Part shown: piece by piece, positions 1 to 64,000 of the stretch
Position numbering within the stretch: the stretch's first letter is position 1
Layout: the number at the start of each line of letters is the position of its first letter
Sequence record: PV808484.1
Source: a phage
Length of the DNA stretch: 64,000 nucleotides
Direction: 5' to 3' (one strand)
The notes under the pieces: generated by a model
Database searches by the model: none
Seen by the model: the letters and a program-made list of their open reading frames with translations, nothing else
What the model was told of the DNA's origin: nothing
Translations under genes and position numbers: made by a program

Positions 1-707
1 ATACAGGTCATCTTTACATTTACACCTATGATGAACAAACTCAAACTGCTGAATATGTAGATATGGGTAGTTTGAAAGGTGATAAGGGTGAAAAAGGTGA
101 CGCTGGTACTAACGGTACAGACGGTGCAACTTGGATTGTTAAAACAACAGATCCAATCTCTAGTGATGGTAAACAAGGTGATTATGCCTTTAATATCTCC
201 ACTGGCGAGGTGTTCTTAAAAACATCTGCAACTGCCTGGACTTCTCAAGGTACACTGCCTAGCATCACAGATGCACCTAGTGACGGTAAAATTTATGCTC
301 GTAAAGATGGAGCATGGGAAGAACTCACTAGTTCTGTAGATGGTCAAGATATAGTTCCAACAAAAGTAACAGCTAATTTTATAGAGGTTACAGCATACAC
401 CAACAACTCTGTTACAGGTGACTGGACACCTCCAGGAACACATAACATGAATGTGTTGAATCTTACTGGTAACGCTACTATAAAAGCATGGCCTGGTGTC
501 GAAGATAGCACAAAACCTAAACCATTCTCTGCAATAGTTTATCTTATCCAAGATGCCACTGGGGGTCATACTGTTACTTTAGATCCATCTTATAAAGTAA
601 TTGGTTCTAGTGATATTAATACAGATCCTAACGGAGTAACAATACTACAACTAACATATTGTGGTGTTGGCGATTACGTGGATGCTATTGTTGCTAAACG
701 CACATAA
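1..707 (+). CDS. tail fibre protein with collagen-like Gly-X-Y repeats (5' end probably outside window)
   Basis: ORF 63..707 (214 aa); run GDKGEKGDAGTNGTDG; frame stays open upstream to window start (codons from nt 3), so true start may lie upstream. Confidence 0.6.
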   Translation, partial: TGHLYIYTYDEQTQTAEYVDMGSLKGDKGEKGDAGTNGTDGATWIVKTTDPISSDGKQGDYAFNISTGEVFLKTSATAWTSQGTLPSITDAPSDGKIYARKDGAWEELTSSVDGQDIVPTKVTANFIEVTAYTNNSVTGDWTPPGTHNMNVLNLTGNATIKAWPGVEDSTKPKPFSAIVYLIQDATGGHTVTLDPSYKVIGSSDINTDPNGVTILQLTYCGVGDYVDAIVAKRT

Positions 708-711
708 TCAA

Positions 712-735
712 AGCCCCTTCGGGGGCTTATTATTT
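712..735 (+). terminator. rho-independent terminator
   Basis: stem AGCCCC / GGGGCT with TTCG loop followed by TATTATTT, directly after stop at 705-707. Confidence 0.6.
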
Positions 736-746
736 AAGGAGATTAA

Positions 747-3575
747 ATGTATCCTATTCCTTTATTTATGTCAACAACATCAGCTTCAGTAGTAACAGCT
801 ACATCTATAACTACTTCCTCTATTGGTATTGCAATAGTTGGTAGTAAAAAACAACTGACATACACAGTTACACCCGAAGATGGTGCGTTATTTGATATAG
901 CTTTTTCATCTTCAGATGATACCAAAATGGTTATAGATAATAATGGTATGATGGAGTTTGTTGCCGAAGGTGGTTTTGATGCAATAATGACAGCTAAAAA
1001 TAATTTAGGTGCTGTCTTAACTGATCAATCTGGTGGTTATGCTTCAGAATTAAGCGTGTACACTGAAAGTCTATCGGCTATGGATGTAGGCACTACTCAA
1101 CAGTTGGTTGCTACAATCAGCCCAGAAGGTGCTAAAGACCTTCCAGACATGGTAATTACATACACCACAACAGATCCAGAAGTAGCTACTGTAAGCCCTA
1201 CAGGATTAATAACTGCTCTTAAAGATGGCAATTGCCGTATAGGTTGTACTGCAACGTATCAAGGAACAGTTGTGGCCTCTGATAGTTCTTATTTAGGTGT
1301 TAATGCTATTCCTGTTATTTCTAATGTAACAGCCGTGGCAAACAGTTATGGAGACGTTCGTGTTGCTTGGGATGTAACTGATCCGCTAGACGGTGATACT
1401 TATACTGTAGAAGTATTAGATTTAAGTAATAACAGTGTCCAGTGGACTACAACAACCACGAATACTCATGCTTACTTTGATATCTCTGACTCTATTCCTC
1501 TTTATGGGTTTGCTCCAACATACCTTAAAATTAGCGTTAAGAGCACCAAAGCAGCACCCGTTATCTTTAATAACTCAATAGCTACAGATGATTCGTTCAT
1601 TAAAGAAGTTGTTGTCTTTGCTGGACAAGATAACGTAAATGCACACTTTACAGAATTATCTGGTGCAAATAAAGCAGCAATGAGTAGCACAACAGCCCGT
1701 AATGCATATGCTACGCAACGTGGTTTAGCAAATGCTGAAGTTCTTCCGTTAAATACAGCTTCTGGATCATCAGCAGCAGATAAATATGCTGACGATAAAG
1801 CTGGAACAGGTACACCAGACAACTACTGGTATGATCTGGATAACACAGCAGATGGGCCATGCTTAACTAACTTTATCACTAAAGTCACACCTTATGCAAG
1901 TAAGGTTAAAGCCATTATTTGGGGACAAGGTGAAAATGATGCTGTATCAGCATCTTCAACTGTTGCAGGTAGATACAGTAACACTACACGTTACCATGAT
2001 GCTACGATAGCTATCTTTGATAAGATGCGTACAATAGTTCCTGCTTCTCAAGCAAAAATTGTTTGGCAGATCCTAGGACGTTCTTATTTATATGGTGTAG
2101 AAGTTAATGGTGTGGATTGGCAGAAGTACAGAAATGTACAAAGAACCATCTCTACAGCACGTGATGATGTTATCATTGGTTCTTGGGTAGATGGTGCTGA
2201 ACGTTACAGTGGTTATGTTTATGAAGAAGGTATTGATGGTCGTATCCATTATATTTCTTCTGTATACCAAACAGCAGCTACAAAACTTGCTAAATCAGCA
2301 GCAGACGGTACAGACTTAACATCAACGTCACCTGTTTGGGTTGATATGGCTGTTCCAACTGGAGCAACAGCTACTTCCCAACCTAATCAAGATACAATTT
2401 TAGCATGGGATGCTCAAGGCTATAGTAAACACTACTTCCGTAATATTAACGTCTTAACCGCATCTGTATTAACTGAACAAACGCTTAATACGAACAGTTA
2501 TACGTTTACCTATGCAGATCAAGTAGAACAATATGGTTTTGCAGCAGGAACTACTATATTTGATGTTGCATATTATGATGAAGCAAATGATGTGTTATCT
2601 CCTTTAGTACGTTTTAATGTTAACGTTACAGCAGGAACCGTAGAAGATAAACCTGTCGTGATGGATTATGATTTGACGCAAGAAACTCTCCCATCAGATG
2701 TTAAGGTTAATGGTGGGAACTCTTTTGCTCGTGCCTCTGGAGATATACTTGTAGCCACTAAGGCACCTGCTGGTATAGCTCCGTTGGAGTATGTTGGTAC
2801 TACCCCTGTAGGTAGACGTGTTGTAACAGCAAACAGTACACAAATTTTTGTCAACAACGCCTTAACAAGTGCAAGCCCGTGGGTAAAGACCAACTTAACT
2901 GTTGCAGCTTCATCGATCAACTCTCCGGCTGGAACTACAGCTAACACTTACAAGTTAACACCTTCTACAAATCCAGGACAACATATTTTATCAGCGGTGA
3001 ATACAGCTTCTGATATTACAGCAGGTAAACAATGGGCTGCATCTGTATTCTTGAAGCCAGATGGGATCACTAAAGTCAAGCTCAAATTGACTTCAGGAGA
3101 TGAGGTTAACGAAGGGACTTATGATCTTGAAGCTGGAACATTTACAGGCACAGATGCAAATATGATCGACATGGGGAATGGTTGGTATCGTGTAATCTTA
3201 CATAAAGTAACGATTGCTAAACAAGCCTCTATGACTTATGAGATTATAGCTTTGAATGCCAGTGGATCAGACACTTTTGCAGGAGATGGCACTGGAGGTC
3301 TTATTGCTTGGGTTCCACAACTTGAAATGGGTGATATGACAAACCCAGTTTGGGCGGGGACACCATTTGTTTGTACTTATGCACGAGACACAGATAGTGC
3401 TGCCACCTTCACTATTCCTAAGAACGGACACACTGGCGTGGATATTTACCACACAGATGGAACTGTGCAAAGAGAGATTTTCACTGGCACAGCTACTACT
3501 TGGATGTTGTCATTCAACGCCGCAAGTGCGGATTGGGGATCGAAATTCATTTCTGGTTTGAAATATTACGACTAA
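747..3575 (+). CDS. large tail fibre / receptor-binding protein with Ig-like (Big_2-type) region and possible SGNH/sialate-O-acetylesterase-like region
   Basis: 942-aa ORF, AAGGAG 7 nt upstream; Big_2-like segment (VGTTQQLVATISPEG...ATVSPTGLITALKDGNCRI); WGQGENDA resembles QGESN esterase motif (inference). Confidence 0.6.
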   Translation: MYPIPLFMSTTSASVVTATSITTSSIGIAIVGSKKQLTYTVTPEDGALFDIAFSSSDDTKMVIDNNGMMEFVAEGGFDAIMTAKNNLGAVLTDQSGGYASELSVYTESLSAMDVGTTQQLVATISPEGAKDLPDMVITYTTTDPEVATVSPTGLITALKDGNCRIGCTATYQGTVVASDSSYLGVNAIPVISNVTAVANSYGDVRVAWDVTDPLDGDTYTVEVLDLSNNSVQWTTTTTNTHAYFDISDSIPLYGFAPTYLKISVKSTKAAPVIFNNSIATDDSFIKEVVVFAGQDNVNAHFTELSGANKAAMSSTTARNAYATQRGLANAEVLPLNTASGSSAADKYADDKAGTGTPDNYWYDLDNTADGPCLTNFITKVTPYASKVKAIIWGQGENDAVSASSTVAGRYSNTTRYHDATIAIFDKMRTIVPASQAKIVWQILGRSYLYGVEVNGVDWQKYRNVQRTISTARDDVIIGSWVDGAERYSGYVYEEGIDGRIHYISSVYQTAATKLAKSAADGTDLTSTSPVWVDMAVPTGATATSQPNQDTILAWDAQGYSKHYFRNINVLTASVLTEQTLNTNSYTFTYADQVEQYGFAAGTTIFDVAYYDEANDVLSPLVRFNVNVTAGTVEDKPVVMDYDLTQETLPSDVKVNGGNSFARASGDILVATKAPAGIAPLEYVGTTPVGRRVVTANSTQIFVNNALTSASPWVKTNLTVAASSINSPAGTTANTYKLTPSTNPGQHILSAVNTASDITAGKQWAASVFLKPDGITKVKLKLTSGDEVNEGTYDLEAGTFTGTDANMIDMGNGWYRVILHKVTIAKQASMTYEIIALNASGSDTFAGDGTGGLIAWVPQLEMGDMTNPVWAGTPFVCTYARDTDSAATFTIPKNGHTGVDIYHTDGTVQREIFTGTATTWMLSFNAASADWGSKFISGLKYYD

Positions 3576-3580
3576 TAAAA

Positions 3581-3608
3581 AAGGAGCCATTAGGCTCCTT
3601 TTCTTTTA
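3581..3608. terminator. bidirectional terminator between convergent genes
   Basis: AGGAGCC-ATTA-GGCTCCT hairpin flanked by A-run upstream and T-run downstream. Confidence 0.6.
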
Positions 3609-3610
3609 TC

Positions 3611-4042
3611 TTAGTCAGTGAAAATTACGCTTACATCCTCTTTAGAAAAGAGTTTATGATCTTCACCTTTTGTTTCAAGAGTTTCATACAGGTTAAGAAG
3701 TTCTGAAACATCTTTCTCTACCAGTTTCTTCAATGTTGCAATTTTCTGTTTGCGACTCTTAATACGTTCAGCTACAACCTTACGCTGGTATCCGGCAGTA
3801 CGATAACCTGAGAAAGTTACACCAGTGAGACTTGCAGTTACAGGATCGTAGTGACGTTCAATCTGAAATTTATTAAAAGGTACAGCGTCATCACGAATAA
3901 TCTTACCTCCATTACTTACTTGACGAAGACCAGTAACTTGTTCCAGTCGTGCCATAGAAATCTTTGGAGACAGACCAGAGTCCAGGTTCATACCATTGTT
4001 AATCAGTGCTTTCAGGGTGATTTTGCTGTTCAGTGTACTCAT
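3611..4042 (-). CDS. hypothetical protein
   Basis: 143-aa ORF; GGAGG 8 nt upstream of ATG at 4042; 5' end overlaps 3' end of the methyltransferase gene. Confidence 0.5.
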   Translation of the reverse strand: MSTLNSKITLKALINNGMNLDSGLSPKISMARLEQVTGLRQVSNGGKIIRDDAVPFNKFQIERHYDPVTASLTGVTFSGYRTAGYQRKVVAERIKSRKQKIATLKKLVEKDVSELLNLYETLETKGEDHKLFSKEDVSVIFTD

Positions 4043-4730
4043 TTAGTCGTTCCTCCGCTTGCTTAAAAATATTTACATCGGCTTCACAGCCTAAGTATTC
4101 TCTACCTGTTAAAAGTGCCGCAACTTGTGTTGTTGCACTTCCAGAGAAGAAGTCTAAGACTACATCTCCTTCGTTGGTGTGTATATTAATAAGGTCACAA
4201 AACAAAGTCAAGTGTTTTTGTGTTGGATGAAAACGATCTGCTCCTTGATAGATAGGATACTCAAACACACCCTTATGGTAGGAAGCATTGAAGGTTGGCT
4301 TCGAACCTTTAACACAAACAATAGCCATCTCTTTAGCGTTACTAAGGTAGTTAACACCACTGTTGATGGGTACAGGGTTTGTTTTAATCCATTCGATAGT
4401 ACGGAACATACGAAAACCAAGCGGTTCAAGGATTTCACGTAGCTCCTGGATCTTCCAGATATCATACCAAACTATGCAAGTACCACCTTTTCTAAGCACC
4501 CTGTAGGCTTCTTTGAATACTTCTTTAAAGTAAGGAATATCTACAACATCCCAATCACCGAAGTTGTAAGATACACGGAATCTATCCGTATCTTTTCCAG
4601 TCGGCTCTCCAGATTGAAAATTTGTGTCACGAGAAATAGCATATGGTGGGTCAGTAAGAATCAAATCTACACTATTGCTTTCGAGGGTTTGCAGGTAGTT
4701 TAATGCGGTGTTGTTTACAAATTCGCTCAT
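3999..4730 (-). CDS. DNA methyltransferase, beta-class (N6-adenine or N4-cytosine)
   Basis: 243 aa; DPPY catalytic motif near N-terminus (LILTDPPYAI) and SAM-binding FFSGSATT near C-terminus. Confidence 0.75.
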   Translation of the reverse strand: MSEFVNNTALNYLQTLESNSVDLILTDPPYAISRDTNFQSGEPTGKDTDRFRVSYNFGDWDVVDIPYFKEVFKEAYRVLRKGGTCIVWYDIWKIQELREILEPLGFRMFRTIEWIKTNPVPINSGVNYLSNAKEMAIVCVKGSKPTFNASYHKGVFEYPIYQGADRFHPTQKHLTLFCDLINIHTNEGDVVLDFFSGSATTQVAALLTGREYLGCEADVNIFKQAEERLNEYTEQQNHPESTD

Positions 4731-4740
4731 TATATCTCCT

Positions 4741-4768
4741 TCAAAGAAAAGGAGCCGTTAGGCTCCTT
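4741..4768 (-). terminator. rho-independent terminator
   Basis: AAGGAGCC-GTTA-GGCTCCTT hairpin; U-rich tract on minus-strand transcript. Confidence 0.5.
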
Positions 4769-4790
4769 ATATTCACACAATACTTAACTA

Positions 4791-5738
4791 TTAGAAACAG
4801 TGCAGGAAGTTTCGACCATACTGCAAACCAATAGGAGCAAATGGGATATCATCATCGAAATCTTGAACAACAGGTTCTGGTTCCTTCGGTGCTGGCTCTT
4901 TCTTCTCTACTTTTTTAGTTTCTTTCTTAACTTCTTGTACTGGGGTAGACATTCCACGGATAGCAGCAGCTACTTTATCAGACAAAGCAAGAACTTCACG
5001 AGCAGCTTCAATAATCTCTTCTGCCGTTACAGTTTTACCTGTATGATCACGACAAGCGTTAAGAATTGCGTGTCCAACTGAAGCACCAAGATCATAGTCA
5101 GTCACATCAACGCCACGATCTTTAGCAATTTCTGCTTTCAGAGTAACAGTTGCAGATTGTACCACACCAGCCAAGTCGAAAGCATCACCTTTCACACCAG
5201 CACGTAGAAGCTCCAGAGCGCCATTTACAGCGTGTCCTGTTTCAATCCCTACGGTATCACGTTTTTTGTAGTTAGGCTTGCTACCTTCGTTATTAGATGG
5301 CTTATTTCCACCTTTTGAAGAAGATTGTGCTTGCTGAACACCTTCTGTTGAAAGAACAGTGATTTTACCTTTAGAGGAGTTGTAGTATGTTTTGCCATTC
5401 CATTCGGAAGGTTTAACATCCATAGTTACTTCTACACCTTTTTCGATAGTAATCCACTTATCACCATCTTTAACTTGCAGGTTTTCATGTTCTGGGTGCA
5501 GTTTAACTTCACCTAGGCTAACCCAAACACCTTTATCATCAGCACCAGCACCTTTCTCTTTAATAAGCAGAGATGCTTTGTGAGTTGATTCAATTTTCTT
5601 ATCTGGCTGACCTGCAACCTTAATATAAGAGACTTTCATTTCATCAAACTTATCTAGTTTGACATATTCAACGATACCTTCAGCCCAGAATGCTTCTTTT
5701 TTAGTACGACGGTCGATTTCAGAATTAATTACTGGCAT
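4791..5738 (-). CDS. putative single-stranded DNA-binding protein (SSB-like acidic motif)
   Basis: 315 aa; Gly/Ser-rich linker; DFDDDIPF near C-terminus but followed by 15 extra residues. Confidence 0.45.
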   Translation of the reverse strand: MPVINSEIDRRTKKEAFWAEGIVEYVKLDKFDEMKVSYIKVAGQPDKKIESTHKASLLIKEKGAGADDKGVWVSLGEVKLHPEHENLQVKDGDKWITIEKGVEVTMDVKPSEWNGKTYYNSSKGKITVLSTEGVQQAQSSSKGGNKPSNNEGSKPNYKKRDTVGIETGHAVNGALELLRAGVKGDAFDLAGVVQSATVTLKAEIAKDRGVDVTDYDLGASVGHAILNACRDHTGKTVTAEEIIEAAREVLALSDKVAAAIRGMSTPVQEVKKETKKVEKKEPAPKEPEPVVQDFDDDIPFAPIGLQYGRNFLHCF

Positions 5739-5754
5739 AAATTCTCCTCTATAA

Positions 5755-6153
5755 TTACATTACTTTAACACAAAACTCTCGTAAAAGAGTAGCGTCAGTT
5801 TCTTCCAACAGGTATTTACCAAGACCAATACCAAATCCTATTTCACCACTTTCAAAATGGAGGATTTGTATCTTTTCTCCACCAAGGTTAATTACTTTTG
5901 CTTTTCCAGGATTATCCAAAACATCTCGTATTGTATCCTGTAGTAACATAAGTTCACGTTTTGTGATAGTGGTTTCAGATATCTCTTTGTTTTCTACTCT
6001 CACTGTTAAACGGTTGTATCCACCAAAGAGACATAGTATTTGAATAAAAAAGGTATTATCTTGAGGTTCAACATCTTTTTTAGTTAGCTCAAGACGATTA
6101 GTTTCTCTACTGTAGAACGTCTCGACTAAGATTTTAGAACGATTATCTGTCAT
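5755..6153 (-). CDS. hypothetical protein
   Basis: 132-aa ORF in co-directional block. Confidence 0.5.
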   Translation of the reverse strand: MTDNRSKILVETFYSRETNRLELTKKDVEPQDNTFFIQILCLFGGYNRLTVRVENKEISETTITKRELMLLQDTIRDVLDNPGKAKVINLGGEKIQILHFESGEIGFGIGLGKYLLEETDATLLREFCVKVM

Positions 6154-6196
6154 TCAAGTCCTCATAATAACACACAATTATAATGTTTGTCAACAC

Positions 6197-6811
6197 TTAA
6201 ATTTTAAATTCTTCACTGTTAAATGAATCCAGTGTACGTACTTCTGGTTCTTTGGGAATGAAAACGTCTTTTACAAAGCGGAACATGGGGAAACGTTCTG
6301 CCATTTTACGGACGTGTGCTTCTTTACCTGTGTATCGGTGATTAATAGTACAAATATTAGTTTTCAGTGCAAATTCAAAATCTGGATGATATACATAATT
6401 TTGACCATCCCAGTAACACAAGCAAATAGCTACATCAAAGTTCCATACGATTTCACTGCGTACACCTTCTTCCATGATCATAAAGTTAAACTTAAGATCT
6501 TTATAGTATGCTTCAAATACCCATTTCAAATGTGGTAGTTCGGCATAAGTGTGTTCTGTTTGCTTAGTAAGTTGTTTAACATTACGTGCACCAACACCCA
6601 ACATCAAAAATTTCTCTACTAATACGAGTGTATTGTGGTTAGGCATACGCAAGTAAATGTCAATATCTTGTGCAGGTTTCTCTAATCGCCAATCACGTAC
6701 AGCGCCGCCAGCGACAATTGCAAACGGATCTACCAGTTGGCACATACGTAATACTTCTAAAGCTCGTACTTTTTGATCTTCAATATTCATATTTTCTCCT
6801 ATCGTTTCCAC
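6197..6811 (-). CDS. minimal nucleotidyltransferase (Pol-beta superfamily, CCA-adding/poly(A) polymerase head-like)
   Basis: 204 aa; GGAVRD...DID motif (VAGGAVRDWRLEKPAQDIDIYL). Confidence 0.55.
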   Translation of the reverse strand: METIGENMNIEDQKVRALEVLRMCQLVDPFAIVAGGAVRDWRLEKPAQDIDIYLRMPNHNTLVLVEKFLMLGVGARNVKQLTKQTEHTYAELPHLKWVFEAYYKDLKFNFMIMEEGVRSEIVWNFDVAICLCYWDGQNYVYHPDFEFALKTNICTINHRYTGKEAHVRKMAERFPMFRFVKDVFIPKEPEVRTLDSFNSEEFKI

Positions 6812-7395
6812 TCTTTGTGTTGTTCTACATGCTCAAGCATTTCATTATATAGTGCTTTAAGATGTGGAACAACTCTTTCATCTTCAGTTTCAAAGAATTT
6901 TGTAAGCTGTTCTGCCTTAGCTTTCAACCAGCAAAGATGCGCTTCAATTTCAGTATTAAAACGTCCCAGCGTTATAACACGTCCATCACGTTGAATATGG
7001 GCTTTATACTTTTTACGATCTTTTTCGTAACTACAGCCTACCATAGTTCCATGAGATCTTTTACTTACTCTATAAGCTAAGAACTTGTTAAGATCTCCTG
7101 TTACTAAAAGACAGGTATCGGGAGAGTAAACCCTCCCTCCTATAATATCTTTATCAAGTTCTAAGTTTTCCCAGTTATCCCAAGTTTGTAACCAGGAGTA
7201 GAAATTGGAGAACAACTTCCATTCTTCGCAAACCGTCACCCCATTATAACAAGGATCACGTTCTTGTTGACAAGGGGAGTAACACCTCCCCAACATAGCC
7301 ATCCATTTCATATAATGAGGTGTTAGTTTCCTACTGCCAGGTAGTGTACTCTCACCTTCCAAATCATTAATACCTTCACCATATACTGTAAACAT
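6799..7395 (-). CDS. AP2-domain putative homing endonuclease
   Basis: 198 aa; AAGGAG upstream; AP2-like segment VGCSYEKDRKKYKAHIQRDGRVITLGRFNTEIEAHLCW. Confidence 0.5.
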   Translation of the reverse strand: MFTVYGEGINDLEGESTLPGSRKLTPHYMKWMAMLGRCYSPCQQERDPCYNGVTVCEEWKLFSNFYSWLQTWDNWENLELDKDIIGGRVYSPDTCLLVTGDLNKFLAYRVSKRSHGTMVGCSYEKDRKKYKAHIQRDGRVITLGRFNTEIEAHLCWLKAKAEQLTKFFETEDERVVPHLKALYNEMLEHVEQHKEWKR

Positions 7396-7422
7396 AAAAA
7401 CTCCTTTAAAATCAAAGAGTTG

Positions 7423-10002
7423 TCAATGACAACTAGCCCATGAGTTACCAACATCGTAACCAGCAGTGAGAGGTACATTAAGATTGTAATACTCACCAGC
7501 TTTATTAACAGCGATAGATGCTAATTCTCCAGCACGACTGTAGGCTGTAAACCAACCACCTTTTGGAGACTCATGTACGTTAGCCCAAATCTTGCCAGTA
7601 CGTTTCTCTTCCTCTTCTTTCCAGGCATTAACTTTATCCAAACATTCTTTATCAATTTTCTTTTGTTCATCTGGATCATCAACTTGAGTCCAACCTAAAG
7701 ATTCTTTAGAGAACCATTTAAAATGCACCAAATCACGAGTTACTTCAAGCTGTGCTTCATCGTGATATGCAATCATTTGTTGAACGAATGACTTATTTTT
7801 CCAGTCATCAACAAAAAAGTCAACAGCTAATCCTTCTTCTTCGATAAGATCGTCGTAGATAACCATTGCTCTTTTTGCACAAATAACACCACCACTCTGG
7901 AACAGAGAGTTAAGAATTGCGTGTGCAGATCGTGTAGGTACTTTTCTACCATCAATACCGAGAATGTATTTCTTACCTGTTTTAACCCAAAAATCATGCA
8001 GACGTTCTTTAAGAAGCGCAAGAGGTTTTGCAGCTTCCCAGAAAGCATCGTATACAAGCTGTCCTGTATACATATCACTACCTATAGTTTTTGCTACTTT
8101 TGCAGCTTGAGCACCATAAGTAATACCATACTTAACAGATTTAGCAGGGCTTCGTTCAAACTTACGACCAATAGTGTCAGAAATACGTCGAGCCATCATT
8201 GTATGAACATCATTGGGTTTTTCCAATAATAGAGCATTACAATATTCGTGTGGTTCCTGCTCGTACCGCCAACAGTAGTGTGATTCTATTTTTGCCTCAA
8301 GAGAATCAAAGTCATAACCAATTTGGAAGTATTTTGGAACTTCTACACCAAATAAGTTACGCATTTCATATCCGTATAGAGATGTTACACGTGGAATATT
8401 TGCTACTAACCTATGTTTCATACGAGATGTAGCTGCATCACACGTTGCAGCAGGAGTTGGTATACGACCATCAGCCCTTACTGCTGCCAGATAACCTTTA
8501 TCGTAATCCTCTTCATCTTCTTCCCAATCAGCACCACCCCCTAGAATAGAGTTCCTACGGTGTTTATACGTAAGATACTGCACAATCTGCGTAGCATAAG
8601 GAAACTTTTCACCTAGTGCTTCCAAGTTAGGACAAATATCTTTCTCTTGCCCTTTTGTAAAGGAAGGGTTAGTAAGCACTTTAACACCACGACCTTTAGC
8701 TTTAGCAATACGATCTCTTAGTTTCCATTCCAAAGTTTCTGGTGTGCACTCCAGATGATCACATCTGTCCTGGCAGAAGTTAGATGCTAACGTTTGATCA
8801 ACATAGTCACGAATAGCTTTCTCCATCTGTGCTTCATCTTTCTTAATCTTAGTGCCAGATTTAAGAGTGATATCTTTATCTTTATATTCAGATGGACTCC
8901 AACCTAAACCAACTAACCAGTTTTTAATATGTGTAGTGTCGTCTAAAGTAGCAGGTACTGTAGGATCACAAATAGGTTCTTCTGCTGGAATAGGGAGTTT
9001 AAACTCTTTACCTAATGCAAATAACCACCAACCATCTTCTTTTTGTACAAGTTCACCAGAATGTTTCTCTGCAAACTTTATCATGTTACTTGAAGGTTCA
9101 CCATTCTTTTTAAACTGTAGTTTAGGTGGAATGAATGATTTCAAATAACCTTTAGTAGCAGGTTTAGGAGGTAGCACAGGTTCTGCCTCTAAACGACATG
9201 CTTCCATTCGAGCATCCAGATCACGAATATTATCTTCTGCTTGCTTCATGTTGAAAGCAAAGCCACGGTGCTCTTGACGTGTAATAATATCAGCTACACG
9301 TTGTTCTAAATTAAATGGTTCAGACCACTTATTATAATCACCCCACTCTTCCATTAAATAACGGAACACTGCGGTGTTAGCTTTGTTATCGTAAATACAG
9401 TAATACAGCATATCTGCTGCAAATGTTCTAAACCTTTCGGATTCAGGAATGTTTTTTCTGAAATCAATTTTAACATCCCCTCCAGCTTTCTTAGATAACT
9501 CTGCCAGACTATGACCACCGAAGCGATCAGGGTTTAGTGTCTTACTTAAGATCATAGTATCACAAATTTCAATGTTACTATTACCCCAAGTATTGTACTT
9601 AACACTGTAGTTGAGTTTAAAAAATAATTTAATTGCCAGTAAGTCGAAGTTAATGATGTTGTGTCCAACTACTTTGGTAATTTTATAGTTTGAATTACCT
9701 TTAAATTTACCTGTTCCATTTACAAAATCAGGAAAATCTTTAAGAGGGAAATGGGTATATTCTAAATGCTCATATTCCTCCAGTCGGTATTCATACTTTC
9801 CGTCAGTCTCAACATACGGACGACCATCGAAAAGATATTTATCACCATCATGGAAAGCAATAATCTCTCCAGTATCATGACTTTCGCACACAATACAGTG
9901 CATTGCAAAACTATCTTTTAAACGATATGGACTTGCCAAGTAATCTACACTTTCGTCATTAAGCAAGTTGTTACTTTCAATGTCGAAAGTAAAAGCTCCC
10001 AT
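7423..10002 (-). CDS. DNA polymerase, family A, with 3'-5' exonuclease domain
   Basis: 859 aa; N-terminal exo motif (FTFDIESNNL); Pol A motif B-like KSVKYGITYGAQAAK; strong RBS AAGGAGGG. Confidence 0.85.
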   Translation of the reverse strand: MGAFTFDIESNNLLNDESVDYLASPYRLKDSFAMHCIVCESHDTGEIIAFHDGDKYLFDGRPYVETDGKYEYRLEEYEHLEYTHFPLKDFPDFVNGTGKFKGNSNYKITKVVGHNIINFDLLAIKLFFKLNYSVKYNTWGNSNIEICDTMILSKTLNPDRFGGHSLAELSKKAGGDVKIDFRKNIPESERFRTFAADMLYYCIYDNKANTAVFRYLMEEWGDYNKWSEPFNLEQRVADIITRQEHRGFAFNMKQAEDNIRDLDARMEACRLEAEPVLPPKPATKGYLKSFIPPKLQFKKNGEPSSNMIKFAEKHSGELVQKEDGWWLFALGKEFKLPIPAEEPICDPTVPATLDDTTHIKNWLVGLGWSPSEYKDKDITLKSGTKIKKDEAQMEKAIRDYVDQTLASNFCQDRCDHLECTPETLEWKLRDRIAKAKGRGVKVLTNPSFTKGQEKDICPNLEALGEKFPYATQIVQYLTYKHRRNSILGGGADWEEDEEDYDKGYLAAVRADGRIPTPAATCDAATSRMKHRLVANIPRVTSLYGYEMRNLFGVEVPKYFQIGYDFDSLEAKIESHYCWRYEQEPHEYCNALLLEKPNDVHTMMARRISDTIGRKFERSPAKSVKYGITYGAQAAKVAKTIGSDMYTGQLVYDAFWEAAKPLALLKERLHDFWVKTGKKYILGIDGRKVPTRSAHAILNSLFQSGGVICAKRAMVIYDDLIEEEGLAVDFFVDDWKNKSFVQQMIAYHDEAQLEVTRDLVHFKWFSKESLGWTQVDDPDEQKKIDKECLDKVNAWKEEEEKRTGKIWANVHESPKGGWFTAYSRAGELASIAVNKAGEYYNLNVPLTAGYDVGNSWASCH

Positions 10003-10069
10003 TCTCCCTCCTTAAAATATTTCTAAAGTCTTAATTTGTTAATACTGTACCACAAATTAATTGTTTTGT

Positions 10070-10088
10070 AAAGGGGCTTTCGCCCCTT
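10070..10088. other. intergenic GC hairpin (weak terminator or RNA stability element)
   Basis: AAGGGGC-TTTC-GCCCCTT between two minus-strand genes; T-run only on plus strand. Confidence 0.35.
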
Positions 10089-10092
10089 CTTG

Positions 10093-10488
10093 TTATTTAT
10101 TGTCAGCACTTAGTTGTACTTTAATAAGGCAATTAGGGACACCATTGGTATTTCTCAAGCCTACACGTTCAATTTTAACAGTGCCTGTCAAACCATTAAA
10201 AGTGGAAACAATGTTATTAATGTTTTCATCCTTACTAGTGATATCAAGAATAACTTTATCACTCACATTTTTCAACATACGATCTACAAGCTCTCCCACA
10301 AAACCACTGGTAGTTTGAATGAGAAGGTATAGACAACCATCCTCAAACCACAAATGTTCACCATAAGCATAACCGTATGGTTCTAATTCCGATCCATCTT
10401 GAAATTTAAACTTAGCAATAGTTTTCGTATAATCATACGCTAAAGCAGAAGGGCATACCCCATAGAGGATGTTTTCGTTGTCTTTCAT
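10093..10488 (-). CDS. hypothetical protein
   Basis: 131-aa ORF. Confidence 0.5.
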   Translation of the reverse strand: MKDNENILYGVCPSALAYDYTKTIAKFKFQDGSELEPYGYAYGEHLWFEDGCLYLLIQTTSGFVGELVDRMLKNVSDKVILDITSKDENINNIVSTFNGLTGTVKIERVGLRNTNGVPNCLIKVQLSADNK

Positions 10489-10497
10489 ATTTTCTCC

Positions 10498-12270
10498 TTA
10501 ATAAGAACCAGCAGCGATGTTTTCTGGGTTACTTGTGTATTGATCGTAATCGTGAAGTGTAGCTGTTTTAATCTCATAGAAGAAACTACCTGCTGCACCA
10601 GTCTCGGAGAACTCACGGTTCTTTAGAATGTAGCAATATGTGCGGTTACGTTCCATAGGATCTTCAGCTTGTTTATCACGCTCCAGCGCAATTGTGATAC
10701 CAGCACCTTTAGCAAGGAAGCTACTACCCATTGCATCATCTTCTACAATATGTTCATTACTATTGTTAGAAGACTTTTTAACGTGTGAAATTACAACAAT
10801 GGTTATTGCATACTCTTTCATAATGCGTTTCAGCCACGTCGCAAGTTCCTCTTGTTGTGACACGTCCATACCAGAAAGCAAATCAGAATAAGGGTCGATA
10901 ACAAGAATGGTTACTCCGAAATAAATAATCATTTCCAGAACCTTCTCTTTAATCACATCTACGTTAGCTCCACGATCATCACAAACATAGAAACGTGGTG
11001 TTCCATCTTCTCGTTCGTAAAAATCACGAATCTTTTCTTCATTATCTTTTAAAATCTTTTCCTTCTCTTCTTTTGTTTTACGGTGAAGAGGGATATGCAA
11101 GAATGAAGACAGTAAGTTACGAGAATACTTCTTATACGTTGCCTCCAAAGATAAAATACCAAGAGTATGTTCTGGGTGTGCAAGAATAATGTGTTTCGTA
11201 ATCTCGTTAACCAACAGTGTCTTACCGATACTTGTTTTTGCAAGTATAACAGTAATTTCTTCTTCTACCAAGCCTCCACCTAACATATTAGAAGCAACAC
11301 GCATGAATGGAGGAAGGGTGATCATTTTAGCTTCCAGGCATTCCAAGGCTGCTTCATACAGTACGTTAGAAGCATAAACACCAGCAGGTGTGTACAGTTT
11401 AGCTTTGAAAAAGCGATCAATAAAATGATCAATTTTTCCTTCTACTAATGCCTGGTTAGGATCTTTAACATCCGTTAGTTCCATCACGTAAACTTTATTA
11501 CGTGGTAAGATTTTAACACATTTCTCAACTGCTGCACGTCCAGCTTCATCATTATCCATACATAGAACAATCTTTTTAAATTGGTCTAAGAATTTATAAC
11601 GATGTTGAAGCTGCTTATGCAGAGATGTTTCGCCACAAGTACCAGATACTACAGCAGGAACAGGATATTTACCACCCTTGTTATAATCTTTTAGCATCTG
11701 TGTTGCAGCCAGCATATCGTGTTCACCACCAACGATTAGAATAGTACCGCTGTGGTTACGATATTTAAACTCCCCAAAAAGATCACAATCCTTTCCTGTT
11801 TCACCGATAGGATGTGAGAAATCTTTTGGATCGATACGTTGTTTATACCCAGCAATATTGTAATCTTTAGTTGTAGGGTATAGTGTTGAAATTACTTCGC
11901 CAGTAGCTTCATCGTACATATAACGTACACCGAAAGGCTTAGAGATATCTTCACGAATACCGCGATAACCTTTTGGATTAGTTCCAGTGCTGGCTTTTAG
12001 TTTATCATGTACTTCTGGATTAAACTCACTACCCAAGATATCCTCCTCTTCAATTTCTTCGCCGTGTGCATTTAACCATTTTTGATCAGGGATAGTAAAG
12101 CCACAAGAAAAACAATGTGCGCCTCGATGGTCTTCATCGGCATCTAAGCCATATACCATCAAATTGTTTTGTGATCGATCACGCCCTCCTTTCATACAAC
12201 GAGGACACCCAGTATGTCCTTCTTGACTTAGATCAATGTTATACCCATATTTATTTACAACATAAGACAC
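10498..12270 (-). CDS. primase-helicase (T7 gp4-like)
   Basis: 590 aa; N-terminal zinc-binding cysteines (CPRC...CFSCGF); TOPRIM-like middle; DnaB-type Walker A (AKTSIGKT). Confidence 0.8.
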   Translation of the reverse strand: MSYVVNKYGYNIDLSQEGHTGCPRCMKGGRDRSQNNLMVYGLDADEDHRGAHCFSCGFTIPDQKWLNAHGEEIEEEDILGSEFNPEVHDKLKASTGTNPKGYRGIREDISKPFGVRYMYDEATGEVISTLYPTTKDYNIAGYKQRIDPKDFSHPIGETGKDCDLFGEFKYRNHSGTILIVGGEHDMLAATQMLKDYNKGGKYPVPAVVSGTCGETSLHKQLQHRYKFLDQFKKIVLCMDNDEAGRAAVEKCVKILPRNKVYVMELTDVKDPNQALVEGKIDHFIDRFFKAKLYTPAGVYASNVLYEAALECLEAKMITLPPFMRVASNMLGGGLVEEEITVILAKTSIGKTLLVNEITKHIILAHPEHTLGILSLEATYKKYSRNLLSSFLHIPLHRKTKEEKEKILKDNEEKIRDFYEREDGTPRFYVCDDRGANVDVIKEKVLEMIIYFGVTILVIDPYSDLLSGMDVSQQEELATWLKRIMKEYAITIVVISHVKKSSNNSNEHIVEDDAMGSSFLAKGAGITIALERDKQAEDPMERNRTYCYILKNREFSETGAAGSFFYEIKTATLHDYDQYTSNPENIAAGSY

Positions 12271-12282
12271 ATGATTCTCCTA

Positions 12283-12552
12283 CTAAAATGATTCGTTTGT
12301 CTCCATAATATATTGCATTTCCAAATCTTCCATATGTTTCTTAAATTGGTAAACAATTTCCGATGGGGAAATATCTATATCAAAAATTTCTTTTGTACCA
12401 GAATAAAATCTAATACCATCAACAATAAGACCACCATAATAATCCCAATCACTTTCTCGTGAGAAAGGATTAGGTTCTTCATAATAGTAATCTACTTCAA
12501 CAATAATAGGTTCTTTATTATCTTGTTTATACTCAAAATCAAAAGTGTTCAT
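12283..12552 (-). CDS. hypothetical protein
   Basis: 89-aa ORF. Confidence 0.45.
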   Translation of the reverse strand: MNTFDFEYKQDNKEPIIVEVDYYYEEPNPFSRESDWDYYGGLIVDGIRFYSGTKEIFDIDISPSEIVYQFKKHMEDLEMQYIMETNESF

Positions 12553-13496
12553 TATAAATCCTCGATAAGCAGTCTGCGGGTTTCATTTAAATCATCAATA
12601 TTGTAGTTATCTCTTACATACTTAGCAAGAGCCAATCCTTTCTCAATACAAACATCAGGAGATTCGATTAAGTATTCTACAATATCTTTCCACTCTTTAA
12701 CTGAATCAGCAAAGAAGATTAGATCTTTAAATTCTTCAGTATAATAGTTCTCTCGTGGTGAACAGACGAGTGGCAAACCTTTAGCACCAGCTTCAAGAAT
12801 TTTTAAATTACTTTTAGCATTATTAAAATGATTATTTACTAATGGAGCTATGGAGATTTGATGACCATCGTATGCTTCCATATAACACTCATAAGGACGA
12901 ATACCTTCATAAACACAATCTGGTTGAATATCTTCTTTAATTTGCAACCATTGAGCACTACTTAACTCTTCGTGATCTCTACGAAATCCACATAAAGTTA
13001 AATCTTTACCAAAATCAGGAAGAATTGCTAAATCATGTTTATGGGTTTCACTTCCCGCCCAAACCAGTGGACTTTTAGAATAACGGTCTTTCGTAACAAC
13101 AAACTGTCCTTCATCAAAAGGTAGTCCGTTAGGCACAATATGTACATTATCATTGTATTGGCTTAATTCAACCTTTAATGCCGGAGTTGTTGTAGTTACA
13201 AGATCGCTTCTTTCAAGGAACCATTTTAGGTCATCTCGGATTTGATTTTCAAATAGTCCTTCAAGCATATGCCCTTCAGGAATAATTAAAGAATCATCCA
13301 GATCCATTACCAATTTAAACCCAAGTTGTTTAAGAGCCAGGAAACCTGGCTTTCCACGTGTTGGTACTCCATTGAACACAAAAATATTATGCTTAGGATT
13401 AATGGTCAGTTTGCGTTTATATGGCAAAATGATCCTATGAAAATCACATACACTATACTTTTCATTTCCGCGTGTGTCAAGAATAATATTAGGCAT
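12552..13496 (-). CDS. putative glycosyltransferase (GT-B, GT1/GT4-like), paralogue 1
   Basis: 314 aa; C-terminal KSNLKILEAGAKGLP resembles GT4 sugar-donor motif; paralogous to 13508..14482. Confidence 0.55.
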   Translation of the reverse strand: MPNIILDTRGNEKYSVCDFHRIILPYKRKLTINPKHNIFVFNGVPTRGKPGFLALKQLGFKLVMDLDDSLIIPEGHMLEGLFENQIRDDLKWFLERSDLVTTTTPALKVELSQYNDNVHIVPNGLPFDEGQFVVTKDRYSKSPLVWAGSETHKHDLAILPDFGKDLTLCGFRRDHEELSSAQWLQIKEDIQPDCVYEGIRPYECYMEAYDGHQISIAPLVNNHFNNAKSNLKILEAGAKGLPLVCSPRENYYTEEFKDLIFFADSVKEWKDIVEYLIESPDVCIEKGLALAKYVRDNYNIDDLNETRRLLIEDL

Positions 13497-13507
13497 ATAA
13501 CTCCTTG

Positions 13508-14482
13508 TTAAAGACTTTCAATAACTTGACGACGCAGTTCATTGGCATCTGCAAGATTATAATTAAGACGAACGTGTTCTGCAAGCATCATACCACGATC
13601 TTCTGTGTATCTAGGGTTCCTCATTAGCTTGACAACTTCATAATGCCAAGATGCTTTAGAATCTGCATAGATAACAGCCTTTGCATCTACCGGATTGAAG
13701 TACGGCAGCACAGGAGAACAGATAATAGGAAGACCCTTTGCACCTGCTTCCAAAATCTTCAAATTGCTTTTACAGTTGTTGAAGTCATTATCTACCAGGG
13801 GAGCAATTGCAATGCTATGACCGTCATACACAGACATATACTCACCTAAATTTTTAATAGCTGGTTTATACTGTGCATTTGGAATTTTACGTTTTATTTT
13901 AACCCACTCCGCAGTAGTTAGATACTGACTGTTATTTCCAACAGGTGCAGAAGGATACACTTCATACCCTGCAATTGTCAATAGTGTATCATCAAATGTA
14001 TTAGCTACAAGAGATAAATCAGGCTCGTGGCTTGCTCCTCCAGCCCAGATAATAGGCGTGTCAGAATTACGGTCTTTTGTCAAAGTAAATTGACCTTCGT
14101 CGTAAGGTAGTGCGTTTCTAATAACGACAACATTACGATTTAAATGACGAATTTTGTAAGCTAGGTATTCTGTTGTTACTGTAACAACATCTGCTAACTT
14201 AACCATCTCTACAATAGTCTTTGAATGATTAGTAAATACGCCAGCCATATAATGTTCAGGATTAAGTGAATAAAAGTCATCTAAATCAACAATAATCTTA
14301 ACACCTTGTGCCTTCAGGCGTTTAACTTCGTCTGCTCCATGAGAATACACTCTATTAAAAACTAAAACGTCTTTCTTAGGTTTAAACGTATTTCCAGCAA
14401 ATGGCATTACAATACGATGGTAATCACAACCACTGCCTAACTTATTATCACACTTAAGTACAGGAGTATTAGGATTTACCAT
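13508..14482 (-). CDS. putative glycosyltransferase (GT-B), paralogue 2
   Basis: same motifs as paralogue 1; start moved to ATG 14482 (GAGGAGG upstream, N-terminus then aligns with paralogue 1). Confidence 0.55.
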   Translation of the reverse strand: MVNPNTPVLKCDNKLGSGCDYHRIVMPFAGNTFKPKKDVLVFNRVYSHGADEVKRLKAQGVKIIVDLDDFYSLNPEHYMAGVFTNHSKTIVEMVKLADVVTVTTEYLAYKIRHLNRNVVVIRNALPYDEGQFTLTKDRNSDTPIIWAGGASHEPDLSLVANTFDDTLLTIAGYEVYPSAPVGNNSQYLTTAEWVKIKRKIPNAQYKPAIKNLGEYMSVYDGHSIAIAPLVDNDFNNCKSNLKILEAGAKGLPIICSPVLPYFNPVDAKAVIYADSKASWHYEVVKLMRNPRYTEDRGMMLAEHVRLNYNLADANELRRQVIESL

Positions 14483-15155
14483 ATTTTTGAGCCTCCTCAT
14501 AAGAGATAAAAGTTTTACCATTGCGAAGATCCTCCAGTGATTGTTTATATTGTTCCCAGTTTACACCAATCCCCTGTTCTTTCTCTTCTTTTGATAGATT
14601 CGCAAAAGGTAAAGGATTGTCTCCAAACACATCGTCAGGATGGATAAACGCCATAATTCGAATAGGACATGGTACGCCTGGAATACCTCGGTTCAAACCT
14701 GCCAGCGGAACGCGCTGAATCCACTCTGCATCTTCATATCCATAACCGTGGGTGTATGAGCGGAAATAGCCAGCTTTCTCAATAACTGCACGGGAATACA
14801 TACCAAACTGGCACATCCCTAGTTCCCAAATAACCACTTCCCCTTCAATACCTTTTACTTTATCTTTAAAGTATTCAGGCATACCAAAGAAATCCCAACC
14901 ATTTTCCTTCGCCTGTTTTACAAAATATGTTTCCCAACCTTGAACAACAGGATAACAATCATCATCAAAAATAAACCAGTAGTCATACCCTTCGTCATAA
15001 AACTTTTTCATCAATTCATTACGAGCATATGCAACACCTTTTCGTTCCCGATCATACTGTACAACAAAAGTAGCATTAGGATCAGTCACAAGATAATCTT
15101 TAAGAGGACGCTTACCTACAGTAATAACACCAACACCAATTTTTGTATTTTCCAA
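14469..15155 (-). CDS. putative glycosyltransferase (GT-A, family 2-like)
   Basis: 228 aa; GVGVITVGKRP; DxD-type FIFDDDCYP. Confidence 0.55.
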   Translation of the reverse strand: MENTKIGVGVITVGKRPLKDYLVTDPNATFVVQYDRERKGVAYARNELMKKFYDEGYDYWFIFDDDCYPVVQGWETYFVKQAKENGWDFFGMPEYFKDKVKGIEGEVVIWELGMCQFGMYSRAVIEKAGYFRSYTHGYGYEDAEWIQRVPLAGLNRGIPGVPCPIRIMAFIHPDDVFGDNPLPFANLSKEEKEQGIGVNWEQYKQSLEDLRNGKTFISYEEAQKYGKS

Positions 15156-15164
15156 AATAACTCC

Positions 15165-15728
15165 TTAAATAATTTTATTCATGTCTTGACAATGTAAAAG
15201 GTGTGAAACAGCTTTTCTAGGATCATCATTACCTAAACGGTAGGTGTGAAATAAATATAACCCACGTAGTAAACCTAGCCTTTTATTATTAGCATGTAAT
15301 GCTTTAGAGAAAATTATATCAAACTGTATTGATCTTTCCTCAAAAGGGATTTCATTCCACAGACTCTTACGAAAGAGAAGAAAGAATCCTGCTAAGATAG
15401 CATCTGTAGGTACTTCCTCTATTGAGTTTCCCCATTCTAGATGTGCTCTTTTTGCAATCTCAATGTGGTGTAATATATTTGGATCTTCACTTCTTTCATT
15501 ATTAAATAATTGATATGTTGATCCCAATCTATTACAAGATGCACCAAGAACATCAAAATCAGGATTTGAACGGACTATTGATTCCAGCCAAGCAGGTTGT
15601 TCTGGAAGAAGAAACATTGTATCAATGTCTCTTAGGCAAATCCAACTATCTTCTGGTAAGACACTTATTGTGTCATTGATACCTTTTCCAATATCTCCAG
15701 AAAGATAGGGAGTTATGTGAAATATCAT
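15165..15728 (-). CDS. hypothetical protein (possibly glycosyltransferase-associated)
   Basis: 187-aa ORF, co-directional with the glycosyltransferase cluster. Confidence 0.45.
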   Translation of the reverse strand: MIFHITPYLSGDIGKGINDTISVLPEDSWICLRDIDTMFLLPEQPAWLESIVRSNPDFDVLGASCNRLGSTYQLFNNERSEDPNILHHIEIAKRAHLEWGNSIEEVPTDAILAGFFLLFRKSLWNEIPFEERSIQFDIIFSKALHANNKRLGLLRGLYLFHTYRLGNDDPRKAVSHLLHCQDMNKII

Positions 15729-15785
15729 ACTCCCTCCGTATTATTACTTTAGCATTTTTAGACTAAAAAGTCCAAATGGTTTTAC

Positions 15786-15980
15786 CTATTGATTACGTTT
15801 TGCGAGTTCCATTTGGATAGCTAAACTGTGATCTCGTGCTTCCATATACTCTTTATATGTTTCATTAAGATGATCACGACAAACATCACGCAGTTTAATC
15901 AGTTTATCTGTAGGGATACCACTAAGATCATCCCAAGATTTTACAACTTCACCAGTATCATTGATCCCAATGGTTTTCAT
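15786..15980 (-). CDS. hypothetical protein
   Basis: 64-aa ORF. Confidence 0.4.
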   Translation of the reverse strand: MKTIGINDTGEVVKSWDDLSGIPTDKLIKLRDVCRDHLNETYKEYMEARDHSLAIQMELAKRNQ

Positions 15981-16236
15981 CTACAACCTCCTTAATTGCT
16001 ACAGCACAGTTTTTGCAGATACACTGCCCTTTACCTTTAGAAATCTGGATGTAAGGTTCATTTTCATTTTCGCCCTTACGTGAGTCATATATTACAGAAT
16101 TGAAGCACACAACGCAAATATTTTTTAAGATTGTATACTTATCAACTTTCTTTTTTGTTTTAAAGTTAACTTCAATAACATCAGCCATTAGTGTAACACT
16201 CCCAGTATGTTGTTTTGTGACATAACCATAGAACAT
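15958..16236 (-). CDS. hypothetical Cys-rich (zinc-ribbon-like) protein
   Basis: 92 aa; CVVCFN ... CICKNCAVA. Confidence 0.4.
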   Translation of the reverse strand: MFYGYVTKQHTGSVTLMADVIEVNFKTKKKVDKYTILKNICVVCFNSVIYDSRKGENENEPYIQISKGKGQCICKNCAVAIKEVVDENHWDQ

Positions 16237-16466
16237 TCAACATTATCGTGACTACGTGAAAAACGTTCCCAAACATCTTCATCGACTCGTAAAGCTATAC
16301 AAGGATAGACGTTATCATTGATCATTTCAATTGAATAAACATCCACATTGTCTTCGTCTTCGATGAACATCATTGCAAACTGTTCTAAATGTTTCCTAAT
16401 GTAATGTACATCCTCTTCTGTAAGACCAATAACAAGATAACTTGCAACGATAACGCCATCTTTCAT
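16188..16466 (-). CDS. hypothetical protein
   Basis: 92-aa ORF. Confidence 0.4.
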   Translation of the reverse strand: MKDGVIVASYLVIGLTEEDVHYIRKHLEQFAMMFIEDEDNVDVYSIEMINDNVYPCIALRVDEDVWERFSRSHDNVECSMVMSQNNILGVLH

Positions 16467-16476
16467 CTATATCTCC

Positions 16477-16986
16477 TTAGCGATAGAATTGATGTTCTTT
16501 GTAGCGGTACACTAGAACCATATCTTTTTCCCAGTGTGCTCTTATTGTAGATTTTTTAAAGTATAATGCTCCTTTTGTAATATCTAATGCAATTCGTAAC
16601 TCTGGAAAATGAGTATCGAGATAAAGTAGACGTTCCGCTATAGCCTTAGCTTCCTTCCACTTATCACGTTCCATAACGTTGAATGTCTTTGTGTAAGAGA
16701 ATTGTCCTTTTTGAAACAAAACTTCTTTTATAGTATCAGGGAAATATGAATCTCTCGCCCTATTCAATACTACATTACCAACAGCAGACATACCGCGCTT
16801 TCCTTGATTACGACTTTCTGCATAGATTGCACAAGCTAATAGATTTTCTTTACTATCACGCTTTGTACACTTGTGAACTACTTTAGCAGTTTTTACGTTT
16901 GCAGCTTCGGCTTGCGCCACAACAGGTGTAAATGTAAAAGCAGTTAAGGATAGTAACGCAATTGCGACAAAGGTTTTTATTGACAA
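16477..16986 (-). CDS. secreted cell-wall hydrolase (SleB-like)
   Basis: 169 aa; N-terminal signal peptide (MSIKTFVAIALLSLTAFTFTPVVAQA); GNVVLNRARD...QFSY resembles SleB hydrolase core. Confidence 0.5.
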   Translation of the reverse strand: MSIKTFVAIALLSLTAFTFTPVVAQAEAANVKTAKVVHKCTKRDSKENLLACAIYAESRNQGKRGMSAVGNVVLNRARDSYFPDTIKEVLFQKGQFSYTKTFNVMERDKWKEAKAIAERLLYLDTHFPELRIALDITKGALYFKKSTIRAHWEKDMVLVYRYKEHQFYR

Positions 16987-17049
16987 ACTTGCCTCCTATT
17001 TTGTTAAACGAACTTTTATTGTAACACAGAAGAGGCTGTTTTGCAAGTG

Positions 17050-17068
17050 GAGGGGGATAATCCCCCTC
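17050..17068. other. intergenic 8-bp GC hairpin
   Basis: GAGGGGGA-TAA-TCCCCCTC between minus-strand genes. Confidence 0.35.
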
Positions 17069-17078
17069 TTAGACTCTG

Positions 17079-17684
17079 TTAGATATTGTAAACCTTTGTA
17101 TGAGTTACTACACCATCTTCTACAAAATCAATACGTTCTTGATCCGTAATCAGTGCAGACAACACTTTAAATTTAATTTTTACACGTTCAAAAGCTGGTT
17201 GACCATCTTTAAGATAATTATGTTCGGTTGTCACTGTCTTGTTTACAAAATCAACTTTCGCTTTACCGTTTTCGCGTAGGTGGAATGTTTTTCCTGCTTT
17301 GTACACAATTTCAACATTACCTTCGAGAATAATTCCTTCAAAAAGTTCACCATCTTCTTCTTCATTTTCTTCACTTTTGAACAGACGACGAAACTCTTCC
17401 ATATCAAGATAAACAACATCTTCAGAATGACTATCAGTAAGGTATGTCCTACCATCCATTAACCCGAAATATTGCCAGATTGCAGAATAAACATCACAAG
17501 TTGATCCTGCGGTTTCCTTTAGTTTAGTTCCACGGATTACTTCATAAACTTCAAAATTAAAACCAGACTGCAAAGCATTAAACAGTACATCACTAACCTC
17601 TAAAGCATACTCTTTATTGCTGTTAATATCTACAAGAAAATTGCCGCTGCGAATAAGTTTTTTACCTTCTAAAGTAATACCCAT
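17079..17684 (-). CDS. hypothetical protein (Ter-module neighbourhood)
   Basis: 201-aa ORF. Confidence 0.5.
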   Translation of the reverse strand: MGITLEGKKLIRSGNFLVDINSNKEYALEVSDVLFNALQSGFNFEVYEVIRGTKLKETAGSTCDVYSAIWQYFGLMDGRTYLTDSHSEDVVYLDMEEFRRLFKSEENEEEDGELFEGIILEGNVEIVYKAGKTFHLRENGKAKVDFVNKTVTTEHNYLKDGQPAFERVKIKFKVLSALITDQERIDFVEDGVVTHTKVYNI

Positions 17685-17700
17685 TGTTTTCTCCTCTTTT

Positions 17701-17735
17701 ATTTAAAATATGCGCCCCGAAGGGCGCTATGCTTT
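17701..17735. terminator. terminator hairpin
   Basis: GCGCCC-CGAA-GGGCGC with AT-rich flanks on both sides. Confidence 0.5.
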
Positions 17736-17748
17736 ATTACTTGACTTA

Positions 17749-18345
17749 TTACTCGAACCAATCGTCGCCAGCGCCAAACGCTTTAACTACATCATAAATG
17801 TCAAGTCCAGCTTTACCTACACCATATGCTTTCAGTTTCCATTCGCTATCTTCCCGTACCAGGGAGGCAACGTGGCAAATGGTATTACCTGCAAGTTCTG
17901 GAGCCAAGAAGTCAAAATCCAGCAGTTCAACGTTACGTTCATCATCGAAGATTTTAAGGAAACCTTCGGTAGCGTGACCAAGGCGTTTCTTACCCGTTTC
18001 GTCATCAATAGTGATTACGAATGCAATTTCCTGTGCTTCAGCAGAGATATTATCCAGTGTAACATCAATCTGCTCCATTTGTCCTACACCGTCACGAACA
18101 TCTTCACCTGCAAAAGTAGAACGTTCAGGATCAAATTTCTGTGCGTAGCATACCAGGTGGCGAGGAGACAACAGTTCCGGCAGACCAGATGCATTGTGTC
18201 GGCAAATCAGAGCACTAACATCCAGATCCAGTTTTTCGTTAGATTTCCAAGAGAATTCCAGACGAATGCGTTTCAGTGCTGGTGCGATCTTTTTCAGAGA
18301 AACTTTTTCGCTAGAACCTTTTTTCAGGGAAATTTTCTGAGTCAT
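17749..18345 (-). CDS. TerD-domain protein
   Basis: 198 aa; N-terminal ISLKKG..VSLKK, LDLDVSALI, EWKLKAYGVG match TerD family landmarks. Confidence 0.75.
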   Translation of the reverse strand: MTQKISLKKGSSEKVSLKKIAPALKRIRLEFSWKSNEKLDLDVSALICRHNASGLPELLSPRHLVCYAQKFDPERSTFAGEDVRDGVGQMEQIDVTLDNISAEAQEIAFVITIDDETGKKRLGHATEGFLKIFDDERNVELLDFDFLAPELAGNTICHVASLVREDSEWKLKAYGVGKAGLDIYDVVKAFGAGDDWFE

Positions 18346-18417
18346 AATTTATTATCTCCTTTGTTGTTAATTTACGTTGTCTATTTTACTAATCTTTTCT
18401 ACAAAGTCAAGCGTTTT

Positions 18418-19212
18418 TTACGCTTTTGCTCCAAATTTTTTAACCCACTCGCCAAACTCTTCGGATAACAGTTTATCGTAGAGTTCTTCATCAGACAAGG
18501 ACAAATCTGCAATACCGATAAAATCAACATTATCGTATTCTTTTGCCAAGTCTTTCAGGAATTTAAAGTTTGCATTACCTACACCAACCATAAACCAGTA
18601 AACAGGCGTATTGCGGTGTTTGTTCAGTAAGCTACGTACTGCTGAAGTATCCATGTTCTCCCCGTCAGTTTGGAAGAAAATCATTGCAGGAGTACGATCA
18701 ACTTGTGCATCAGTATCTACAACCTGTTCTACAACAGTACGTGTAACTTCTACAAGTTCTTTTTTACCAGTTAGTTTAGCAAGGAAACCCTTAGCCGGAA
18801 CTTCTTCATACTCAACGACTTCGCGTGTAATATTTTTCATAGGTACACTACCGAAGTATGTATCATAGATCTCTTGCATTACTGGAGCATAGGCTGTACC
18901 ACCGTTGATGCAAACATTAGACATGCAAGAGCCGACATAATCATCATACACATCAGCCGTTGCAGGAGGCAGTTCAAAAGAAGAACTATTGAAAGCCCAC
19001 ATGTCAATCTGTGCATTGTCATCAAACTTCATACCAAACGGCAGCAGTTTACCTACAAAATCACTTACAGTGCCATCACGATACAGCTCACACATACTAC
19101 CCGAAATATCTAAGGCGCTACCGACACGAAGAACAACATCGTTAATCTTTTTCTTACGCAGAGATACAGTAAGAGTTTCTTGACGTTTTTTAAGACTGAT
19201 TTTATTGGACAT
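18418..19212 (-). CDS. vWA-domain protein (TerY-like)
   Basis: 264 aa; MIDAS-like DISGSM; TerD-like N-terminal strand (ISLKK...TVSL). Confidence 0.5.
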   Translation of the reverse strand: MSNKISLKKRQETLTVSLRKKKINDVVLRVGSALDISGSMCELYRDGTVSDFVGKLLPFGMKFDDNAQIDMWAFNSSSFELPPATADVYDDYVGSCMSNVCINGGTAYAPVMQEIYDTYFGSVPMKNITREVVEYEEVPAKGFLAKLTGKKELVEVTRTVVEQVVDTDAQVDRTPAMIFFQTDGENMDTSAVRSLLNKHRNTPVYWFMVGVGNANFKFLKDLAKEYDNVDFIGIADLSLSDEELYDKLLSEEFGEWVKKFGAKA

Positions 19213-19213
19213 A

Positions 19214-19483
19214 TTATTTCTCCTTTCTGACTGTAATGTTAGTAACTTCTAAATCCACTTCTACCACTTCTGTATCATATAAAATACAGTTAAGTTGACC
19301 TCTTTGTGAACCGTTCAGACACATTGCTTGGTTTGTATTAACCTTAATAAACACTAAGTTTCTGAACGTATCTAAACCAGCATCTTGATAGGCAACATAA
19401 TATACGAATGTATCACCTGTGTCAAGTTCTCCAAAACATTTAGGTTCATCTGATTTGTCGTCTTTGATATTAAATTTAAGCAC
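19214..19483 (-). CDS. hypothetical protein
   Basis: 89-aa ORF. Confidence 0.45.
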   Translation of the reverse strand: MLKFNIKDDKSDEPKCFGELDTGDTFVYYVAYQDAGLDTFRNLVFIKVNTNQAMCLNGSQRGQLNCILYDTEVVEVDLEVTNITVRKEK

Positions 19484-20039
19484 TGTCTTCTCCTTTACCT
19501 GCTCTCAAGCCTAAATAGAAAGCCTCTCTGGTGATCTTTTGCAACTCGTTTAAAGAGATAGTTACAACTAAATCATCTTCAATTTCTAGCTTTGAGTCTT
19601 CTTCTGTCTCAATGCAAGTATTATGCACTTTGTGGTAAGGATTGTCAACACGTTTAAATTTATTATTTTCAGTGCTGAAGAAGCAATCTGGATCTTCTTC
19701 TCCATCACCCCAGCCCTGGTTAGGGTCTTCTTCAGATCTTTCTGTTGGGATCTCACCTGTAAAATGCTCTTCTAATACCATAGCAATACCATCCCCAAGA
19801 TCGGAAGAGAACATCAAATTACAAACTTCTTCCCAAGGCATAGACCACTTGAATCTTTTACGATTGCCATGTTTATCTTCTTCGTTAGAGAAAACACTAC
19901 CATAGCTATCATAATTGCCATACATCTCTTCAATAACTTTACCACCTTTCAAAAGAAATAGGTAGCAAGGAGAGCCATCGAAAGAGGTAGAAAGAGCAGC
20001 ATTACCAGACTCTTTGCATAAGAAACTAAAGCACCCCAT
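19476..20039 (-). CDS. hypothetical acidic protein
   Basis: 187-aa ORF. Confidence 0.5.
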   Translation of the reverse strand: MGCFSFLCKESGNAALSTSFDGSPCYLFLLKGGKVIEEMYGNYDSYGSVFSNEEDKHGNRKRFKWSMPWEEVCNLMFSSDLGDGIAMVLEEHFTGEIPTERSEEDPNQGWGDGEEDPDCFFSTENNKFKRVDNPYHKVHNTCIETEEDSKLEIEDDLVVTISLNELQKITREAFYLGLRAGKGEDSA

Positions 20040-20239
20040 TATACACCAGCCTTAAGATCAATTAAAGCCAAAGTTGTTTCAGAGTGTGTTTGCTCGTCTA
20101 CAGGTGCAGTCATATGATAATACAAAAAGTCTTCGGCATCATACCAATCTGACTCTTGACCTTGTTTCCAACCATCAATGAAAGCATCTTCCATAATGGT
20201 TTGTAACTCTTCACGAGTTAAGTGAATATCTTTACTCAT
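20039..20239 (-). CDS. hypothetical protein
   Basis: 66-aa ORF. Confidence 0.4.
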   Translation of the reverse strand: MSKDIHLTREELQTIMEDAFIDGWKQGQESDWYDAEDFLYYHMTAPVDEQTHSETTLALIDLKAGV

Positions 20240-20472
20240 TACACATTCTCCTCTTTTACCAATTCCATCGTTGAACTATCAAAACCATCTTTAGAAGAAT
20301 AGGTATAGACAGAACGTAGTTCTCGCAGGACAGTGAATACATTAGGATCATCTAACCAAGCATCCTGGAGGAGAACATAACGATCTTCATTGTCGTACTG
20401 GACGGCAATCATAGAACCAGACAGTTTGTAAATTTTAATATTCATAATATATTTCTCCTTAAAGTAGACCAC
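20239..20472 (-). CDS. hypothetical protein
   Basis: 77-aa ORF. Confidence 0.4.
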   Translation of the reverse strand: MVYFKEKYIMNIKIYKLSGSMIAVQYDNEDRYVLLQDAWLDDPNVFTVLRELRSVYTYSSKDGFDSSTMELVKEENV

Positions 20473-21562
20473 GTTTAACAGTTTGAATCATACCATCTTC
20501 AAGAGATTGTACTTCTTGGATGTAATCAATACGAGCAGCACGGGCTTCAGTATTGATTCGGTTAGTTTCTTCTAACATTTTAACTAAGTTTTCTTGATCG
20601 CGACGTAATGTTTCAATATCCAATACTTGACGATTAGCAAGTTGTGTAGCTTCAATTTGGTTTTGTGCAGCCAGATCACTACCCATTGCAATAGCAGCAT
20701 TAAATTCGTTCAGTACATTGTTCTGTGTATCTGCTGCTTTCTTCTGGCGTAGACTTTCAATATACATAGAAAAGTTTGCAGAGTAAGCAGGGATAACATT
20801 ATTCACAATATTACGGGCTGATCGCATCAAACTTGCAGATACTTTCTGCATACTTTGTACACGTGGCCCCATCTGAACACAGAGTAAACGTAAGGCTTTC
20901 AGGTCTGCAATACGAATTTCAAGCAGATCCATAGTATCACGAGTACGTTGACGCTCTTCTACTTCATTTTCAGGTAGTGTATTAAGGCGAACTTCTTCTT
21001 TTTCATAAGTAGCTGTTAGAAGCTCTATATCCCTGTTTAAGCTAAGAGCATATTTGGCAATAGCCTCTTCTAAACGTTGCAGATATCGTAAAGAATCTTC
21101 TTCTTTTTTCAAGTCTGTTTGGAGTGTCTTTACCAAACCTTCAATACGATTATTGATGGTGTCAAATTCTCCAAACAAATCTTCTTTCATACCTAATACT
21201 TTCTTAACTAACTTACCTAAACCTTTAGATTGTTTAATAGAATTAGGATCAAGTTGCTTTGCTTGCTTAATAAGTGCAGTTAAACGTTCACTCATTTCAT
21301 CTCCCTGAGATGAACGCTGGTGTTTAAGCACTTCAGCATTAAGGTTACGAAGAGTAAGTCCTGCATCAGCACCAACTTGTTCAATCTCTTCACGAGACAT
21401 TGGAGGCAGCATTTGTACAGGTCGTGCAACAGCAGGGGCATATACAGGGCTTGCATCCATAGCACTTGGAGCAAACAAAGACTTACTTTTTTCTGTTGTT
21501 GCCGTGAATACACTCATTTCAGACGGTTTGCTTTTTACGGCACTGATAAAAGGACTGGACAT
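20459..21562 (-). CDS. coiled-coil protein, TelA-like (toxic anion resistance family) by context
   Basis: 367 aa, largely alpha-helical/coiled-coil; size and ter-gene neighbourhood suggest TelA; no diagnostic motif confirmed. Confidence 0.4.
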   Translation of the reverse strand: MSSPFISAVKSKPSEMSVFTATTEKSKSLFAPSAMDASPVYAPAVARPVQMLPPMSREEIEQVGADAGLTLRNLNAEVLKHQRSSQGDEMSERLTALIKQAKQLDPNSIKQSKGLGKLVKKVLGMKEDLFGEFDTINNRIEGLVKTLQTDLKKEEDSLRYLQRLEEAIAKYALSLNRDIELLTATYEKEEVRLNTLPENEVEERQRTRDTMDLLEIRIADLKALRLLCVQMGPRVQSMQKVSASLMRSARNIVNNVIPAYSANFSMYIESLRQKKAADTQNNVLNEFNAAIAMGSDLAAQNQIEATQLANRQVLDIETLRRDQENLVKMLEETNRINTEARAARIDYIQEVQSLEDGMIQTVKRGLL

Positions 21563-21630
21563 TCAATTTCCTCCATATTCTTTAGTAGATGGTGATACCT
21601 CTGTACCACCATCATAACACAAATTAAGTA

Positions 21631-22482
21631 TTAAACAAACATATCTAAATAATTTGTAGTAATAAATGCTCCATCTGCTTCCAGATTAACATAACCAGTA
21701 GCATTAGTGGTTAAGAAATCCAGATCGAAAGACTCTTTAACACCCCGTACCTCAACACGAGAGATATCGAATACAGGTAGTGTAACAGCCTCTTCGTGCA
21801 ATACCGTACCTTTGTAGGTTGCCTTAATGATAAACTTGATATTACCCGTTCCAGCATCATACAAAACACTTTCAAACCCTTTGAGAGTATACTTATCACC
21901 AGAAGTGAAGTGCAAAGTTGCTTTGTTTACAGTACGTTTCTTACGAGGAGTTCCTTTCACACGTTTATGATCACTACGTTTTTTGTACTTATGGAATAAT
22001 ACAAACGATACACTATCAAGAAAGGTATCAACATCAAGGATTTTAATATCCTCTGTTGCAGCAAATTTTGAAGTCGTTGCATCAAAATGCTTTTCCCTGC
22101 GATCATACATAAAGATATCAAAACGATCTTCTAAATCAAACAAATTATGTATCTTAATTTCAGAATGCTTGCACATTGCAGCAACCTTAAACTCTTCAAA
22201 ACGTGGGTGTTCTACCAGTTCTTCAAGTTTTACACCAAAGACAGTATATGGCTTCGAAGTTTTTTCTGGCGTTGGCATTACAGAAGCATAATCACCGATT
22301 GCGCTTTTAAAGCAAAATTGTTCTTGACCTGTATTTTTACCAACGAATTTACAATATTCGTCATCGTGCATACTTTCTTTGGTAGTACCAACAAACTCAA
22401 AACCATCTTTATTCTTCTCAAGAATTTCTTGATTAAAGATCCAACCTTCCAGGCGATACACTTTACCAACTTCTAGTTTCAT
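21631..22482 (-). CDS. hypothetical protein
   Basis: 283-aa ORF. Confidence 0.5.
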   Translation of the reverse strand: MKLEVGKVYRLEGWIFNQEILEKNKDGFEFVGTTKESMHDDEYCKFVGKNTGQEQFCFKSAIGDYASVMPTPEKTSKPYTVFGVKLEELVEHPRFEEFKVAAMCKHSEIKIHNLFDLEDRFDIFMYDRREKHFDATTSKFAATEDIKILDVDTFLDSVSFVLFHKYKKRSDHKRVKGTPRKKRTVNKATLHFTSGDKYTLKGFESVLYDAGTGNIKFIIKATYKGTVLHEEAVTLPVFDISRVEVRGVKESFDLDFLTTNATGYVNLEADGAFITTNYLDMFV

Positions 22483-22517
22483 CTGTTTCTCCTTCTTATT
22501 TAATCTGTATTAAATTA

Positions 22518-23108
22518 TTAACGACGACGTGAGCTACTAAAACTACGTTTCGACGAAGAATAACTTTTCGAAGACTTACTATAAGAGCTAATAGGACTTG
22601 AGTAAGACTTACGAGCAGAGTAATCACTATTCACTTTTGTTGTTGATGGGCGTGAATACGTTTGTACACTTTGCTGCTTAATTGTGTTTTGTTTAGTGGT
22701 TGTATATGTATTTACAGGTTTATCATAAAAACTACGCTTTTGTGTTGTATACGATTTACTGTTAGTTGTAGGAGCAGCATTGTTATTAATAATGGTTGTA
22801 TTGCTACCACCATCTCTATAACCACCACCGCCACTGTTACCACTTAACATATGACCAAGAAGCATACCTGTAGCAAACTCACCTACACCAGAAGAACCAC
22901 TGCCGCCTCCTTGCACAACAACTGTTGAAGGTTGTGCAGGTGCTGCTTGAACAACTTGAGGTGCAGGCTGATTTACATATTGTTCATCTACCATCTGATT
23001 TGGTGTTTGTTGGTAACGTTGATTTTGTACATTTTCAGAATCATCACAACCTACCAGCAATGCACTACCTAATACAACTGCAACAATAAAAGATTTAATG
23101 TTTTTCAT
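22518..23108 (-). CDS. lipoprotein with Gly/Ser/Tyr-rich low-complexity tail
   Basis: start moved to ATG 23108 (MKNIKSF..); lipobox LLVGC; GAGAGGG upstream. Confidence 0.55.
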   Translation of the reverse strand: MKNIKSFIVAVVLGSALLVGCDDSENVQNQRYQQTPNQMVDEQYVNQPAPQVVQAAPAQPSTVVVQGGGSGSSGVGEFATGMLLGHMLSGNSGGGGYRDGGSNTTIINNNAAPTTNSKSYTTQKRSFYDKPVNTYTTTKQNTIKQQSVQTYSRPSTTKVNSDYSARKSYSSPISSYSKSSKSYSSSKRSFSSSRRR

Positions 23109-23340
23109 TTGTAACCCTCTCATTTAAAGTCTCAACACAATTTTTAAAATCCCTAGAGAAACAATACATCTGTTCTCCGTTCCTGTTGATAGTAATTGTA
23201 TGGTTATCAATATATGTTGTCAAGATAAAAATCAAACAAAACAACCCTAAAGCAAAACAAATATTTTCAAACAGAATCCAAAGAACACGTAAAACTACCA
23301 TCAGATCACCTCAACAAAGCCCCCGAAGGGGCTTAATGAA

Positions 23341-24318
23341 TTAAGCAACAGTCTGGTCTTCTTTTTCAGGGAAGATTAAACTTGCAATAACACCCAGCCC
23401 CAGAGTACCTAACACAATATACATACTGATCGTCGGATCAATGTGTGCTGGCAGGAAACTCACTTTTGCGTGCAGAGTTTCTGCAAACGGGTGATACATC
23501 AGTTTTACACCCACAAATACCAGGACTACGATAACTGCTTTCTCCAGATGAACCAAATATTTCAGTGCAACACTAAGGACAAAGAACAGAGCACGTAGAC
23601 CTAAAATTGCACACAGCATTGAAGAAAATACAAGCAGAGGTTCTTGTGTCACTGCAATTACTGCTGGAACAGAGTCTACTGCAAAGATTACGTCAACCAT
23701 TTCCATTACAAACACACAAACCAGAGCCGGAGTTGCTACACGAACACCATTTTTGATTGTGAAGAACTTCTCACCATCCATCTGATCAGATACAGGGAAC
23801 AGCTTACGAACAATGCGAGTAGCCCAGTGTTTAGAGTAATCAACTTCTGCGTCATTATCTCCAGCGAATACCATTTTAGCTGCACAGAAAAGGATGACCG
23901 CACCGAAGAAGATATTAACATACCAGCCCAAACTCAACAAGTAAGTGCCTACTGCTACAAACACACCTCGGAAGACAATCGCACCTGCAATACCCCAAAG
24001 TAGAATCTTGTGTTGCAAGTGTGTGCTTTTAATACCAAAACTTGCGAATACTGCCACAAATACTACTAAGTTATCTACAGAAAGAGATTTCTCCAACACA
24101 TACCCACTCAAGAACAAGCTCGCAAAATCAGCACCGTGTTGGAAGTATACAAAACCATAGTAGGCTAATGATACCCCAATCCAGAAAATTGACCAGCCAA
24201 TTGCAGATTTAAATGAAATTTCTTTGTTTTCTCTGTGTCCAAAGAAATCAATACAAATTGACAAGACTAAAATACCCACTAAAACAACCACATCAATAAT
24301 TGGGAAACCCAGTTGCAT
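23341..24318 (-). CDS. TerC-family integral membrane protein
   Basis: 325 aa, multi-pass hydrophobic; LSVDNLVVF and AVDSVPAV motifs typical of TerC/Alx. Confidence 0.7.
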   Translation of the reverse strand: MQLGFPIIDVVVLVGILVLSICIDFFGHRENKEISFKSAIGWSIFWIGVSLAYYGFVYFQHGADFASLFLSGYVLEKSLSVDNLVVFVAVFASFGIKSTHLQHKILLWGIAGAIVFRGVFVAVGTYLLSLGWYVNIFFGAVILFCAAKMVFAGDNDAEVDYSKHWATRIVRKLFPVSDQMDGEKFFTIKNGVRVATPALVCVFVMEMVDVIFAVDSVPAVIAVTQEPLLVFSSMLCAILGLRALFFVLSVALKYLVHLEKAVIVVLVFVGVKLMYHPFAETLHAKVSFLPAHIDPTISMYIVLGTLGLGVIASLIFPEKEDQTVA

Positions 24319-24336
24319 TCTCTTCTCCTCTTTAAT

Positions 24337-24355
24337 GCGGAGGACAATCCTCCGC
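24337..24355. other. GC hairpin immediately upstream of TerC RBS
   Basis: GCGGAGGA-CAA-TCCTCCGC. Confidence 0.35.
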
Positions 24356-24395
24356 TCTATGTCTTATACTATAAACTGTTTTTAAAGAAAGTCAA

Positions 24396-24644
24396 CTAGT
24401 TCAGTTCTGTAATTTTAAGTTTATCTTCTTTGTTAATGATAGGGAAAGCTACAGCATCACCTACATCATCAATAAAGCAAATAGCAAGACCACCTTCCAC
24501 TTTGCTAACCTGACCGTTAAAAGCATGATACGGGGCAGGAACTTCATCCCCATCTTCAATGAGAATAGCCTCGTAAACCTTGCCGATAGTACAATCACGG
24601 GTGTTTATAAATTTTTCAAGCACTTCAACATTTACTTTACGCAT
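24396..24644 (-). CDS. hypothetical protein
   Basis: 82-aa ORF. Confidence 0.45.
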   Translation of the reverse strand: MRKVNVEVLEKFINTRDCTIGKVYEAILIEDGDEVPAPYHAFNGQVSKVEGGLAICFIDDVGDAVAFPIINKEDKLKITELN

Positions 24645-24658
24645 ATAAAGATCCTCTC

Positions 24659-24865
24659 TTATTTGTTAGATTGAAAGATACCACGGAGTACCGCAAGAAT
24701 GAACGTCACACAGACTACACTCCAAAACGTTACAGGAACATGATGCCAGTCTAAGCCGATAATGTCAATCATATAGTTGTATGCTAAAAGCAGTAGCCAA
24801 CTAGGGATTAACACAATCAAGAACACAACAATAAAACAACCTAATACTGCTAAAACACCTGCCAT
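24659..24865 (-). CDS. small membrane protein
   Basis: 68 aa, two hydrophobic segments. Confidence 0.45.
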   Translation of the reverse strand: MAGVLAVLGCFIVVFLIVLIPSWLLLLAYNYMIDIIGLDWHHVPVTFWSVVCVTFILAVLRGIFQSNK

Positions 24866-24874
24866 ACTTTCTCC

Positions 24875-25591
24875 TTATTTCAGTTTGTAAACAATTACAT
24901 TTAAACCTTTGTTTACTAGAGTTTCTTCGATCATAAGTTTTACAATATTCCAAGAACCTCCAGCCAAACCACAACCAAGCATTGGTAAACCTACAATTTT
25001 ACCGCCTGAAGATACAACATCGTCTCCCATACTATCTAGCGCATTGTAGATAGCTTCATAATTCAGGTCACGCTTACCTTCCTCACGACGACTATAACCA
25101 TATTGTCCATATAAATTATAAATTGTCAAATTGTTTTCTGTATATTTGGTAAACGTACCTAATTTTTTATAATCACCACGTTTAGTGGCACAATCTGCTT
25201 TAAACGCACCAGGCCACTTGCTTTTAATTTTTGGTGCAATACCACTACCCATAGTGCAAAAACAGTTACAGCAGTGTGCTATAGCGTCTATATCGCCTCT
25301 CTCGGCTGCTGCTAAAAGATCACCGTATACCTCAATGATACCTGCCGGATAACTTGTTACAATTTCATCTTCCCAATACATTTTCTCTACACCACCGATC
25401 AGTGCAAAGTTTTGTGTAATGCGATCATCAATATAGTTAAGACCTGAAACATACACAGCGTATTCATCCTGTGCTGTAATACCTTGCACACGAATTCTTA
25501 AGACACCATCTTTATCTGTTGCTACACGCCCAAAATCTTTTTCTGTAATATTGGTGATAGGATCTCCGAAAGTCATTACTTTATTAGACAT
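24875..25591 (-). CDS. macro-domain protein, TARG1/OARD1-like (DarG-type ADP-ribose hydrolase fold)
   Basis: start moved to ATG 25591; AHCCNCFCTMGSGIA and GLPMLGCGLAGGSW match TARG1 landmarks HC..MGxGIA and GCGL. Confidence 0.7.
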   Translation of the reverse strand: MSNKVMTFGDPITNITEKDFGRVATDKDGVLRIRVQGITAQDEYAVYVSGLNYIDDRITQNFALIGGVEKMYWEDEIVTSYPAGIIEVYGDLLAAAERGDIDAIAHCCNCFCTMGSGIAPKIKSKWPGAFKADCATKRGDYKKLGTFTKYTENNLTIYNLYGQYGYSRREEGKRDLNYEAIYNALDSMGDDVVSSGGKIVGLPMLGCGLAGGSWNIVKLMIEETLVNKGLNVIVYKLK

Positions 25592-26441
25592 AATAATCCC
25601 CTTTAACATTAGATTTGTTGATAATGTTGCTTTCAAAAAATTGACGTAGGAAATCAAAGTTCTCTTTGTATTTTTCAATGTTATTGTAACCTTCTGCAAG
25701 GCAACCAAAGAACAGTTGTTCTACATAATACAAAGGAAGTTGTGAAAGTGCAATTTTAAAATCAACTTCGCTTTGACTCATTAGATACTTAATAGGACGA
25801 ACCAAACATTTAGCATCAGTTTCTTGCTTAATCATTTTAATAAAAGCTGCCAGGTTATTGATATAGTTGAAGTTAAGTGCAGCTTCGGTATTGGCTTCTG
25901 TACCTTCATACTTTGCAAAGTACAGGAAAAACGTATCGTTTTCAACACCTTCTTTGTCTAAAATTTCAATAAGTTTTTCTTCGTGTGTTCCTGTAATATT
26001 AACATCATCAATGAAAACCAGAGTTTTATTACCCCAGAAATCACGATTGATAGAGAAAGTGTCACCATCGATCAAAGCCTTACGATCTTCTTTACTAAGA
26101 AATCCATAATCATTGATATAGCTCACTTTACGATGAACGATATCCCACTCCACTGCTTTACCTCCTTTGATAGAGATTAGGTAGTTGAGGTGATCTACAA
26201 AATGTTCAGATAACACTGTAGCTGCATTTTTCACATAGTTATATGGAGATGGAATAACAACAAAACTTTCATTTACCAGTCGTTCTTCATACTTGGAAAA
26301 GAAACTTTCAGCCAGAATGCGCCCCATTCTTTTTGCTGCCTGGTTACTACCAAACTTTAACTTGGAATAATCTGCAATGTTAAATTTTGCTTCCTTCAGG
26401 TTAGTAAAAGTATTAGCAAAATGTTGAATTTGATTACGCAT
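25584..26441 (-). CDS. type-I phosphoribosyltransferase-domain protein
   Basis: 285 aa; PRPP-binding-type motif LVFIDDVNITGTHEE. Confidence 0.55.
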   Translation of the reverse strand: MRNQIQHFANTFTNLKEAKFNIADYSKLKFGSNQAAKRMGRILAESFFSKYEERLVNESFVVIPSPYNYVKNAATVLSEHFVDHLNYLISIKGGKAVEWDIVHRKVSYINDYGFLSKEDRKALIDGDTFSINRDFWGNKTLVFIDDVNITGTHEEKLIEILDKEGVENDTFFLYFAKYEGTEANTEAALNFNYINNLAAFIKMIKQETDAKCLVRPIKYLMSQSEVDFKIALSQLPLYYVEQLFFGCLAEGYNNIEKYKENFDFLRQFFESNIINKSNVKGDYYV

Positions 26442-27090
26442 TAATAAGTTCCTCTTTTTTAAGTTTAGCCAACAAGTCTTCTGGATTAATAATATGACAG
26501 AACTTCATCCCTATGTCAACAGCTTTTCCATCATAGATCAAACTATCTCCAACGTGTAAAATCTCCTCTGGTGCGAGATCAAATGTTACCATTTCATCAA
26601 AAGAGAGTTTAAAAAACCTAGGATCTGGTTTACACAAGCAAAACTCATCAGAAAAATGCATAAAGTCGAATGGTAATTTTGTCAAGCTAGAATATACAGC
26701 TAAGAAACTACCAGGTACAAAATTGGTATTGCTTTTAATACTCAAAGAATAGGTTGAACTTAGCTCTTCCAACTTCTTGCAAAGTTCAGGGTTTAATATT
26801 GGAGGATGTTTTATAAACATTGCTAAACAGTCTCTTTTTAACCCATCTACTTTATCAAGATCAATGTTCAAATGAGCAGAAAGTGTTTCCCAAGCATTTC
26901 TAGATGTTCCACAAATGCCTTTTTCTGCTTTTAAATCCAGGAGAGTTTTTACCTCTTTATATACGGTAGCTGCTTCTACCTCAGAACAAGAGGCATACTC
27001 GGCAATAACCTTGTTGCGTTCTTCTGCATACAAAGGATTAGCAGTAATAAGAGTATTCCATACATCAAAAGAAATATGCTTAACAGTCAT
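26434..27090 (-). CDS. HAD-superfamily hydrolase (phosphatase)
   Basis: start moved to ATG 27090 (GGAGG upstream); FDVWNTL motif-I-like, HVGDSLIYDG motif-IV-like. Confidence 0.6.
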   Translation of the reverse strand: MTVKHISFDVWNTLITANPLYAEERNKVIAEYASCSEVEAATVYKEVKTLLDLKAEKGICGTSRNAWETLSAHLNIDLDKVDGLKRDCLAMFIKHPPILNPELCKKLEELSSTYSLSIKSNTNFVPGSFLAVYSSLTKLPFDFMHFSDEFCLCKPDPRFFKLSFDEMVTFDLAPEEILHVGDSLIYDGKAVDIGMKFCHIINPEDLLAKLKKEELINA

Positions 27091-27092
27091 TT

Positions 27093-27248
27093 TTAATCCT
27101 CCGTCCAAAAGAATATCATCTGCTTAATTTTATTGATCTCTTGATGTAGTAACTTTCCAGCATGTGATTGATCTTTAATATTGACAGCAAGAATTTCAAG
27201 CTCCGTTAGTTTTTCTTGGATAGCTTTATATTCATCATCTGTAAGCAT
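27093..27248 (-). CDS. small hypothetical protein (51 aa)
   Basis: not in ORF track; ATG 27248 with AAGGGGAAG upstream; stop abuts HAD gene start. Confidence 0.35.
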   Translation of the reverse strand: MLTDDEYKAIQEKLTELEILAVNIKDQSHAGKLLHQEINKIKQMIFFWTED

Positions 27249-27259
27249 TTTCTTCCCCT

Positions 27260-27463
27260 TTAGAATGGTAATCTTTGTATGTCACTTATCCCCACACCAA
27301 GAAGTCTAGCAATATCCTTATCTAAAAGCAACTCTTTTTGTTCTAAAATGTTAATCAGATCTCCTAATACTTCTTTAATGTCACGATCATTTTTAGCAAC
27401 GTGACCACCTGCGGTATCAACTTTATCTTTAAAAACAAAATAATGATCCATAATACCCTCCAT
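27260..27463 (-). CDS. hypothetical protein
   Basis: 67-aa ORF. Confidence 0.45.
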   Translation of the reverse strand: MEGIMDHYFVFKDKVDTAGGHVAKNDRDIKEVLGDLINILEQKELLLDKDIARLLGVGISDIQRLPF

Positions 27464-27470
27464 ATAAATA

Positions 27471-27490
27471 AAGGAGGCTTTCGCCTCCTT
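27471..27490 (-). terminator. rho-independent terminator
   Basis: AAGGAGGC-TTTC-GCCTCCTT downstream of ATPase gene stop. Confidence 0.5.
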
Positions 27491-27497
27491 TTATCAC

Positions 27498-28658
27498 TTA
27501 GTAAGAACGACCACCAAACACATACTCTGTGTAGTTTTTACGTTCTTTGTTTTTAATAACAACTTCAATGTTGTTACCTTTATCATCGGTGAACATAAAG
27601 TGATAACCGTCACCACCCATTGTACGGATGTGTTTTTCATCATACGTTAGCAAGATACGGTCTACACCCCAGTAGTAGTCACCTTCTTCATCTTTATCTT
27701 CTACGGTAACGATCCCTTCCATTTCAGGAAGATGCTCTTCACCTAGTTTATGGTCTACAGCTACAACATAACGATTACCGCTAAACAAACCTTGTGCTGT
27801 CATACCGTCAATATCGGTATCTGCCGAAACATCTCCTGTACGATCTACACCGTTAACTTTCAGAAGTTTAACCTCTTTTGCCGCATAGCGGTGTTCAGTA
27901 ATACTGATACCCATCAATGCAAGTGCATCAGAGAATTTGTCATTAGGGTAACGGTTAAGTTCTTCTACTAATGACTGAACAATATCAAAGTTCAAATCCA
28001 CGGAGAGATTATAAAGCGTTTCAAAATCTGGTAAGAAGGCTTTGTTCTCCAGATTTTTAGCCAGATAATCATCCATAGTAGCTTTAGGTAGTTTCTTATA
28101 GCTAAAACTGTAGAAAATACGGCTAGGACGATTACGCAAAAATTCTGATACATAACCATCATTTTTAGTCAATACAAACAGTTTGTCGTAGCCACCAACA
28201 CCATCCAGCAGGGTAAGCAAACCATCTTGTGCATCTTTTTCAGCATACAGTTTATCAAATTCATCGATCATAATCATCACAGGTTGTGTGATTTTAGACA
28301 TAAAATTGATAAAACCTTCGCCATTAAAAGCACTACCGATAGAAATAGTAGGAATACCCATTTCACGAAGAGCAGAAGACAGCATTTTAGCTTGCAAAGT
28401 TTTACCGCTACCTTTCGTACCTTCAAGGAGAACACCTGTGTTTTTACCTTTGCGGCTAAGGAACGTTTTGATAATACGTTCTGATTTATCATCAGTATCA
28501 CCGTATGTTACTGAAGGGACTTCCATATCGTTTTTAGGATACAGGAAGAACTCACCACTTTGAGTAACACCTACACCAAAAGTTCCTGCTGGAATTTCTT
28601 CAATATCTGTACCAGATTTCTGACGCAGAAAGATTTGATTGCCGAATACTGTAAACAT
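27498..28658 (-). CDS. P-loop ATPase, paralogue A
   Basis: 386 aa; Walker A GTKGSGKT, Walker B MIMIDEFDK; clear paralogue of 42904..44031. Confidence 0.6.
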   Translation of the reverse strand: MFTVFGNQIFLRQKSGTDIEEIPAGTFGVGVTQSGEFFLYPKNDMEVPSVTYGDTDDKSERIIKTFLSRKGKNTGVLLEGTKGSGKTLQAKMLSSALREMGIPTISIGSAFNGEGFINFMSKITQPVMIMIDEFDKLYAEKDAQDGLLTLLDGVGGYDKLFVLTKNDGYVSEFLRNRPSRIFYSFSYKKLPKATMDDYLAKNLENKAFLPDFETLYNLSVDLNFDIVQSLVEELNRYPNDKFSDALALMGISITEHRYAAKEVKLLKVNGVDRTGDVSADTDIDGMTAQGLFSGNRYVVAVDHKLGEEHLPEMEGIVTVEDKDEEGDYYWGVDRILLTYDEKHIRTMGGDGYHFMFTDDKGNNIEVVIKNKERKNYTEYVFGGRSY

Positions 28659-28678
28659 AGTTTTCTCCTCTATTTAAT

Positions 28679-29149
28679 TTAGTCAGATTCCCAAATGTTG
28701 TCTTTCTTAACCCACATTCGTTGATTATCTGAACCTCTATAACGTTTCGTTGTTGGTTGATTCATATCATACTTACCATCTATCACTATGTCAACCAGTT
28801 TTTTAATTTTCTCTGGAATTTCTTCAAAAAGATATCCTGTATATAAGACAATATCTTTTTTGTTTCCAAAACAATCTCTTACCTTCTCAAGAACATACTC
28901 TACAGTGTCAATGTTCTCTTTGTCAAGAGGTTCACCACCTAAAACTGTTAATCCTTTAATGAAAGGTCGAGATAAATCTTCCAAGATAAGATCTAATGTT
29001 TCAGCAGTGAACTCTTGTCCGTAGCTATACGACCAGGCTTTCTGGTTAAAGCAGCCACGGCAACCGTGGCTACAACCGCTCACCCACAAAGAGCATCTTA
29101 CACCGTCACCGTTGAGCATGTCAACAGGTTCATATCCGGCGTAATTCAA
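28679..29149 (-). CDS. nrdG: anaerobic ribonucleotide reductase activating protein
   Basis: 156 aa; radical-SAM cysteine cluster CSHGCRGC; directly downstream of nrdD. Confidence 0.75.
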   Translation of the reverse strand: MNYAGYEPVDMLNGDGVRCSLWVSGCSHGCRGCFNQKAWSYSYGQEFTAETLDLILEDLSRPFIKGLTVLGGEPLDKENIDTVEYVLEKVRDCFGNKKDIVLYTGYLFEEIPEKIKKLVDIVIDGKYDMNQPTTKRYRGSDNQRMWVKKDNIWESD

Positions 29150-30975
29150 AAGTGTTTCTCCCTTTCTAGTACCTCTTGCATTTTACCTTTATTATAAGGG
29201 CGAGAGTTAGGAGCAGAAAGGTATCCTGACACTCTTCTGATCACAGATATGGATTCTTCTTCATGATTTCCACAACTTGGACACTCGAAGCCTTTAGCTG
29301 TTGCCTTAAATTCACCATGAAAACCACATTTGAAACACTGATCTACAGGTTGGTTCACGCCAAAATAAGGAATTTTGTTGTAGGCATAATCTACAAGAGT
29401 TTCCAGTGCTTGCAAGTTATTTTTAAGGTTTGGTGTTTCTACATAACCTATGTTCCCACCATTACTAATTTGTGCAAAACCTTCCTCATAATCCCATTTT
29501 TGGAACGGGGTAGTGTGCATCCATACAGGTTGATGGAAAGAGTTTGTCAAGTAGTCACGATCAATAGAACCAGGATAGCGATCATTTAACGCTTTGGCAA
29601 ATTTATAGCACAAGGATTCTGCTGGTGTTCCATACAAACTAAAAGCTAAACCAGAACGTTCTTTAAATGTGCAACAGATATCCTTCATATATTGAAGGAT
29701 GTTTTTACCCATTGCTTTTGGATTGGTGTTATTTGGGTATAAAATCTCCATAGCTTCTGCTAAACCTACATAACCGATACTAATAGAGGCATAACCACCT
29801 TCAAATAATTTACCAATCTCTTCATTAGCTTCTAGTCGAGCTAAAGCCCCTTCCATAAACAATGTAGGGTTTTGAGATGCTTTGGTATGTCTGATACGGT
29901 TAACACGTAGCATATGTGCCTTATACGCCATCTCCATATGTTGTTCCAACAGTTCAGTAAATAAGATGCCCCTTTCACGGGACTCTGCTGCAATGATAGG
30001 TAAGTTTAAAGAAACTACGCCTAAGTTGAAACGACCATCATATTTTTCACCTTGCTCTGTTGCATAATATGACAAGAAACTACGGCAACCCATGCTTGTG
30101 ACGCGACCATCTGAAGATCCTGTAACTTCTTTGTTTAAAGGTACAGAGATAAAATCAGGATAGATGCGTTCAGCACAACACTCCATTGCCAGTTGCTTCA
30201 GATCATAATTTGGATCGCCAGCTTTCATGTTAACACCATCTTCCAAGAAGAAGATAACTTTAGGAAACACAGGAGTTACCCTATCTTTTCCTAACCCTTG
30301 TTTGTGCACCATTAGGTAGTTTTTAGTGATCATTCTACCAAAAGCAGAGGTATCCAAACCTAAACTAATTGTTATAAAAGGTGACTGACCATTTACACTC
30401 ATTAGGGTGTTCACCTGGTAGATTAAAGTTTGCATTGCATCATAGACCTGTTTATCTACCATACGCATAGCAATATCATAATCGCCAACATCGGCATATA
30501 TTTTGTTAAAACTTGCTTTAACGTATTGACTAAGCCCAGTATCAATATGTGCACAAGTTTGTCCACCATATTGGCTAGAAGCTACTGCTTGAATAATTTG
30601 AGTTAGGACAGTAGTTGCTACGCCAATAGATTTTGGTTTTTCAATATGTGCATTACCAATACGGAAACCGTTCTCAAGCATATCTTGGTAATTTACCAGG
30701 CAACAATTAGTTAGAGGTGAGAGTAAATAATCTAAATCGTGAATGTGACCATACCCACTTTTATGCCATTCTGCCAGATCTTCCGGTAAAATATGGGTCA
30801 TTGCCATGTGCTTGCTTAGGATACCTGCTAGTAAGTCTCGGTGAGTATTAACAATCATTGCAGGTTTGTTTGCATTTTCACGAGTAAATTCTTCGGATGT
30901 TTGTTCGAGGAATCCGATTACATCCTCATATAGTTTTTGGGTCATTAATCCTCCGTGGAAAATAAAAGCCAGCAT
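29146..30975 (-). CDS. nrdD: anaerobic ribonucleoside-triphosphate reductase
   Basis: 609 aa; C-terminal glycyl-radical motif RVSGYLS; GGAGG RBS. Confidence 0.85.
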   Translation of the reverse strand: MLAFIFHGGLMTQKLYEDVIGFLEQTSEEFTRENANKPAMIVNTHRDLLAGILSKHMAMTHILPEDLAEWHKSGYGHIHDLDYLLSPLTNCCLVNYQDMLENGFRIGNAHIEKPKSIGVATTVLTQIIQAVASSQYGGQTCAHIDTGLSQYVKASFNKIYADVGDYDIAMRMVDKQVYDAMQTLIYQVNTLMSVNGQSPFITISLGLDTSAFGRMITKNYLMVHKQGLGKDRVTPVFPKVIFFLEDGVNMKAGDPNYDLKQLAMECCAERIYPDFISVPLNKEVTGSSDGRVTSMGCRSFLSYYATEQGEKYDGRFNLGVVSLNLPIIAAESRERGILFTELLEQHMEMAYKAHMLRVNRIRHTKASQNPTLFMEGALARLEANEEIGKLFEGGYASISIGYVGLAEAMEILYPNNTNPKAMGKNILQYMKDICCTFKERSGLAFSLYGTPAESLCYKFAKALNDRYPGSIDRDYLTNSFHQPVWMHTTPFQKWDYEEGFAQISNGGNIGYVETPNLKNNLQALETLVDYAYNKIPYFGVNQPVDQCFKCGFHGEFKATAKGFECPSCGNHEEESISVIRRVSGYLSAPNSRPYNKGKMQEVLEREKHF

Positions 30976-30987
30976 TAAGCTGGCTTT
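30965..30987 (-). terminator. rho-independent terminator upstream of nrdD
   Basis: AAAGCCAGC / GCTGGCTTT stem followed by U-rich tract on minus strand. Confidence 0.55.
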
Positions 30988-31034
30988 AGGGTGGATCTTT
31001 ATTTTAAATCTTTTTCGTAAGATTGTCCTTGATC

Positions 31035-31985
31035 TTAGTCAAGGTTTTTGGTAATACGTGTGCAACCGTCAGAAGTCAAACCGTCAACTTGAGTTTCCCA
31101 AGTACCATGAATATTTCGGAACAATGTTGTTACACCTTTTGGTTCATTAATAATGATTGCCATAACAAGTTTAGGATCGATAACAGACATAATCTTTTCC
31201 TCAATACCCTCTGTAATAACATTATTGCGCACAATATTAATTGCATCTTCTTGTACAGTAAGAACACTTACGTTCTTAAGAGTATATACCTGCTGTGTAG
31301 TGTAAATGATACGAACATAACTTACAGAACGAGTAGGCACAGGTTTACGCGGTCGGCGAAAACGTGGTTTTGGTGAAGATTCAGTTTTACTTTCATCTTT
31401 TGAATAATACTCCTCAAACAGTTTAGTAAATGTTTTTACATCAACTACAAACCGATCTTTCCGATATGGAGAATTCTTATGTGCACCATTAATACCACTG
31501 TTTTCATCGAAGAAAGTAATGTTTTCTTCAGTTGAATACATTAGATAATGATCTGCATTGTTCCAATGTGGTTGTGGACAACGAGAATTACAAACGGAAA
31601 GCAGATAATTAATATTTTCTTTCGTGGCCTCAGTATCCAGGAAACACGTATTATGCACAGTCAGTTGTACTTTTTCAGCCATATCCTTTTCTTTATCCTC
31701 ATTGGTAAGATATTCAGTACGAAGAATTTCCAGAAAATTTTCAGGTGTTACTTCCATAAATGTATATTCAGGATGAAGTTCCATATATTCAAATCCACAA
31801 CCATCTAATTGCTGTAGAAAGTTAGGGTAGAAGAACAAATCATTAACACTGTGAATCAGATCATTGATTTCTGCTTCAGTTGTGTAACCAAAACTTTTGT
31901 GAATTGCCTCGTTAAGAATATGCAGGATACCCATCTCTTCTGCTGCTTTTTTAACTTCCAGTTTATTAGCGTAAAATGCAATCAT
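31035..31985 (-). CDS. hypothetical protein
   Basis: 316-aa ORF. Confidence 0.5.
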   Translation of the reverse strand: MIAFYANKLEVKKAAEEMGILHILNEAIHKSFGYTTEAEINDLIHSVNDLFFYPNFLQQLDGCGFEYMELHPEYTFMEVTPENFLEILRTEYLTNEDKEKDMAEKVQLTVHNTCFLDTEATKENINYLLSVCNSRCPQPHWNNADHYLMYSTEENITFFDENSGINGAHKNSPYRKDRFVVDVKTFTKLFEEYYSKDESKTESSPKPRFRRPRKPVPTRSVSYVRIIYTTQQVYTLKNVSVLTVQEDAINIVRNNVITEGIEEKIMSVIDPKLVMAIIINEPKGVTTLFRNIHGTWETQVDGLTSDGCTRITKNLD

Positions 31986-32002
31986 TATGTTCTCCTTCTA
32001 AA

Positions 32003-32437
32003 TTAGTTTAAAATTTCTTTTGCAATGGTAGAAGCAAGTTTTCCATCATATTGATTCGGATACTCTGCTTTAAGGTGTTTCATCATATCTGGCATTTTCT
32101 TGCCTGTCAAGGCAAATTCTTCGGCAATAGCTCGAAGATCATCTTCAGATAGCATTTCTGGTAAATATTTCTCCAGAGTGGTGATATCACGCATAGCTCG
32201 CTCACATTTGCTAAGGGAAGCATTAACTTTCTTAAGCGAGTCTAGTTCCTCTTTAGCGTGTGCAATACCAATCTTAACAATGTTAATCATAATATCGTCT
32301 TCTGATTTGTTTAGATTTGCCTTTTGAGTACGAGCAAGGTCAAACTCACCAATAATATTAGTTAACAAAGCAAAAGCACCCTTATCGGTTGTACGTGCTA
32401 AGATACGATCTGCTTTCATTTGTGTCACAATAGACAT
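32003..32437 (-). CDS. GatB/YqeY-domain protein
   Basis: 144 aa; LEKYLPEMLSEDDLRAIAEE...DGKLASTIAKEIL aligns with YqeY signature. Confidence 0.7.
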   Translation of the reverse strand: MSIVTQMKADRILARTTDKGAFALLTNIIGEFDLARTQKANLNKSEDDIMINIVKIGIAHAKEELDSLKKVNASLSKCERAMRDITTLEKYLPEMLSEDDLRAIAEEFALTGKKMPDMMKHLKAEYPNQYDGKLASTIAKEILN

Positions 32438-32449
32438 TCTATTCTCCTC

Positions 32450-33022
32450 TTATTTGCTAATGCTTTGAATGTTATTTACAACACGGTTTATTGCCAGTGA
32501 AGCCCTAGGCTCTGCAATACCTGTTGCATAGATATAAGGATGACCTTTTGGAGACTCCCTCATACCGAATGAACCTAATTCTAAACCATATTCATCCTCT
32601 ACGTCAACCCCAATATTAGTGGGTACTAAATATGTTTTAACTCCATAATAAGTAGAGAAGAAACAGCGCATAGCGTTAGCATACTCTTCAATTGTAGCAT
32701 CAGGGTAGAACTCAATCAACTCCAATTTCAAGAAAATATTAAAATGGGTATCATCTAAACTTTCTTCTGTACGGTAACATGGCGTTAGTGCCATATACGG
32801 ATTACCTGCTGCAAATTCAAAACCATCCTTCTCCATTTGCAGGAAAGATTGTTCTGCACTAGCTACATAGTATTTACCGTTAGGATGCCCTAATGGGCGA
32901 TCCTCTTTATTTTCTGGTAGTGTGTACGCCAGTATATCAGCATCCACGAGATATGGAACTTCTAACATTTGTGCAAATCGACCATAGTAATCAATAGCTT
33001 GAGCTATTACTGCAACATTCAT
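32450..33022 (-). CDS. hypothetical protein (possible class-II aaRS-like ligase fold)
   Basis: 190 aa; ATGIAEPRASL resembles class-II motif 3; weak. Confidence 0.45.
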   Translation of the reverse strand: MNVAVIAQAIDYYGRFAQMLEVPYLVDADILAYTLPENKEDRPLGHPNGKYYVASAEQSFLQMEKDGFEFAAGNPYMALTPCYRTEESLDDTHFNIFLKLELIEFYPDATIEEYANAMRCFFSTYYGVKTYLVPTNIGVDVEDEYGLELGSFGMRESPKGHPYIYATGIAEPRASLAINRVVNNIQSISK

Positions 33023-33270
33023 GATCGACCTCCATTGCGGAATGCACGTTTAGTAATGTTTGACATAGTGATCAAATCTTGAAGCGTCATATCAGGAAAA
33101 TGCTGTTCAAGAACACCTTCAACAGCGCCTACAATATCTGATAACTCAATAAGTTGCATCAGCTTGCAGTCTTGATCAATAGCATCTTGAAGTTCATAAA
33201 GCTCTTCTTGAATCTTAGCAACAGAACCATATTCCTCTTTGCTAATCTCCTTCAAATGATACCCTGCCAC
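33019..33270 (-). CDS. hypothetical protein
   Basis: 83-aa ORF, acidic helical. Confidence 0.45.
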   Translation of the reverse strand: MAGYHLKEISKEEYGSVAKIQEELYELQDAIDQDCKLMQLIELSDIVGAVEGVLEQHFPDMTLQDLITMSNITKRAFRNGGRS

Positions 33271-33280
33271 TTTAACCCCC

Positions 33281-35017
33281 TTAGTTTACCAGTTTATTTA
33301 TGTCTGGTAAAAGATTTATTTCACCTAAGAAATCACCTTCACCTTCCTCTAGCCAACTCTCATATGCTTGTGCATGATTATAGTTACCATCAAAAGAATC
33401 TGCAACAAATTTTTCTACAGTTTTTCGAGATGTGCCAGCGCCAAATACACCAAGTTTAATACCATTGATCGGTAAAGTGGTGCTTGTGGGTACTTTCTCT
33501 GTTGCAACACGGTTGATATCTATAATCTCCTGTACGGTTGTATTCCATTGTAAGCATTTAACACAACGGGTGTGCGCTACATACAGTAGGTTTCGCTCTG
33601 CCTCTTCCAGTCCTACCCATTCACCAGTCTTTTTATCATAATTGGAAGGAAAATCATTAGCAACAATAACCTGATCCCACTCCAAACCTTTAGATTTGTG
33701 TGCTGTAGTCAATGTGACTTTTGCTGTAGGAGAATTTCTATGCGTTCTAAGTGTATGTGCTATAGTGTTTGCCTTACCAGAAACTACAATGTTTAACAAA
33801 CGTTTAGCATCTGGATCAGCCTCTGCACACTCAACAAATTCATCCCAGTCTGCATAAGGTAATACAGTTTCATGTTTTACTTTCTCAATATCTCCTCTCC
33901 GAAGAGCATTAACACTATCTACCATAGAGATAAAATCCCTGGTATCTACGTTAATAATAATTTCTTCCCCGTCTGCAATACGATCCATTGCCTCCATAAG
34001 CAAGGTTAAATTCTTGCGAAAGATGATAGTGTAAGGCTTTGTATAGTCTACAACATCTGATTTGTAGCTACCTACTACAGTATCAAAGCCTTTACCAACC
34101 AAAGGATGACGCAAAGGTTCTTTATCACTTAAAATCATATTCGCAATGTTTGCCACTTTGGGGCCAAAACGGAAGCAAGCAGTTAATGGAAGTTCTGCCC
34201 CATATGTAGAAGTTTCCTTCATCATATTTTGGCTTCCACGGAACTGGTAGATGCTCTGATATTCGTCTCCCACCACTACTACTTGTTTTGCAGATTTAGC
34301 ATTCCGCAGAATAGACAAGAATGCAGGGTTAACATCCTGGAATTCATCCCCAAAAATAATGTCATAACCAAGATCAGCACCTGATAATTCAAACAATTTT
34401 ACATAGGTGTCATGCGTCATCAAAGTATCTGTGTTAGGATCAATGCGCTCTCGCCACAATTGTTTTGCATACTTAACTACTTCTGTAATTAGTTTGTGTT
34501 CGTTAATACCTTTTCTTTTAATATCTGCAAGATGTACACCAGGAAAATGTTTACGGCTGATAAAAGGATCATCCGAAAATTCAAACTTACCTACGGTTTG
34601 CTTGATCATTAAACCAATCATAGCACGAGTTAAAAGTGTTTTCCCTCGTTTATCAATAAGATTATTAATCTTAAATTTCTTTGCTATCTCGCTACCTGTA
34701 CCTGCAACGTTAACATACTGTCCTTCTGGTCGTGACAGTTTTGCACGTAAACGATGATCCAGGAATTGATAGCAAATGGAATGCAATGTACGGCATTCTA
34801 CATTTGGTGGCATCTTACGCCGTGCTTCTTCTGCCATGCTTTTATTGAAAGCTAAGTAAAGAATGCGATCTTCTGTACTGTTAGCCAGCAAATAAAGTGT
34901 TGACGTTTTGCCTGATCCAGATTTAGCCTGGATAGTTAAAAAGCGATGATCTGGAAAAGCCTCCTTAATAGCTGTTTGCTCTTCTGTTGGAGTAAAACTC
35001 AACTCTTTCTTAGCCAT
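33281..35017 (-). CDS. UvrD/Rep-type superfamily-1 DNA helicase
   Basis: Walker A AKSGSGKT; C-terminal TAHKSKGLEWDQVIV; start moved to ATG 35017 (AGAGAGG upstream). Confidence 0.7.
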   Translation of the reverse strand: MAKKELSFTPTEEQTAIKEAFPDHRFLTIQAKSGSGKTSTLYLLANSTEDRILYLAFNKSMAEEARRKMPPNVECRTLHSICYQFLDHRLRAKLSRPEGQYVNVAGTGSEIAKKFKINNLIDKRGKTLLTRAMIGLMIKQTVGKFEFSDDPFISRKHFPGVHLADIKRKGINEHKLITEVVKYAKQLWRERIDPNTDTLMTHDTYVKLFELSGADLGYDIIFGDEFQDVNPAFLSILRNAKSAKQVVVVGDEYQSIYQFRGSQNMMKETSTYGAELPLTACFRFGPKVANIANMILSDKEPLRHPLVGKGFDTVVGSYKSDVVDYTKPYTIIFRKNLTLLMEAMDRIADGEEIIINVDTRDFISMVDSVNALRRGDIEKVKHETVLPYADWDEFVECAEADPDAKRLLNIVVSGKANTIAHTLRTHRNSPTAKVTLTTAHKSKGLEWDQVIVANDFPSNYDKKTGEWVGLEEAERNLLYVAHTRCVKCLQWNTTVQEIIDINRVATEKVPTSTTLPINGIKLGVFGAGTSRKTVEKFVADSFDGNYNHAQAYESWLEEGEGDFLGEINLLPDINKLVN

Positions 35018-35018
35018 T

Positions 35019-35495
35019 TCAACCTCTCTTAATTTGTTTAACAAGCATAGGAACAAAATCTCGTTTTAAAATTTGTTCAATAATGTGATCAGGTAGCTGT
35101 TGGAAATTATAATTAAAAGCTACTGTTTCACCTTTAGGTGTTTCTACCCGCACATATAACATGTTGCGAAGTTTATCCACTTGTGCTGTATATTCTAAAC
35201 CACGTAATTGATGCATTGCAAACATCAAATCATCAGTTTCAGTTTGGAATCTATCCCTTGTCTGCATCAAGGATAAGGCAAAAGGTAGATTTTCCCTAAG
35301 AGCCACCTTCTTAGGCACTAGTGAAGGGAAATACTCCCCAATAACTTCCTGTGTAAGCTGAATACACTCTTTTTCAAGCTGGTTTTGTTCCTTGAGTTCA
35401 CAAACACTTTTTTGTAAAGTGTTAACCTCTTTTTGCAAAGCTGCTAGTTGAGCACTTAACTTTCTTTTTTGATTACGACCAAAACGTTTAGACAT
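35019..35495 (-). CDS. hypothetical protein
   Basis: 158-aa ORF. Confidence 0.5.
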   Translation of the reverse strand: MSKRFGRNQKRKLSAQLAALQKEVNTLQKSVCELKEQNQLEKECIQLTQEVIGEYFPSLVPKKVALRENLPFALSLMQTRDRFQTETDDLMFAMHQLRGLEYTAQVDKLRNMLYVRVETPKGETVAFNYNFQQLPDHIIEQILKRDFVPMLVKQIKRG

Positions 35496-35503
35496 ATTTC
35501 CCC

Positions 35504-36019
35504 CTAGTAAAACCCCTTAACAATTTGTATTAACTCGGCACAACGGTTGACCAACTTTTCCTCGCACAATACACGTTGTGGCATATGTTGTATAATATAC
35601 TCCATTTGCTCATGCCATGTCCACTTTTCTTTTTTGTCCGGGATAACATCACTAGCACGAGAATTATCTTTTAATGTTTGTATAATCCAATTGCTTGGAA
35701 AGTGCTCTCCACCTTTCTTAAATGGTTTATAGTGTCCTAGAGTGAATTGAGAATCCCCTGTTAGAGCACCCAATTTATTTAGATGGATAATCAAACTACG
35801 AAACACGTAGTATTCATAGATGTTATCCACCGTATAGCAAGCATAATATTTCAAGATGCCCTTATCTCGCGGATACTTACCAACATCCAGATTACACCAG
35901 TTGACATTTTCTGGATCATAGTGGTGTTCCTTAAGCCATATTTCTCTTTCATCAAAGTCTGGATATATTACCGCCCTGCTTACAGAGTCAACAAGTGGAG
36001 ATTGAGCATCAAAAAACAT
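35504..36019 (-). CDS. hypothetical protein
   Basis: 171-aa ORF. Confidence 0.5.
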   Translation of the reverse strand: MFFDAQSPLVDSVSRAVIYPDFDEREIWLKEHHYDPENVNWCNLDVGKYPRDKGILKYYACYTVDNIYEYYVFRSLIIHLNKLGALTGDSQFTLGHYKPFKKGGEHFPSNWIIQTLKDNSRASDVIPDKKEKWTWHEQMEYIIQHMPQRVLCEEKLVNRCAELIQIVKGFY

Positions 36020-36040
36020 TATATTTTCCTTATTGGTTTG

Positions 36041-36406
36041 TTAAACGTTTTCTAAATCTTTTAAGGCATTACCCAACGTTAGAACAATAACATCGTTTGC
36101 TGCCTCTTCCCCATTGATATTGGTGAAATTTGGTGTGACAAAAGTAACCATATAAAACTCGTCCACCTGGAAGATAGCAATAACACCATCCATCTTAACA
36201 TCTTGACGAAAGGAAAAACCAATCATCTTCTCTTGCAAAGGCATATCCCCTTCCTTCATTACCGCCAGGGAGTTTTCAGGAATGTTATATTTATCTGCTC
36301 CGATGTAGATGTACGTAATGTTATCTTTATCGTGATGATACAGGGTTGCTTTTTCCATGTCTAAACCTGACAGATCAAATACGTTAATTTCTTGTGTAGT
36401 CTTCAT
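36041..36406 (-). CDS. hypothetical protein
   Basis: start moved to ATG 36406 (MKTTQEINV). Confidence 0.45.
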   Translation of the reverse strand: MKTTQEINVFDLSGLDMEKATLYHHDKDNITYIYIGADKYNIPENSLAVMKEGDMPLQEKMIGFSFRQDVKMDGVIAIFQVDEFYMVTFVTPNFTNINGEEAANDVIVLTLGNALKDLENV

Positions 36407-36770
36407 AAATATCCTCCCAAATCCAATAATCATCTGTGTAAGTAGGATGCCTTTTATCCCACTCTGTTCTAGCCCAAGCAACCGCTGCTACCAACACATC
36501 ACCATGACAAGGTTGAGGTGAGCAGAAGCAAACTAAGTCTTTCCCTTCTAATTCTAACAAATCCTCAAGAGTGATTTTACCACAACGAATTTGTTCCCAC
36601 AACCACTCTTTATATCTTTGTATAGTTGATCCTCGTGGTTCATCATCCTTTAACTTGAAAGGATTTGCAAACTTTGAGGCTTTTAACCCCATATGAGGCA
36701 TAGCTCTGCCAATGTACACTGCACCTTCAGGTATTACTTTACCTGAGTGGTAAAAATTTAATACTTTCAT
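36384..36770 (-). CDS. DUF4326-like protein
   Basis: 128 aa; KASKFANPF and CFCSPQPCHGDVL motifs. Confidence 0.5.
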   Translation of the reverse strand: MKVLNFYHSGKVIPEGAVYIGRAMPHMGLKASKFANPFKLKDDEPRGSTIQRYKEWLWEQIRCGKITLEDLLELEGKDLVCFCSPQPCHGDVLVAAVAWARTEWDKRHPTYTDDYWIWEDIYEDYTRN

Positions 36771-36771
36771 A

Positions 36772-37122
36772 TTAACCCAAACACATCTGCGCGATCAAGC
36801 CTTGTATAAATTTATTAGCTTCTTTACTGTCGTAGTCAGTCTCTTCTGGATATCCATCTTCATCGTACACAACTGTACCTTCAATATACCCTGCCTCAAT
36901 TAAGGCGCGGATCATATCAAATTGCCAGCATGAGTTACCAAATGGACGTTTACCATTAAAACACTCTTCTTCTCTCCATAACGTAGAGAGTAGTTGTCGG
37001 AAATATTCCCGTACAGTGACAGTACCAAGATCTGAATCCTCAAACATAACATCCAGGGCATCAGGATTGCTTTTCTCTACATAAGGAATATATTTAACAC
37101 CATTAATAGTTACATCAAGCAT
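36772..37122 (-). CDS. hypothetical protein
   Basis: 116-aa ORF. Confidence 0.5.
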   Translation of the reverse strand: MLDVTINGVKYIPYVEKSNPDALDVMFEDSDLGTVTVREYFRQLLSTLWREEECFNGKRPFGNSCWQFDMIRALIEAGYIEGTVVYDEDGYPEETDYDSKEANKFIQGLIAQMCLG

Positions 37123-37494
37123 TTATTTCTCCTTATCATCATATTCTAGGAACATATCTGCACGATATGCTTTACGCTCTTCAAACTTAGCAGGATCTAC
37201 AACAATAAGCAATACAAGGTTAACATCTAAATACTTTTTAACAAATAGAAATAAATCTTTTCCACAGTTAAAACCTACACCAGTATAGGCATCCCCATAT
37301 TGATCTACTGATTTAATCTTCTTACTAACCGTACATTCTATGCTATTCTTTTCTTCTTGGTATAAGGCTTTCCCACCCCAATATGTAAAGAATTTAGTAC
37401 CGTCAGCACCAAGTTTAAAACCCTCTGTTGCATGTCCCGCAAATGAAAGTAAGCATAACCAAGTGATCATCAGGTACTTTAGCATTTTAACCAC
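37123..37494 (-). CDS. secreted hypothetical protein
   Basis: 123 aa; signal peptide MVKMLKYLMITWLCLLSFAGHA. Confidence 0.5.
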   Translation of the reverse strand: MVKMLKYLMITWLCLLSFAGHATEGFKLGADGTKFFTYWGGKALYQEEKNSIECTVSKKIKSVDQYGDAYTGVGFNCGKDLFLFVKKYLDVNLVLLIVVDPAKFEERKAYRADMFLEYDDKEK

Positions 37495-37969
37495 CTAATT
37501 GCAAATGTTTAGAAAGAACAATATCCCACTGATCACCACAACCGTTATCTATGCGGAACATAATGTACGTATCATCTTCTTCTACGACATATAATACCTC
37601 ATAGGAATTACAACAGCCTTCCCAATTTTTAACAGCCTCTGGTGTATCATGTGTAAAAATTTCATTACCATCATATGACCAAAACAAAGGAGTAAGGTTT
37701 TCGAACGTCAGTGAAGTAGGGTTCACTTCGTCTTTAACTGCTTCCTCATATTCCTTATGCGTTTGTACTGCTTTAGTTAGTGTACTCATGTCTATCTCCT
37801 TTTCTCCTTCTTGACTATGGAGGATAGCGAACTCTCTAAACTCCACCTCACGCCATGTTTTCAGGTAGTGCTTTATAATTTGATCAACATCTGCCTGTTC
37901 AACGTTACTTTTCAAGCAATAGTAGTCATGGTCTTCACCCATTCTACCCCATATGCTATACATTGTCAT
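37487..37969 (-). CDS. hypothetical protein
   Basis: 160-aa ORF. Confidence 0.5.
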   Translation of the reverse strand: MTMYSIWGRMGEDHDYYCLKSNVEQADVDQIIKHYLKTWREVEFREFAILHSQEGEKEIDMSTLTKAVQTHKEYEEAVKDEVNPTSLTFENLTPLFWSYDGNEIFTHDTPEAVKNWEGCCNSYEVLYVVEEDDTYIMFRIDNGCGDQWDIVLSKHLQLGG

Positions 37970-38237
37970 CTGATTGATCCTTCACATTGTTCTTGGCATA
38001 CACAGGAATAACATCATGGTGATCTTTATTACTTTCGTCTGTTAAAGCCCAAAACAACTTACCTGCCGGATGTTTAAAGATGTAAGCAATAGGTTCCTCT
38101 TCCTGTGCTTCTTTGCTACGGATGCCATCCCGCCAGGCAAGCCAAGTGTAGATCATCATCTCTTGACGTTCTTCTTCATTAGGCCACAGATGGGGTAGAA
38201 AGTTTTTATCAAACCATTGCTTAAACTCTTCAGTCAT
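37956..38237 (-). CDS. hypothetical protein
   Basis: 93 aa; AAGGAG upstream. Confidence 0.45.
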   Translation of the reverse strand: MTEEFKQWFDKNFLPHLWPNEEERQEMMIYTWLAWRDGIRSKEAQEEEPIAYIFKHPAGKLFWALTDESNKDHHDVIPVYAKNNVKDQSDDNV

Positions 38238-38247
38238 AGTCTACTCC

Positions 38248-38412
38248 TTAGCGTACAAAGTTAACTTCTGCTTCTTTCAGCTTTGACACTTCTACATAAC
38301 CACCATGATCATCTTTAATCCATTCTTTTCCTTTACGGATGATAACAGGATATGTAGAGTGAGTAAGTTTAGGTACAGATCTTTTTGTTTTAGTGATAGA
38401 AATGTTTTGCAT
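38248..38412 (-). CDS. small hypothetical protein (54 aa)
   Basis: not in ORF track; ATG 38412 with AAGGAG 6 nt upstream. Confidence 0.4.
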   Translation of the reverse strand: MQNISITKTKRSVPKLTHSTYPVIIRKGKEWIKDDHGGYVEVSKLKEAEVNFVR

Positions 38413-38472
38413 AGTAATCTCCTTAGTAAATTTTACATAGAGTCTAGATTATTTAGTAGGTAGAGTCAATAA

Positions 38473-38739
38473 CTAATTACTGTTAGATCTGTACTCTGTC
38501 TTCCATTCACAATGGTAAACTTCAACAGGTTCTAACTTCCAGTGTTCAGGAACTAGTTCAGGACAATATCTACAAAAGAGAAATAGATAGATAACTAAGA
38601 CAGGTATTAAATAGTAAAATGGTATACGATCATAACCATACTTACGAGATAACATGTAGACATATAGATAGGGTATAACAATTAATCCTATAACTATAAG
38701 TAAGAAGAGAAGTATAAACCTTAGTGTAGTAACATCCAT
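38473..38739 (-). CDS. small membrane protein
   Basis: 88 aa, hydrophobic N-terminal half. Confidence 0.45.
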   Translation of the reverse strand: MDVTTLRFILLFLLIVIGLIVIPYLYVYMLSRKYGYDRIPFYYLIPVLVIYLFLFCRYCPELVPEHWKLEPVEVYHCEWKTEYRSNSN

Positions 38740-38904
38740 AGTATTCTCCTATACAGTAATATACTCTGTTCCTGCCCCTCCATGAGTGACAGGAACAATA
38801 TCTATAGAGAATACTAACTCGCTTCGCTCGTCACCTTTCAGGTTTAGGGTAGCATGTTTTTCTGAAAAAGTCAATACTCTCCACAAAACTTTACAAAATA
38901 CTTT

Positions 38905-39177
38905 TTACATAGGTACAACAGAGTCTGTTTTGAAGTCGTACATATGATTTACACCTGTGATTTTTGACATAGAGATCGCACGTTTAGCACCTGCAATTAC
39001 CTGGTCTGTCTTCTTAATCTCTTCACGGAACTTACGCACAGTTAGAGAGAAGAAACGATGATCCATCCATTGACGATTCACACGATCACGCTTGAAGTGA
39101 CGGAAATCTTCAATCTGTTTATTGCGCAATCGGCGCAGTACATGCAATAATTTATAGTAAGGGTGTTTATTTTTCAT
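38905..39177 (-). CDS. hypothetical basic protein
   Basis: 90-aa ORF. Confidence 0.45.
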   Translation of the reverse strand: MKNKHPYYKLLHVLRRLRNKQIEDFRHFKRDRVNRQWMDHRFFSLTVRKFREEIKKTDQVIAGAKRAISMSKITGVNHMYDFKTDSVVPM

Positions 39178-39180
39178 AAT

Positions 39181-39609
39181 TTATTCTCCAAATCGAAAAT
39201 CGTCAATATCATCAAACCATACACAATGGCGAGTCCTTTCTTTTTCTGTTGCAGACATTGTTTCAACAGCTTTAGGACTAAGCACAACAGGAATGTAACG
39301 AACAGGTCGTTCATAGTAGTAGCCATACTTTTCTGTATTAGCTGCCTCAAAGACTTTACGGCGTTCTTCAAGATCTTCTATGGTGAATCCTACCATATAA
39401 CCATCATGTTTGCTACCCCATCCTTCCTCACTTTCAACAATCGGGATATAAAAGCCGTTACGCGTCCCTGACGCTGGTTTTTCTTGAGCCTGAAGGCAAG
39501 CCTCCCATCCTGCTTTAAAGACGTTATAGAGCGATTTACGCACGTTATGAGTGCCGCTTTCGCTTGCTGGATAGAGTTCATTAAATTTATCTTGGATTTG
39601 TTGTGTCAT
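39181..39609 (-). CDS. hypothetical protein
   Basis: 142-aa ORF. Confidence 0.5.
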   Translation of the reverse strand: MTQQIQDKFNELYPASESGTHNVRKSLYNVFKAGWEACLQAQEKPASGTRNGFYIPIVESEEGWGSKHDGYMVGFTIEDLEERRKVFEAANTEKYGYYYERPVRYIPVVLSPKAVETMSATEKERTRHCVWFDDIDDFRFGE

Positions 39610-39752
39610 ACTCGCCCCTTAGTGATTATTTGACCAGCTAAACAAATAGCTTGTAGTACAATAAAGAAGTAGCCTAATTTTACACTACCCAATACCCAGA
39701 ATGCAATGTTTGCAAACAAACAAAAAGCAATATTAAGTCTAAAGAATAACAT

Positions 39753-39953
39753 TTAATCCCCTTCATATTTAGGTAAAGGCATATATGCCACAATAGGAGG
39801 GTAATCAAAGTGAAAATGATGGTTCACCACAATAATCTTACCAGACATACTTTTATGCACTTCACAATACCCTTTTTCACCATCTTCCATTACCACCACA
39901 TACTCACCTAGTGGGATATCGTATGGATCTTCTACTTTTACCCATTCTGTCAT
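39753..39953 (-). CDS. hypothetical protein
   Basis: 66-aa ORF. Confidence 0.4.
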   Translation of the reverse strand: MTEWVKVEDPYDIPLGEYVVVMEDGEKGYCEVHKSMSGKIIVVNHHFHFDYPPIVAYMPLPKYEGD

Positions 39954-40219
39954 TTTGGAAATACCTCTTGTCCATCTTCATGCATTTGTAGTAAAGTTTC
40001 ACAGATTTCATACACATCTTGGTATGTTACAACTGAGAGATCAGATTCTTGATCTTCGACAAGCATAGCACAAAGAGCTTTAATGTCAATACCTTTACAA
40101 TGTTCCGTAGCTACACGGTACATTTCACCATCCTCCCAAACAATTGGTTGCGGGAGCAAAACATCTGTACCATCTTCACAAGTTACAATGTAGTCTGCAA
40201 TATTGTCACGAATTTTCAT
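39950..40219 (-). CDS. hypothetical protein
   Basis: 89-aa ORF. Confidence 0.45.
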   Translation of the reverse strand: MKIRDNIADYIVTCEDGTDVLLPQPIVWEDGEMYRVATEHCKGIDIKALCAMLVEDQESDLSVVTYQDVYEICETLLQMHEDGQEVFPK

Positions 40220-40473
40220 TGTACTACCCCCTTAAATCCAGATGTACTGCCAGTTTTAACTTTTGCTTTAAGATGTTCCAACTCTACCATAGGTGTTGCT
40301 ACTTGTATAGGATTTTCCTCAACCTCATAAATATAATATTCATAATAAGCATACTTACCAATAGAGTGCAGATACTTAATTGCATGTTCAGGCGAATCTG
40401 CTTCAACATACCCTAAATCTTTTGTGGTACGACCTTCGCAATCACCTTCGGTAGTTACATGATAAAGTGTCAT
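40216..40473 (-). CDS. hypothetical protein
   Basis: 85-aa ORF. Confidence 0.45.
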   Translation of the reverse strand: MTLYHVTTEGDCEGRTTKDLGYVEADSPEHAIKYLHSIGKYAYYEYYIYEVEENPIQVATPMVELEHLKAKVKTGSTSGFKGVVQ

Positions 40474-40784
40474 AAAACCTCCTCATAGTAAGGTAAAGCC
40501 TTGATCAGTTGTTCTGAAGTGCCATTTTGCACCCACGTAACACCATTGTCAACAGAAACATACCCTTTTTTGTCAATAAATTTACGCAGACAACCAGTGA
40601 ACTTATTTTTGTAGATCATTTCTTCTTTCCTTTTTTGATTACAGCCCCCGTCACTTCCTTGCCAAACTTCCGCTCTGAATTCCATCTCAAACCACTCACC
40701 ACCGCAAAAACGGCTGTGTTCAACACGTCTATCTTCCTTCATTGCTTCTTTAGCTTCGATAGAAGTTAGTTCGATGTTTTGCAT
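40470..40784 (-). CDS. hypothetical protein
   Basis: start moved to ATG 40784 (MQNIELTS; AGGAGA upstream); first gene of leftward block. Confidence 0.45.
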   Translation of the reverse strand: MQNIELTSIEAKEAMKEDRRVEHSRFCGGEWFEMEFRAEVWQGSDGGCNQKRKEEMIYKNKFTGCLRKFIDKKGYVSVDNGVTWVQNGTSEQLIKALPYYEEVL

Positions 40785-40902
40785 TTGCTTTTCTCCTTTC
40801 CTTTGGTATGCGCTAATCTTAACAAAATAAAAACGTATGTCAATACTTGATTTGAAATTAGTTTCTGGTACTCTGTGTGTATCGTAACAAAAGAGGTTAG
40901 AT
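40785..40902. promoter_or_regulatory. divergent intergenic region at the strand switch
   Basis: 118-bp AT-rich gap separating first leftward and first rightward gene; no motifs assigned. Confidence 0.4.
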
Positions 40903-41193
40903 ATGAACATCACACTAGCAACTAAGAATATTACAGAAACTTTCGATGGTTTTGGCATTATTATTGCTGTTCATGGGCATAACGAAAAATGGTTAGCCTC
41001 TTTTGAAGAGGACAAAGAACGCAATGTACGTTTGAATGCACCAATCAAAGTTTTACACCAGGTAGGTGAGAATAAGAAACAATGGAGATCATACAAAGAG
41101 TGGAACATTACAAACGAATTAATACACAAACTTGACAAAGTGATAAACATGTTCGACAATGCACCAAGCAGTGCAAAACGTGTTTTACTATAA
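40903..41193 (+). CDS. hypothetical protein
   Basis: 96-aa ORF. Confidence 0.5.
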   Translation: MNITLATKNITETFDGFGIIIAVHGHNEKWLASFEEDKERNVRLNAPIKVLHQVGENKKQWRSYKEWNITNELIHKLDKVINMFDNAPSSAKRVLL

Positions 41194-41204
41194 AGGAGAG
41201 TGAT

Positions 41205-41558
41205 ATGAAAATTGTACACGATGAAATTCAATTTGAAGAGAGTGATCTTCTTGATCTGGATGTGACACTAAGTAAACTGATCTACAACGCACTTTCTGCA
41301 TATCGTGCAAAAGTGATAGCCACAAACAATGTTAAAATTCCTAGTGGGTTACTTCGTCGGATGTACCCACACGCTAAAGGTGACTATCTACCTTATATGG
41401 AAGAACGAGCAGCAGAACACTGGTTAGAAATTCTTGAAAAAATGGAGTCCTCTTTTAAAGATTCAACTCCACCTGAAGAAGTTAATGAAAAACAACGGCA
41501 AGAGCGTTTAGAAGGTCGTATTTTGTTTGCTAAGTATTTCCATAATTTGTGGAGCTAA
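41205..41558 (+). CDS. hypothetical protein
   Basis: 117 aa; AAGGAGAG upstream. Confidence 0.5.
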   Translation: MKIVHDEIQFEESDLLDLDVTLSKLIYNALSAYRAKVIATNNVKIPSGLLRRMYPHAKGDYLPYMEERAAEHWLEILEKMESSFKDSTPPEEVNEKQRQERLEGRILFAKYFHNLWS

Positions 41559-41656
41559 ACATATCTGGTAAAATCACTTATATGTTCTTAGTATACTTGT
41601 GTAAAGAAGTTATCTAACAGGTGTTGAGTGGACTATTAAATTAGGAGGGCTTTAAT

Positions 41657-41995
41657 ATGTTTAGTAAAGAAATGAGAGAAGTAATTGCCACTTTGGTAGT
41701 TGATCATGGTGTTGAAGTTGAGCGTCACGTTTGGAACGATGAACCTCCTTTCTTCGATTTGGCATCACGAGCTAAAAGTCATATGCACCTGCTGGAAGAC
41801 GGTAATGAGTTTGTTCTCCGTATGCGTTATGATCGAGAGTTTCGAATTCCGCTTGACACTGAACCAGATGGTGTAGTAATGTGGTTGGCAGAACATTTCG
41901 CATACGATGCACTACATGGAAGAAGTTTTGGTAATGAGCGTTGGGATGCCATTTGTCGTAAGCATAATATTGAACCAGAGTACGGGAGTTTATAA
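41657..41995 (+). CDS. hypothetical protein
   Basis: 112 aa; AGGAGGG upstream. Confidence 0.5.
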   Translation: MFSKEMREVIATLVVDHGVEVERHVWNDEPPFFDLASRAKSHMHLLEDGNEFVLRMRYDREFRIPLDTEPDGVVMWLAEHFAYDALHGRSFGNERWDAICRKHNIEPEYGSL

Positions 41996-42246
41996 TGTTA
42001 AGTATCAAACCTAAAATGATAACAGCAGATGAAGCAGACTTTATTTTCAAATGTGGACGTGTATGGAGAGAGTTCACAAAAGGGAATGAAGTGGTTGTTG
42101 TTGTCGAACACAAGATATCTATCCAGGATCTGTTTGGACAATATGTTGATGTTATTAAATTAGGTATTGACAAGGGTTTAGTTGAGGTGTTAACATTAGA
42201 TCAAGTTGAAGCAGAGCACCTCGATAAAGTGGTGGTTGAATTTTAA
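41995..42246 (+). CDS. hypothetical protein
   Basis: 83-aa ORF, start overlaps upstream stop. Confidence 0.45.
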   Translation: MLSIKPKMITADEADFIFKCGRVWREFTKGNEVVVVVEHKISIQDLFGQYVDVIKLGIDKGLVEVLTLDQVEAEHLDKVVVEF

Positions 42247-42266
42247 AATACAGACGGGAGAAAGGT

Positions 42267-42440
42267 ATGAGTTTCTTTGTTACAGTATTTATGGCTATTT
42301 GGATTGTAGTCTCACTCGTTCTTTTCCTGGTGGGTTGTCTGGAAGAGATTAAGAAAGCGGTTATTTGCGGTTTCTTTGGCTTTATTATCTCTCCTGCCTG
42401 GATGTGGTTCTTCATTATGATTGGTTTCCTTAAAAGGTAA
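42267..42440 (+). CDS. small membrane protein (57 aa)
   Basis: not in ORF track; two hydrophobic helices. Confidence 0.4.
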   Translation: MSFFVTVFMAIWIVVSLVLFLVGCLEEIKKAVICGFFGFIISPAWMWFFIMIGFLKR

Positions 42441-42454
42441 GTGAGGAATAAAGA

Positions 42455-42892
42455 ATGAGTAAAACAAACGCAATCGCAGATAAAGCAACGGATGTACTTC
42501 TGAACATGGTTAACGTCACTATTCAAACAATGAGTGATGTTGTGGAGTTTGGAAAACAACAAATTCCAGAAGTAATCCATCAATTATTAGTGTGGAAAGC
42601 AGTATCCGCAGGTTTATGGCAACTTTTTAGTATTTGCTTTATGTTTATTACTTTTATTGCTGTGCGGAACCTCGTAAAAGCAATTAAAGATAAAGAATGC
42701 CTGTGGTCACGAGATCGCTATGGTGAAGTATCTGCTTTACCTATTGTTGGTCTTGTTGTCTGTGCTTTCTTTTTCTTTTTAGGATTTGTTATTTTCTTTT
42801 CGAATTTTGATTGGCTAAAAATCATTATTGCACCAAAAGTGTATCTGATTGAATTTGCTGCTGATTTAATTCGTTCATCTCAACAAAAATAA
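42455..42892 (+). CDS. membrane protein
   Basis: 145 aa, multiple hydrophobic segments. Confidence 0.5.
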   Translation: MSKTNAIADKATDVLLNMVNVTIQTMSDVVEFGKQQIPEVIHQLLVWKAVSAGLWQLFSICFMFITFIAVRNLVKAIKDKECLWSRDRYGEVSALPIVGLVVCAFFFFLGFVIFFSNFDWLKIIIAPKVYLIEFAADLIRSSQQK

Positions 42893-42903
42893 AAGGGGTT
42901 AAA

Positions 42904-44031
42904 ATGAAATACACGATTTATGGTGATATTGTAAGTGTAAATAAAGATATGGGCGTGGAATCTAACTACCTTCCACCTGGATTCTATACTGTTAGTCGTG
43001 ATCCCCTTGGCAATTATTTTTTAAGCCGTGGTAATCTGACAGGTGTACCGGATGTTCTGTATGGTGAAACAGAAAAACGAGCAAATCACGTTATCCGTAC
43101 ATTCCATCGCCGGAGTGCACAAGGTAAAAATACAGGTTTGCTCCTGACAGGAACTAAGGGCAGTGGTAAAACTATGTTAGCCAAACTCATTAGTCGTGAC
43201 CTTGTAGAAGAAGGTATTCCAACTATTATGGTTACTCAAGCCTACAGCGATGCTAATTTCATTGAACTTATTAGCAAGATCACCGACAAAGCAGTGATTA
43301 TTTTTGACGAGTTTGATAAAGTGTATGAGAAGAAACAAGATCAAGAAGCACTTCTCACTTTGTTAGATGGTACTGGCAGTGGTAATAAACTGTTTATTCT
43401 GACTAAAAACAGTGGTTTTATCTCTGAATTCTTTTTAAATCGTCCTAGTCGTGTGTTTTATAATTTTAATTATGATAAAATCTCACTAGAAACTATGATT
43501 GACTATTTAGATAAAAACCTGGATAACAAAGCACACTTTGATAATTTCCAAAGACTTTGGGATGTAAGTTTAGAGTTGTCCTTTGATGTGATCCAAGGTA
43601 TAGTAGAAGAACTTAATTTCTACCCTGATTTATCCTTTAAAGAATGCATCTCTATGATGGGCGTTTCTTTAGGTGGTGGTAATAAATGGGATATCAGCAG
43701 CGTTGTTATTAATGGAAAACTTCAGAAAGTTAGCTGGGTATCTAGTTGGCATAACTTCACACCTGCAATCTTTTTAGGTGGTTCGTGCACACTAGACGTG
43801 TACTTGTCATCTCCAAGTGATGCAGATTCTAAAGAAGCCCTTGCTAATAGCTCTTACGTGGTTTTTGATGATGAAGGCGATGCTCGAATTCCATTGAATG
43901 CGACAAAAATGAAAGCAGACCTTATCACAGGCGGTAAAATCGTTGTGTTTAGTGATGATCCAGAAGATTCTTTCCGTATTGTTCTGGAACCAACTATCAC
44001 CAATGGTGCAACTTTGGCAAGCGTGTTTTAA
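42904..44031 (+). CDS. P-loop ATPase, paralogue B
   Basis: 375 aa; Walker A GTKGSGKT, Walker B IIFDEFDK; collinear similarity to 27498..28658. Confidence 0.6.
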   Translation: MKYTIYGDIVSVNKDMGVESNYLPPGFYTVSRDPLGNYFLSRGNLTGVPDVLYGETEKRANHVIRTFHRRSAQGKNTGLLLTGTKGSGKTMLAKLISRDLVEEGIPTIMVTQAYSDANFIELISKITDKAVIIFDEFDKVYEKKQDQEALLTLLDGTGSGNKLFILTKNSGFISEFFLNRPSRVFYNFNYDKISLETMIDYLDKNLDNKAHFDNFQRLWDVSLELSFDVIQGIVEELNFYPDLSFKECISMMGVSLGGGNKWDISSVVINGKLQKVSWVSSWHNFTPAIFLGGSCTLDVYLSSPSDADSKEALANSSYVVFDDEGDARIPLNATKMKADLITGGKIVVFSDDPEDSFRIVLEPTITNGATLASVF

Positions 44032-44045
44032 GTAAGCCAGCAAAT

Positions 44046-44072
44046 AAAAACCCGCTTCGGCGGGTTTTCTTG
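44046..44072 (+). terminator. rho-independent terminator
   Basis: AAAAACCCGC-TTCG-GCGGGTTTT then CTTG. Confidence 0.65.
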
Positions 44073-44105
44073 CATTAATGCCAGATTTAATAAGAGGAGT
44101 AGTAG

Positions 44106-45083
44106 ATGGCAGCACCAAAATCATGGGAACAATATAAAGAAGAGTGTATACCAATAGCAGAGAGTAAGCAAATCCAAATCTTAGGATGGACGGGACAATG
44201 GAAAGGGGGCCACACAAAACTTGATTTGTTGTGCCATTGTGGTTATAAATGGGATACTACAAGTATTAACAGTTTTAAATGTGGTAGCGGTTGTCCACAA
44301 TGTAAGAGGGAGAAACAAACAATGTCCGACGATCAACATATTGCAGGTTTCTTTTCTACAGGGAAATTTAAGGAAGGCACTATCTTCACTAACACAGGAA
44401 CACGGGGTAAAGGATGTAGGCATATTACCTGGATGGTTGAATGTCCTGTTTGCTCTCATGATGAATATGTTCAAGCAGGTGTTTGTGATGGTAAATTTTA
44501 CTCTAAAGGACATCGCCTTAAACAAGGGTATATTCCGTGTCGTTGTGGGAAATATCAGTATACAGAAGACCAGATCACCTATAGGGTAAAAAAGGAAGTA
44601 GAAGGGAAAGGGTATGTCTGGGTAGATTGGATTACCAAACCCTCTTCTATAGGTAAGTTTAAATATCTTTGTCTTGTGCATGGTGAGCAGATAGGGAGTG
44701 CTCGTAATTTATTAAGCCTCGGTCAAGGTTGTCCACAGTGTGCTGGTCATAGTCAACAGCAATTATATATTAATATTGTTAAAGATAATGATATTATAGT
44801 TGCTCTTAAGTTTGGTATAGCTAAAGATAGCGATAGACGATTAAACGGTCAAAATAGCCGTAATCTGTTTTTTATGGAGCGTATTTGTTTATATGATTTT
44901 AGCACAGTGAAACAATGTAAGGCTGCTGAAAGAGCTATAAAGAAAAAATTAAAAACTGGTATTTTAACGGCAAGAGAGTTGAAAGATGGTTATACAGAAA
45001 CAGTAAGTGTTTCTGATTTGGAAAATCTTCAAAAAATTATTACACAATATGGTGGCAAGTTAGTATACAGTAAGGAGGTGTAA
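44106..45083 (+). CDS. zinc-ribbon repeat protein, possible GIY-YIG-like (T5orf172-type) nuclease
   Basis: 325 aa; repeated G(S/Q)GCPQC units; C-terminal LYINIVKD...FGIAKDSDRR; low certainty. Confidence 0.4.
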   Translation: MAAPKSWEQYKEECIPIAESKQIQILGWTGQWKGGHTKLDLLCHCGYKWDTTSINSFKCGSGCPQCKREKQTMSDDQHIAGFFSTGKFKEGTIFTNTGTRGKGCRHITWMVECPVCSHDEYVQAGVCDGKFYSKGHRLKQGYIPCRCGKYQYTEDQITYRVKKEVEGKGYVWVDWITKPSSIGKFKYLCLVHGEQIGSARNLLSLGQGCPQCAGHSQQQLYINIVKDNDIIVALKFGIAKDSDRRLNGQNSRNLFFMERICLYDFSTVKQCKAAERAIKKKLKTGILTARELKDGYTETVSVSDLENLQKIITQYGGKLVYSKEV

Positions 45084-45635
45084 ATGCGGATTACTGATAA
45101 GTATGTGTTCTTCTTCTCGGCAAAAGATGAATTTAGCAACTGGTATCTATCATCTTTTATTGAACCTTTAGCTCCCAAGTATAATAATTCTATCACAAGT
45201 TCTGTCGAATTTACTTGTGTGGAACAATATATGATGTGGAGAAAAGCATGTTTATTTTATGATTACAACATTGCATCTTCTATTTTAACCGGAGATCTAA
45301 GATATACAGGAGAAAAAGAACAAGCATATTATAAGCGACTAGGTAGATTAGTTAAAGATTATGATGAAGATACCTGGACTTCTTTACGGGAGAAGATTGT
45401 CAAACGTGGTTTGTATCTTAAATACACACAAAATGAAGATCTCAAAAATAAACTTATAGCTTACGCAGATAAGGAGTTCGTAGAGGCAAGCCCTTATGAT
45501 TCTATTTATGGTATCAAAATGGGGATGTGGGATCGTGATGTTGAAAATAAGGATTGTTGGAAAGGACAAAATCTTTTAGGAAAATGGCATACAGACCTTG
45601 CTGTTTATCTAAAAGCACAATCTGATATTTCCTGA
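45084..45635 (+). CDS. NADAR (YbiA/DUF1768) domain protein
   Basis: 183 aa; VFFFSAKDEFSNWY, VEQYMMWRKA, YDSIYGIKMG match NADAR landmarks. Confidence 0.7.
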   Translation: MRITDKYVFFFSAKDEFSNWYLSSFIEPLAPKYNNSITSSVEFTCVEQYMMWRKACLFYDYNIASSILTGDLRYTGEKEQAYYKRLGRLVKDYDEDTWTSLREKIVKRGLYLKYTQNEDLKNKLIAYADKEFVEASPYDSIYGIKMGMWDRDVENKDCWKGQNLLGKWHTDLAVYLKAQSDIS

Positions 45636-45849
45636 TATTTTGAAAATTTTTATTTTTATAAAAAGGGGTGTGGGTTTCATGTACGGAAATCCACCCTCTG
45701 AATAATATATCCAGAGTAAGTATTATTCTGTACTCTGTTAATAAATTATTTAATTTGTTTGTTGGATTATGATATCTGGTTTTTAAAAGGCATACTATCT
45801 CTTAACTACTACTTATAACAGAACAGTAAAATCATTTTTATAAAAAGGA

Positions 45850-46055
45850 CAAAATTATTTAAAGTTTTTACAGATTTTTGGGTACAAATTTTGAAAATGA
45901 AAAGTTCAAGTTTGGTCAAAATTATTTAAAGTTTTTGTACGTATTTCCATCCAGATTTTGAAAATGAAAAGTTCAATTTTTTAAAAATTCCCCAGTTTAT
46001 TTAAAGTTTTTTTGCCTTTTTCCGTAGAAAAATCAAAAATGAAAAGTTCAATTTC
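45850..46055. repeat. three tandem ~67-bp direct repeats
   Basis: unit TATTTAAAGTTTTT ... TTTGAAAATGAAAAGTTCAA recurs at about 45856, 45923 and 45989. Confidence 0.6.
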
Positions 46056-46072
46056 GTGTTTTTATAGGTATG

Positions 46073-46190
46073 CGTATGATAATCATTCTCATTTGTAAAT
46101 GAGAATCATTATCATTTAATTATGTAAGTGATAATCATTCTCAGTAAGAGAATGAGAATCATTAGCAAATGAGAATTTTCTCATTTAGAG
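46073..46190. promoter_or_regulatory. cluster of three operator-like palindromes (Fur-box-like)
   Basis: GATAATCATTCTCATTT-GTA-AAATGAGAATCATTATC; GATAATCATTCTCA..GAGAATGAGAATCATTAGC; AAATGAGAATTTTCTCATTT. Confidence 0.5.
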
Positions 46191-46447
46191 AATAACGCGT
46201 AGGGGTGGTGTTTGTCTCGCGCTCCCGTGTCCCCTCGCCATACAATAAGAATAGCATAACCAACAACAAAAGCAAGCGATTATTTTTATCTTTACATTTC
46301 TTTACAAATTTATTTTAGACGAGCTACCGGCGATCAACCTTCCAACCAGTGTGCCCTGGTATGTTAGCCCCGCCTTTACGCCGTGGGGGTGGCGCTTCCT
46401 CTTCTGTATGTAAAACAGTATAAGCCCGATCCCTGGGCTTGTCAAGA

Positions 46448-46714
46448 TTATTTTTTGTTTTCTTGCCAGGATAGGACACCTAACCAAAAATACATGTCGC
46501 CCCGCGCCCCTGGCGGGATCTTGCTTTCCCCGCCGCCACTGCAAGCCCATAGATAACCATTTGCGAACGTATCAAAATGATCTATTTCTTCCACCTTATG
46601 ATCGCCCAGGTTGAGAACGGTTTCAACCTTTAAGCCCGTTGCGCTTGCTACCTGGTGCACCGTGCCGCCTTGCCAGCCTAATGAGTGCATGAGGTGTAAA
46701 GTAGTATTTGTCAT
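46448..46714 (-). CDS. hypothetical protein inside GC-rich island
   Basis: 88 aa from internal ATG 46714; opposite strand to neighbouring early genes; uncertain. Confidence 0.3.
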   Translation of the reverse strand: MTNTTLHLMHSLGWQGGTVHQVASATGLKVETVLNLGDHKVEEIDHFDTFANGYLWACSGGGESKIPPGARGDMYFWLGVLSWQENKK

Positions 46715-46824
46715 GGTATCGCCCTTTCTTTGATGTGCGCCCTGGTTGGCGCGGTAGAAAGATAATAGCCCCTTTCCTTTATAGATAGCAAGCAAAAAAG
46801 AAATGAAAAAAGATTAAAAAAGGG

Positions 46825-46853
46825 TTGACGTTCCTCACCTGGTAGCGTATTAT
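46825..46853 (+). promoter_or_regulatory. sigma70-like promoter
   Basis: TTGACG -17 bp- TATTAT; followed by strong SD and a 6-codon ORF (46907..46927). Confidence 0.45.
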
Positions 46854-46979
46854 TCATCTTGTCGAGGGGGGCGAGGCACAACGACAATAAACAAAAGGAG
46901 GGCGCAATGCAGGACGGGCAAAGGTGAGGATCTCCACAATCCACCGTCACAATAACATTACTTATAAAAGGTTGATAAC

Positions 46980-47075
46980 GATGATCAAGAAAGAAAACAG
47001 CTTGACGGTTGGAACGATTAACGCTATCATTTTCGCCGTTCCATTTTGGGTTGTAGTAGCGGTTATTATCTTTTA
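46980..47075 (+). CDS. small hydrophobic peptide (31 aa)
   Basis: MIKKENSLTVGTINAIIFAVPFWVVVAVIIF; AAAAGG upstream. Confidence 0.3.
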
Positions 47076-47130
47076 AAAATATTCTTGACAACGTTTTTTA
47101 ATCTGATAAGATGTATCACATAGGGCGGCA
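47075..47130 (+). promoter_or_regulatory. early promoter + 5' leader hairpin cassette
   Basis: TTGACA 47075-80, -10 TAAGAT, leader CACATAGG, hairpin GCGGC-AATAGT-GCCGC, ATG at 47165. Confidence 0.6.
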
Positions 47131-47164
47131 ATAGTGCCGCTCATAACAGAAGAGAGAAATAATC

Positions 47165-47437
47165 ATGGCATCATATAGCGCATCAATGATCGTAATGGGT
47201 ATCACTGGTAAACCTATGCGCGGTGGCGGATCTTTCGCTAACATCAATATTGATGGACGTTTATCCCTGGACGCAGCGATCACAGTGGCACGGGAAACAT
47301 TTAAAAAAGAATGTAATTTCAATAAACAAGATTATCTCGGTTTCGCTATTGAAAAAACCGCGCGATTTGTGGATTATAAAAGCCCGAAAATGATCGACAC
47401 TACACTAAAAGCGAAAGATGTAGCGTTTTTGCTTTAA
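47165..47437 (+). CDS. hypothetical early protein
   Basis: 90-aa ORF downstream of cassette. Confidence 0.5.
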   Translation: MASYSASMIVMGITGKPMRGGGSFANINIDGRLSLDAAITVARETFKKECNFNKQDYLGFAIEKTARFVDYKSPKMIDTTLKAKDVAFLL

Positions 47438-47447
47438 GACTTGACAC

Positions 47448-47508
47448 TGAAAAATAATTTGGTAATATATACCACATAAGGCGGGGAAATGGTTTCCCGC
47501 CAAGCCAT
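47448..47508 (+). promoter_or_regulatory. early promoter + 5' leader hairpin cassette
   Basis: TTGACA, -10 TAATAT, hairpin GGCGGGGAAA-TGG-TTTCCCGCC. Confidence 0.6.
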
Positions 47509-47526
47509 CAAAGAAAGGGTAACACA

Positions 47527-47889
47527 ATGAGCAAGCAAATCAATACTATCATGTTAAACCTGGTATCTTTCCGCGATGACGTGAAAAATCTTTCGCGTGA
47601 TGCAGTGGATGCACGGATCGAAAGCTATCGCACACAGATCGCAACATTACCGTTAAAACGTGATCAACATGCCGCTAATATGATGCTTGATGCTATGATT
47701 AAAAAGATGATTCAATGTGATCTTACTCTGGCTTATGAATATGCTGGCGATCTTTTTGTAACATATAACAAGCCCGTTCCAGGTATGAGCACCACGGAAG
47801 AATTGCATGCCTTAAATCTGCGACAAGATGCATGGGATAACATGCGCCGTGTTATGGTATGGGTAGAAAGCGGTAAAATTTACGAATAA
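47527..47889 (+). CDS. hypothetical early protein
   Basis: 120-aa ORF. Confidence 0.5.
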   Translation: MSKQINTIMLNLVSFRDDVKNLSRDAVDARIESYRTQIATLPLKRDQHAANMMLDAMIKKMIQCDLTLAYEYAGDLFVTYNKPVPGMSTTEELHALNLRQDAWDNMRRVMVWVESGKIYE

Positions 47890-47895
47890 AAACGG

Positions 47896-47949
47896 TTGAC
47901 ATTGCACTAAAACCTGATAAGCTATCTTAAAGCGGGAATAGTTCCCGCT
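47896..47949 (+). promoter_or_regulatory. early promoter + 5' leader hairpin cassette
   Basis: TTGACA, -10 TAAGCT, hairpin AGCGGGAA-TAG-TTCCCGCT. Confidence 0.55.
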
Positions 47950-47967
47950 TACATAGGATAAAACTTT

Positions 47968-48114
47968 ATGAAACAATATGTAATGAGTATTCACACCAAA
48001 AACGGCGCTACTGTTACGACTCCGGCACGGTTTGCACTTGTAAACCGTTGCAAGAGACTAAAACGAGAGCTAAAAAACAACCGTGCAACGGGCTTTAAAC
48101 GCTGGGGAGGATAA
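47968..48114 (+). CDS. small basic protein (48 aa)
   Basis: not in ORF track; ATG 47968 downstream of cassette. Confidence 0.4.
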   Translation: MKQYVMSIHTKNGATVTTPARFALVNRCKRLKRELKNNRATGFKRWGG

Positions 48115-48116
48115 TC

Positions 48117-48389
48117 TTGTTTTTTCTAAAAGTTTTTGATAATGTGATCGCTTTTGAACATGCTGCAACGTTCAACCTGGCGAGATACGCTATCAGGTTT
48201 AAAGATAATGTTTATCCCCGTGCTGGTGGCGGTTACACTATCTTTAATCATCGTAACGCTCAATTAACGGATATAACGAATCCAGATCCTGGAGTGTATC
48301 GCATAGGTTGGCTACCGTCAAAAGACGCGGCAAGCATGTTTAAGGTGTGTAAACTACTAACAGAAGAGGCGAACGAACATGGGGCGTGA
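48117..48389 (+). CDS. hypothetical protein (TTG start)
   Basis: 90 aa; TTG start with GGAGG 9 nt upstream. Confidence 0.35.
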   Translation: MFFLKVFDNVIAFEHAATFNLARYAIRFKDNVYPRAGGGYTIFNHRNAQLTDITNPDPGVYRIGWLPSKDAASMFKVCKLLTEEANEHGA

Positions 48390-48933
48390 ATATGTGATCC
48401 AGTCCTGGGTAAAGCATGATGCTGATGATCCGCGCATAATACCAGATGACATGATCGATCACATGGTAGGGTATAGCGGGGAGCAGATAGGAAATCGAGC
48501 GGCAAAGAGCAACGGTCACACAAAAACGCGATCCGTTCGCCCTGGTTGGCTGGCAAATGGTAACGCTGACATTGCAAGCGCCGCAGATCCAAGCGATGAC
48601 GCTAAAAATAATCCCTTATACAGCATTGATCCGGCTTTTAAGGTGTTAGAAGAGTATCCCGCTAAATTAGCCGCACTAGATAAAGCATATGAAGAAAAGC
48701 GCATGGCATGGACGGTATACAACACCGCTAAAATGGTGCTAGATGCAAAATTGATTAAAGCCCAGGAGAAGATCAATAAACTTGTTACCATAGCGCAAGA
48801 GGAAGACCAGGACGACCAGGAGGAAGAGGAAGAAATCATGCCTACCCTGGAAGAGGAAGAGATCCAGCCATACATGCCGACGGAAGAGGAAAAAAGACAA
48901 GCCCTAAAAAATTATGAAAATTGTGTTGTGTAA
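48379..48933 (+). CDS. hypothetical protein with acidic C-terminal tail
   Basis: 184 aa; E/D-rich C-terminus (EEDQDDQEEEEEIMPTLEEEE). Confidence 0.45.
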   Translation: MGREYVIQSWVKHDADDPRIIPDDMIDHMVGYSGEQIGNRAAKSNGHTKTRSVRPGWLANGNADIASAADPSDDAKNNPLYSIDPAFKVLEEYPAKLAALDKAYEEKRMAWTVYNTAKMVLDAKLIKAQEKINKLVTIAQEEDQDDQEEEEEIMPTLEEEEIQPYMPTEEEKRQALKNYENCVV

Positions 48934-48936
48934 GGC

Positions 48937-49042
48937 TTGACATATGCAAACAAGCCCCGTAATATGTACCACATAAAGCGGGGCAACGCCCCATAAGGTG
49001 AAATAAAAAATCACTTGACACCTGAAATCAGTAAGCTATAAT
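48937..49042 (+). promoter_or_regulatory. tandem early promoters
   Basis: TTGACA/TAATAT with hairpin GGGGC-AAC-GCCCC, then second TTGACA -16- TATAAT. Confidence 0.55.
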
Positions 49043-49079
49043 GCTTATATAGATTGAAACATTACTAAGGAATAAAAGC

Positions 49080-49259
49080 ATGGCTATTATTGCAAAGACT
49101 GAGATCGTAGGTTTAGATTCTATCATCCTGGCATATGAGGAAGCTATAGAAATGTATGTGGTTTCCTATGGTGATTATATCCGTGAATATAAATCTATTG
49201 ATCTAGCTTTTGAATGCTATATTCGCCAGGTCAATAAAGCCTATGATGATTATCGTTAA
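49080..49259 (+). CDS. small hypothetical protein (59 aa)
   Basis: not in ORF track; ATG 49080 with AAGGA upstream. Confidence 0.45.
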   Translation: MAIIAKTEIVGLDSIILAYEEAIEMYVVSYGDYIREYKSIDLAFECYIRQVNKAYDDYR

Positions 49260-49278
49260 AAGTTTTAGTCTTGTGCTA

Positions 49279-49307
49279 TTGACAACGAACGATAGTGCAA
49301 GCATAAT
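49279..49307 (+). promoter_or_regulatory. sigma70-like promoter
   Basis: TTGACA -17- CATAAT. Confidence 0.5.
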
Positions 49308-49354
49308 AACTTTTATCGGGAATACTCCTAACTAATCAAAAGAGATTAAAGACT

Positions 49355-49720
49355 ATGGCTAAAAATATCAATGTTTCTGCTTATGCTACCCTGGCTAACA
49401 CTGCTAAAATTGAACTATCCAGCATTGAAGCGGTACATATTAGCGCCCGTCGCTGGTTTCAAAAGTCTTATGGTAACACTTATTTCTCTTTGATGGTTGA
49501 CGTTGAGATCGGCGGTAAACTGATTGAAGTCGTTAACGTTCCGTTTCACTATGGCTACGGGGATCATTTTGATACCGTTGCCCTAGAAGAGTTTAGCAAG
49601 GTTATCAACCTGGAAGGTAAAGAATTTTCAAATTATGCCTACCTTTCCCGTTTTTGCCGTGATAATGGGATCGCTGTATACAGTCATGCAAGCGATGTTA
49701 AACGTAAAAAAGATTTATAA
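49355..49720 (+). CDS. hypothetical early protein
   Basis: 121-aa ORF. Confidence 0.5.
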   Translation: MAKNINVSAYATLANTAKIELSSIEAVHISARRWFQKSYGNTYFSLMVDVEIGGKLIEVVNVPFHYGYGDHFDTVALEEFSKVINLEGKEFSNYAYLSRFCRDNGIAVYSHASDVKRKKDL

Positions 49721-49726
49721 AAAGCA

Positions 49727-49898
49727 TTGACAGCACGAATAAAAAGCGTAAAATGTTTCATATCAGGACGGGGAACGAAGTAACACCCCGTTAAGTAGCC
49801 CAGGAGTAAGACACACGAAAAACTCCCCTGATAAAATAGTTTGACAATGGTTTCTAATAACGTATAATACTTACATCGAGAGCGGGAACACTTCCCGC
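49727..49898 (+). promoter_or_regulatory. tandem early promoters, each with leader hairpin
   Basis: TTGACA/TAAAAT + ACGGGG..CCCCGT hairpin; TTGACA/TATAAT + GCGGGAA-CAC-TTCCCGC. Confidence 0.55.
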
Positions 49899-49923
49899 CT
49901 CACTGAAAAAAGAGATTAACATC

Positions 49924-50163
49924 ATGGCTAAATCTAAAATGTTCTTAGGTCACAAAAACAAAACTCATTGGAATGTAAGCCTTTGGATCAACAACGATGA
50001 AGGTTTTTATAATCTTGCGCGTGAATTTATCGCAGCTAACACCAATAAGAATGACGCAGCGCGTGATATGATGTTATTTCTTGAAAGTATGGATCAAGAT
50101 AAAACGCCAGACGGATTCAAGTTCAGTAAAACCGCGATCCGTGCCGCTATGGTTGGAATGTAA
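49924..50163 (+). CDS. hypothetical early protein
   Basis: 79-aa ORF. Confidence 0.5.
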   Translation: MAKSKMFLGHKNKTHWNVSLWINNDEGFYNLAREFIAANTNKNDAARDMMLFLESMDQDKTPDGFKFSKTAIRAAMVGM

Positions 50164-50258
50164 AGGAGACATAAAAATGAAACATCGTTCGACCTATCTC
50201 ACAAAACGTTTTAGCTTAGATCATAAATTGGGCTATTACGGAAGAAATAGAAAATAAT

Positions 50259-50317
50259 TTGACAACGTTTTAAATTAGTGTAAGATATATCACATAGGGC
50301 GGGAAATGGTTTCCCGC
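50259..50317 (+). promoter_or_regulatory. early promoter + 5' leader hairpin cassette
   Basis: TTGACA, -10 TAAGAT, hairpin GCGGGAAA-TGG-TTTCCCGC. Confidence 0.6.
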
Positions 50318-50340
50318 CAAATCAAAGAAAGGTTATCATT

Positions 50341-50568
50341 ATGGCTATCATTATTGTTCGCGTATCCGGTACGGTTGGAAGCTCCCAGGTAGTAGCAGTT
50401 ATCACAGAGAAGAAAGGGGATGATCTTCACTCTTCCTTGAATAGTTGGGCGGTCGCTAATTTTGGTCAGTGGTCGAGCGTCGAGTATATCGAATCCTACC
50501 AGGTGCCGACGATTAGCCTAACCGATTTAAATGTTGATCGCTTGTTGTGCCTGGATGGATTAAACTAA
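50341..50568 (+). CDS. hypothetical early protein
   Basis: 75-aa ORF. Confidence 0.5.
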   Translation: MAIIIVRVSGTVGSSQVVAVITEKKGDDLHSSLNSWAVANFGQWSSVEYIESYQVPTISLTDLNVDRLLCLDGLN

Positions 50569-50576
50569 AAATAATC

Positions 50577-50632
50577 TTGACAAGATAACTAAAATCAGTA
50601 AAATGTAATGCATAGGGCGGCAATAGTGCCGC
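50577..50632 (+). promoter_or_regulatory. early promoter + 5' leader hairpin cassette
   Basis: TTGACA, -10 TAAAAT, hairpin GCGGC-AATAGT-GCCGC. Confidence 0.6.
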
Positions 50633-50655
50633 TCATAGTAAGAGAGATTATCAAA

Positions 50656-50871
50656 ATGGCTAATATCCGCACACTGTTAAAAAATGCAAGTCAAGTTTTA
50701 TTTTCAGATGACGAGTATTTCAACAAAGACATTACAGGCGTGAAAAATTTAAAAGACGTGAAGGATGTTATCGGTATCCGTGGATCTTTACGTAAAGGTG
50801 ACATATACGGTAACAAGGTGCAATATAAACTGTCAAAAGATTATGATTTTACTTTGACAATTATCAATTAA
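50656..50871 (+). CDS. hypothetical early protein
   Basis: start moved from track 50608 (inside leader hairpin) to ATG 50656. Confidence 0.5.
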   Translation: MANIRTLLKNASQVLFSDDEYFNKDITGVKNLKDVKDVIGIRGSLRKGDIYGNKVQYKLSKDYDFTLTIIN

Positions 50872-50882
50872 GGGATCACAAA

Positions 50883-51041
50883 ATGAAAACTTGCCAATGT
50901 GGTAAAAAGTCTATCTCTGGTTTAAAACGTGGCGTTGCTCTTTGTCAATATCACTATAACGCTCAAACGTGGGGTAAGCAGTGGGCGGATCAGATGGAAG
51001 AGGCAAAGAAAGAAAATATAAAAGTAGTTGCAAAGAAATAA
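50883..51041 (+). CDS. small Cys-containing protein (52 aa)
   Basis: not in ORF track; CQCG...CQYH. Confidence 0.4.
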   Translation: MKTCQCGKKSISGLKRGVALCQYHYNAQTWGKQWADQMEEAKKENIKVVAKK

Positions 51042-51066
51042 AAATAAAGTAAACTGTATTCATCAA

Positions 51067-51088
51067 GGCGGTGGAATAGCCCACCGCC
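51067..51088 (+). other. GC hairpin in intergenic leader
   Basis: GGCGGTGG-AATAGC-CCACCGCC, no -35 upstream. Confidence 0.4.
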
Positions 51089-51112
51089 TAACAAAGAGAA
51101 GAGGAAAACATC

Positions 51113-51283
51113 ATGATCACTTTCGCTACCCGTGAAGCCGCTCGCAACGTTGCACGTAAAGTTAACGCCGCCAACCTGGGCGCTACGTTTAAAGCCCCGG
51201 TGAAAGATGAGTCAGGAAAATGGATCTTCCCTGGTCTGCGTCACGCTGATAAGCTGGGAACATTAACGTTAAAAAATAAATAA
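51113..51283 (+). CDS. small hypothetical protein (56 aa)
   Basis: not in ORF track; ATG 51113, GAGGAAAA upstream. Confidence 0.4.
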   Translation: MITFATREAARNVARKVNAANLGATFKAPVKDESGKWIFPGLRHADKLGTLTLKNK

Positions 51284-51290
51284 GATCCGC

Positions 51291-51349
51291 TTGACAGTAG
51301 CATGATTTATAAGTAAAGTAACAACAACGGCGGGAAATGGTTTCCCGCC
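51291..51349 (+). promoter_or_regulatory. early promoter + 5' leader hairpin cassette
   Basis: TTGACA, -10 TAAAGT, hairpin GCGGGAAA-TGG-TTTCCCGC. Confidence 0.6.
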
Positions 51350-51369
51350 ATCAATAAAGAGATAAGATT

Positions 51370-51729
51370 ATGAAATCAGTAAAAGCAATCAAAACTTACA
51401 TTGTATCGGCTATTTCTTTTGAAGGTACTACAACCGAAAAAGAAAAAATCACCGAACTGATGCGCCGTTTTAATTCTGAATACTGGTATCCCGATAATCA
51501 AAAACGTTACAATTATAACGTGATCAAGGCGATAGCCTCATGGTTACAAGGTTTACCGTCAGACATTAACATCGCCTTTGATTATAACGAGATCGATCAC
51601 TTGTTAATTGAATGGAAGTACATAAAAGAAACAAGCAAAGAAACAACCGTTACCCGTGAGCGGGAAAATTATTGGTTATATATTGCAAGCATGATCGTAA
51701 TCCTGGCAAAACAGCATAACGTGGCGTAA
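51370..51729 (+). CDS. hypothetical early protein
   Basis: 119-aa ORF. Confidence 0.5.
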   Translation: MKSVKAIKTYIVSAISFEGTTTEKEKITELMRRFNSEYWYPDNQKRYNYNVIKAIASWLQGLPSDINIAFDYNEIDHLLIEWKYIKETSKETTVTRERENYWLYIASMIVILAKQHNVA

Positions 51730-51744
51730 TTAAGAGGAAGAAAC

Positions 51745-51882
51745 ATGAACGCATCACAGCAGATCGAAAAATTCAACCGCAGCAAGGCGCGTAAAGATTG
51801 GAACGAAGAGATCACCAAAAAAGGCGACAAGCGGAACAAAACAAAAAGAGATCGCAGCACAAAAAGACACTGGAACGAATAA
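51745..51882 (+). CDS. small basic protein (45 aa)
   Basis: not in ORF track; AAGAGGAAG upstream. Confidence 0.35.
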   Translation: MNASQQIEKFNRSKARKDWNEEITKKGDKRNKTKRDRSTKRHWNE

Positions 51883-51887
51883 CAAAA

Positions 51888-51912
51888 AAGGGCGCAATAA
51901 GCGCCCTTTTAG
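51888..51912 (+). terminator. rho-independent terminator
   Basis: AAGGGCGC-AATAA-GCGCCCTT then TT. Confidence 0.6.
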
Positions 51913-52000
51913 CTTATATAGAGGCTTGTTACCCATAGGCAATGGTAACGCCAGGGCAAGCCTATAAACAACGTTAGACGGCTTTACAGGAGCTTTAAAA

Positions 52001-52183
52001 ATGAGATTAGAAGAAATAAGCAAGGCACTAGCCCAGGGGCAAAGGTTATGCGCCAGATATCGTGATCAATATGGCTTCATAACTAGCGGCGTGATCCTGG
52101 GGATTGAAGGCAATAAGATTTTTATTGACACGTTGAAAAACGTTGTATATAGTGACAATATAATCTCAATAAAACATATATGA
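52001..52183 (+). CDS. hypothetical protein
   Basis: 60-aa ORF. Confidence 0.4.
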   Translation: MRLEEISKALAQGQRLCARYRDQYGFITSGVILGIEGNKIFIDTLKNVVYSDNIISIKHI

Positions 52184-52191
52184 GGCAAGAA

Positions 52192-52593
52192 ATGAAAAAC
52201 TTATTGATCGCTGGTTTACTCTCTTTTGGTATGGTTGGAACATCTAGCGCGGCGATATCCTCCACAGTAGCAGAATTAAGCGCCGTTGATGCAATGGAAA
52301 ACGTCATGCTTATTAATAATGCGATCCCCGATGAAATCATGGAGGATTCACACATGATCGCTTATGGTGCTGTTACACAACTAACGGCAAAAATAGATAA
52401 ATCTATTGTTAATGGCTTAAATGAAGATGTACCATGTGAAATTATTACCAGTGTGCTTACTACTCAAAATTTTACGCCGTGGTTAAAAAGTATTCAAAAA
52501 GTACACAGTACAGCCGCAGATCGTAGCAATGAAAAACTAGTGTCAGCACTTGCAACGTATACCCTAGCAAAATGCACCGAGATAAAAGATTGA
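52192..52593 (+). CDS. secreted hypothetical protein
   Basis: start moved to ATG 52192 (GAGG upstream); signal peptide MKNLLIAGLLSFGMVGTSSAA. Confidence 0.5.
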   Translation: MKNLLIAGLLSFGMVGTSSAAISSTVAELSAVDAMENVMLINNAIPDEIMEDSHMIAYGAVTQLTAKIDKSIVNGLNEDVPCEIITSVLTTQNFTPWLKSIQKVHSTAADRSNEKLVSALATYTLAKCTEIKD

Positions 52594-52618
52594 CAACATA
52601 GAAAGCACGTTATAAGAT
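52590..52618 (+). promoter_or_regulatory. sigma70-like promoter
   Basis: TTGACA ... TATAAGAT upstream of 52641 gene. Confidence 0.45.
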
Positions 52619-52640
52619 ACACACAACAAAGGAGAACTAC

Positions 52641-52943
52641 ATGAACGGCATAGCTAAAACGTTTTTTCTTTTTTCTGGTGTAAATGATCCATCAATAAAA
52701 GTCGATAGTGTAAAAGAAAACAATACTATCACCGCTAAATTGTTTCAAGATGAAACAAATAACGTGCTAATCATTAATCTTAAAGAAATAACTAAAGGTT
52801 ATTATACTATTGCTTACCATGCAATCTATCATGCTGGTACTAGTGAGGAAGTGCAAACAAGCAACAACGAAAGCGCGGCGCTACCTGGTGATCTGGTGCT
52901 GGGCGTTATCAGTTTAATTGTCAATGATTTTTTTAAGGAGTAA
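52641..52943 (+). CDS. hypothetical protein
   Basis: 100 aa; AAGGAGAA upstream. Confidence 0.45.
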   Translation: MNGIAKTFFLFSGVNDPSIKVDSVKENNTITAKLFQDETNNVLIINLKEITKGYYTIAYHAIYHAGTSEEVQTSNNESAALPGDLVLGVISLIVNDFFKE

Positions 52944-52947
52944 AACC

Positions 52948-53043
52948 ATGCCCTATTTACATTTATTTTTCGGTATCTTATTGACAGGATCTTTTTTCTT
53001 CTGTATGCTTGTTTCTATTGTAAACCACGTTTTAAGACATTAA
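52948..53043 (+). CDS. small hydrophobic peptide (31 aa)
   Basis: not in ORF track; AAGGAG upstream. Confidence 0.3.
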   Translation: MPYLHLFFGILLTGSFFFCMLVSIVNHVLRH

Positions 53044-53052
53044 GGAAACAGC

Positions 53053-53172
53053 ATGAAAATTATTCCCGTACAATATAGCGTAATAAATCCAGCATACGAG
53101 GAAGGAAGGAAAACAAGCATGGCTTTATGTTGTATTGCTACTATAGCCATGTTGTTATGCATTGTGTTTTAA
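53053..53172 (+). CDS. small peptide with hydrophobic C-terminus (39 aa)
   Basis: not in ORF track; AAGGAAACAGC upstream. Confidence 0.3.
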   Translation: MKIIPVQYSVINPAYEEGRKTSMALCCIATIAMLLCIVF

Positions 53173-53201
53173 TAGGTTTTATAGTTGTACGCTTTAAAGG
53201 C

Positions 53202-53253
53202 TTGACAATTTTTTGTTATGCTTTAAACTATATCTTGAAAACGGCAAAGGCCG
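53202..53253 (+). promoter_or_regulatory. early promoter + short leader hairpin
   Basis: TTGACA, -10 TAAACT, hairpin CGGC-AAAG-GCCG. Confidence 0.5.
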
Positions 53254-53272
53254 CAAACAAAAGGGTAAAATT

Positions 53273-53596
53273 ATGAAATCTGTGATCGGTGTTTATTTGG
53301 ATAACTCTGATTTTTTCTATCATCGCGCTCGTTTCCTTGATGCGATTGAAATGATAGAATCAGGCTTTAAAGAGTATCGCCTTGCACATGATGACCTGGA
53401 AGCATTACAGGGCAATAGTGTTTTTACATTGCAAGCTAAAGCACTATGCAAAAGCCGGATCGACATTGCGAGCAAAAAGATAGAACGCGGCATGTCCTGG
53501 TTGCGCACCGCAGAAATCAACATGGGGCAATGGTACGGCGAAAACTTAGAAAATAAACATGCTTTTGTCAATGTAGAAAATATTGAAGATTATTGA
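53273..53596 (+). CDS. hypothetical early protein
   Basis: start moved from track 53213 (inside promoter) to ATG 53273. Confidence 0.5.
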   Translation: MKSVIGVYLDNSDFFYHRARFLDAIEMIESGFKEYRLAHDDLEALQGNSVFTLQAKALCKSRIDIASKKIERGMSWLRTAEINMGQWYGENLENKHAFVNVENIEDY

Positions 53597-53658
53597 TTGA
53601 CAGCACACCTAACGGGTAGTATATTGTATCTCATAGAGCGGGGAAATGGTTTCCCCGC
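53597..53658 (+). promoter_or_regulatory. early promoter + 5' leader hairpin cassette
   Basis: TTGACA, -10 TATATT, hairpin GCGGGGAAA-TGG-TTTCCCCGC. Confidence 0.6.
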
Positions 53659-53678
53659 CATCAATAAAGAGATAAGCT

Positions 53679-53963
53679 ATGAAGATCACAAAAGCACTTT
53701 CCAACTATGCAGCACGTCGCGGATTATGTTTAACCGTTGAAAATTTAGGGAAAGAAGATTTTTTGTGCTTTTGGGAGCTTGAGAATGATAATGAGTGGAT
53801 CTTCTCTTATTCTATCTGCGAAGATCAAAACGGTTGTTTATTAACCTGGCGCGGTAATATCTATCTACCGGAAGAAATCAAAGAAGAATTACCAGGCACG
53901 ATCATGACTGAGAAACAGCTTAAGGAAGTGATCAATTTTGTAGGGCAAAACATTAAAAAATAA
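53679..53963 (+). CDS. hypothetical early protein
   Basis: 94-aa ORF. Confidence 0.5.
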   Translation: MKITKALSNYAARRGLCLTVENLGKEDFLCFWELENDNEWIFSYSICEDQNGCLLTWRGNIYLPEEIKEELPGTIMTEKQLKEVINFVGQNIKK

Positions 53964-53964
53964 T

Positions 53965-54021
53965 TTGACAGCAGAAAAACAACGTAGTAAAGTTTATCAC
54001 ATAGGGCGGCAATAGTGCCGC
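53965..54021 (+). promoter_or_regulatory. early promoter + 5' leader hairpin cassette
   Basis: TTGACA, -10 TAAAGT, hairpin GCGGC-AATAGT-GCCGC. Confidence 0.6.
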
Positions 54022-54044
54022 TCATAACAGAAGAGAAACAAATC

Positions 54045-54215
54045 ATGATCCCGACTATGTTTTATGTATCGCGCAAAGGTCACAATATTTTTTGGTCTGA
54101 AGATTTAAATGAAGCCATGACGTTTGCCCGTGATCGTGTTGCTATCGGTGGCGTTAACATTACTGTAACCGATGAAAATGGCATTGAATACTATAACGGC
54201 GACGATGAAGAGTAA
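54045..54215 (+). CDS. hypothetical early protein (56 aa)
   Basis: start moved from track 54015 to ATG 54045. Confidence 0.45.
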   Translation: MIPTMFYVSRKGHNIFWSEDLNEAMTFARDRVAIGGVNITVTDENGIEYYNGDDEE

Positions 54216-54260
54216 TTAACAAGGCGGGGAGTATTCCCGCCGTCAATAAAGGATAATATC

Positions 54261-54398
54261 ATGAAAACTTTCAACGCAACAGCATCAACAATTGGTTATA
54301 TTATCACCGTGCAAGCTATTGATCTAGTAGCTGCAACAAACAAGATTAAAAACATGATCCCTGTAGGCAGTGATTTTTCCGTTTGGGAAGTAAAATAA
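54261..54398 (+). CDS. small hypothetical protein (45 aa)
   Basis: not in ORF track; preceded by GGCGGG..CCCGCC hairpin and AAAGGA. Confidence 0.4.
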   Translation: MKTFNATASTIGYIITVQAIDLVAATNKIKNMIPVGSDFSVWEVK

Positions 54399-54401
54399 AT
54401 C

Positions 54402-54463
54402 TTGACAGTGATTTGTTATTTGATAAGATGTACTACGTAGGGCGTGGCAATAAGGCAACGCCC
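54402..54463 (+). promoter_or_regulatory. early promoter + 5' leader hairpin cassette
   Basis: TTGACA, -10 TAAGAT, hairpin GGGCGT..ACGCCC. Confidence 0.55.
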
Positions 54464-54484
54464 CACATCAGAAAGGGAAAGATT

Positions 54485-54721
54485 ATGACTATAGCAACAG
54501 TATTAACCGCCGTTAAAACCGCCGAATCATCCGGCTTGCATGTTGAGATTATAGATCAACCAGGTGGCGATCTCCTTGTCCAGGTTTACCCGCCGAAAGT
54601 AGGGGATGATTATTATTGGTGCTATTCTGATACGTTCGAACAAGTAGACACGAAAGCGATCACGGCTTTTATTTTAAAAGCTATTGAAGAAAATAACTTT
54701 CATTATAACATCAATCAATAA
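54485..54721 (+). CDS. hypothetical early protein
   Basis: start moved from track 54383 to ATG 54485 (AAAGGGAAAG upstream). Confidence 0.5.
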   Translation: MTIATVLTAVKTAESSGLHVEIIDQPGGDLLVQVYPPKVGDDYYWCYSDTFEQVDTKAITAFILKAIEENNFHYNINQ

Positions 54722-54763
54722 ACCATAAGCGGGGCAGTAACGCCCACTAATGAGGGTAAAATC

Positions 54764-54868
54764 ATGTTAGAGAAAATTTTCACGGTTGTAGTAGTGGGCC
54801 TGGCGTTATCGGTTGGAGTGGTTGCAACTATGGCTAACATGATTCTATCTTCTCACGGTATTGGATAA
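54764..54868 (+). CDS. small hydrophobic peptide (34 aa)
   Basis: not in ORF track; GAGGGTAAAATC upstream. Confidence 0.3.
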   Translation: MLEKIFTVVVVGLALSVGVVATMANMILSSHGIG

Positions 54869-54878
54869 GGTGAATCAA

Positions 54879-55094
54879 ATGATCACGAATAAGACAGGTA
54901 AAACAGAATTTTTACGCGGCTTGCAAATAGGTAAACCTGAGATCTGGCATTGCACTAAATCCGCGCATAATGAAATGAAAGATTTTACCGCTACTTTACA
55001 ACGTGTTAAAATATCTATCACACAGAAAAAAGCCTTGTTAGTAGTAGAAAACGAGATCCCGCAAACTATTATTATTGTCGAGCGTACAGCATGA
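54879..55094 (+). CDS. hypothetical protein
   Basis: start moved from TTG 54861 to ATG 54879. Confidence 0.45.
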   Translation: MITNKTGKTEFLRGLQIGKPEIWHCTKSAHNEMKDFTATLQRVKISITQKKALLVVENEIPQTIIIVERTA

Positions 55095-55477
55095 AAACAG
55101 AAATCATTATTGAAATCATCAACGGTTATAAAGAAGCCTTTATTTTTGCTGAATCCGCCAGGGATCATGAAGGTAATTTTATTGATAACTTGACTGATTA
55201 TGATTTTTCAGATCAAGCCCATCAGCGGATCATTCATGACGTAGCGGCTTATTGTGATGCCAATGATGCCGCTATCTCTGAGGCAATGAGCGACGGCGCA
55301 ACAGCCAACCAGATCGGGAATGATTTACATTTTACCCGTAATAGTCACGGCGTAGGCTTTTGGGATCGCCCTGAAATATACACTACTAACACCGCCAACC
55401 GCTTAACTAATGCAGCTAAATTGATGCCATCGGTGCATGCTTACATTGGTGAAGATAATTTGATTTATATTGAATAA
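55091..55477 (+). CDS. hypothetical protein
   Basis: 128-aa ORF. Confidence 0.5.
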   Translation: MKTEIIIEIINGYKEAFIFAESARDHEGNFIDNLTDYDFSDQAHQRIIHDVAAYCDANDAAISEAMSDGATANQIGNDLHFTRNSHGVGFWDRPEIYTTNTANRLTNAAKLMPSVHAYIGEDNLIYIE

Positions 55478-55483
55478 AAAGTA

Positions 55484-55541
55484 TTGACACCGATCCCCAA
55501 TATGGTACTATTTACCACGTAGGCGGGAAATGGTTTCCCGC
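55484..55541 (+). promoter_or_regulatory. early promoter + 5' leader hairpin cassette
   Basis: TTGACA, -10 TACTAT, hairpin GCGGGAAA-TGG-TTTCCCGC. Confidence 0.6.
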
Positions 55542-55565
55542 CAGGTAATCAAAAAGGTAAATACT

Positions 55566-55955
55566 ATGCGCAACCTGGTTTCTGTTTCTAACGTTGAAAA
55601 ATTTCAATCTTTACAGGGTATCGTTAACAACGTAGCGCCTTTTTTAGTCAACGGCTTGATTGCAAAGATGAAAAATAAACATCATGCGGCATGGTCTGCT
55701 TACTGCTTTGATAATGATGAAAAAGCGGCTGAAATGATGTTAAATATGCTGTTAGACAGTGTAGAATCATCTTTACCGGAAAACATCGCAGAAGAGATCA
55801 CCTATCGTTATAATATGGCGATCACTTACCAGGAGGTTGCGCAATTTAATATGATGGACGATGACGAACAACAGGATCAGGAAATTTTCTGGGAGTATGC
55901 AGATCGTCAATCGGCTTTTGATGAAAAGTTAGCGATGTATTATAACGAATATTAA
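55566..55955 (+). CDS. hypothetical early protein
   Basis: start moved from track 55530 to ATG 55566. Confidence 0.5.
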   Translation: MRNLVSVSNVEKFQSLQGIVNNVAPFLVNGLIAKMKNKHHAAWSAYCFDNDEKAAEMMLNMLLDSVESSLPENIAEEITYRYNMAITYQEVAQFNMMDDDEQQDQEIFWEYADRQSAFDEKLAMYYNEY

Positions 55956-55970
55956 TACACGGTAAAAGAA

Positions 55971-55996
55971 AGGGGCGCACTAAGCGCCCTTTTTTG
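55971..55996 (+). terminator. rho-independent terminator
   Basis: GGGGCGC-ACTAA-GCGCCCT followed by TTTTTTG. Confidence 0.65.
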
Positions 55997-56341
55997 TATT
56001 CTTTTTTCACAATGGAAGCGACACGTAAAGAATAGGCGTAAAAGGTGGCGTAAAACCATCTAAAACCGACTGTAACCGCTTAAACAAGGCAGGGATGATT
56101 AATCCCCTTACCAGGATGAAAAAGCTGTTAGAGAGCTATTCATAGCGTTTAAAGCACATAGGAAATAATTTGCTTTTTATCTTGCCTTTTATCCTGCTTT
56201 TGATTATTATTATGGAACGGGCGGCACCTGGGGACAGGGGAAGATAATCACCGGAAGATCCCGCTATATATTGATAGCTAATACCTATTAAACAACAAAA
56301 CATCAAAGGGATAAACTATCAAATCTTTACAATCCTACCTA

Positions 56342-56400
56342 TTGACACACGATCACCCTTATACTAATATGTATCCCGTAGGCGGGAAATGGTTTCCCGC
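56342..56400 (+). promoter_or_regulatory. early promoter + 5' leader hairpin cassette
   Basis: TTGACA, -10 TAATAT, hairpin GCGGGAAA-TGG-TTTCCCGC. Confidence 0.6.
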
Positions 56401-56419
56401 TTGATATAGGAATCATACC

Positions 56420-56650
56420 ATGATCGAACAAATTAAAAGCACTCAAAATGTTAACGGCAATGTGTTCCACTTTATCGGCAATAAAGGAAAAGGCGTACCC
56501 TACGCCGCCGTAACCGTGCAACCTAATGGCGATTATTGGTTTACCGTGTACGGATCATACTCTTTCGGACGCCCGGCACATGATAAGATCTTGCAAGCGG
56601 TTAAACCTGCGGGGAAGAATATTACAGCAGAAAAATTTTATAAAAAATAG
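56420..56650 (+). CDS. hypothetical early protein
   Basis: 76-aa ORF. Confidence 0.5.
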   Translation: MIEQIKSTQNVNGNVFHFIGNKGKGVPYAAVTVQPNGDYWFTVYGSYSFGRPAHDKILQAVKPAGKNITAEKFYKK

Positions 56651-56651
56651 C

Positions 56652-56680
56652 TTGCTTTATTTCTTCTGTTAACTTATAGT
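56652..56680 (+). promoter_or_regulatory. sigma70-like promoter
   Basis: TTGCTT -17- TATAGT. Confidence 0.45.
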
Positions 56681-56725
56681 TATCGCGTAGGGCAAACAAT
56701 TTTAAACGGTAGACGAGGAATCACC

Positions 56726-57109
56726 ATGAGCAATATCATCAACCTGGCAGCGACTGTAAACGGTAAAGACTTTAACGGCGCTGTAGACCGTGATCCTATG
56801 TGGTGCTTATCAGTGTTTAAAGGCGATCTGGTTGAAGTTAGAACAACCGAAGGGTATAGCGATGATTATAAATGCGAGATCCATTTACATAACTGGTACA
56901 CGGGGAAAACTTATGCGCTGAATCACGCGTTTATCGGGAAAATTGAATATCGCGAGATGATCGACGATGAAACGGGGCAAGATTTTAGTGATTATGTTTA
57001 TATTCGTTCAGAAACATTAGCCGAACGTTTGATCGAGAAAATGAAAGCAAAAAATAAAATTAATTTAGCTCATTGGCTTGATATAACAAATGATCCGGCT
57101 TACAAGTAA
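56726..57109 (+). CDS. hypothetical protein
   Basis: 127-aa ORF. Confidence 0.5.
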   Translation: MSNIINLAATVNGKDFNGAVDRDPMWCLSVFKGDLVEVRTTEGYSDDYKCEIHLHNWYTGKTYALNHAFIGKIEYREMIDDETGQDFSDYVYIRSETLAERLIEKMKAKNKINLAHWLDITNDPAYK

Positions 57110-57123
57110 ATAACATTTCATAC

Positions 57124-57150
57124 CAGGGCGCACAAAGCGCCCTTTCTTTT
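57124..57150 (+). terminator. rho-independent terminator
   Basis: GGGCGC-ACAAA-GCGCCC followed by TTTCTTTTT. Confidence 0.65.
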
Positions 57151-57354
57151 TACCTAAATAAAGATGATAGCTTTTACCTATCAAAAACATTCACCGAAAA
57201 AAGTGAATAGATCGCGGTATCGAGCTAATCAAGGAGCAGATGAACAACCATACCATGAAGATCATAAGGCGCTTACAACGTGTTTTAAACCGCTTATTTT
57301 TAATTTCTCCATGTAACTATCTGGCAAAAACAGCCTTTTTCGTGTCTTTCCTCT

Positions 57355-57435
57355 TAAGTGATAATCATTCTTATTTATAGCTGATTATTTATGCAATAAA
57401 CTGCATAATGCAATAATGATAATCATTCTTAACTT
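57355..57435. promoter_or_regulatory. pair of Fur-box-like sites
   Basis: GTGATAATCATTCTTA at about 57358 and AATGATAATCATTCTTA at about 57414. Confidence 0.45.
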
Positions 57436-57439
57436 ATGA

Positions 57440-57780
57440 CCATCTAACCTATAAAATAATAAGTTATCTAACTAAATTAAAGCTAATTATTTCACCTTTA
57501 TTTATAACTTACTGTTACTATCTCATTGATAACCTTATATTAAACAACAATAACTAATATAAATCATTACTAAGCTAAATATAATCTATCTAACCTTTAA
57601 AACTATAACTATAATCTATCGAATTGTTGCACAAAGTAACTATTAAATTGTTAGTAACATTACTAAATAATTCATATCCTATCTATTTATGATCTAATCT
57701 TTACTTTCCTATCTATTACCTAAATAATCCTATCATACAGTTACCATTTCATGTAATAATCATTTCATACAATAACTATA
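57440..57780. repeat. AT-rich iteron-like short repeats
   Basis: recurring CTATCTAACCT / CTATCTAT / ATAACTATAA words in 340 bp without coding potential. Confidence 0.45.
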
Positions 57781-57837
57781 ACAAGAAATATAATTCGCAA
57801 GCGTATCATTAGCAGCCTATGCCGGACACATAGGCGG

Positions 57838-57985
57838 CTAATAATAACGCAACTACACACCCCACATAATAACCATCACCGATAGTTATTATTTGTGCTT
57901 ATGTAGCTTGCAACAATTGCAAGCGCAACAATATACATGGTATATTGTATCCCTTACATTGTTGCGGTGCGTTATTATTAGCTAA
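57838..57985. repeat. long-range inverted repeat with internal palindrome
   Basis: GCTAATAATAACGCAAC ... GTTGCGGTGCGTTATTATTAGC ~110 bp apart; internal CTTGCAACAATTGCAAG. Confidence 0.45.
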
Positions 57986-58282
57986 TGTTTGGAACATTGG
58001 CTATAATATAAGCTAAATAATAAGCTATTCAATAATAAACATAATGAATAATGACACTGATGATCATAATGCGCCACCTTCCAGGGGGCGCTATGTGAAC
58101 ACAAAGAAATCTTTCTTGTCAAGAAAAATATTAACACTATTGCGCAAAATTATTTATGTCTGAATAGATGATTTTTCATACTATTGTTATTATTTATCGG
58201 CCCTAACTATTGCCTATTTGTTGAGCCTACTTTCTTAAAAGCGCAATAAATCAGAATTATCTTGATTTTTAGGGTGTTTTAT

Positions 58283-58305
58283 AGTATAGAAAATATGCAA
58301 ATGAT
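58283..58305. promoter_or_regulatory. Fur-box-like site (17/19 match to GATAATGATAATCATTATC)
   Basis: GCAAATGATAATCATTATC read directly. Confidence 0.5.
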
Positions 58306-58482
58306 AATCATTATCAGCTATCTTCCACGGGTGGCACTATTTCACGCAGGATCATTTCATTTGGCAAGGTGTATATAGATGTTTAGACTTGCCAAGCCAT
58401 TGATTTACTTAGAATTTATCTGTTTTGTTGTGAGTAGTACCTTTCTTGCTCAGAAAATAATCAAAAGTCTTATAAGTCATTG

Positions 58483-58515
58483 AATGATAATGCAAATGAT
58501 AATTATTCTCATTGA
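58483..58515. promoter_or_regulatory. overlapping Fur-box-like sites
   Basis: GAATGATAATGCAAATGATAATTATTCTCATTGAT. Confidence 0.45.
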
Positions 58516-58632
58516 TATTTGAGGGGGACGGTCGGCAGAAATCGGGGGGCGCTGAAAATCGCGTTAAGCACCTCTCGCAAGCGAGCAGTATTTTGCGGCA
58601 AGTTATTGATATTATTGGCTTTACGCTTATGG

Positions 58633-58730
58633 AAAGGGGGTGTGTCGAAATAAATCGGGTATACCGGAAAATTTTTGTGGCATAGATATTTATTTGTCTA
58701 TATTATGTACAAAGGGGTGTGTTAAAAATA
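58633..58730 (+). repeat. two copies of AAAGGGGTGTGT-containing ~35-bp direct repeat upstream of paralogue array
   Basis: AAAGGGGGTGTGTCGAAATAAATCGGGTATACC and AAAGGGGTGTGTTAAAAATATTAGGTATATA; third core copy at 45661. Confidence 0.45.
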
Positions 58731-58872
58731 TTAGGTATATATAGAATAATTGATAGGGAAATCCTATACTAATTCCTCCATTAATGATGTTTCTATGTTG
58801 CTGTTCTTGTAACAGATGAAAAGACGCTGTATGATGTGTAGCATGAAACGTAAATTTATAAAGGAGTCTGAT

Positions 58873-59241
58873 ATGTGTGTTCCTCTTAGCAGTCCTCTGC
58901 TGTTAGAATTTTACAAAGCATGGATGGAAGATCATTCCTCAATGCATCGTGAGAATGTTGGTTTGTGTAATTGCCTTATGGATTACCTGGCAACCACTAT
59001 GTCAAAGAAAAAGCCTACGGAAGAAGATATAGAATATTTCAAGATGGTTCGTAGCAAAACGCTGAAAGAGATGAAACTGCAATTCACGTGTGCTGGGCTA
59101 TCCTCCTTCCTACCCTTTAATTATGATCTTCTATGTTATGAAGATGAAGGTAAGACACATTCTTGCCATACCAACCCAAAGAGATTGCAGTGGGTGAAAG
59201 ATCGTATTGCCGATTCATGTTTGGTGTTAGGGGGGTGGTAA
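58873..59241 (+). CDS. paralogue family protein 1 (Cys/His small protein)
   Basis: start moved to ATG 58873 (AAGGAG upstream); FYKAW..GLCNCL.DY and HTNPKRLQWVKDRI. Confidence 0.5.
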   Translation: MCVPLSSPLLLEFYKAWMEDHSSMHRENVGLCNCLMDYLATTMSKKKPTEEDIEYFKMVRSKTLKEMKLQFTCAGLSSFLPFNYDLLCYEDEGKTHSCHTNPKRLQWVKDRIADSCLVLGGW

Positions 59242-59609
59242 TGAAAAGTAATATTCCGTTGAGTAGTGCAGCTTTAATACGATTCTATAAAGCATGGATT
59301 GCCAACCATCCGGCAATGAATCGCACAACGAGTGGCTTGTGTGGTTGTCTGGTAGATTATGTAGATGATTTTGTTGGCGAGGTAACTAGAGAAGAAGATA
59401 AAAGATGGCGTGATCGTTTGTTGGATAGTTTGAAATACGAAATGAGGAAACAATTTACATGTGCAGGACTGGACTACAATCTTCCGTTCAATGTAGATTG
59501 CATGGATTACCTTTCAGAGTGTATAGACTTGGCGTGTCATACCAACACGTTACGTCTTCAATGGGTGAAAGACAGAATCGAAGATGCAAATAATGCTTGC
59601 ATTGAATAG
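59241..59609 (+). CDS. paralogue family protein 2
   Basis: start ATG 59241 overlapping upstream stop (TAATG); same motifs. Confidence 0.5.
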   Translation: MKSNIPLSSAALIRFYKAWIANHPAMNRTTSGLCGCLVDYVDDFVGEVTREEDKRWRDRLLDSLKYEMRKQFTCAGLDYNLPFNVDCMDYLSECIDLACHTNTLRLQWVKDRIEDANNACIE

Positions 59610-59680
59610 AAATGTCTGTACACTGTGTTCCATAAGATATGCAATATCGCGCATAACAAAACTACTAATGAGAGGTGTAA

Positions 59681-60139
59681 ATGAAAACTGTATCTTTGTA
59701 TCTTGCTAACACGGAGCGTGTACATAATCTCGTAAAAGAATGCGGTGTGAGTGTTCAATTTAATACAGGAAAGCCTTCCGTGGTGACAGGCAGTGAGATG
59801 TGTGTTATTGATTTCCTCAATGAATATTTTCGTGGAAAACCTATTGCTCGTCACTTCATTCAAGAAATGCGAGATGTTCTACAGGATTATGAATTCTACC
59901 CAGAAGTTTGTGAACGCTATGAAACGATTCTTAGTTCTGTAGAAGATCCAGATACTAGTGAAACAGGTGCTTCCCACTTACTGTGGATGTTGAATGAAAT
60001 TCAGGATGGGTGTAATGGTATGTCTGAAACCAAACGCCATCGTTGGCTAGGCTATATTCAGGGTGTTATGGTTATGAAAAACCTTATTACAGTGAACGAT
60101 GAACGTAACGCTACACGCCCCGTCTTTAATGGAGCATAA
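59681..60139 (+). CDS. hypothetical protein
   Basis: 152-aa ORF. Confidence 0.5.
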   Translation: MKTVSLYLANTERVHNLVKECGVSVQFNTGKPSVVTGSEMCVIDFLNEYFRGKPIARHFIQEMRDVLQDYEFYPEVCERYETILSSVEDPDTSETGASHLLWMLNEIQDGCNGMSETKRHRWLGYIQGVMVMKNLITVNDERNATRPVFNGA

Positions 60140-60140
60140 C

Positions 60141-60356
60141 ATGAAAAGCATTAAGGTGTGTATTGAAAATAATTGTGGCTATCTGGGGTTGACACACGTT
60201 GCTTTCCCTCTTATATTGGATGCCGATATAGCTTACAGCGGAGTTGCTTATGTGTCATTCAAGACAATGAGCCAAGTACCTGGCTGGAATTGGGAAGTAG
60301 TTGATGTTGTTGAAGGAGAAGACTATGTTTTCCTTCCACACGAATATACTGTTTAA
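60141..60356 (+). CDS. hypothetical protein
   Basis: start moved from track 60099 to ATG 60141 (GGAG upstream). Confidence 0.45.
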   Translation: MKSIKVCIENNCGYLGLTHVAFPLILDADIAYSGVAYVSFKTMSQVPGWNWEVVDVVEGEDYVFLPHEYTV

Positions 60357-60371
60357 AGAGAGGAAAAGAAG

Positions 60372-60548
60372 ATGGATAAACAAACTACTGTGTACTTAGT
60401 AACAAAGAATACCCCAGGCTGGAGCCAATGCAGCACTGTCCCTTACAAGATTTGTGCAACATTAGAACTAGCACAACGCGCAGAAGCAGAAGTGGATGCC
60501 ATGCAATACAGCTATGGTGAGATCATTCCTTTTACTCTTGAACAATAA
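60372..60548 (+). CDS. small hypothetical protein (58 aa)
   Basis: not in ORF track; AGAGGAAAAGAAG upstream. Confidence 0.4.
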   Translation: MDKQTTVYLVTKNTPGWSQCSTVPYKICATLELAQRAEAEVDAMQYSYGEIIPFTLEQ

Positions 60549-60559
60549 GGAGTTGTGTA

Positions 60560-61012
60560 ATGTTTGAAATTGGTAAAGTGTATCGTTTTAAGAACGCATC
60601 TTATATCCGTAAGTTTGCTAATGTGTCTGAGTGCAATAGCAGGATTGCTTCTTTCTTAGGTGATTCCTGTTTTCGTGTATTAGATGTGGATGCCTGGTAT
60701 GGTGTCACTTCTTTGCAATCCTTAGCAGGAGAGCAAGAAATTATCACTCAAAATGAAGGAGACTTTGTTCTGTGTTACACATTGCTTGCAGAAAGTGAGT
60801 TTGAGTATTTTGTAGAAGTATTAGAAGAAGCACCAAAAAGTAAACACGAAGAGAAATACCTGCTTGTAGTGGATGGAGTTCCGATCATGGAAACCACCTC
60901 CCGTGAGGAAGTTGAAAAAGAGGCAAAACGTTACAAGCTGGATCGTACACAGAGTGTAGTTGAAGTCTATTCTCTTGTTGGTGTTGCAGATGTTCATGTG
61001 AACATTGTATAA
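60560..61012 (+). CDS. hypothetical protein
   Basis: 150 aa; AAGGAG upstream. Confidence 0.5.
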   Translation: MFEIGKVYRFKNASYIRKFANVSECNSRIASFLGDSCFRVLDVDAWYGVTSLQSLAGEQEIITQNEGDFVLCYTLLAESEFEYFVEVLEEAPKSKHEEKYLLVVDGVPIMETTSREEVEKEAKRYKLDRTQSVVEVYSLVGVADVHVNIV

Positions 61013-61015
61013 TAT

Positions 61016-61228
61016 ATGTGTAATGATAGATACATTCTTCGTGTATCTGATAAGTCTCCTATGTTTGACTGGCGGGGCTGGTGGCTACTAGCTCCGATGC
61101 AAGGTCTGACAGACGTGGAAAAGGAGGCTTATGTGTATACAAAAGAAGAGATAGAAGATAGCCTTTATTTGACAGATAACATTAAGAATGGTATCTTTGA
61201 GTGTAAATTGAAAGGAGAGGAAGAATGA
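61016..61228 (+). CDS. hypothetical protein
   Basis: 70-aa ORF. Confidence 0.45.
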   Translation: MCNDRYILRVSDKSPMFDWRGWWLLAPMQGLTDVEKEAYVYTKEEIEDSLYLTDNIKNGIFECKLKGEEE

Positions 61229-61524
61229 CTATTACAGAAAAACTGCGCTGTATTGCAAAGCAAAGTGGAGAAGGTTTATGGTTTCCTATTGAGGAAATTA
61301 TTCAGGACTGTTATGATCAGGCTAAGACTGGCAAATACTCCAAAGCATTTAAACCGTCTGTTTTCGGTTTGGATGACTATCCAAAAAATGAACAAGCAAA
61401 GAAACGACAAGTTGATTTGATTGATCTGGCTATGGAAGCACTACGAGAGCATGGACTTAGTAAGGTGTATGCTTTAAACACCAAAGAGGGCTTTGTAGAT
61501 TCCGTGATCGTAGACTGGTATTAA
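61225..61524 (+). CDS. hypothetical protein
   Basis: 99 aa; GGAGAGGAAG upstream. Confidence 0.5.
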   Translation: MTITEKLRCIAKQSGEGLWFPIEEIIQDCYDQAKTGKYSKAFKPSVFGLDDYPKNEQAKKRQVDLIDLAMEALREHGLSKVYALNTKEGFVDSVIVDWY

Positions 61525-61533
61525 GGAGAAGTC

Positions 61534-61902
61534 ATGCAAGAGAATAGTAAAGTGTGTAGCATGAAAAGCAGCCCCTATTTGCTACAATTTTATGAGTGGT
61601 GGTTAGAACAAGAAGATACAAACTTTAGCAAAAAACATTATGGTCTTTGCACGTGTCTTGTAGACTTCTTGTACAATATTGCTTTGATAAAAGATGTTGA
61701 GAATGTAGCAAAGCTCCAATCCTCTGTACGAGAGGAAATGAAGGAACAATTTAAGAAAGCGGGTTTGAACCATTTACATCCGTTTAATACGGATTTCTCG
61801 CACTACTTTACGGAAACAGAGCTAGGCATTGCACACCTTAATAAAGAACGTGTACAATGGGTGATTGATCGTATTCGTGATATGGAGGAATACAATGGTT
61901 AA
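61534..61902 (+). CDS. paralogue family protein 3
   Basis: 122 aa; FYEWW..GLCTCLVDF and HLNKERVQWVIDRI. Confidence 0.5.
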   Translation: MQENSKVCSMKSSPYLLQFYEWWLEQEDTNFSKKHYGLCTCLVDFLYNIALIKDVENVAKLQSSVREEMKEQFKKAGLNHLHPFNTDFSHYFTETELGIAHLNKERVQWVIDRIRDMEEYNG

Positions 61903-62104
61903 GTTTAAAACTTTCTGTGCAATCACTGTTTGTCTTATTCTTGCATACGTGTTATTCTCTGGTATCGTTCGTTTAGGTGAGTATATGGCAAGAGAAGCTC
62001 GTGAAAGTGCAGCTAAAAAAGAACAGTGTATTGTGTTCAAGCATCAAAGAGATGCTGAAAAGTTTCTTGAACAGGATTGTGGGCGCTATGTGAATTATAA
62101 TTAG
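61895..62104 (+). CDS. hypothetical protein with N-terminal hydrophobic segment
   Basis: start moved from track 61865 to ATG 61895 (GGAGGAA upstream). Confidence 0.45.
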   Translation: MVKFKTFCAITVCLILAYVLFSGIVRLGEYMAREARESAAKKEQCIVFKHQRDAEKFLEQDCGRYVNYN

Positions 62105-62113
62105 GAGGGAAGT

Positions 62114-62362
62114 ATGTTAGATATTTTTACCTTTGATCGTGTTGGTACACCGATTACCGAAGAAGAACGTACCAAAATTGAACAAGAATTGGATGCTTTA
62201 CGTGCGTCTCTTACAGACACAGCCTCACTACAACGTGAAGCTGCACATCTCACAGAGATCACTGGTATTCAGTGGAACACGGAGTGGGTTGTAATTACAA
62301 TTGAAGCGGATATTTGGGGACATGAAGAGACGCTACGTACCGGAGTAGTAACGGTTTGGTGA
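62114..62362 (+). CDS. hypothetical protein
   Basis: 82 aa; AGGAGGG upstream. Confidence 0.45.
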   Translation: MLDIFTFDRVGTPITEEERTKIEQELDALRASLTDTASLQREAAHLTEITGIQWNTEWVVITIEADIWGHEETLRTGVVTVW

Positions 62363-62408
62363 TAGATGTTATTCTTTTGTGTTTCTTGATATATAAATAG
62401 GAGGGTTT

Positions 62409-62633
62409 ATGGTAAAACGTCTGGAATGGGATGCGTGTACTGCTCACGCTTGTCACTGTGATATTGTTGAAGATCCTAATGGAGAGATGGTGTATTATGA
62501 GGATTACGAAGCATTGCACAATGCTGTGATTGCTTTACTGGATGATATTAGCTCACGCTATCCAGGACAACAATTCACGTGTCCACATATCCAACTATTA
62601 GCCGAACTTACGGAGTATCCAAGTGTTCCATAA
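62409..62633 (+). CDS. hypothetical protein
   Basis: 74 aa; AGGAGGG upstream. Confidence 0.45.
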   Translation: MVKRLEWDACTAHACHCDIVEDPNGEMVYYEDYEALHNAVIALLDDISSRYPGQQFTCPHIQLLAELTEYPSVP

Positions 62634-62634
62634 T

Positions 62635-62802
62635 ATGGGTGTCCCTGAACAACTGCTCTTTATTGTAGGATTAGTAGGCTTATTGGCGGCTGGCGCTAAA
62701 GCCGCTTCTCACACGCATCACATAATGTTAAGATTTCTGTTCCTACTCCCTTCTATCCTTGTATTATTAGTCATATTGATTGATAACATTTTTCACAATT
62801 AA
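62635..62802 (+). CDS. small membrane protein (55 aa)
   Basis: not in ORF track; start overlaps upstream stop (TAATATG); two hydrophobic segments. Confidence 0.4.
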   Translation: MGVPEQLLFIVGLVGLLAAGAKAASHTHHIMLRFLFLLPSILVLLVILIDNIFHN

Positions 62803-62811
62803 GGAGAGGTT

Positions 62812-63396
62812 ATGAGTAAAATTATACCAAGCAGTTATGAATTATTGCAGTTTTATGTATATTACTTAGACTGGGTTAATAGATCGAATGTTAAAGACAA
62901 TGCGATGTTTAGTAAAAACATCTGTTTAACAGAAAGTATCTTCCGTTATTGGCACACAGGCAGAAAGTGTACACACAGTGAAGCTATGCGCATTGTAGGT
63001 GAATACCTGGAGCAATTGCAAAAAGCAGAACTTCCTGTCCTTCACCCATTCAACGAATCTAAAGAAGAATTAGAACAAGAGTGTAGAGAAGGTAAGTGCC
63101 ATTTAAATGAAAAACGTATCGAATGGGTGAGGCAACGTTTAGCCGATGCAGGGAATCCTCCTAGTGACTCTGACTATACGTGGTATGATGTAGAGGGTTT
63201 AGTTCAAGGTTTTGAGGCTTGTGCTATAGGTAATACCAACTTTGCCAAAGTTTTATGCGAGGTTTATGATCTGGCAGATAAAATCCGAAATCACGGATGG
63301 AAACAAGAGCATAAAGAATCATATGAACGCCTTGACAAGATTTTCAAACAGATCTATTCTAACCACAAAGAGATGTTCCAAATGGAGGATGTGTAA
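62812..63396 (+). CDS. paralogue family protein 4 (extended)
   Basis: 194 aa; FYVYYLDW...HLNEKRIEWVRQRLADA; AAGGAGAGG upstream. Confidence 0.5.
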   Translation: MSKIIPSSYELLQFYVYYLDWVNRSNVKDNAMFSKNICLTESIFRYWHTGRKCTHSEAMRIVGEYLEQLQKAELPVLHPFNESKEELEQECREGKCHLNEKRIEWVRQRLADAGNPPSDSDYTWYDVEGLVQGFEACAIGNTNFAKVLCEVYDLADKIRNHGWKQEHKESYERLDKIFKQIYSNHKEMFQMEDV

Positions 63397-64000
63397 TGAA
63401 AGAGATTATGTTTGAAGGGCATCGTTACGAAGTTCCAGACAATGCAAATTTCATGGCTCGTGATATCACTGGAGATGTGTTCTGGTTTGAAGATGAACCT
63501 GTGTTTTCTTCGAACAAACACTGGTTTTCACAACAATCTTCTTCGGAAAATATGACTTTTGGCTACGTAGAGCCTAAAGTGCGCTGCAAAGCAGCTTCTT
63601 CTTTGGTAAAAATTTCCCAAGATGATCAAGAAAATACTCCAGATGTTGTTAGTGCACTACTGAAGTACATTGCAGAACTTGAGAAGAAAATTAAAGAAGC
63701 AGAAACTAAGGTGAAAGCACGATCAGCCATCATTGAAGCTATGTCTGAACGTATCTTAGAGCTAGAAGATTTGTGTGGAGAGGCTTATCAAGTGGTTGGT
63801 GCGCTGGCTTGTGAAGCACAAATGTTTGAAACTTCAGAACAAGTTTCACATATGTTAGATAATTTGAGTGAATGTAAAATGATTCATGATGATGTATTGC
63901 CATTTTGTTGCAATGTTAACAAAACAGAGCAAACACAAGATTCAGAAACAGTTTATGTTCCGCTAATGTGTGTTCCAGATCATCTAAAAGGTGTATTCTC
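63396..64000 (+). CDS. hypothetical protein (3' end outside window)
   Basis: ATG 63396 overlapping upstream stop (TAATG); frame open to window end (>200 codons); not in ORF track. Confidence 0.5.
   Translation, partial: MKEIMFEGHRYEVPDNANFMARDITGDVFWFEDEPVFSSNKHWFSQQSSSENMTFGYVEPKVRCKAASSLVKISQDDQENTPDVVSALLKYIAELEKKIKEAETKVKARSAIIEAMSERILELEDLCGEAYQVVGALACEAQMFETSEQVSHMLDNLSECKMIHDDVLPFCCNVNKTEQTQDSETVYVPLMCVPDHLKGVF

Follow-up and report, generated by a model that had tools for sequence, protein, structure and literature searches.

An array of promoter and leader-hairpin cassettes at gene junctions of a phi92-like phage resembles the PeSLs of T4-type phages

In a phi92-like myovirus infecting E. 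coli (Justusliebigvirus, Stephanstirmvirinae), small ORFan genes are carried on repeated cassettes whose array resembles the promoter-early stem-loops (PeSLs) of T4-type phages, but lies in another phage family and has its hairpin moved into the mRNA leader. On balance, the array, located in a 64,000-nt window (record PV808484.1), probably consists of PeSL-like cassettes for early expression and gene shuffling, with the hairpin acting as an mRNA-leader structure and not as a terminator. The role of the cassettes in recombination emerges from genome comparison with relatives; the hairpin would most plausibly act in RNA, as an mRNA stabiliser or insulator.

Each unit comprises, in order, an A/T-rich stretch, TTGACA, 16-17 nt, a -10 hexamer (TAAGAT, TAATAT, TATAAT, TAAAGT and others), a leader motif of the type (A/G)CAT/CGTAGG, also written CA(T/C)(A/G)TAGG, a GC-rich hairpin, an unpaired A/G-rich part that includes a weak Shine-Dalgarno (SD) sequence, and ATG (Table 1). 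The stereotyped promoter-hairpin-SD-ATG unit put forward in the original prediction is real: the + strand between 46800 and 56700 holds 19 strict TTGACA-N16-18-TAnnnT sites, against 0.18 expected from 300 dinucleotide shuffles. A strict hairpin (perfect stem of at least 5 bp with at least 4 GC) lies no more than 25 nt downstream of 11 of these 19 promoters, compared with 0 in shuffles. By inspection, a GC-rich hairpin follows 15 of the 19 array promoters, and 13 are complete cassettes with SD and ATG. The earlier count of at least 14 copies was correct and its hairpin coordinates were accurate to about 10 nt; the hairpins it placed at 47115 and 47487 lie at 47123-47142 and 47480-47501, the latter with one extra G. 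The promoters are of sigma70 type, as proposed, and the genome annotation contains no phage RNA polymerase. The array also includes five promoters lacking a hairpin (49015, 49279, 52125, 52590 and 56652) and three hairpins lacking a promoter (51066, 54223 and the degenerate 54729, which had not been listed before). In a complete relative, 13 of 16 matches to promoter plus leader hairpin fall inside a single 9.3-kb array, and at about 55 further sigma70-like sites the leader is plain, without a hairpin.

Table 1. Cassettes, hairpins and terminators in the window. The spans of the 13 complete cassettes (c01-c03 and c05-c14) begin at the -35 hexamer.
Feature	Position	Strand	Promoter and leader	Hairpin	ATG	Remarks
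c01	47085-47167	+	-35 47085-90; -10 TAAGAT 47107-12; leader CACATA	GGGCGGCA-ATAG-TGCCGCTC 47123-47142	47165	dG -14.4, z -5.0
c02	47441-47529	+	-10 TAATAT 47463	GGCGGGGAA-ATGG-TTTCCCGCC 47480-47501	47527	one G·U
c03	47896-47970	+	-10 TAAGCT 47918	AAGCGGGAA-TAG-TTCCCGCTT 47930-47950	47968	hairpin starts ~+1; no ACATAGG leader ahead of stem
c04, orphan	48937-48992	+	-10 TAATAT 48960	GGGGC-AAC-GCCCC 48980-48992		second promoter follows in place of a gene
Promoter in place of a gene downstream of c04	49015-49042	+		none	49080	
Promoter with different hairpin	49727-49840	+	-10 TAAAAT 49749	ACGGGG-12 nt-CCCCGT 49768-49791		~50 nt non-coding
c05	49841-49926	+	consensus TTGACA-16-TATAAT	GCGGGAA-CAC-TTCCCGC 49882-49898	49924	loop TAG in five relatives
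c06	50259-50343	+	-10 TAAGAT 50281	GGCGGGAAA-TGG-TTTCCCGCC 50298-50318	50341	
c07	50577-50658	+	-10 TAAAAT 50599	GGGCGGCA-ATAG-TGCCGCTC 50615-50634	50656	
h1, truncated cassette	51050-51115	+	residual -10 TAAACT 51050-55	AGGCGGTGG-AATAGC-CCACCGCCT 51066-51089	51113	
c08	51291-51372	+	-10 TAAAGT 51314	GGCGGGAAA-TGG-TTTCCCGCC 51329-51349	51370	
Intrinsic terminator	51886-51910	+				A-run, GGGCG stem, T-run; within array
c09	53202-53275	+		CGGC-AAAG-GCCG 53242-53253	53273	weak 4-bp stem, dG -6
c10	53597-53681	+	-10 TATATT 53620	GCGGGGAAA-TGG-TTTCCCCGC 53638-53658	53679	
c11	53965-54047	+	-10 TAAAGT 53988	GGGCGGCA-ATAG-TGCCGCTC 54004-54023	54045	
h2, promoter-less hairpin	54223-54263	+	none	GGCGGGGA-GTA-TTCCCGCC 54223-54241	54261	7 nt past preceding stop codon
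c12	54402-54487	+	-10 TAAGAT 54424	GGGCGTGGC-AATAAG-GCAACGCCC 54440-54463	54485	imperfect hairpin
h3, hairpin remnant	54729-54766	+		GCGGGGCAGTAACGCCC 54729-54745	54764	SD after hairpin
c13	55484-55568	+	-10 TACTAT 55506	GGCGGGAAA-TGG-TTTCCCGCC 55522-55542	55566	
Intrinsic terminator	55967-55995	+				contrast class to cassette hairpins
c14	56342-56422	+	-10 TAATAT 56365	AGGCGGGAAA-TGG-TTTCCCGCTT 56380-56402	56420	
n4, degenerate cassette	56652-56728	+	TTGCTT-17-TATAGT; leader CGCGTAGGGC	none	56726	
Intrinsic terminator	57125-57143	+				contrast class to cassette hairpins
Isolated cassette outside array	24316-24395	-	TTGACT-16-TATAGT; leader GACATAGA	GCGGAGGA-TTG-TCCTCCGC 24355-24337	24318	GAGGAG

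Judged from alignments with relatives, the cassettes are junctions for gene gain, loss and replacement, a property that the original prediction had overlooked. Comparison with seven relatives placed 23 of 39 unique breaks in gene content (colinearity) inside cassettes, whose spans make up 18.4% of the region (p = 2 × 10^-8), and about 10 of the breakpoints fall within the hairpin itself. BLAST segment ends fall naturally where conserved linkers meet divergent genes, so this enrichment establishes the cassettes as conserved linkers; alone, it does not show that recombination initiates in them. Junctions at the nucleotide level include modules inserted within promoters (49776-49862 and 50883-51041). 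Compared with Paula and phi92, a 114-nt module (49727-49840) is an insertion that interrupts a promoter (junction J1). The inserted gene at 50883-51041 replaced the -35 hexamer of h1, which is TTGCAA in Paula (J5). The inserted gene at 54485-54721 is flanked by duplicated hairpin halves (54440/54729), the right-hand one, h3, being a second copy of the c12-type hairpin that has lost internal sequence (J3/J4). To the right of h2, whose position marks the left edge, Paula, ZYD and KMB37 have a different module (J4). A deletion in EC_OE_11 fuses two leaders at CGTAGGG, with n4 as the partner (J2); ESCO13 has a reshuffled gene order whose breaks lie in c01, c02, c03, c08, c10, c12 and c13; and FV3 ORF161/162, which have no rV5 homologue, bear phi92-type cassettes. 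By the same comparisons, the promoter-less hairpins are leftovers of gene insertion, namely cassettes that were truncated or duplicated. The suggestion that they act independently of transcription initiation thus finds no support, those at 51066 and 54729 being recognizable in relatives as cassette remnants.

PeSLs, a precedent that had gone unmentioned, are known from T4-type phages only (RB49/phi1, PST/T4 and nt-1/KVP40; Arbiol et al. 2010, PMC2839356; Comeau et al. 2014, PMC4122927). The present cassettes share with them a near-consensus sigma70 promoter with A/T-rich upstream sequence, an adjacent stable G-rich/C-rich stem-loop, an SD and the ATG of a small ORFan; dense arrays within a hyperplastic early region; copies at insertion, deletion and replacement junctions of close relatives; degraded 'half' copies beside indels; and a gene between duplicated parts of a cassette, as expected from the model of mini-circle integration. 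However, PeSLs occur in Tevenvirinae, whereas these cassettes belong to Stephanstirmvirinae, with copies in Vequintavirus. Moreover, the PeSL stem-loop usually overlaps the -35/-10 boxes, separates them or precedes the promoter, whereas here the hairpin is always downstream of the predicted start, in the mRNA leader, at a fixed distance, and is accompanied by a conserved CATAGG-type leader motif.

The hairpin lies inside the transcribed leader, as originally proposed, and begins at about +3 to +5 of the predicted transcript, whose start site is placed from -10 spacing alone. Of 70 unique cassettes, 51 have their first paired base 9-11 nt past the -10 hexamer; the distance from stem end to ATG is 13-28 nt in unique cassettes including those of relatives (17-26 nt in the window); the position is kept in c03, c05 and c08 despite divergent leader sequence. 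Folding energies of the leaders are -13 to -16.7 kcal/mol (z -2.5 to -5.3), and the SD stays unpaired. The claimed conservation of the hairpin holds for the stem, which is under purifying selection, and not for the loop: among orthologues, variable columns amount to 7% in stems, 26% in loops, 27% in promoter spacers and 19% at third codon positions. Both-sided changes occur in 7 of 9 pairs, and pairing is kept in 96% of cells versus 78% in shuffles. Stem changes comprise G·U/G-C and A-U/G·U switches, paired indels and swaps of hairpin subtype; where one side alone has changed, the sense-strand pair switches between G·U and G-C or between A-U and G·U. A strand-neutral census gave 20 G·T versus 8 A·C, a modest excess among copies that are not independent. 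The pattern of stem changes is in keeping with a function in RNA, for instance stabilisation of the 5' end.

Hairpin conservation could be due in part to a single cassette that spread recently or was copied by gene conversion. It is rather unlikely, if the most serious of the alternatives, that the hairpin has no RNA function at all and is a DNA feature of a self-propagating linker, either a neutral gene-conversion passenger or a recombination-stimulating hairpin or cruciform, an idea at the DNA level that the PeSL authors raised too. Its restriction to the hyperplastic array and absence from the other promoters would be explained, as would the breakpoints within hairpins, the gene between hairpin halves and the swapping of subtypes between slots with identical flanks; the loops of KMB37 are exactly inverted (TAG/CTA, ATAG/CTAT), as template switching at DNA palindromes predicts. 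Against this stand the spacing to the -10 hexamer and ATG, tightly held despite differing flanks, a greater tolerance of sense-strand G·U than of A·C, and stem conservation comparable to that of first codon positions; many junctions fall outside the hairpin, in promoter or leader sequence, as expected from plain homology-driven exchange. Integron attC sites are short imperfect palindromes punctuating small-gene arrays at cassette boundaries, and REP/BIME elements are hairpin-forming repeats between cistrons, which can protect mRNA (REP). The hairpins are like both in being short imperfect palindromes between small genes, but no integrase-type recombinase is linked to the array, junctions also occur outside the hairpin, every unit, unlike an integron cassette, has its own promoter, and there is no sequence similarity to REP.

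In lambda nut sites, boxA, a conserved short motif close to the promoter, precedes the small boxB hairpin of early transcripts. A similar geometry of promoter, short conserved motif and hairpin might suggest that the cassette hairpin and its leader motif form a site for a phage or host protein, for nut/boxB-type antitermination, an early shut-off or translational repressor, or processing. The leader motif and GCGG/CCGC stem base are conserved beyond pairing needs across Justusliebigvirus, Phapecoctavirus and FV3, and several 'putative transcription factors' are annotated further downstream in the genome. Nevertheless, we regard such a site as improbable, and the common regulator binding site of the original prediction is weakened. 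Loops vary in sequence and length across copies (TGG, ATGG, ATAG, TAG, CAC, AAC, GTA, TTG), and inner stems and loops differ even inside one orthologous slot, whereas sequence-specific RNA binders of boxB type read the loop; the slot of c11 holds two other hairpin subtypes in relatives. The hairpin is kept in three cassettes without the leader motif, three terminators seem too few to call for nut-like sites at 14 promoters in 9 kb, no N-like protein or sequence similarity to nut was identified, and an Rfam search with the hairpins matched no family.

The original reading of the PeSL stem-loop, a terminator or attenuator isolating each gene from upstream transcription, is more doubtful still for these hairpins. 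The PeSL authors reported that one RB49 stem-loop between promoter and lacZ cut expression as much as rrnB T1 (PMC2839356), the hairpins lie between genes, and the Paula record labels several of them 'terminator', but mostly on the opposite strand, which is gene-free there. On the + strand the cassette hairpins are not followed by a T-run (0-2 T in 10 nt). Termination, as claimed for PeSLs, is accordingly unsupported here, and a terminator scan of the + strand called 0 cassette hairpins but found the three canonical terminators of Table 1. A hairpin in this place, past the promoter of its cassette, would cut off the transcript of that cassette if it terminated efficiently. Nascent hairpins limit backtracking, the -35 is a perfect TTGACA in every cassette, and by about +25 to +30 the whole hairpin has been transcribed, but a co-transcriptional action at strong consensus -35 promoters (promoter escape, less backtracking or sigma-dependent proximal pausing) and not on mRNA decay is very improbable, as equally strong array promoters lack the hairpin (49015, TTGACA-16-TATAAT; 52590).

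For the favoured leader structure, the closest parallels are transcripts that carry a stable hairpin within a few nucleotides of the 5' end and, after it, an unstructured ribosome-binding region. T7 gene 10 transcripts have such a 5' stem-loop. The 5' UTRs of E. coli ompA and papA carry 5'-terminal stabilising stem-loops, and stabilisation by 5' structure is an established principle in that host, whose RppH and RNase E require a single-stranded 5' end (review, PMC3997798). Unlike ompA and papA, the hairpins here are a repeated family before many genes, doubling as a recombination linker, and their predicted 5' overhang is 0-8 nt, some copies exceeding the presumed optimum; at the predicted start sites, c02, c05 and c10 have 5-8 unpaired nucleotides, marginal for 5'-end protection. 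As five array promoters and about 55 elsewhere lack the hairpin, it is not required for early expression. A literature search on this phage group found no transcript 5' ends, half-lives or reporter data.

We propose that each unit provides a strong host-sigma70 promoter whose transcript would start with about 3-5 unpaired nucleotides, continue into a stable GC-rich hairpin and then into an unstructured A/G-rich leader with the ribosome-binding site of a small ORFan. Genome comparison shows that the conserved promoter, leader motif and hairpin together make up the linker where insertion, deletion, replacement and reordering of genes take place among related phages, through recombination between cassette copies. 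The 5'-end hairpin may deny RppH and RNase E the single-stranded 5' terminus that they need, so early messages should live longer. It may also insulate the ribosome site from upstream sequence, both in primary transcripts and in those reading through from the preceding cassette; if so, every shuffled gene would be given the same expression context.

The original prediction of a stereotyped cassette, running from promoter through hairpin and Shine-Dalgarno (SD) sequence to ATG, was borne out by reading of the sequence, by scans against shuffled controls and by folding of the leaders. The repeated unit consists, in order, of an A/T-rich stretch, TTGACA, 16–17 nt, a −10 hexamer, 9–11 nt usually ending in CATAGG or CGTAGG, and a GC-rich hairpin, which is followed by an A/G-rich unpaired stretch with a weak SD and then by the ATG. 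Nineteen sites with the strict motif TTGACA-N16–18-TAnnnT were found on the plus strand at 46.8–56.7 kb, compared with 0.18 in dinucleotide shuffles, and a perfect GC-rich stem lies no more than 25 nt past a strict promoter at 11 sites, compared with none in 300 shuffles; complete cassettes number 13 once imperfect stems are counted. The −35 box is TTGACA in 18 of the 19 array promoters, with spacers of 16–17 nt and A/T-rich sequence upstream. Predicted cassette leaders fold at ΔG −13 to −16.7 kcal/mol (z −2.5 to −5.3), and in the predicted folds the SD and the remaining leader are unpaired in every cassette. The array also holds five hairpin-less promoters, whose leaders are unstructured by folding. 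The cassette is a genuine, highly non-random element, and the hairpin coordinates proposed earlier stand overall, with small corrections.

Cassettes and related features mentioned in the text
Feature	Position	Strand	Remarks
Cassette c03	47896–47970	+
Cassette c05	49841–49926	+
Cassette c08	51291–51372	+
Cassette c11	53965–54047	+
Cassette c14	56342–56422	+
Orphan promoter and hairpin	48937	+
Promoter-less hairpins (n = 3)	51066, 54223, 54729	+
Promoter with a different hairpin	49727–49840	+	ACGGGG-12 nt-CCCCGT; ~110 nt, non-coding
Isolated extra cassette	24395–24316	−
Canonical terminators inside array (n = 3)	51886, 55967, 57125		A-run/stem/T-run

The 9.5-kb region is colinear, at 97.6% identity, with Escherichia phage EmilieFrey (locus tags beginning bas61_), a relative isolated on E. 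coli K-12, and many further Justusliebigvirus (phi92-like, Stephanstirmvirinae) phages show 95–97% identity to it with gaps. The lineage of the window is thus Justusliebigvirus, Stephanstirmvirinae (identity ~97%), and not Tevenvirinae (T4-type). Nineteen records named 'Campylobacter phage' (e.g., A150 and A145, host C. jejuni) are ~95% identical to the array region, and their organism and host assignment looks doubtful. No RNA polymerase is annotated across the complete EmilieFrey genome, so the early genes must be transcribed by the host sigma70 holoenzyme. The array comprises ~32 rightward genes of 26–184 codons each, annotated as 'hypothetical' in every record examined; a Pfam scan of 10 cargo proteins returned no significant family for nine and only a DUF for the other.

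The complete EmilieFrey genome contains 74 sigma70-like sites (at least 10 of 12 matches), 16 of them with a hairpin in the leader at −10 kcal/mol or lower. Thirteen of these 16 lie within the one 9.3-kb array, one is the isolated minus-strand copy, and the remainder are ordinary terminators adjoining chance promoter-like strings. Since most other promoters are hairpin-free, the hairpin is a property of the hyperplastic array, not of the phage promoters generally. A single 94-nt cassette used as query matched 463 places in 143 phage records, belonging to Justusliebigvirus, Phapecoctavirus, Vequintavirus FV3 and a few Enterobacter phages. FV3 has native hairpin variants (GGCGGGAA-AAC-TTCCCGCC) and, at 6001–6610, a phi92-type cassette before each of ORF162 and ORF161, with 93.6% identity to those of the window over the matched 47 nt. 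These are exactly the two genes that its annotators left without an rV5 match, which suggests that cassette and gene were transferred between phage subfamilies.

The hairpin occupies a nearly fixed position. In 51 of 70 unique promoter-linked hairpins, drawn from ten loci, pairing starts 9–11 nt past the −10 hexamer, and across the whole set the distance from stem end to ATG is 13–28 nt (median 21). With the transcription start placed by −10 spacing, the predicted 5' overhang before the stem is 0–8 nt, mostly 3–5, and in c03, c05 and c08, the leader sequences of which differ, the stem still falls within the first few predicted transcribed nucleotides. Alignments of strict orthologues of 12 cassettes showed variable columns at 7% in the stem, 26% in the loop and 15% from stem to ATG; on the promoter side the values were 3% (−35), 27% (spacer), 12% (−10) and 10% (leader), and those for codon positions 1, 2 and 3 were 7, 3 and 19%. 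Where stems do change, which is rare, a G·U pair has become G-C or an A-U pair G·U, the two arms have gained matching insertions, or another hairpin subtype stands between identical flanks; the c11 slot holds three different hairpins among relatives. Two loops of phage KMB37 are exact reverse complements of their counterparts in the other phages, TAG to CTA (orthologue of 47939–47941) and ATAG to CTAT (orthologue of 50623–50626), with stems unchanged, the mark left by a template switch or an inversion at a palindromic DNA site.

Pairs were counted in a centre-aligned set of equal-length hairpins; alignment with flanks by MAFFT put the 3' arms out of register because stem lengths differ, and an arm permutation on MFE-derived pairs was left out as circular (100% paired by construction). 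Both-sided, pair-keeping changes were present at seven of nine pairs among 17 distinct hairpins; 96% of cells were paired (shuffles, 78%; slid controls, no more than 62%), but these rows were harvested as hairpins, and the informative value is the count of both-sided changes rather than the percentage paired. In a strand-neutral census of unique hairpins, 552 oppositions were Watson-Crick pairs, 20 were G·T, 8 were A·C and 20 were of other kinds, so that pairing in the RNA of the sense strand is modestly favoured. We infer that the hairpin's site of action is the mRNA. In E. coli a single-stranded 5' end is required by RppH and by RNase E, which explains why secondary structure at the 5' end has long been known to stabilise mRNAs (PMC3997798). 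A hairpin that begins 3–5 nt from the predicted 5' end and leaves the ribosome site behind it open would be the arrangement expected of an mRNA stabiliser of the ompA type, and on read-through transcripts it would set the ribosome site apart from upstream sequence.

The cassettes also coincide with module boundaries. When the region was blasted against seven non-colinear relatives, 23 of 39 unique colinearity breaks fell inside the 18.4% of the region that cassette spans occupy (p = 2e-8); ~10 were inside a hairpin, and 34 either fell in non-coding DNA or came no further than 8 nt from the end of a CDS. Paula and VivaForever carry a single cassette, with hairpin GGGCGGGGCAATAAGGCAACGCCC, where the window has a promoter with a hairpin at 54440–54463 and gene 54485–54721; to the right of this gene, a shortened copy of the same hairpin (54729–54745) precedes the original SD. 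Recombination of a module into a cassette already in place would be expected to leave just this arrangement. Upstream of the hairpin equivalent to that at 51066, Paula has TTGCAA-16-TAAACT, the −35 of which is replaced in the window by inserted gene 50883–51041. Comparison with relatives identifies the promoter-less hairpins as truncated or duplicated cassettes, which are no evidence for the promoter-independent action suggested earlier. Moreover, EC_OE_11 lacks the c14 hairpin, gene 56420–56650 and the next promoter, the junction lying in the common CGTAGGG leader; the same genes are reordered in Phapecoctavirus ESCO13, with breaks in seven cassettes; and a 114-nt module is inserted inside a promoter (window 49776–49862). 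The non-coding promoter-hairpin segment beginning at 49727 has a consensus-like promoter, a second possible stem and no ORF; it is found in the window and EmilieFrey, not in Paula or phi92, and may encode a small RNA. Alongside the breaks inside hairpins stand the constant position in the leader and the sense-strand pairing bias, and a purely DNA-level linker or recombination structure is judged unlikely, albeit the likeliest of the alternatives.

Other roles fared less well. That the hairpin is a nut- or repressor-type site bound by a protein is improbable; a nut/boxB-type antitermination site fits poorly, as loops differ among copies and among orthologues and no Rfam match was obtained. The Rfam search of 46000–58000 gave three sub-threshold, chance-level matches, none on a cassette hairpin, one of them being RT-17 at 48982–49080. 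Several cassette hairpins are labelled 'terminator' among the regulatory features of Paula (LR865361), mostly on the strand opposite the genes, probably an artefact of automated terminator prediction. Cassette stems are followed by 0–2 T in the next 10 nt, compared with 4–7 T at real terminators, the plus-strand terminator scan called no cassette hairpin, and in the rest of the window GC-rich hairpins take the classic A-run/stem/T-run form of a terminator. The intrinsic (Rho-independent) class was rejected in silico on the missing T-run, the absence of a plus-strand call and the canonical terminators nearby, and we give a terminator or attenuator little credence. A T7-like promoter, considered for the resemblance of the leader TCACATAGGG to T7-class CACTATAGGG, was discarded, no RNA polymerase being annotated in the complete relative. 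The Srd rationale, by which a phage stimulates RNase E so that its mRNAs need protection, was also discarded: tblastn found no homologue of the 'Srd-like' gp11 of rV5 in the window or EmilieFrey. As doubtful as a terminator is a dedicated recombination site, folded as single-stranded or cruciform DNA and read by a phage-encoded recombinase or structure-specific nuclease; if true, the array would give a virulent phage a platform resembling an integron, with promoter-equipped cassettes captured and exchanged within and between Stephanstirmvirinae and Vequintavirinae. A co-transcriptional aid to promoter escape is the least likely proposal.

The closest described system is the promoter-early stem-loop cassette (PeSL) of T4-type phages, in which a sigma70 early promoter is combined with a G/C-rich stem-loop and SD/ATG; PeSLs concentrate in hyperplastic regions and have been linked to the shuffling of modules and the formation of mini-circles (PMC2839356, PMC4122927). 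The window cassettes share with them a sigma70 early promoter close to consensus and preceded by A/T-rich sequence, a stable G/C-rich stem-loop by the promoter in one intergenic element ending in SD and ATG, clustering in a hyperplastic region of small ORFans (the 13 of 16 matches in the 9.3-kb array), and indel or replacement junctions between close relatives (23 of 39 breakpoints in 18%). The mini-circle model predicts duplicated hairpin halves, as seen around gene 54485–54721. However, PeSLs belong to Tevenvirinae, whereas the present lineage is phi92-like. PeSL stem-loops mostly lie between or over the −35/−10 boxes or upstream of the promoter (PMC2839356), whereas those of the window are always past the −10 and predicted +1, in the leader at a fixed distance, and the terminator role claimed for the PeSL stem-loop is not supported in silico for them. 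A literature search on phi92-, phAPEC8- and rV5-type phages, the reach of which did not extend to the phi92 genome paper, found no account of such cassettes, and one for transcript mapping in the phi92-like group returned nothing relevant. Papers on rV5, CB7/CR3 and O177 phages describe sigma70 early promoters or terminators and no promoter-hairpin cassette; those on rV5 and Certrevirus place sigma70 early promoters among short ORFs without mention of a hairpin.

Further features flank the array. Fur-box-like palindromes are located at 46095–46113, 46148–46166, 57412–57430 and 58297–58315, close to both ends of the early array, in the non-coding zone that precedes it and again directly after it (five matches to GATAATGATAATCATTATC at up to three mismatches, 0.03 expected), a possible sign of control by iron or of titration of host Fur. 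Directly beside this cluster, where the leftward and rightward gene arrays diverge, an A/T-rich non-coding stretch carries three direct repeats of ~70–79 nt, 72–73% identical (45834–46054), and could be an origin or regulatory region. The ~350 nt after the 55967–55995 terminator (55996–56341) hold no convincing plus-strand gene; a 56-codon minus-strand ORF (56136–56306) is annotated in some records, and GC-rich structured segments (GGAACGGGCGGCACCTGGGGACAGGGG) are conserved in relatives and FV3.

The analysis establishes the cassette as real, restricted to a single array, conserved in structure and placed at module boundaries. The description that fits it best is a PeSL-like cassette for early expression and shuffling, in a phage lineage new to such elements and with the stem-loop shifted into the 5' leader; the full reading, in which the hairpin additionally serves as an mRNA stabiliser or insulator, is the one we favour, with reservations. 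In practice, annotators label cassette hairpins as terminators, often on the wrong strand, and the cassettes represent ready-made compact expression units for E. coli, predicted to be strong. The fixed 5'-leader position makes an RNA role of the stem-loop (stability, insulation) versus a DNA role (recombination) directly testable, a question for which EmilieFrey is well suited. If this description is correct, modular promoter-plus-stem-loop cassettes are not peculiar to T4-type phages and would represent a means, convergent or shared, by which large virulent phages maintain a quickly evolving stock of early genes for host takeover or anti-defence, open to swapping with expression undisturbed.

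Follow-up and report, generated by a model that had tools for sequence, protein, structure and literature searches.

The linear virion chromosome of phi92 is bounded by direct terminal repeats (DTRs), which are annotated in its record at 1–343 and 148270–148612 (FR775895, PHI92_DTR-L/-R), and new members of the Stephanstirmvirinae have been reported with direct terminal repeats at their ends. In BME3, PhageTerm gave a 342-bp DTR (PMC12210895). A comparable structure is the concatemer junction of T7 and T3, which is free of genes: its terminal repeat is exact and short (at most a few hundred bp), with a hairpin or inverted repeat in the unique sequence just to the left and promoter-bearing DNA just to the right; processing of the junction requires a phage RNA-polymerase promoter and a pause site. 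Further details of this junction were reportedly described by Chung & Hinkle in 1990 and by Fujisawa & Morita in 1997. The T7-type repeat is duplicated during processing through a hairpin intermediate (PMC4281155). At lambda cos (cosN–cosB, small-terminase R sites and an IHF site), which yields 12-nt cohesive ends, one flank of the cut site carries repeated short motifs together with consensus sites for a host architectural protein, and a role for the host factor has been shown. Among the Vequintavirus members, which are related myoviruses, a large ORF-free gap (2.6 kb in rV5) holds the terminal repeat (459 bp in LL12) and lies between convergent transcripts (PMC3606486, PMC6658697).

The window analyzed here, a 64,000-nucleotide stretch of record PV808484.1, belongs to a phi92-like E. 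coli myovirus (Justusliebigvirus) and is 93–97% identical to approximately 50 phage records; 48 of the 86 matching records have at least 80% query coverage, mostly at 93–96% identity. An earlier note, made from the letters alone, had singled out 57110–58815 as a candidate replication origin or packaging/regulatory region. This region shares with phi92 approximately 94% identical DNA, the 343-bp repeat length, the boundary bases and the neighbours (to the left the Gp30.8-like homologue of gp248, to the right the left-end small-gene array). It differs from phi92 in the copy number of TATTTGTT before the left boundary, in an indel in the AT-rich zone, in the first left-end gene and in that the repeat is internal and single in this window. 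As in T7-type phages, a short exact terminal repeat occurs together with an inverted repeat in the adjoining unique DNA. However, the host genome of the junction is that of a 146–150 kb myovirus, the repeat is twice as long, homology is absent, a five-helix 177-nt structure is present instead of a single inverted repeat, and no hint of a phage RNA-polymerase promoter or pause site was noticed in this window. Two IHF-like and four Fur-like sites recall lambda cos, although the ends here carry a 343-bp repeat and the role of host factors is a guess. The rV5/LL12 gap contains weak Fur-like boxes and short repeats of its own, but shows no detectable sequence homology to the present region.

Chromosome ends and the terminal repeat

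The region lies between a Gp30.8-like gene (56726–57109; Pfam Phage_30_8 match, 3e-29), which is homologous to gp248, the last gene in the phi92 record, and homologues of phi92 gp002–gp007, with the first left-end gene at 58816. Its position after the last right-end gene and before the first left-end gene is thus that of phi92. The setting described in the earlier note is correct: the early genes upstream are driven by a repeated cassette of TTGACA-N17-TAAGAT, CACATAGGGCGG and a hairpin, and the sequence itself shows the paralogue array downstream. The note was also right that the 1.7 kb holds no meaningful ORF. The longest ORFs comprise 57 (TTG start), 51, 50 and 46 aa, no ORF of the stretch is conserved, and the gap is also left empty in careful annotations of phi92, Paula, ukendt, nepoznato and phiWec188. 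Two ATG ORFs (57164–57316 and 57240–57380) are not regarded as genes, since relatives from Phapecoctavirus and Klebsiella phages have them broken. A tRNA/tmRNA scan gave no hits, and a tandem-repeat finder returned weak AT-rich arrays only. The region is AT-rich, as had been claimed (GC content, 0.318 against 0.377 in the window). Its conservation within the genus is 94–100%, exceeding that of the coding DNA to its right, and six of its blocks are conserved across genera. Scans for homologues yielded four loci in IMG/VR and 18 in metagenomes, of which eight were true homologues. The features that bear on the junction are as follows.

57125–57152, plus strand: intrinsic terminator, GGGCGCACAAAGCGCCC and a T-run, from a terminator scan
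57153–57260, no strand: conserved non-coding block, 80–83% identical to Klebsiella/Phapecoctavirus relatives
58040–58150, no strand: block 95–98% conserved within the genus
58150–58223, plus strand: variable zone just left of the repeat, with 1–4 copies of TATTTGTTG
58220–58226, plus strand: left boundary motif GTTG/AGC (slash, boundary); the virion left end starts at 58224
58224–58566, plus strand: direct terminal repeat, 343 bp, by homology to the phi92 and BME3 ends
58393–58405, minus strand: IHF-consensus-like site WATCAANNNNTTR in mid-repeat, with the core CCATTGATTTA conserved across genera
58563–58569, plus strand: right boundary motif GTTA/AGC; the virion right end stops at 58566
58599–58611, minus strand: second IHF-consensus-like site, approximately 35 bp right of the repeat
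58634–58672, plus strand: module 1, A(A/G)GGGGTGTGTC-N-GGGTATACCGGAAAAT, which in all lineages is better conserved than any other element right of the repeat
58711–58750, plus strand: module 2, AAAGGGGTGTGT-N22-AATAAT, given as TTAAAA-N17-AATAAT by a sigma-70 scan

The region aligns with both ends of the phi92 record, whose first and last bases fall on 58224 and 58566; phi92 DTR-L starts AGCCTACTTTC. The boundary bases, AGCCTAC... and ...CGCGTTA, are identical to those of phi92, and the ends as a whole are approximately 94% identical. The phi92 and BME3 records end at query positions 1457 and 1456, that is, 58566 and 58565 of the window, and at the left boundary the 342-bp DTR of BME3 ends at the same base. 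The PhageTerm-derived ends of BME3, which were obtained independently, agree within 1 nt with the window boundaries, and the homologous base is also where a Klebsiella phage record stops. Because the phi92 DTR maps to 58224–58566 and the BME3 ends agree, the stretch is read as the collapsed chromosome-end (concatemer) junction, and most likely it is the packaging and cutting region; that it joins the right end to the left end of the linear chromosome packaged by a phi92-like myovirus is, from these homologies, highly probable. The ends of the window's own phage would correspond to those of its 94–96% identical relatives. The 343-bp segment is present as a single copy in the window because assembly collapses the two virion copies and the record was not opened at the ends. 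Packaged DNA would start at 58224 and stop at 58566 of the next unit, which would place 58224–58566 at both virion ends. The junction is ordinary in kind and already known for phi92, and the region is gene-free and conserved because the physical ends lie there. The comparison with genome termini that the earlier note had proposed was thus decisive for its packaging/regulatory half, which is supported since the ends of the virion chromosome, with the direct terminal repeat, lie in this stretch; the origin half gained nothing and is taken up below.

The motif GTTR/AGC stands at both repeat boundaries in the same register and orientation in 11 phages of at least three lineages. Some of these phages have extra upstream copies, and extra upstream copies of ATGTTGAGCAC occur in nepoznato and FKP3. 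The 64 kb contain only five plus-strand copies of GTTR/AGC, two of which are the boundaries. Since the motif has one orientation at the two boundaries, a pair of double-strand cuts is a better fit than the opposite-strand nicks of the simplest duplication model. In other genera, the variable zone carries 1–3 modules, each a GC hairpin followed by (A/T)TGTTGAGCAC, and we regard the repeats at 58150–58223 as candidate terminase recognition repeats. The two IHF-consensus-like sites compare with 0.3 expected in the region. The block at 58040–58150 includes a GC hairpin (58071–58091) and a perfect palindrome, TTTCTTG-T-CAAGAAA, at 58112–58126. In our model, replication would produce concatemers, which terminase would cut at the two same-orientation GTTR/AGC motifs bounding the repeat, and the repeat would then be duplicated by DNA synthesis in the T7-type manner. 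The 1.1 kb left of the repeat would serve as the right-end recognition/processing region; in it lie the 177-nt multi-hairpin element, the conserved blocks and the TTTGTTG/ATGTTGAGC repeats, which are variable.

At the far left, the terminator follows the Gp30.8-like gene and closes the rightward early transcription unit; it belongs to a terminator family repeated in the window and is kept in Phapecoctavirus and Klebsiella relatives. The adjacent block at 57153–57260 includes a small hairpin, ATTCAC..GTGAAT, and is overlapped by ORFs that lack conservation. The two copies of GGGGTGTGT that had been noticed earlier lie right of the repeat, at 58637 (where it reads AAGGGGGTGTGT) and 58714; a third copy, inverted, lies at 57855–57863. 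The window has these three copies against 0.15 expected, and all three are inside the region. Module 1 may be promoter-like or protein-binding, and module 2 is a candidate for the promoter of the first left-end gene (58816). Consensus early promoters are absent from the region, all 20 of those in the window being at or below 56.4 kb, and promoter-like matches in the sigma-70 scan numbered 21 against 14.7 in shuffles. The 250 bp right of the repeat would therefore, as far as motifs go, carry the sole promoter-like modules available to the left-end paralogue genes. The term "regulatory hub" suits the region only in part: a terminator, Fur-like operators and a pair of unusual promoter-like modules are present, whereas none of the window's 20 consensus sigma-70 promoters is.

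Fur-like boxes

Several Fur-like boxes had been claimed for the region, and four sites indeed match the E. coli 7-1-7 consensus TGATAATNATTATCA with no more than two mismatches; the E. coli 19-mer consensus was taken as GATAATGATAATCATTATC.

57359–57373, no strand: site 1, TGATAATCATTCTTA; other genera retain a box at the corresponding position
57417–57431, no strand: site 2, TGATAATCATTCTTA, overlapped by a further match offset by 6 bp
58302–58316, no strand: site 3, TGATAATCATTATCA, 15/15, and 17/19 to GATAATGATAATCATTATC
58497–58511, no strand: site 4, TGATAATTATTCTCA, 55 bp inside the right boundary

Site 3 lies 79 bp inward of the left boundary and closely follows a conserved TTGATT-N17-TA.. 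arrangement (58263–58291), and site 4 is preceded by a conserved TAAGTCATTGAAT. The block at 58040–58150 carries a degenerate copy of the Fur-box unit (58051–58087). In the window, 7-1-7 sites number nine against 0.82 expected, the four of the region having 0–2 mismatches, and matches to the 19-mer number five against 0.03 expected. Genome-wide, eight of 11 Fur-like matches fall in two non-coding regions, with 2.1 expected in total. The boxes are positionally conserved across genera.

The four look-alikes, two of them inside the repeat, would most simply bind host Fur-Fe2+; through such binding, transcription or protein assembly at the ends of the chromosome would become sensitive to iron. With E. 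coli Fur operators they share matches of up to 15/15 and 17/19, tandem arrays and overlaps shifted by 6 bp. They differ from those operators in that they occur in a virulent phage, that two are inside a terminal repeat and that none sits on a recognisable -35/-10 pair; the likeness is one of consensus match. A search for overlapping sigma-70 promoters on both strands, by scan and by eye, gave no convincing case.

The boxes might instead be operators of a DNA-binding protein encoded by the phage, such as an early repressor or the small terminase, or H-NS-type AT-rich DNA, which we consider possible but not probable. The repeated unit exceeds a Fur box, forming a 37-nt family that ends in GGGG, the boxes have no recognisable promoter over them, and two keep a fixed spacing from the ends of the terminal repeat within it, a place where binding by packaging proteins is to be expected. 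Against this, the agreement with the E. coli consensus is as close as given above, and a second array of 4–5 boxes occurs at 46.1 kb in an unrelated intergenic region. The box sequence is moreover retained across phages of E. coli, Klebsiella and Citrobacter while the flanks have diverged. These three hosts are believed to share the Fur consensus. The 6-bp shift at site 2 likewise resembles genuine Fur clusters, in which 19-bp boxes are phased by 3 or 6 bp (PMC2189734).

The 177-nt multi-hairpin element

To the left of the repeat lies a conserved element that is supported by fold z-scores and covariation.

57809–57985, no strand: conserved multi-hairpin element, 177 nt
57815–57821/57829–57835: helix P1
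57837–57851/57968–57982: long-range helix P2, closing P3, P4 and P5
57866–57877/57881–57892: helix P3
57906–57913/57917–57924: helix P4, an invariant palindrome
57924–57932/57958–57966: helix P5, with a genus-specific inner hairpin

Two features reported in the earlier note reappear here as parts of one structure: the long-range inverted repeat is P2, the arms of which are complementary at 15/15 positions and 116 nt apart, and the internal palindrome GCTTGCAAcaaTTGCAAGC (57906–57924), which is invariant in 18 relatives, is P4. The inverted copy of GGGGTGTGT is also inside the element. Fold z-scores are -6.2 on the plus strand and -7.9 on the minus strand. Thirteen of the 45 pairs show compensatory changes, and 97.6–99% of cells are paired in two alignments, with 53–55 double-change cells; none of 500 shuffles reached this level of covariation, slid controls collapsed, and the covariation was repeated with 18 sequences. 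The element thus has the conserved secondary structure and compensatory changes by which structured RNAs are recognised. It is single-copy per genome, as judged with a covariance model, and 97–100% conserved within the genus. It ends 238 bp left of the repeat, and its distance from the repeat varies from approximately 250 to 450 bp between phages.

We suggest that the element would act as folded DNA, possibly as RNA. That it is a gene for a structured non-coding RNA is doubtful, although covariation of this kind is typical of functional RNA and the folding energies are very low on both strands. One possibility is that a single-stranded loop, ACACACCCC, would pair with GGGGUGUGU in left-end transcript leaders: the loop is exactly complementary to both GGGGTGTGT copies right of the repeat, and a 7-nt core, ACACCCC/GGGGTGT, is retained in Phapecoctavirus. 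However, this loop/leader covariation holds in two genera and is discounted because Tr1 and several metagenomic lineages retain the element but not the complementarity. Rfam 15 gave no match in the window at gathering score, and permissive thresholds gave chance-level matches in the region (E at least 0.55). The element has no conserved promoter or terminator beside it on either strand, and the covariance model detected no homologue in the rV5 non-coding region. The compensatory changes are nearly all strict Watson-Crick swaps, with few G-U intermediates that are split between the strands (three plus-strand against seven minus-strand cells in alignment A2, and a few more plus-strand cells in A3); DNA hairpins therefore fit equally well.

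A bolder proposal, which we put forward as speculation and think unlikely, is that a host iron sensor is wired into the chromosome ends of a virulent phage and that, together with it, the 177-nt five-helix element represents a new class of folded cis-element (DNA hairpins or RNA) for terminal-repeat processing in Stephanstirmvirinae. Fur-Fe2+ would then occupy two boxes per repeat, the two upstream boxes and the 4–5-box array at 46.1 kb, and would act as an iron-dependent switch of the promoter-poor left-end array or as an architectural or titrated host factor.

The replication-origin reading and implications

The claim that the region is a replication origin concerns chiefly one feature.

57431–57800, no strand: AT-rich spacer (22% GC; fraction, 0.219) with "iteron-like" words, varying in length and sequence between genera

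An origin would have this zone unwind, the short words or the ATTAGC/TTGCAAGC palindromes bind an initiator and the hairpins mark the priming site. The words CTATCTA, ATCTAAC and CCTATC do occur three times each in the zone and are enriched over a Markov-1 model (P of approximately 0.0005–0.003, for words picked post hoc), the strongly conserved hairpins and the invariant palindrome suit a protein-DNA assembly site, and T7-type phages have secondary origins near the chromosome ends. Nevertheless, we hold this reading to be quite improbable. The iteron-like words are the weakest item of the earlier note because the zone is unalignable and length-variable in other genera; it contains an indel hot spot (57701–57750) even within the genus, and the 7-mer words are irregularly spaced and not conserved between genera, in contrast to the flanking blocks. 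A bacterial-type or iteron-type origin would have DnaA boxes or at least 3–4 regular, conserved iterons beside an AT-rich zone, of which the region has the AT-rich zone only: it contains no DnaA boxes, Chi is absent, and GATC is under-represented. Nor is an initiator gene adjacent. GC skew, which had been proposed as a check, is rejected as an origin indicator because it follows the direction of transcription in the window; the authors of the rV5 study likewise found that skew follows transcription direction (PMC3606486). Another non-coding region, at 45.8–46.2 kb, has three 62-bp tandem repeats and is at least equally origin-like; the conserved piece of this second region (46285–46425) folds no better than shuffles. 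The physical ends, finally, already account for the gene-free and conserved state of the region. That the region is a functionless AT-rich spacer with chance motifs is scarcely conceivable: AT-rich DNA does yield many consensus-like matches, and the promoter-like count is barely above that of shuffles, but this reading is contradicted by the conservation within and across genera, by motif counts far above shuffles and by the covariation.

Reading the region as a chromosome-end junction removes a false lead, since it is gene-free as such a junction and not as an obvious origin. For annotators, it shows where to open phi92-like genomes, most database records of which have been opened arbitrarily. 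A literature search on this phage group found no report of Fur boxes, transcriptomes or packaging signals, and new here are the shared boundary motif, the 177-nt covarying element, the positionally conserved Fur-like boxes and the lack of a consensus early promoter in the region. GTTR/AGC, the variable candidate recognition repeats, the covarying folded element and the conserved Fur-like operators are testable cis-elements in a phage group that is represented in therapy cocktails and in the BASEL collection. If Fur binds, this would be the first link, in the literature searched, of host iron status to the end-proximal genes or packaging of a virulent coliphage, and, if true, the link would be relevant in the iron-poor gut and urinary tract, where such phages are applied.

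Terminal repeat and chromosome ends

By megablast, window 57000–58900 matched 86 phage records, 48 of them with at least 80% query coverage and mostly at 93–96% identity. The matching records are Justusliebigvirus (phi92-like myoviruses, Stephanstirmvirinae), the nearest relative being phage EmilieFrey (96.3%). Judged from sequence comparison, the gene-free, AT-rich 1.7 kb at 57110–58815 is a collapsed chromosome-end (concatemer) junction. The ORF on its left (56726–57109; Pfam Phage_30_8, 3e-29) is, from annotated relatives, a homologue of gp248, the final gene of the phi92 record, and the genes on its right are homologues of phi92 gp002–gp007; the gap is thus the exact opening point of that record. 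The phi92 record annotates a 'left/right end direct terminal repeat' at 1–343 and 148270–148612. Comparison with genome termini, proposed in the earlier note, places both record ends inside the gap: the opening bases AGCCTACTTTCTTAAAAGCG equal window 58224 onward, and the closing bases ...GAAAATCGCGTTA reach 58566. For BME3, a 342-bp repeat was derived with PhageTerm by its authors (PMC12210895); its record opens with ...GAAAATCGCGTT in reverse complement, and base 342 of that record pairs with the A of AGCCTAC, so that two separately submitted records agree within one base. In a distant blast search, the phi92 and BME3 record ends fell at query positions 1457 and 1456 (window 58566 and 58565). 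The Klebsiella phage record PQ360875 ends likewise at the homologous CGCGTT. In the rV5-like phage LL12, a non-permuted repeat of 459 bp lies within that phage's own non-coding gap (PMC6658697), rV5 has a 2.6-kb 'non-coding' box (PMC3606486), and new Stephanstirmvirinae are said to 'terminate with direct terminal repeats' (PMC12695924).

Most database records are circular assemblies with an arbitrary opening (e.g., Eryne). The terminal-repeat sequence is unique in the window, where it is single and interior because the record comes from such an arbitrarily opened assembly. The leftmost ~1.1 kb of the junction is unique DNA of the right end; the 343-bp repeat follows, and after it come ~250 bp unique to the left end, up to the first gene at 58816. 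In kind it is a known feature, a terminal-repeat junction being already annotated in phi92.

Both repeat boundaries share one heptamer in the same register and orientation (a slash marks the boundary): ...TATTTGTTG/AGCCTAC on the left and ...ATCGCGTTA/AGCACC on the right, with ATGTTG/AGCAC (left) and CGCGTTA/AGCAC (right) in Phapecoctavirus. The shared heptamer holds in 11 phages, and two of the five plus-strand copies of GTTRAGC in the window are the repeat boundaries. Directly left of the left boundary, a short module varies in copy number between phages: TATTTGTTG is present in one copy here, two in phi92 and four in BME3, and DE16, KP2025, FKP3 and nepoznato have 1–3 copies of a GC hairpin with (A/T)TGTTGAGCAC after it. 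Because these repeated motifs adjoin the cut site and resemble usual terminase recognition sites, we infer that they are candidate recognition sites. Two IHF-consensus matches (0.3 expected), one mid-repeat and one 35 bp right of the repeat, have cores kept across genera.

The gap is retained, at 1.3–1.7 kb, in relatives from Phapecoctavirus, from phages of Klebsiella and Citrobacter, and from metagenomes, and its conserved blocks follow one another in an unchanged order:
57125–57152, terminator
57153–57260, conserved block
First Fur-box pair
Multi-hairpin element (57809–57985)
Left boundary with Fur box 3
Fur box 4 with right boundary
Post-repeat modules

Within the genus, gap identity is 94–100%, versus 58–76% for the coding DNA on its right; variation is concentrated at 57701–57750 and 58151–58250. 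The first two left-end ORFs (58816–59609 onward) are clear cysteine-rich paralogues with a common motif (LSS..L..FYKAW....H..M.R...GLC.CL.DY...FTCAGL) and no Pfam match, and are much more variable among relatives than the adjoining non-coding DNA.

In Klebsiella phage FKP3 (PP895363, record 1–2878), the repeat sequence restarts after the post-repeat DNA and Fur-like matches recur at a 500-bp offset; the repeat region seems to be duplicated in this record, either in tandem or by a mis-join. The 'Campylobacter phage' records MG065639, MG065645, MG065656, MG065689 and MG065650 (host C. jejuni), which lack annotation, are ~94.5% identical to this E. coli phage region and are probably Justusliebigvirus/Phapecoctavirus genomes that were mislabelled or arose as contaminants.

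Composition of the gap and the origin question

The earlier note had listed the elements of the gap and offered a replication origin or a packaging/regulatory hub. Every listed item was found. GC content is 0.318 (0.219 in 57431–57800), and the longest ORF is 57 aa; two ATG ORFs were ruled out as genes, being interrupted in other genera. The long-range inverted repeat (57837–57851 versus 57968–57982) is complementary at 15/15 positions, the palindrome GCTTGCAAcaaTTGCAAGC lies at 57906–57924, four Fur-like boxes lie at 57359, 57417, 58302 and 58497 (boxes 1–4), and GGGGTGTGT has three copies in 64 kb versus 0.15 expected, all within the gap and one inverted (57855–57863). The iteron-like words are the weakest item: present in three copies each, with modest enrichment versus a Markov model, they are confined to the sole sub-zone unalignable between genera.

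The packaging interpretation and part of the regulatory one were supported; the origin gained no positive evidence and is now an unlikely reading. The gap has no DnaA boxes, no conserved iterons and no initiator gene, GATC is depleted, and GC skew, suggested as an indicator, is uninformative (cf. PMC3606486). A second gene-poor region, where a Fur array adjoins three tandem repeats of 62 bp, looks at least as origin-like.

A covarying multi-hairpin element

The 177-nt segment at 57809–57985 gave fold z-scores versus shuffles of -6.2 and -7.9 on the two strands. RNAalifold with 15 distinct sequences predicted 45 pairs, with 99% of cells paired and compensatory double changes in 13 pairs (53 cells). 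None of 500 shuffles did as well, and pairing fell to 21–46% when the partners were slid by 1–3 columns; eight additional metagenome homologues gave the same picture. Helices P1, P2 (the long-range repeat of the earlier note) and P3 covary. No variation is seen in P4 (the palindrome of that note) or in the unpaired CAACTACAC, which points to sequence-specific recognition. By covariance model, each genome has a single copy of the element and the non-coding gap of rV5 lacks it; Rfam returned nothing for the element. The changes are almost all strict Watson–Crick swaps, including G-C to C-G, the few wobble intermediates are divided between strands, and no conserved promoter or terminator surrounds the element; it may therefore act either as DNA hairpins or as RNA.

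Concatemer processing in T7 involves an inverted repeat and a hairpin intermediate. The position of our element, in right-end unique DNA and 238 bp to the left of the terminal repeat, recalls that system (hairpin intermediate, PMC4281155).

The 3' arm of P1, CACATAGGCGG (57827–57837), equals a variant early-cassette leader motif, CACGTAGGCGG, at 55516, and shows the same A/G variation in relatives; the identity may reflect chance or a shared binding site.

Transcription signals and Fur-like boxes

The window contains 20 consensus promoters (TTGACA-N16-18-TAnnAT) versus 1.3 expected. Twelve point rightward at 42.1–56.4 kb, about half being the cassettes of the earlier note with their CACATAGGGCGG-plus-hairpin leader, and none lies past 56.4 kb in the window. 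On the linear chromosome that enters the cell, none of these promoters lies upstream of the left-end paralogue genes. Their only conserved upstream promoter candidates are a weak arrangement inside the repeat and two modules of the form GGGGTGTGT-N21/22-(G/A)A(A/T)AAT:
58637–58672, candidate promoter
58714–58750, candidate promoter

By this distribution, the gap separates two sets of genes that are driven in different ways, and to that extent the regulatory reading is supported. The early cassette occurs 6–8 times at 47074–56413 as TTGACA-N17-TAAGAT, then CACATAGGGCGG, then a GC hairpin (GGCGGGAAATGGTTTCCCGCC or GCGGCAATAGTGCCGC); the conserved transcript start and hairpin suggest a shared leader or operator. 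Near-identical intrinsic terminators (GGGCGCAnTAAGCGCCC plus a T-run) at 51880–51910, 55963–55993 and 57116–57146 form a family reused along the rightward early region.

Fur-like matches number nine in the window versus 0.82 expected by chance, and the classical 19-mer has five versus 0.03. Box 3 matches the 7-1-7 form perfectly and the classical box at 17/19 positions; in boxes 2 and 3, matches overlap at a 6-bp shift, an arrangement also found in genuine Fur clusters (PMC2189734). In every genus, boxes are retained at the homologous positions, with divergent flanks. In a complete 148-kb relative, 8 of the 11 sites with at most two mismatches (2.1 expected), including all with 0–1 mismatch, lie in two places only, the junction and the array at window 46077–46180. 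The promoter scan of the gap placed no box on a convincing sigma-70 promoter; box 3 is downstream of a conserved TTGATT-N17-TA.. arrangement. The simplest reading of these motifs is that host Fur would bind them.

Apart from the junction, strong Fur-like boxes occur in the genome only in the second gene-poor region (45636–47165):
About 45850–46050, three tandem repeats of ~62 bp, AAATTATTTAAAGTTTTT...ATTTTGAAAATGAAAAGTTCAA
46077–46180, Fur-box-like array of 4–5 sites, then a GC-rich stretch

A ~125-nt piece of it (46289–46414) is 73–85% conserved in 263 phage records, mostly unannotated, including Klebsiella, Pectobacterium, Cronobacter and Raoultella phages; it folds no better than shuffles, and Pfam gave no match for the minus-strand ORFs that overlap it. 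In rV5 (NC_011041, 105480–105640), a dense ACTGTT(T/C)AC repeat array with weak Fur-like boxes (GAGAATAGTTATCA) lies in the part of the 2.6-kb gap that should correspond to the LL12 terminal repeat.

In the literature searched, there appears to be no description of the cut motif common to both boundaries, of the covarying five-helix element or of the conserved candidate Fur-like operators; all three are worth modest experimental follow-up.

Follow-up and report, generated by a model that had tools for sequence, protein, structure and literature searches.

The Lar/Ral-like restriction alleviation family and lambda Ea8.5 are small zinc-binding phage proteins, and the Tad1/Tad2/Acb2 sponges and the Ocr/ArdA-type decoys are small, cytoplasmic, accessory and often oligomeric proteins that work by stoichiometric binding. 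In temperate phages, the lambda exo-xis region and the P22 "ea" region encode Ea22-like mosaic proteins and DUF551 proteins; the Ea22 proteins are mosaics with interchangeable C-terminal domains (PMC10834534), and Ea22 has been reported to favour lysogeny (PMC7093339, PMC10834534). The gene family analyzed here is present in the PHROG catalogue as PHROG 2510/27059/6418, where it is listed as of unknown function and where the entry carries no information on function, fold, motif or copy number.

The window, i.e. the whole analyzed stretch of 64,000 nucleotides from record PV808484.1, belongs to a Justusliebigvirus, a phi92-like E. coli myophage with 98% identity to phage EmilieFrey. A sequence-only reading had proposed four related open reading frames in its right part, here named A, B, C and D, and all four were found on the + strand at the positions in Table 1, with the peptide blocks quoted in that reading present in them. 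A is the first gene past a 1.7-kb ORF-free gap, and its start is the one annotated in EmilieFrey. The proposed translational coupling of A and B was seen directly in the letters, as the TAA stop codon of A (59239-59241) shares a base with the ATG of B (59241-59243), and AGGGGGG lies ahead of this ATG. The whole D ORF (62812-63396) is phi92 gp010.

Table 1 Features of the A-D block and of the region upstream from it.
Feature	Position	Strand	Basis
ORF-free gap, context outside the family	57110..58872		Fur-box-like sites; 37-nt repeat, three copies
Shine-Dalgarno AAGGAG, 6 nt 5' of the ATG of A	58861..58866	+	Sequence read directly
Paralogue A, 122 aa	58873..59241	+	ORF list; PHROG 2510 E 1.1e-21; BLASTP vs B E 9e-35
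TAATG, overlap of A stop and B start (translational coupling)	59239..59243	+	Sequence read directly
Paralogue B, 122 aa	59241..59609	+	PHROG 2510 E 7.7e-24
Paralogue C, 122 aa	61534..61902	+	PHROG 2510 E 9.4e-26; = phi92 gp006 (97.5%)
Paralogue D, N-terminal family domain, residues 1-113	62812..63150	+	PHROG 27059 E 1.5e-138; PHROG 2510 E 5.1e-18
D acidic C-terminal extension (~80 aa) and stop codon	63151..63396	+	pLDDT 44-73 past residue 110; pI 4.9

The analysis shows that A-D are diverged paralogues (30-47% identity) of one phage-specific domain, which bears out the family proposed from the sequence. In BLASTP comparisons A and B are 47% identical over 113 aa (E 9e-35), A and C 39% (E 1.5e-25), B and C 37% (E 5e-21), and C and D 31% over 114 aa (E 1.5e-10), while the matches of D to A (E 8e-9) and to B (E 5e-9) are confined to the C-terminal half. 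A hidden Markov model built from 67 family members with D left out, and run on the 622 stop-to-stop ORFs of the window, scored D at E 6e-24 and found no fifth copy among these ORFs. All four ORFs match the PHROG 2510 model over the whole domain and D is also a full-length member of PHROG 27059, so that the gene family as such was already catalogued.

The shared unit is a domain of about 105 residues with five helices. The AlphaFold2 model of A (pLDDT 87.4) is all-alpha with five helices and no strands, and in D the domain is modelled with pLDDT values of 86-96 across residues 11-110, above 90 for most of its length. The extension that follows in D is lineage-specific, with helices predicted at low confidence for most of it, and a homologue search with it returned near-identical D orthologues only. 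The core motif was derived from 172 domain instances, and the family motif reads SS..L..FY..(W/Y)L ... GLC.(N/C)L ... EM..QF..AGL...PFN.....Y..E.....(C)(H/Y)LN..R..WV..R. Its core (FY..W / GLC / E..QF..AGL...PFN / Y..E / HLN..R..WV) is found in A, B and C; D retains all motif blocks but has a single Cys of the GLCxC pair. Across the family Y, C, E, Q, N, R and W are near-invariant, and the invariant columns of the 67-sequence alignment are Cys, Tyr and Arg together with Pro, Phe and Val. Positions 83, 92, 98 and 101 co-vary, with a modal N-E-C-H-N signature in 55 domains, and part of this co-variation may be subfamily phylogeny. Residues 44-60 form a variable region, in which the alignment columns hold 40-79% gaps. 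The proteins are mildly acidic (family median pI 5.1), which argues against DNA binding.

A profile search returned 775 representative proteins (E<=1e-3). The domain was found in 170 phage records, among them Stephanstirmvirinae, some Vequintavirinae, N4-like Erwinia phages, Skatevirus, Rhizobium phages and a jumbo Erwinia phage, to which BFVD adds Burkholderia jumbo phages and phages of Delftia, Pseudomonas and Pectobacterium. All matches in tblastn and BFVD are to phages of Proteobacteria, and a tblastn search of 72,556 plasmids gave 0 matches. The number of copies differs widely, up to nine diverged copies per genome. Phapecoctavirus phiWec179 carries seven copies within 12 kb, one of which shares 96.7% nucleotide identity with B across genera, while A, C and D had no blastn match in this phage; phi92 and PHB05 show only a C-type match and no copy of A/B type, and the W70-type member occurs in only a handful of Vequintavirinae. 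Such variation among close relatives fits an accessory family.

The domain also behaves as a portable module. It stands alone in virulent phages, occurs in tandem fusions with two or three copies per polypeptide, and is fused to DUF551 in phage Av-05. In a P22-like prophage it is one module of a 402-aa Ea22-like mosaic protein, whose gene lies in the PL-side "ea" region, in the abc2-int interval and beside Ead_Ea22 and DUF551 genes; this mosaic gene had no match in the E. coli complete genomes. In temperate phages the domain thereby occupies the same genomic niche as the Ea22-like mosaic and DUF551 proteins of the lambda exo-xis and P22 "ea" regions. A-D themselves matched neither the Ead/Ea22 Pfam model (PF13935, a coiled-coil region) nor the DUF551 model (PF04448); in prophages the domain co-occurs with Ead/Ea22 genes, and in Av-05-like proteins it is joined to DUF551.

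Searches for relatives of a known kind were negative. A-D together with ten fused or long homologues gave no significant match in Pfam, NCBIfam or PADLOC (for A-D, two insignificant PADLOC-DB matches with E 0.015 and 0.022), and the 67 members taken singly against Pfam gave no recurring weak match, the 22 families that appeared being each hit through one member. Profiles of 4 and 67 sequences searched against PDB sequences returned parathyroid-hormone noise and then nothing, no significant structural relative was found in PDB, and the BFVD matches were all uncharacterised phage proteins. Word-indexed homologue searches returned almost exclusively close relatives with unnamed products, and the only names of homologue clusters were "hypothetical protein" and "DUF551 domain-containing protein". 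A HEPN-like helical nuclease was rejected because the motif order is reversed (H-x4-R and not R-x4-6-H) and the His is variable, being Y, R or N in many members; there was no HEPN Pfam match either. Atd1, an anti-defence (anti-TIR) gene reported for Justusliebigvirus, was rejected as an identity because it encodes a MazG-like pyrophosphatase, and A-D have no MazG or other Pfam match. We found no literature on family members and no published screen that covers A-D.

The genomic setting does not bear out one part of the sequence-only reading, which had placed the four genes in an early array. A terminator (57125-57143) and then the 1.7-kb gap precede the A-D block, and the block from 58873 does not show the pattern of one strong TTGACA promoter per gene seen at 46.8-56.4 kb; the dense sigma-70 promoters of this neighbouring block are absent from it. 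The gap is likely the control region of the A-D block, and contains Fur-box-like sites at 57359, 57417, 58302 (a perfect 7-1-7 site) and 58497. Clusters of near-consensus Fur boxes occupy both large gaps of the window, at 46.1 kb and at 57.4-58.5 kb. In Stephanstirmvirinae the block opening with these genes follows a gap with such boxes, through which the phage might conceivably tie the expression of this accessory operon to the iron status of the host, and we found no reports of an iron-tied accessory operon in a virulent coliphage. As a property of the family the Fur link was rejected, since there are no Fur boxes near the Vequintavirinae, N4-like, Seunavirus or prophage members, and the Skatevirus locus has a single weak match with 2 mismatches. 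Rfam gave nothing significant in either gap, and the motif AAAGGGGTGTG is confined to the two gaps without being statistically enriched (3 found vs 1.4 expected).

What the domain does can be approached from the pattern of conservation. Our favoured reading, which we put forward tentatively, is that the A-D domain serves host interaction as a dispensable, cytoplasmic module, working through stoichiometric binding and being neither a zinc finger nor a DNA binder. A rigid scaffold would be held by helix-capping and hydrophobic residues of the motif, and on it the co-varying polar cluster (N83, E92, C98/H99, N101) and the invariant C32, Y14 and R104 would form one predicted, conserved pocket or contact surface. 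This predicted pocket could bind a target shared by Proteobacteria, be it a small ligand or a host protein that is conserved, and the length-variable loop between helices 2 and 3 and the C-terminal tails, including the 80-aa acidic extension of D, would give each paralogue its specificity. As copies are duplicated, lost and exchanged between phage genera, they would follow variable host factors, e.g. defence systems. The additional cysteines of A, B and D may supply a stabilising site for a metal, as a feature of a subgroup and not as the basis of the family. Since many of the conserved residues are helix caps or core positions, the "pocket" could also be a purely structural hydrogen-bond network. 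The Tad1/Tad2/Acb2 and Ocr/ArdA proteins resemble A-D in being small, cytoplasmic and accessory, with a presence that varies between relatives, but no relationship in sequence or fold to any of them was found. Around the copies in the window there is no known anti-defence or host-takeover gene; the ten neighbours that were scanned are all of unknown function in PHROGs, two with weak matches to named families (Lar-like, GoF) and one with a match to Pfam PF06019, the T4 gp30.8 family.

The sequence-only reading had instead suggested a zinc-binding fold, in which a metal (zinc or other) would define the fold and a tetrahedral site of Cys32, Cys34, Cys98 and His99 would hold the domain together. 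We consider this unlikely. In its favour, A has the candidate ligands C32, C34, C98 and H99 (C-C-C-H), B fills 5/5 of the candidate Cys/His positions, D offers a Cys with C93, C98 and H99, and both A and B contain 7 Cys in 122 aa; the enterobacterial CxC subgroup largely retains C32, C34 and H99, and the residues seen at 98 (C or M) and 99 (H or Y) could all serve to ligate a metal. Yet C has no Cys at position 98 (pattern C, C, A, H) and is left with three candidate ligands, and of the conserved Cys and His claimed for the four copies only one Cys and one His column are invariant among them, while the wider family keeps one near-invariant Cys only. Among 142 complete domains, at least four of the five candidate positions hold Cys or His in 15 (11%) and at most two do so in 62 (44%), and the C-C-C-H pattern is present in 8 of the 172 instances. 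C34 is replaced by Asn in 52% of instances, C98 by A, M, T or S and H99 by Y, R or N, and C34 and C98 occur together no more often than expected (40% vs 38%). The five-helix bundle is predicted confidently from sequence alone, and no zinc-finger HMM match and no zinc-knuckle or ribbon element was found in Pfam scans of A-D and the 67 members or in the predicted structure. A-D are like the Lar/Ral-like proteins and Ea8.5 in being small, Cys/His-bearing and encoded in accessory regions, and differ from them in an all-alpha bundle without knuckle or ribbon and a ligand set that is not conserved. The zinc idea is weakly supported for the family, whose Cys/His pattern belongs to a subgroup and does not mark a zinc-finger family; a metal site limited to the A/B/D subgroup is possible.

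The near-invariant Cys could also be a reactive thiol, activated by the invariant Arg and Tyr (plus His or Glu) and serving as a nucleophile or a redox sensor towards a small molecule or a protein of the host, so that the domain would be an enzyme or a reactive-thiol protein, which we judge slightly less probable than a fold-defining metal. Cys, Tyr and Arg are the sole polar or reactive residues that are invariant in the 67-sequence alignment, Glu66, Glu92 and His99 are frequent, and the Cys lies in the N-terminal end of predicted helix 2 (G30-L31-C32; helix 30-43), a helix N-terminus being a position that lowers the pKa of a thiol. Against an enzyme speak the small size of about 105 aa, the poor conservation of His99, the loss of the Cys in some repeat units (to V, N, R or M), and the absence of fold or sequence likeness to known thiol enzymes.

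In our view there is a small chance that the domain acts as a sponge, taking up a nucleotide of immune signalling or another small metabolite, comparable to Tad and Acb proteins but unrelated to them, with paralogues and fusions building oligomeric pockets. Phages of distant Proteobacteria share the conserved set of Tyr, Trp, Arg, Asn, Glu, Gln and His/Tyr, as would be expected of a universal small ligand more than of a lineage-specific protein, and the tandem two- and threefold fusions suggest an oligomeric unit. There was, though, no structural match in PDB to any sponge, known anti-CBASS or anti-Thoeris genes were not seen in association with the domain, and a single ligand would hardly account for a genome with nine diverged copies. 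Smaller still is the chance that the domain regulates the development of the phage itself, for example as a modulator of transcription or of the lysis-lysogeny decision in the manner reported for Ea22, and is not aimed at host defences: the domain does occur inside Ea22-like mosaic proteins of the PL operon, but most members found here are in virulent phages that have no lysogeny decision, the proteins are acidic with no HTH match, and a copy number that varies freely between near-identical phages is unexpected for a core regulator. It is virtually impossible that the shared blocks match by chance or through low complexity, or that the ORFs are not genes: the sequence is not of low complexity, about half of the codon changes between relatives are synonymous (12:9, 4:4, 9:2), and the pairwise E-values, the score of D with the D-free model and the 775 homologous representatives rule out chance.

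For the narrow question of zinc the main result is negative. The domain is common (775 representative clusters), being found in P22-like prophages as well as in phages of Enterobacteria, Erwinia, Rhizobium, Burkholderia, Pseudomonas and Delftia, and this widespread domain has no Pfam model, solved structure or assigned function. It could, though we would not bet on it, represent a new widespread class of phage effectors built around a Cys-centred polar pocket, either as a new sponge or enzyme for a conserved host molecule or as a scaffold diversified against different defence systems, which would account for the tandem fusions and for genomes with as many as nine copies. The expansion and turnover in Stephanstirmvirinae, the modular fusions and the conserved polar signature make the family a sensible candidate for counter-defence and host-manipulation screens, and for a new domain entry.

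It is clear that the four ORFs A, B, C and D listed in the table belong to one family, as the sequence-only reading had claimed. In pairwise BLASTP comparisons A and B share 47% identity (E 9e-35), A and C 39% (E 1.5e-25), B and C 37% (E 5e-21) and C and D 31% across 114 residues (E 1.5e-10); the matches of D to A (E 8e-9) and to B (E 5e-9) are confined to the C-terminal half. The four-way alignment contains 22 invariant columns, all four proteins match PHROG 2510, with D also a full-length member of PHROG 27059, and a profile made from 67 other family members, with D left out, retrieved D at E 6e-24 among the 622 stop-to-stop ORFs of the window, so that a chance similarity between the copies is refuted. 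No fifth copy was found among these ORFs with the 67-member profile.

Features of the family region and of the two large gaps
Feature	Coordinates	Strand	Details
A	58873-59241	+	candidate ligands C-C-C-H
B	59241-59609	+	five of five candidate ligand positions filled
C	61534-61902	+	candidate ligands just C, C, H
D	62812-63396	+	one Cys of the first pair plus C93, C98, H99
Fur-box-like site	58302-58316		perfect 7-1-7 palindrome TGATAATCATTATCA; gap 57110-58872, 5' of A
Fur-box-like sites	57359-57373, 57417-57431, 58497-58511		1-2 mismatches; gap 57110-58872
Fur-box cluster	46072-46170		at least four boxes, 1-2 mismatches to the 7-1-7 core; gap about 45640-47160
Strong intrinsic terminator	57125-57143		end of promoter-rich block

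The sequence AAGGAG is found 6 nt 5' of the ATG of A, and the TAATG overlap between the stop codon of A and the start codon of B, also pointed out from the sequence earlier, is indeed present and is preceded by a G-rich Shine-Dalgarno-like stretch. About half of the codon differences between close relatives (12:9, 4:4 and 9:2) are synonymous, which indicates purifying selection and hence real genes. The C-terminal tail of A (..ADSCLVLGGW, window 59200-59241) is unlike that of its 90%-identical relative P0188, which has the B-like ending ..EDANNACIE, and phage PATM carries a 1-nt indel in gene A; from these sequences the tail seems to have been reshaped through a frameshift or recombination with B.

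The AlphaFold2 model of A is confident (pLDDT 87.4, pTM 0.81) and all-alpha, with predicted helices at residues 8-18, 30-43, 50-73, 86-95 and 102-120. For the N-terminal domain of D the pLDDT is 86-96 across residues 11-110, and the extra 80 residues at the C-terminus of D are predicted, at low confidence, to be mostly helical. Profile searches against 1.84 billion representative proteins gave 775 matches at E<=1e-3 and 159 at E<=1e-10, and the alignment of 172 domain instances yields the motif SS..L..FY..(W/Y)L ... GLC.(N/C)L ... EM..QF..AGL...PFN.....Y..E.....(C)(H/Y)LN..R..WV..R. One Tyr, one Cys, a Pro-Phe pair, one Arg and one Val are invariant in the 67-sequence alignment, in which conservation reaches 90% or more for Ser, Leu, Phe, Gly, Leu, Glu, Gln, Phe, Leu, Asn and Trp. 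Between helices 2 and 3 the length varies (40-79% gaps). With a median pI of 5.1 the proteins are mildly acidic.

Many positions of the motif resemble helix caps (SS, G, AGL, N-P) or residues of the core, leaving the polar residues Y14, C32, E66, Q70, N83, Y89, E92, C98/H99, N101 and R104 (A numbering). Judging from conservation, this polar set may form a single pocket or contact surface upon a rigid scaffold, and specificity would come from the variable loop and the tails. Positions 83, 92, 98 and 101 co-vary in a mutual-information analysis, a signal that could be phylogenetic in origin. The canonical combination N-E-C-H-N is the modal one (55 domains), and in tandem proteins one of the repeats often carries a degenerate version of it.

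The conserved Cys and His residues had been taken as a sign of a zinc-binding fold. When five candidate ligand positions (32, 34, 93, 98 and 99) were scored in 142 complete domains, Cys or His was present at four or more of them in 15 domains, at three in 65 and at two or fewer in 62, and C32 alone was near-invariant. Asn occupies position 34 in 52% of the instances and Cys does so in 15%; Cys is found at position 98 in 51%; and at position 99 there is His (72%) or Tyr (12%), with Arg or Asn also occurring. Cys34 and the Cys-His pair at 98/99 occurred together in 40% vs 38%, which is not above expectation. The zinc-binding fold is thus left mostly without support: the fold appears to be neither defined nor held by zinc and bears no resemblance to a zinc finger, and a metal fold as the defining property of the family is unlikely, the window copies themselves ranging from B, which fills every position, to C with three. 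From the residue patterns a metal site restricted to the enterobacterial Cys-rich subgroup is possible, if somewhat doubtful. By its sequence a better zinc-ribbon candidate than the A-D family would be the 74-aa ORF at 62409-62633, which contains the Cys/His cluster CTAHACHCD and weakly matches a Lar-like restriction-alleviation PHROG (E 8e-4).

Using tblastn the domain was found in 170 phage records, among them Stephanstirmvirinae, a few Vequintavirinae, Skatevirus, Rhizobium phages, a jumbo Erwinia phage and N4-like Erwinia phages, in the last of which its position is close to the left end and upstream of RNA polymerase 1; a search of 72,556 plasmids found none. Phapecoctavirus phiWec179 carries seven copies inside 12 kb, of which a tandem of three follows immediately on an ORF-free gap, as arranged in the window, and phi92, PHB05 and others have a C-type match only and no A/B-type copy. 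Fusions repeat the domain two or three times per polypeptide (e.g. P0015, P0027 and the three-domain BcepSaruman protein P0148), and Av-05 has a fusion with DUF551. In P22-like prophages the domain is found inside mosaic proteins; their genes have Ead_Ea22 and DUF551 genes as neighbours and lie in the part of the PL operon that runs from the anti-RecBCD gene abc2 to int. The varied copy number and the fusions point to a portable accessory module of both virulent and temperate phages. B is 96.7% identical at the nucleotide level to positions 12738-13106 of the 24-kb phiWec179 locus, where blastn gave no match for A, C or D, which suggests that copy B was exchanged recently between the two genera. 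In phage W70, an intergenic piece of about 85 nt just 5' of a family member (locus positions 3924-4008) is 84-89% identical to many T4-like phages and may be a shared mobile element.

Over its full length the region 58500-63600 shares 98.0% identity with EmilieFrey (BASEL Bas61; Justusliebigvirus, Stephanstirmvirinae), and many other phi92-like phages are 96-97% identical to the region. In the records of these relatives the genes under the match are all 'hypothetical', except for a few annotations transferred by similarity; the phi92 counterparts are gp006 for C and gp010 for D. Four 'Campylobacter phage' records with C. jejuni as host (MG065639, MG065645, MG065656 and MG065689) are 96.7% identical to the region and are probably mislabelled or derived from a contaminating coliphage.

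Neither A-D nor ten longer homologues matched any entry in Pfam, NCBIfam or PADLOC, no weak Pfam match recurred over the 67 members, and no PDB relative was found by sequence. Foldseek against BFVD returned solely uncharacterised proteins of Pectobacterium, Rhizobium, Burkholderia, Delftia, Pseudomonas and Erwinia phages, and the homologues are named 'hypothetical protein' in their sources, apart from one fusion called 'DUF551 domain-containing protein'. In the literature no paper was found on genes A-D. Atd1, the sole anti-defence gene reported for the genus, is a MazG-like pyrophosphatase and is not related to them. The intervening genes (59681-61524 and 61895-62802) fall into uncharacterised families, also not related to A-D; one ORF of 150 aa (60560-61012) weakly matches GoF (mRNA metabolism modulator) PHROGs at E 1e-5, which explains the GoF annotation in phage Eryne.

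The host-takeover or anti-defence role first proposed for the four copies is plausible, and we tentatively read the family as a dispensable host- or defence-binding module, which we regard as possible though somewhat short of probable. A thiol enzyme or reactive-Cys protein, for which it speaks that the Cys begins helix 2 and that an Arg and a Tyr are invariant, appears rather improbable, and we give little credence to the proteins acting as a sponge for a small ligand. That they would regulate phage development, by analogy with Ea22, is very unlikely.

The label 'early' for A-D finds no support in the promoter pattern. Between 46.8 and 56.4 kb the + strand carries approximately 25 strong sigma-70-like promoters with a perfect TTGACA, about one per intergenic spacer and each preceding small genes, two of them with 12/12 matches. 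The final gene ahead of the terminator and the gap, an ORF at 56726-57109, belongs to the T4 gp30.8 family (Pfam PF06019, E 3e-29). This gap is 1.7 kb long and free of ORFs, and beyond it begins the A-D block, in which the genes overlap or are tightly packed; the block has just three such promoters (60189, 61169 and 63332), with no TTGACA promoter of comparable quality in front of A. The unlike organisation and promoter content suggest that the two blocks probably belong to distinct transcription classes.

A 37-nt repeat in three copies (58051, 58295 and 58490) embeds the Fur-box-like sites of the gap ahead of A, and a denser cluster is located in a second large ORF-poor gap, ahead of the promoter-rich block. 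Allowing at most 3 mismatches, the 19-bp Fur consensus has five matches in the window vs 0.03 expected. The sites are kept in EmilieFrey, PATM and the equivalent Phapecoctavirus gap. A 200-bp segment that holds the 46-kb cluster is conserved across 182 phage records, Phapecoctavirus among them, and in part in T5-like phages; its sole annotation is 'repeat_region', in two records. Around family members in Vequintavirinae, N4-like, Seunavirus and prophage loci no Fur boxes were found, and the Skatevirus locus has a single weak 2-mismatch match; we therefore take the boxes to be a regulatory feature of this lineage and not of the protein family. We found no report in the literature of Fur boxes in virulent coliphages. 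Immediately 5' of the 46-kb cluster there are three direct repeats of about 79 nt (45834-46054; spacing 67 and 75 nt), each with a TTTTGAAAATGAAAAGTTCAA-like end. The motif AA(A/G)GGGGTGTG occurs three times (45662, 58634 and 58711), confined to the two large gaps; this is not a statistical enrichment (1.4 expected), but from where it lies the motif could be a phage-specific promoter or operator.

Collectively, A-D make up an accessory gene family that has expanded. It was already listed among the uncharacterised PHROGs, and its description is now fuller. The finding is real yet of an ordinary kind, and the upstream Fur boxes merit a separate follow-up.
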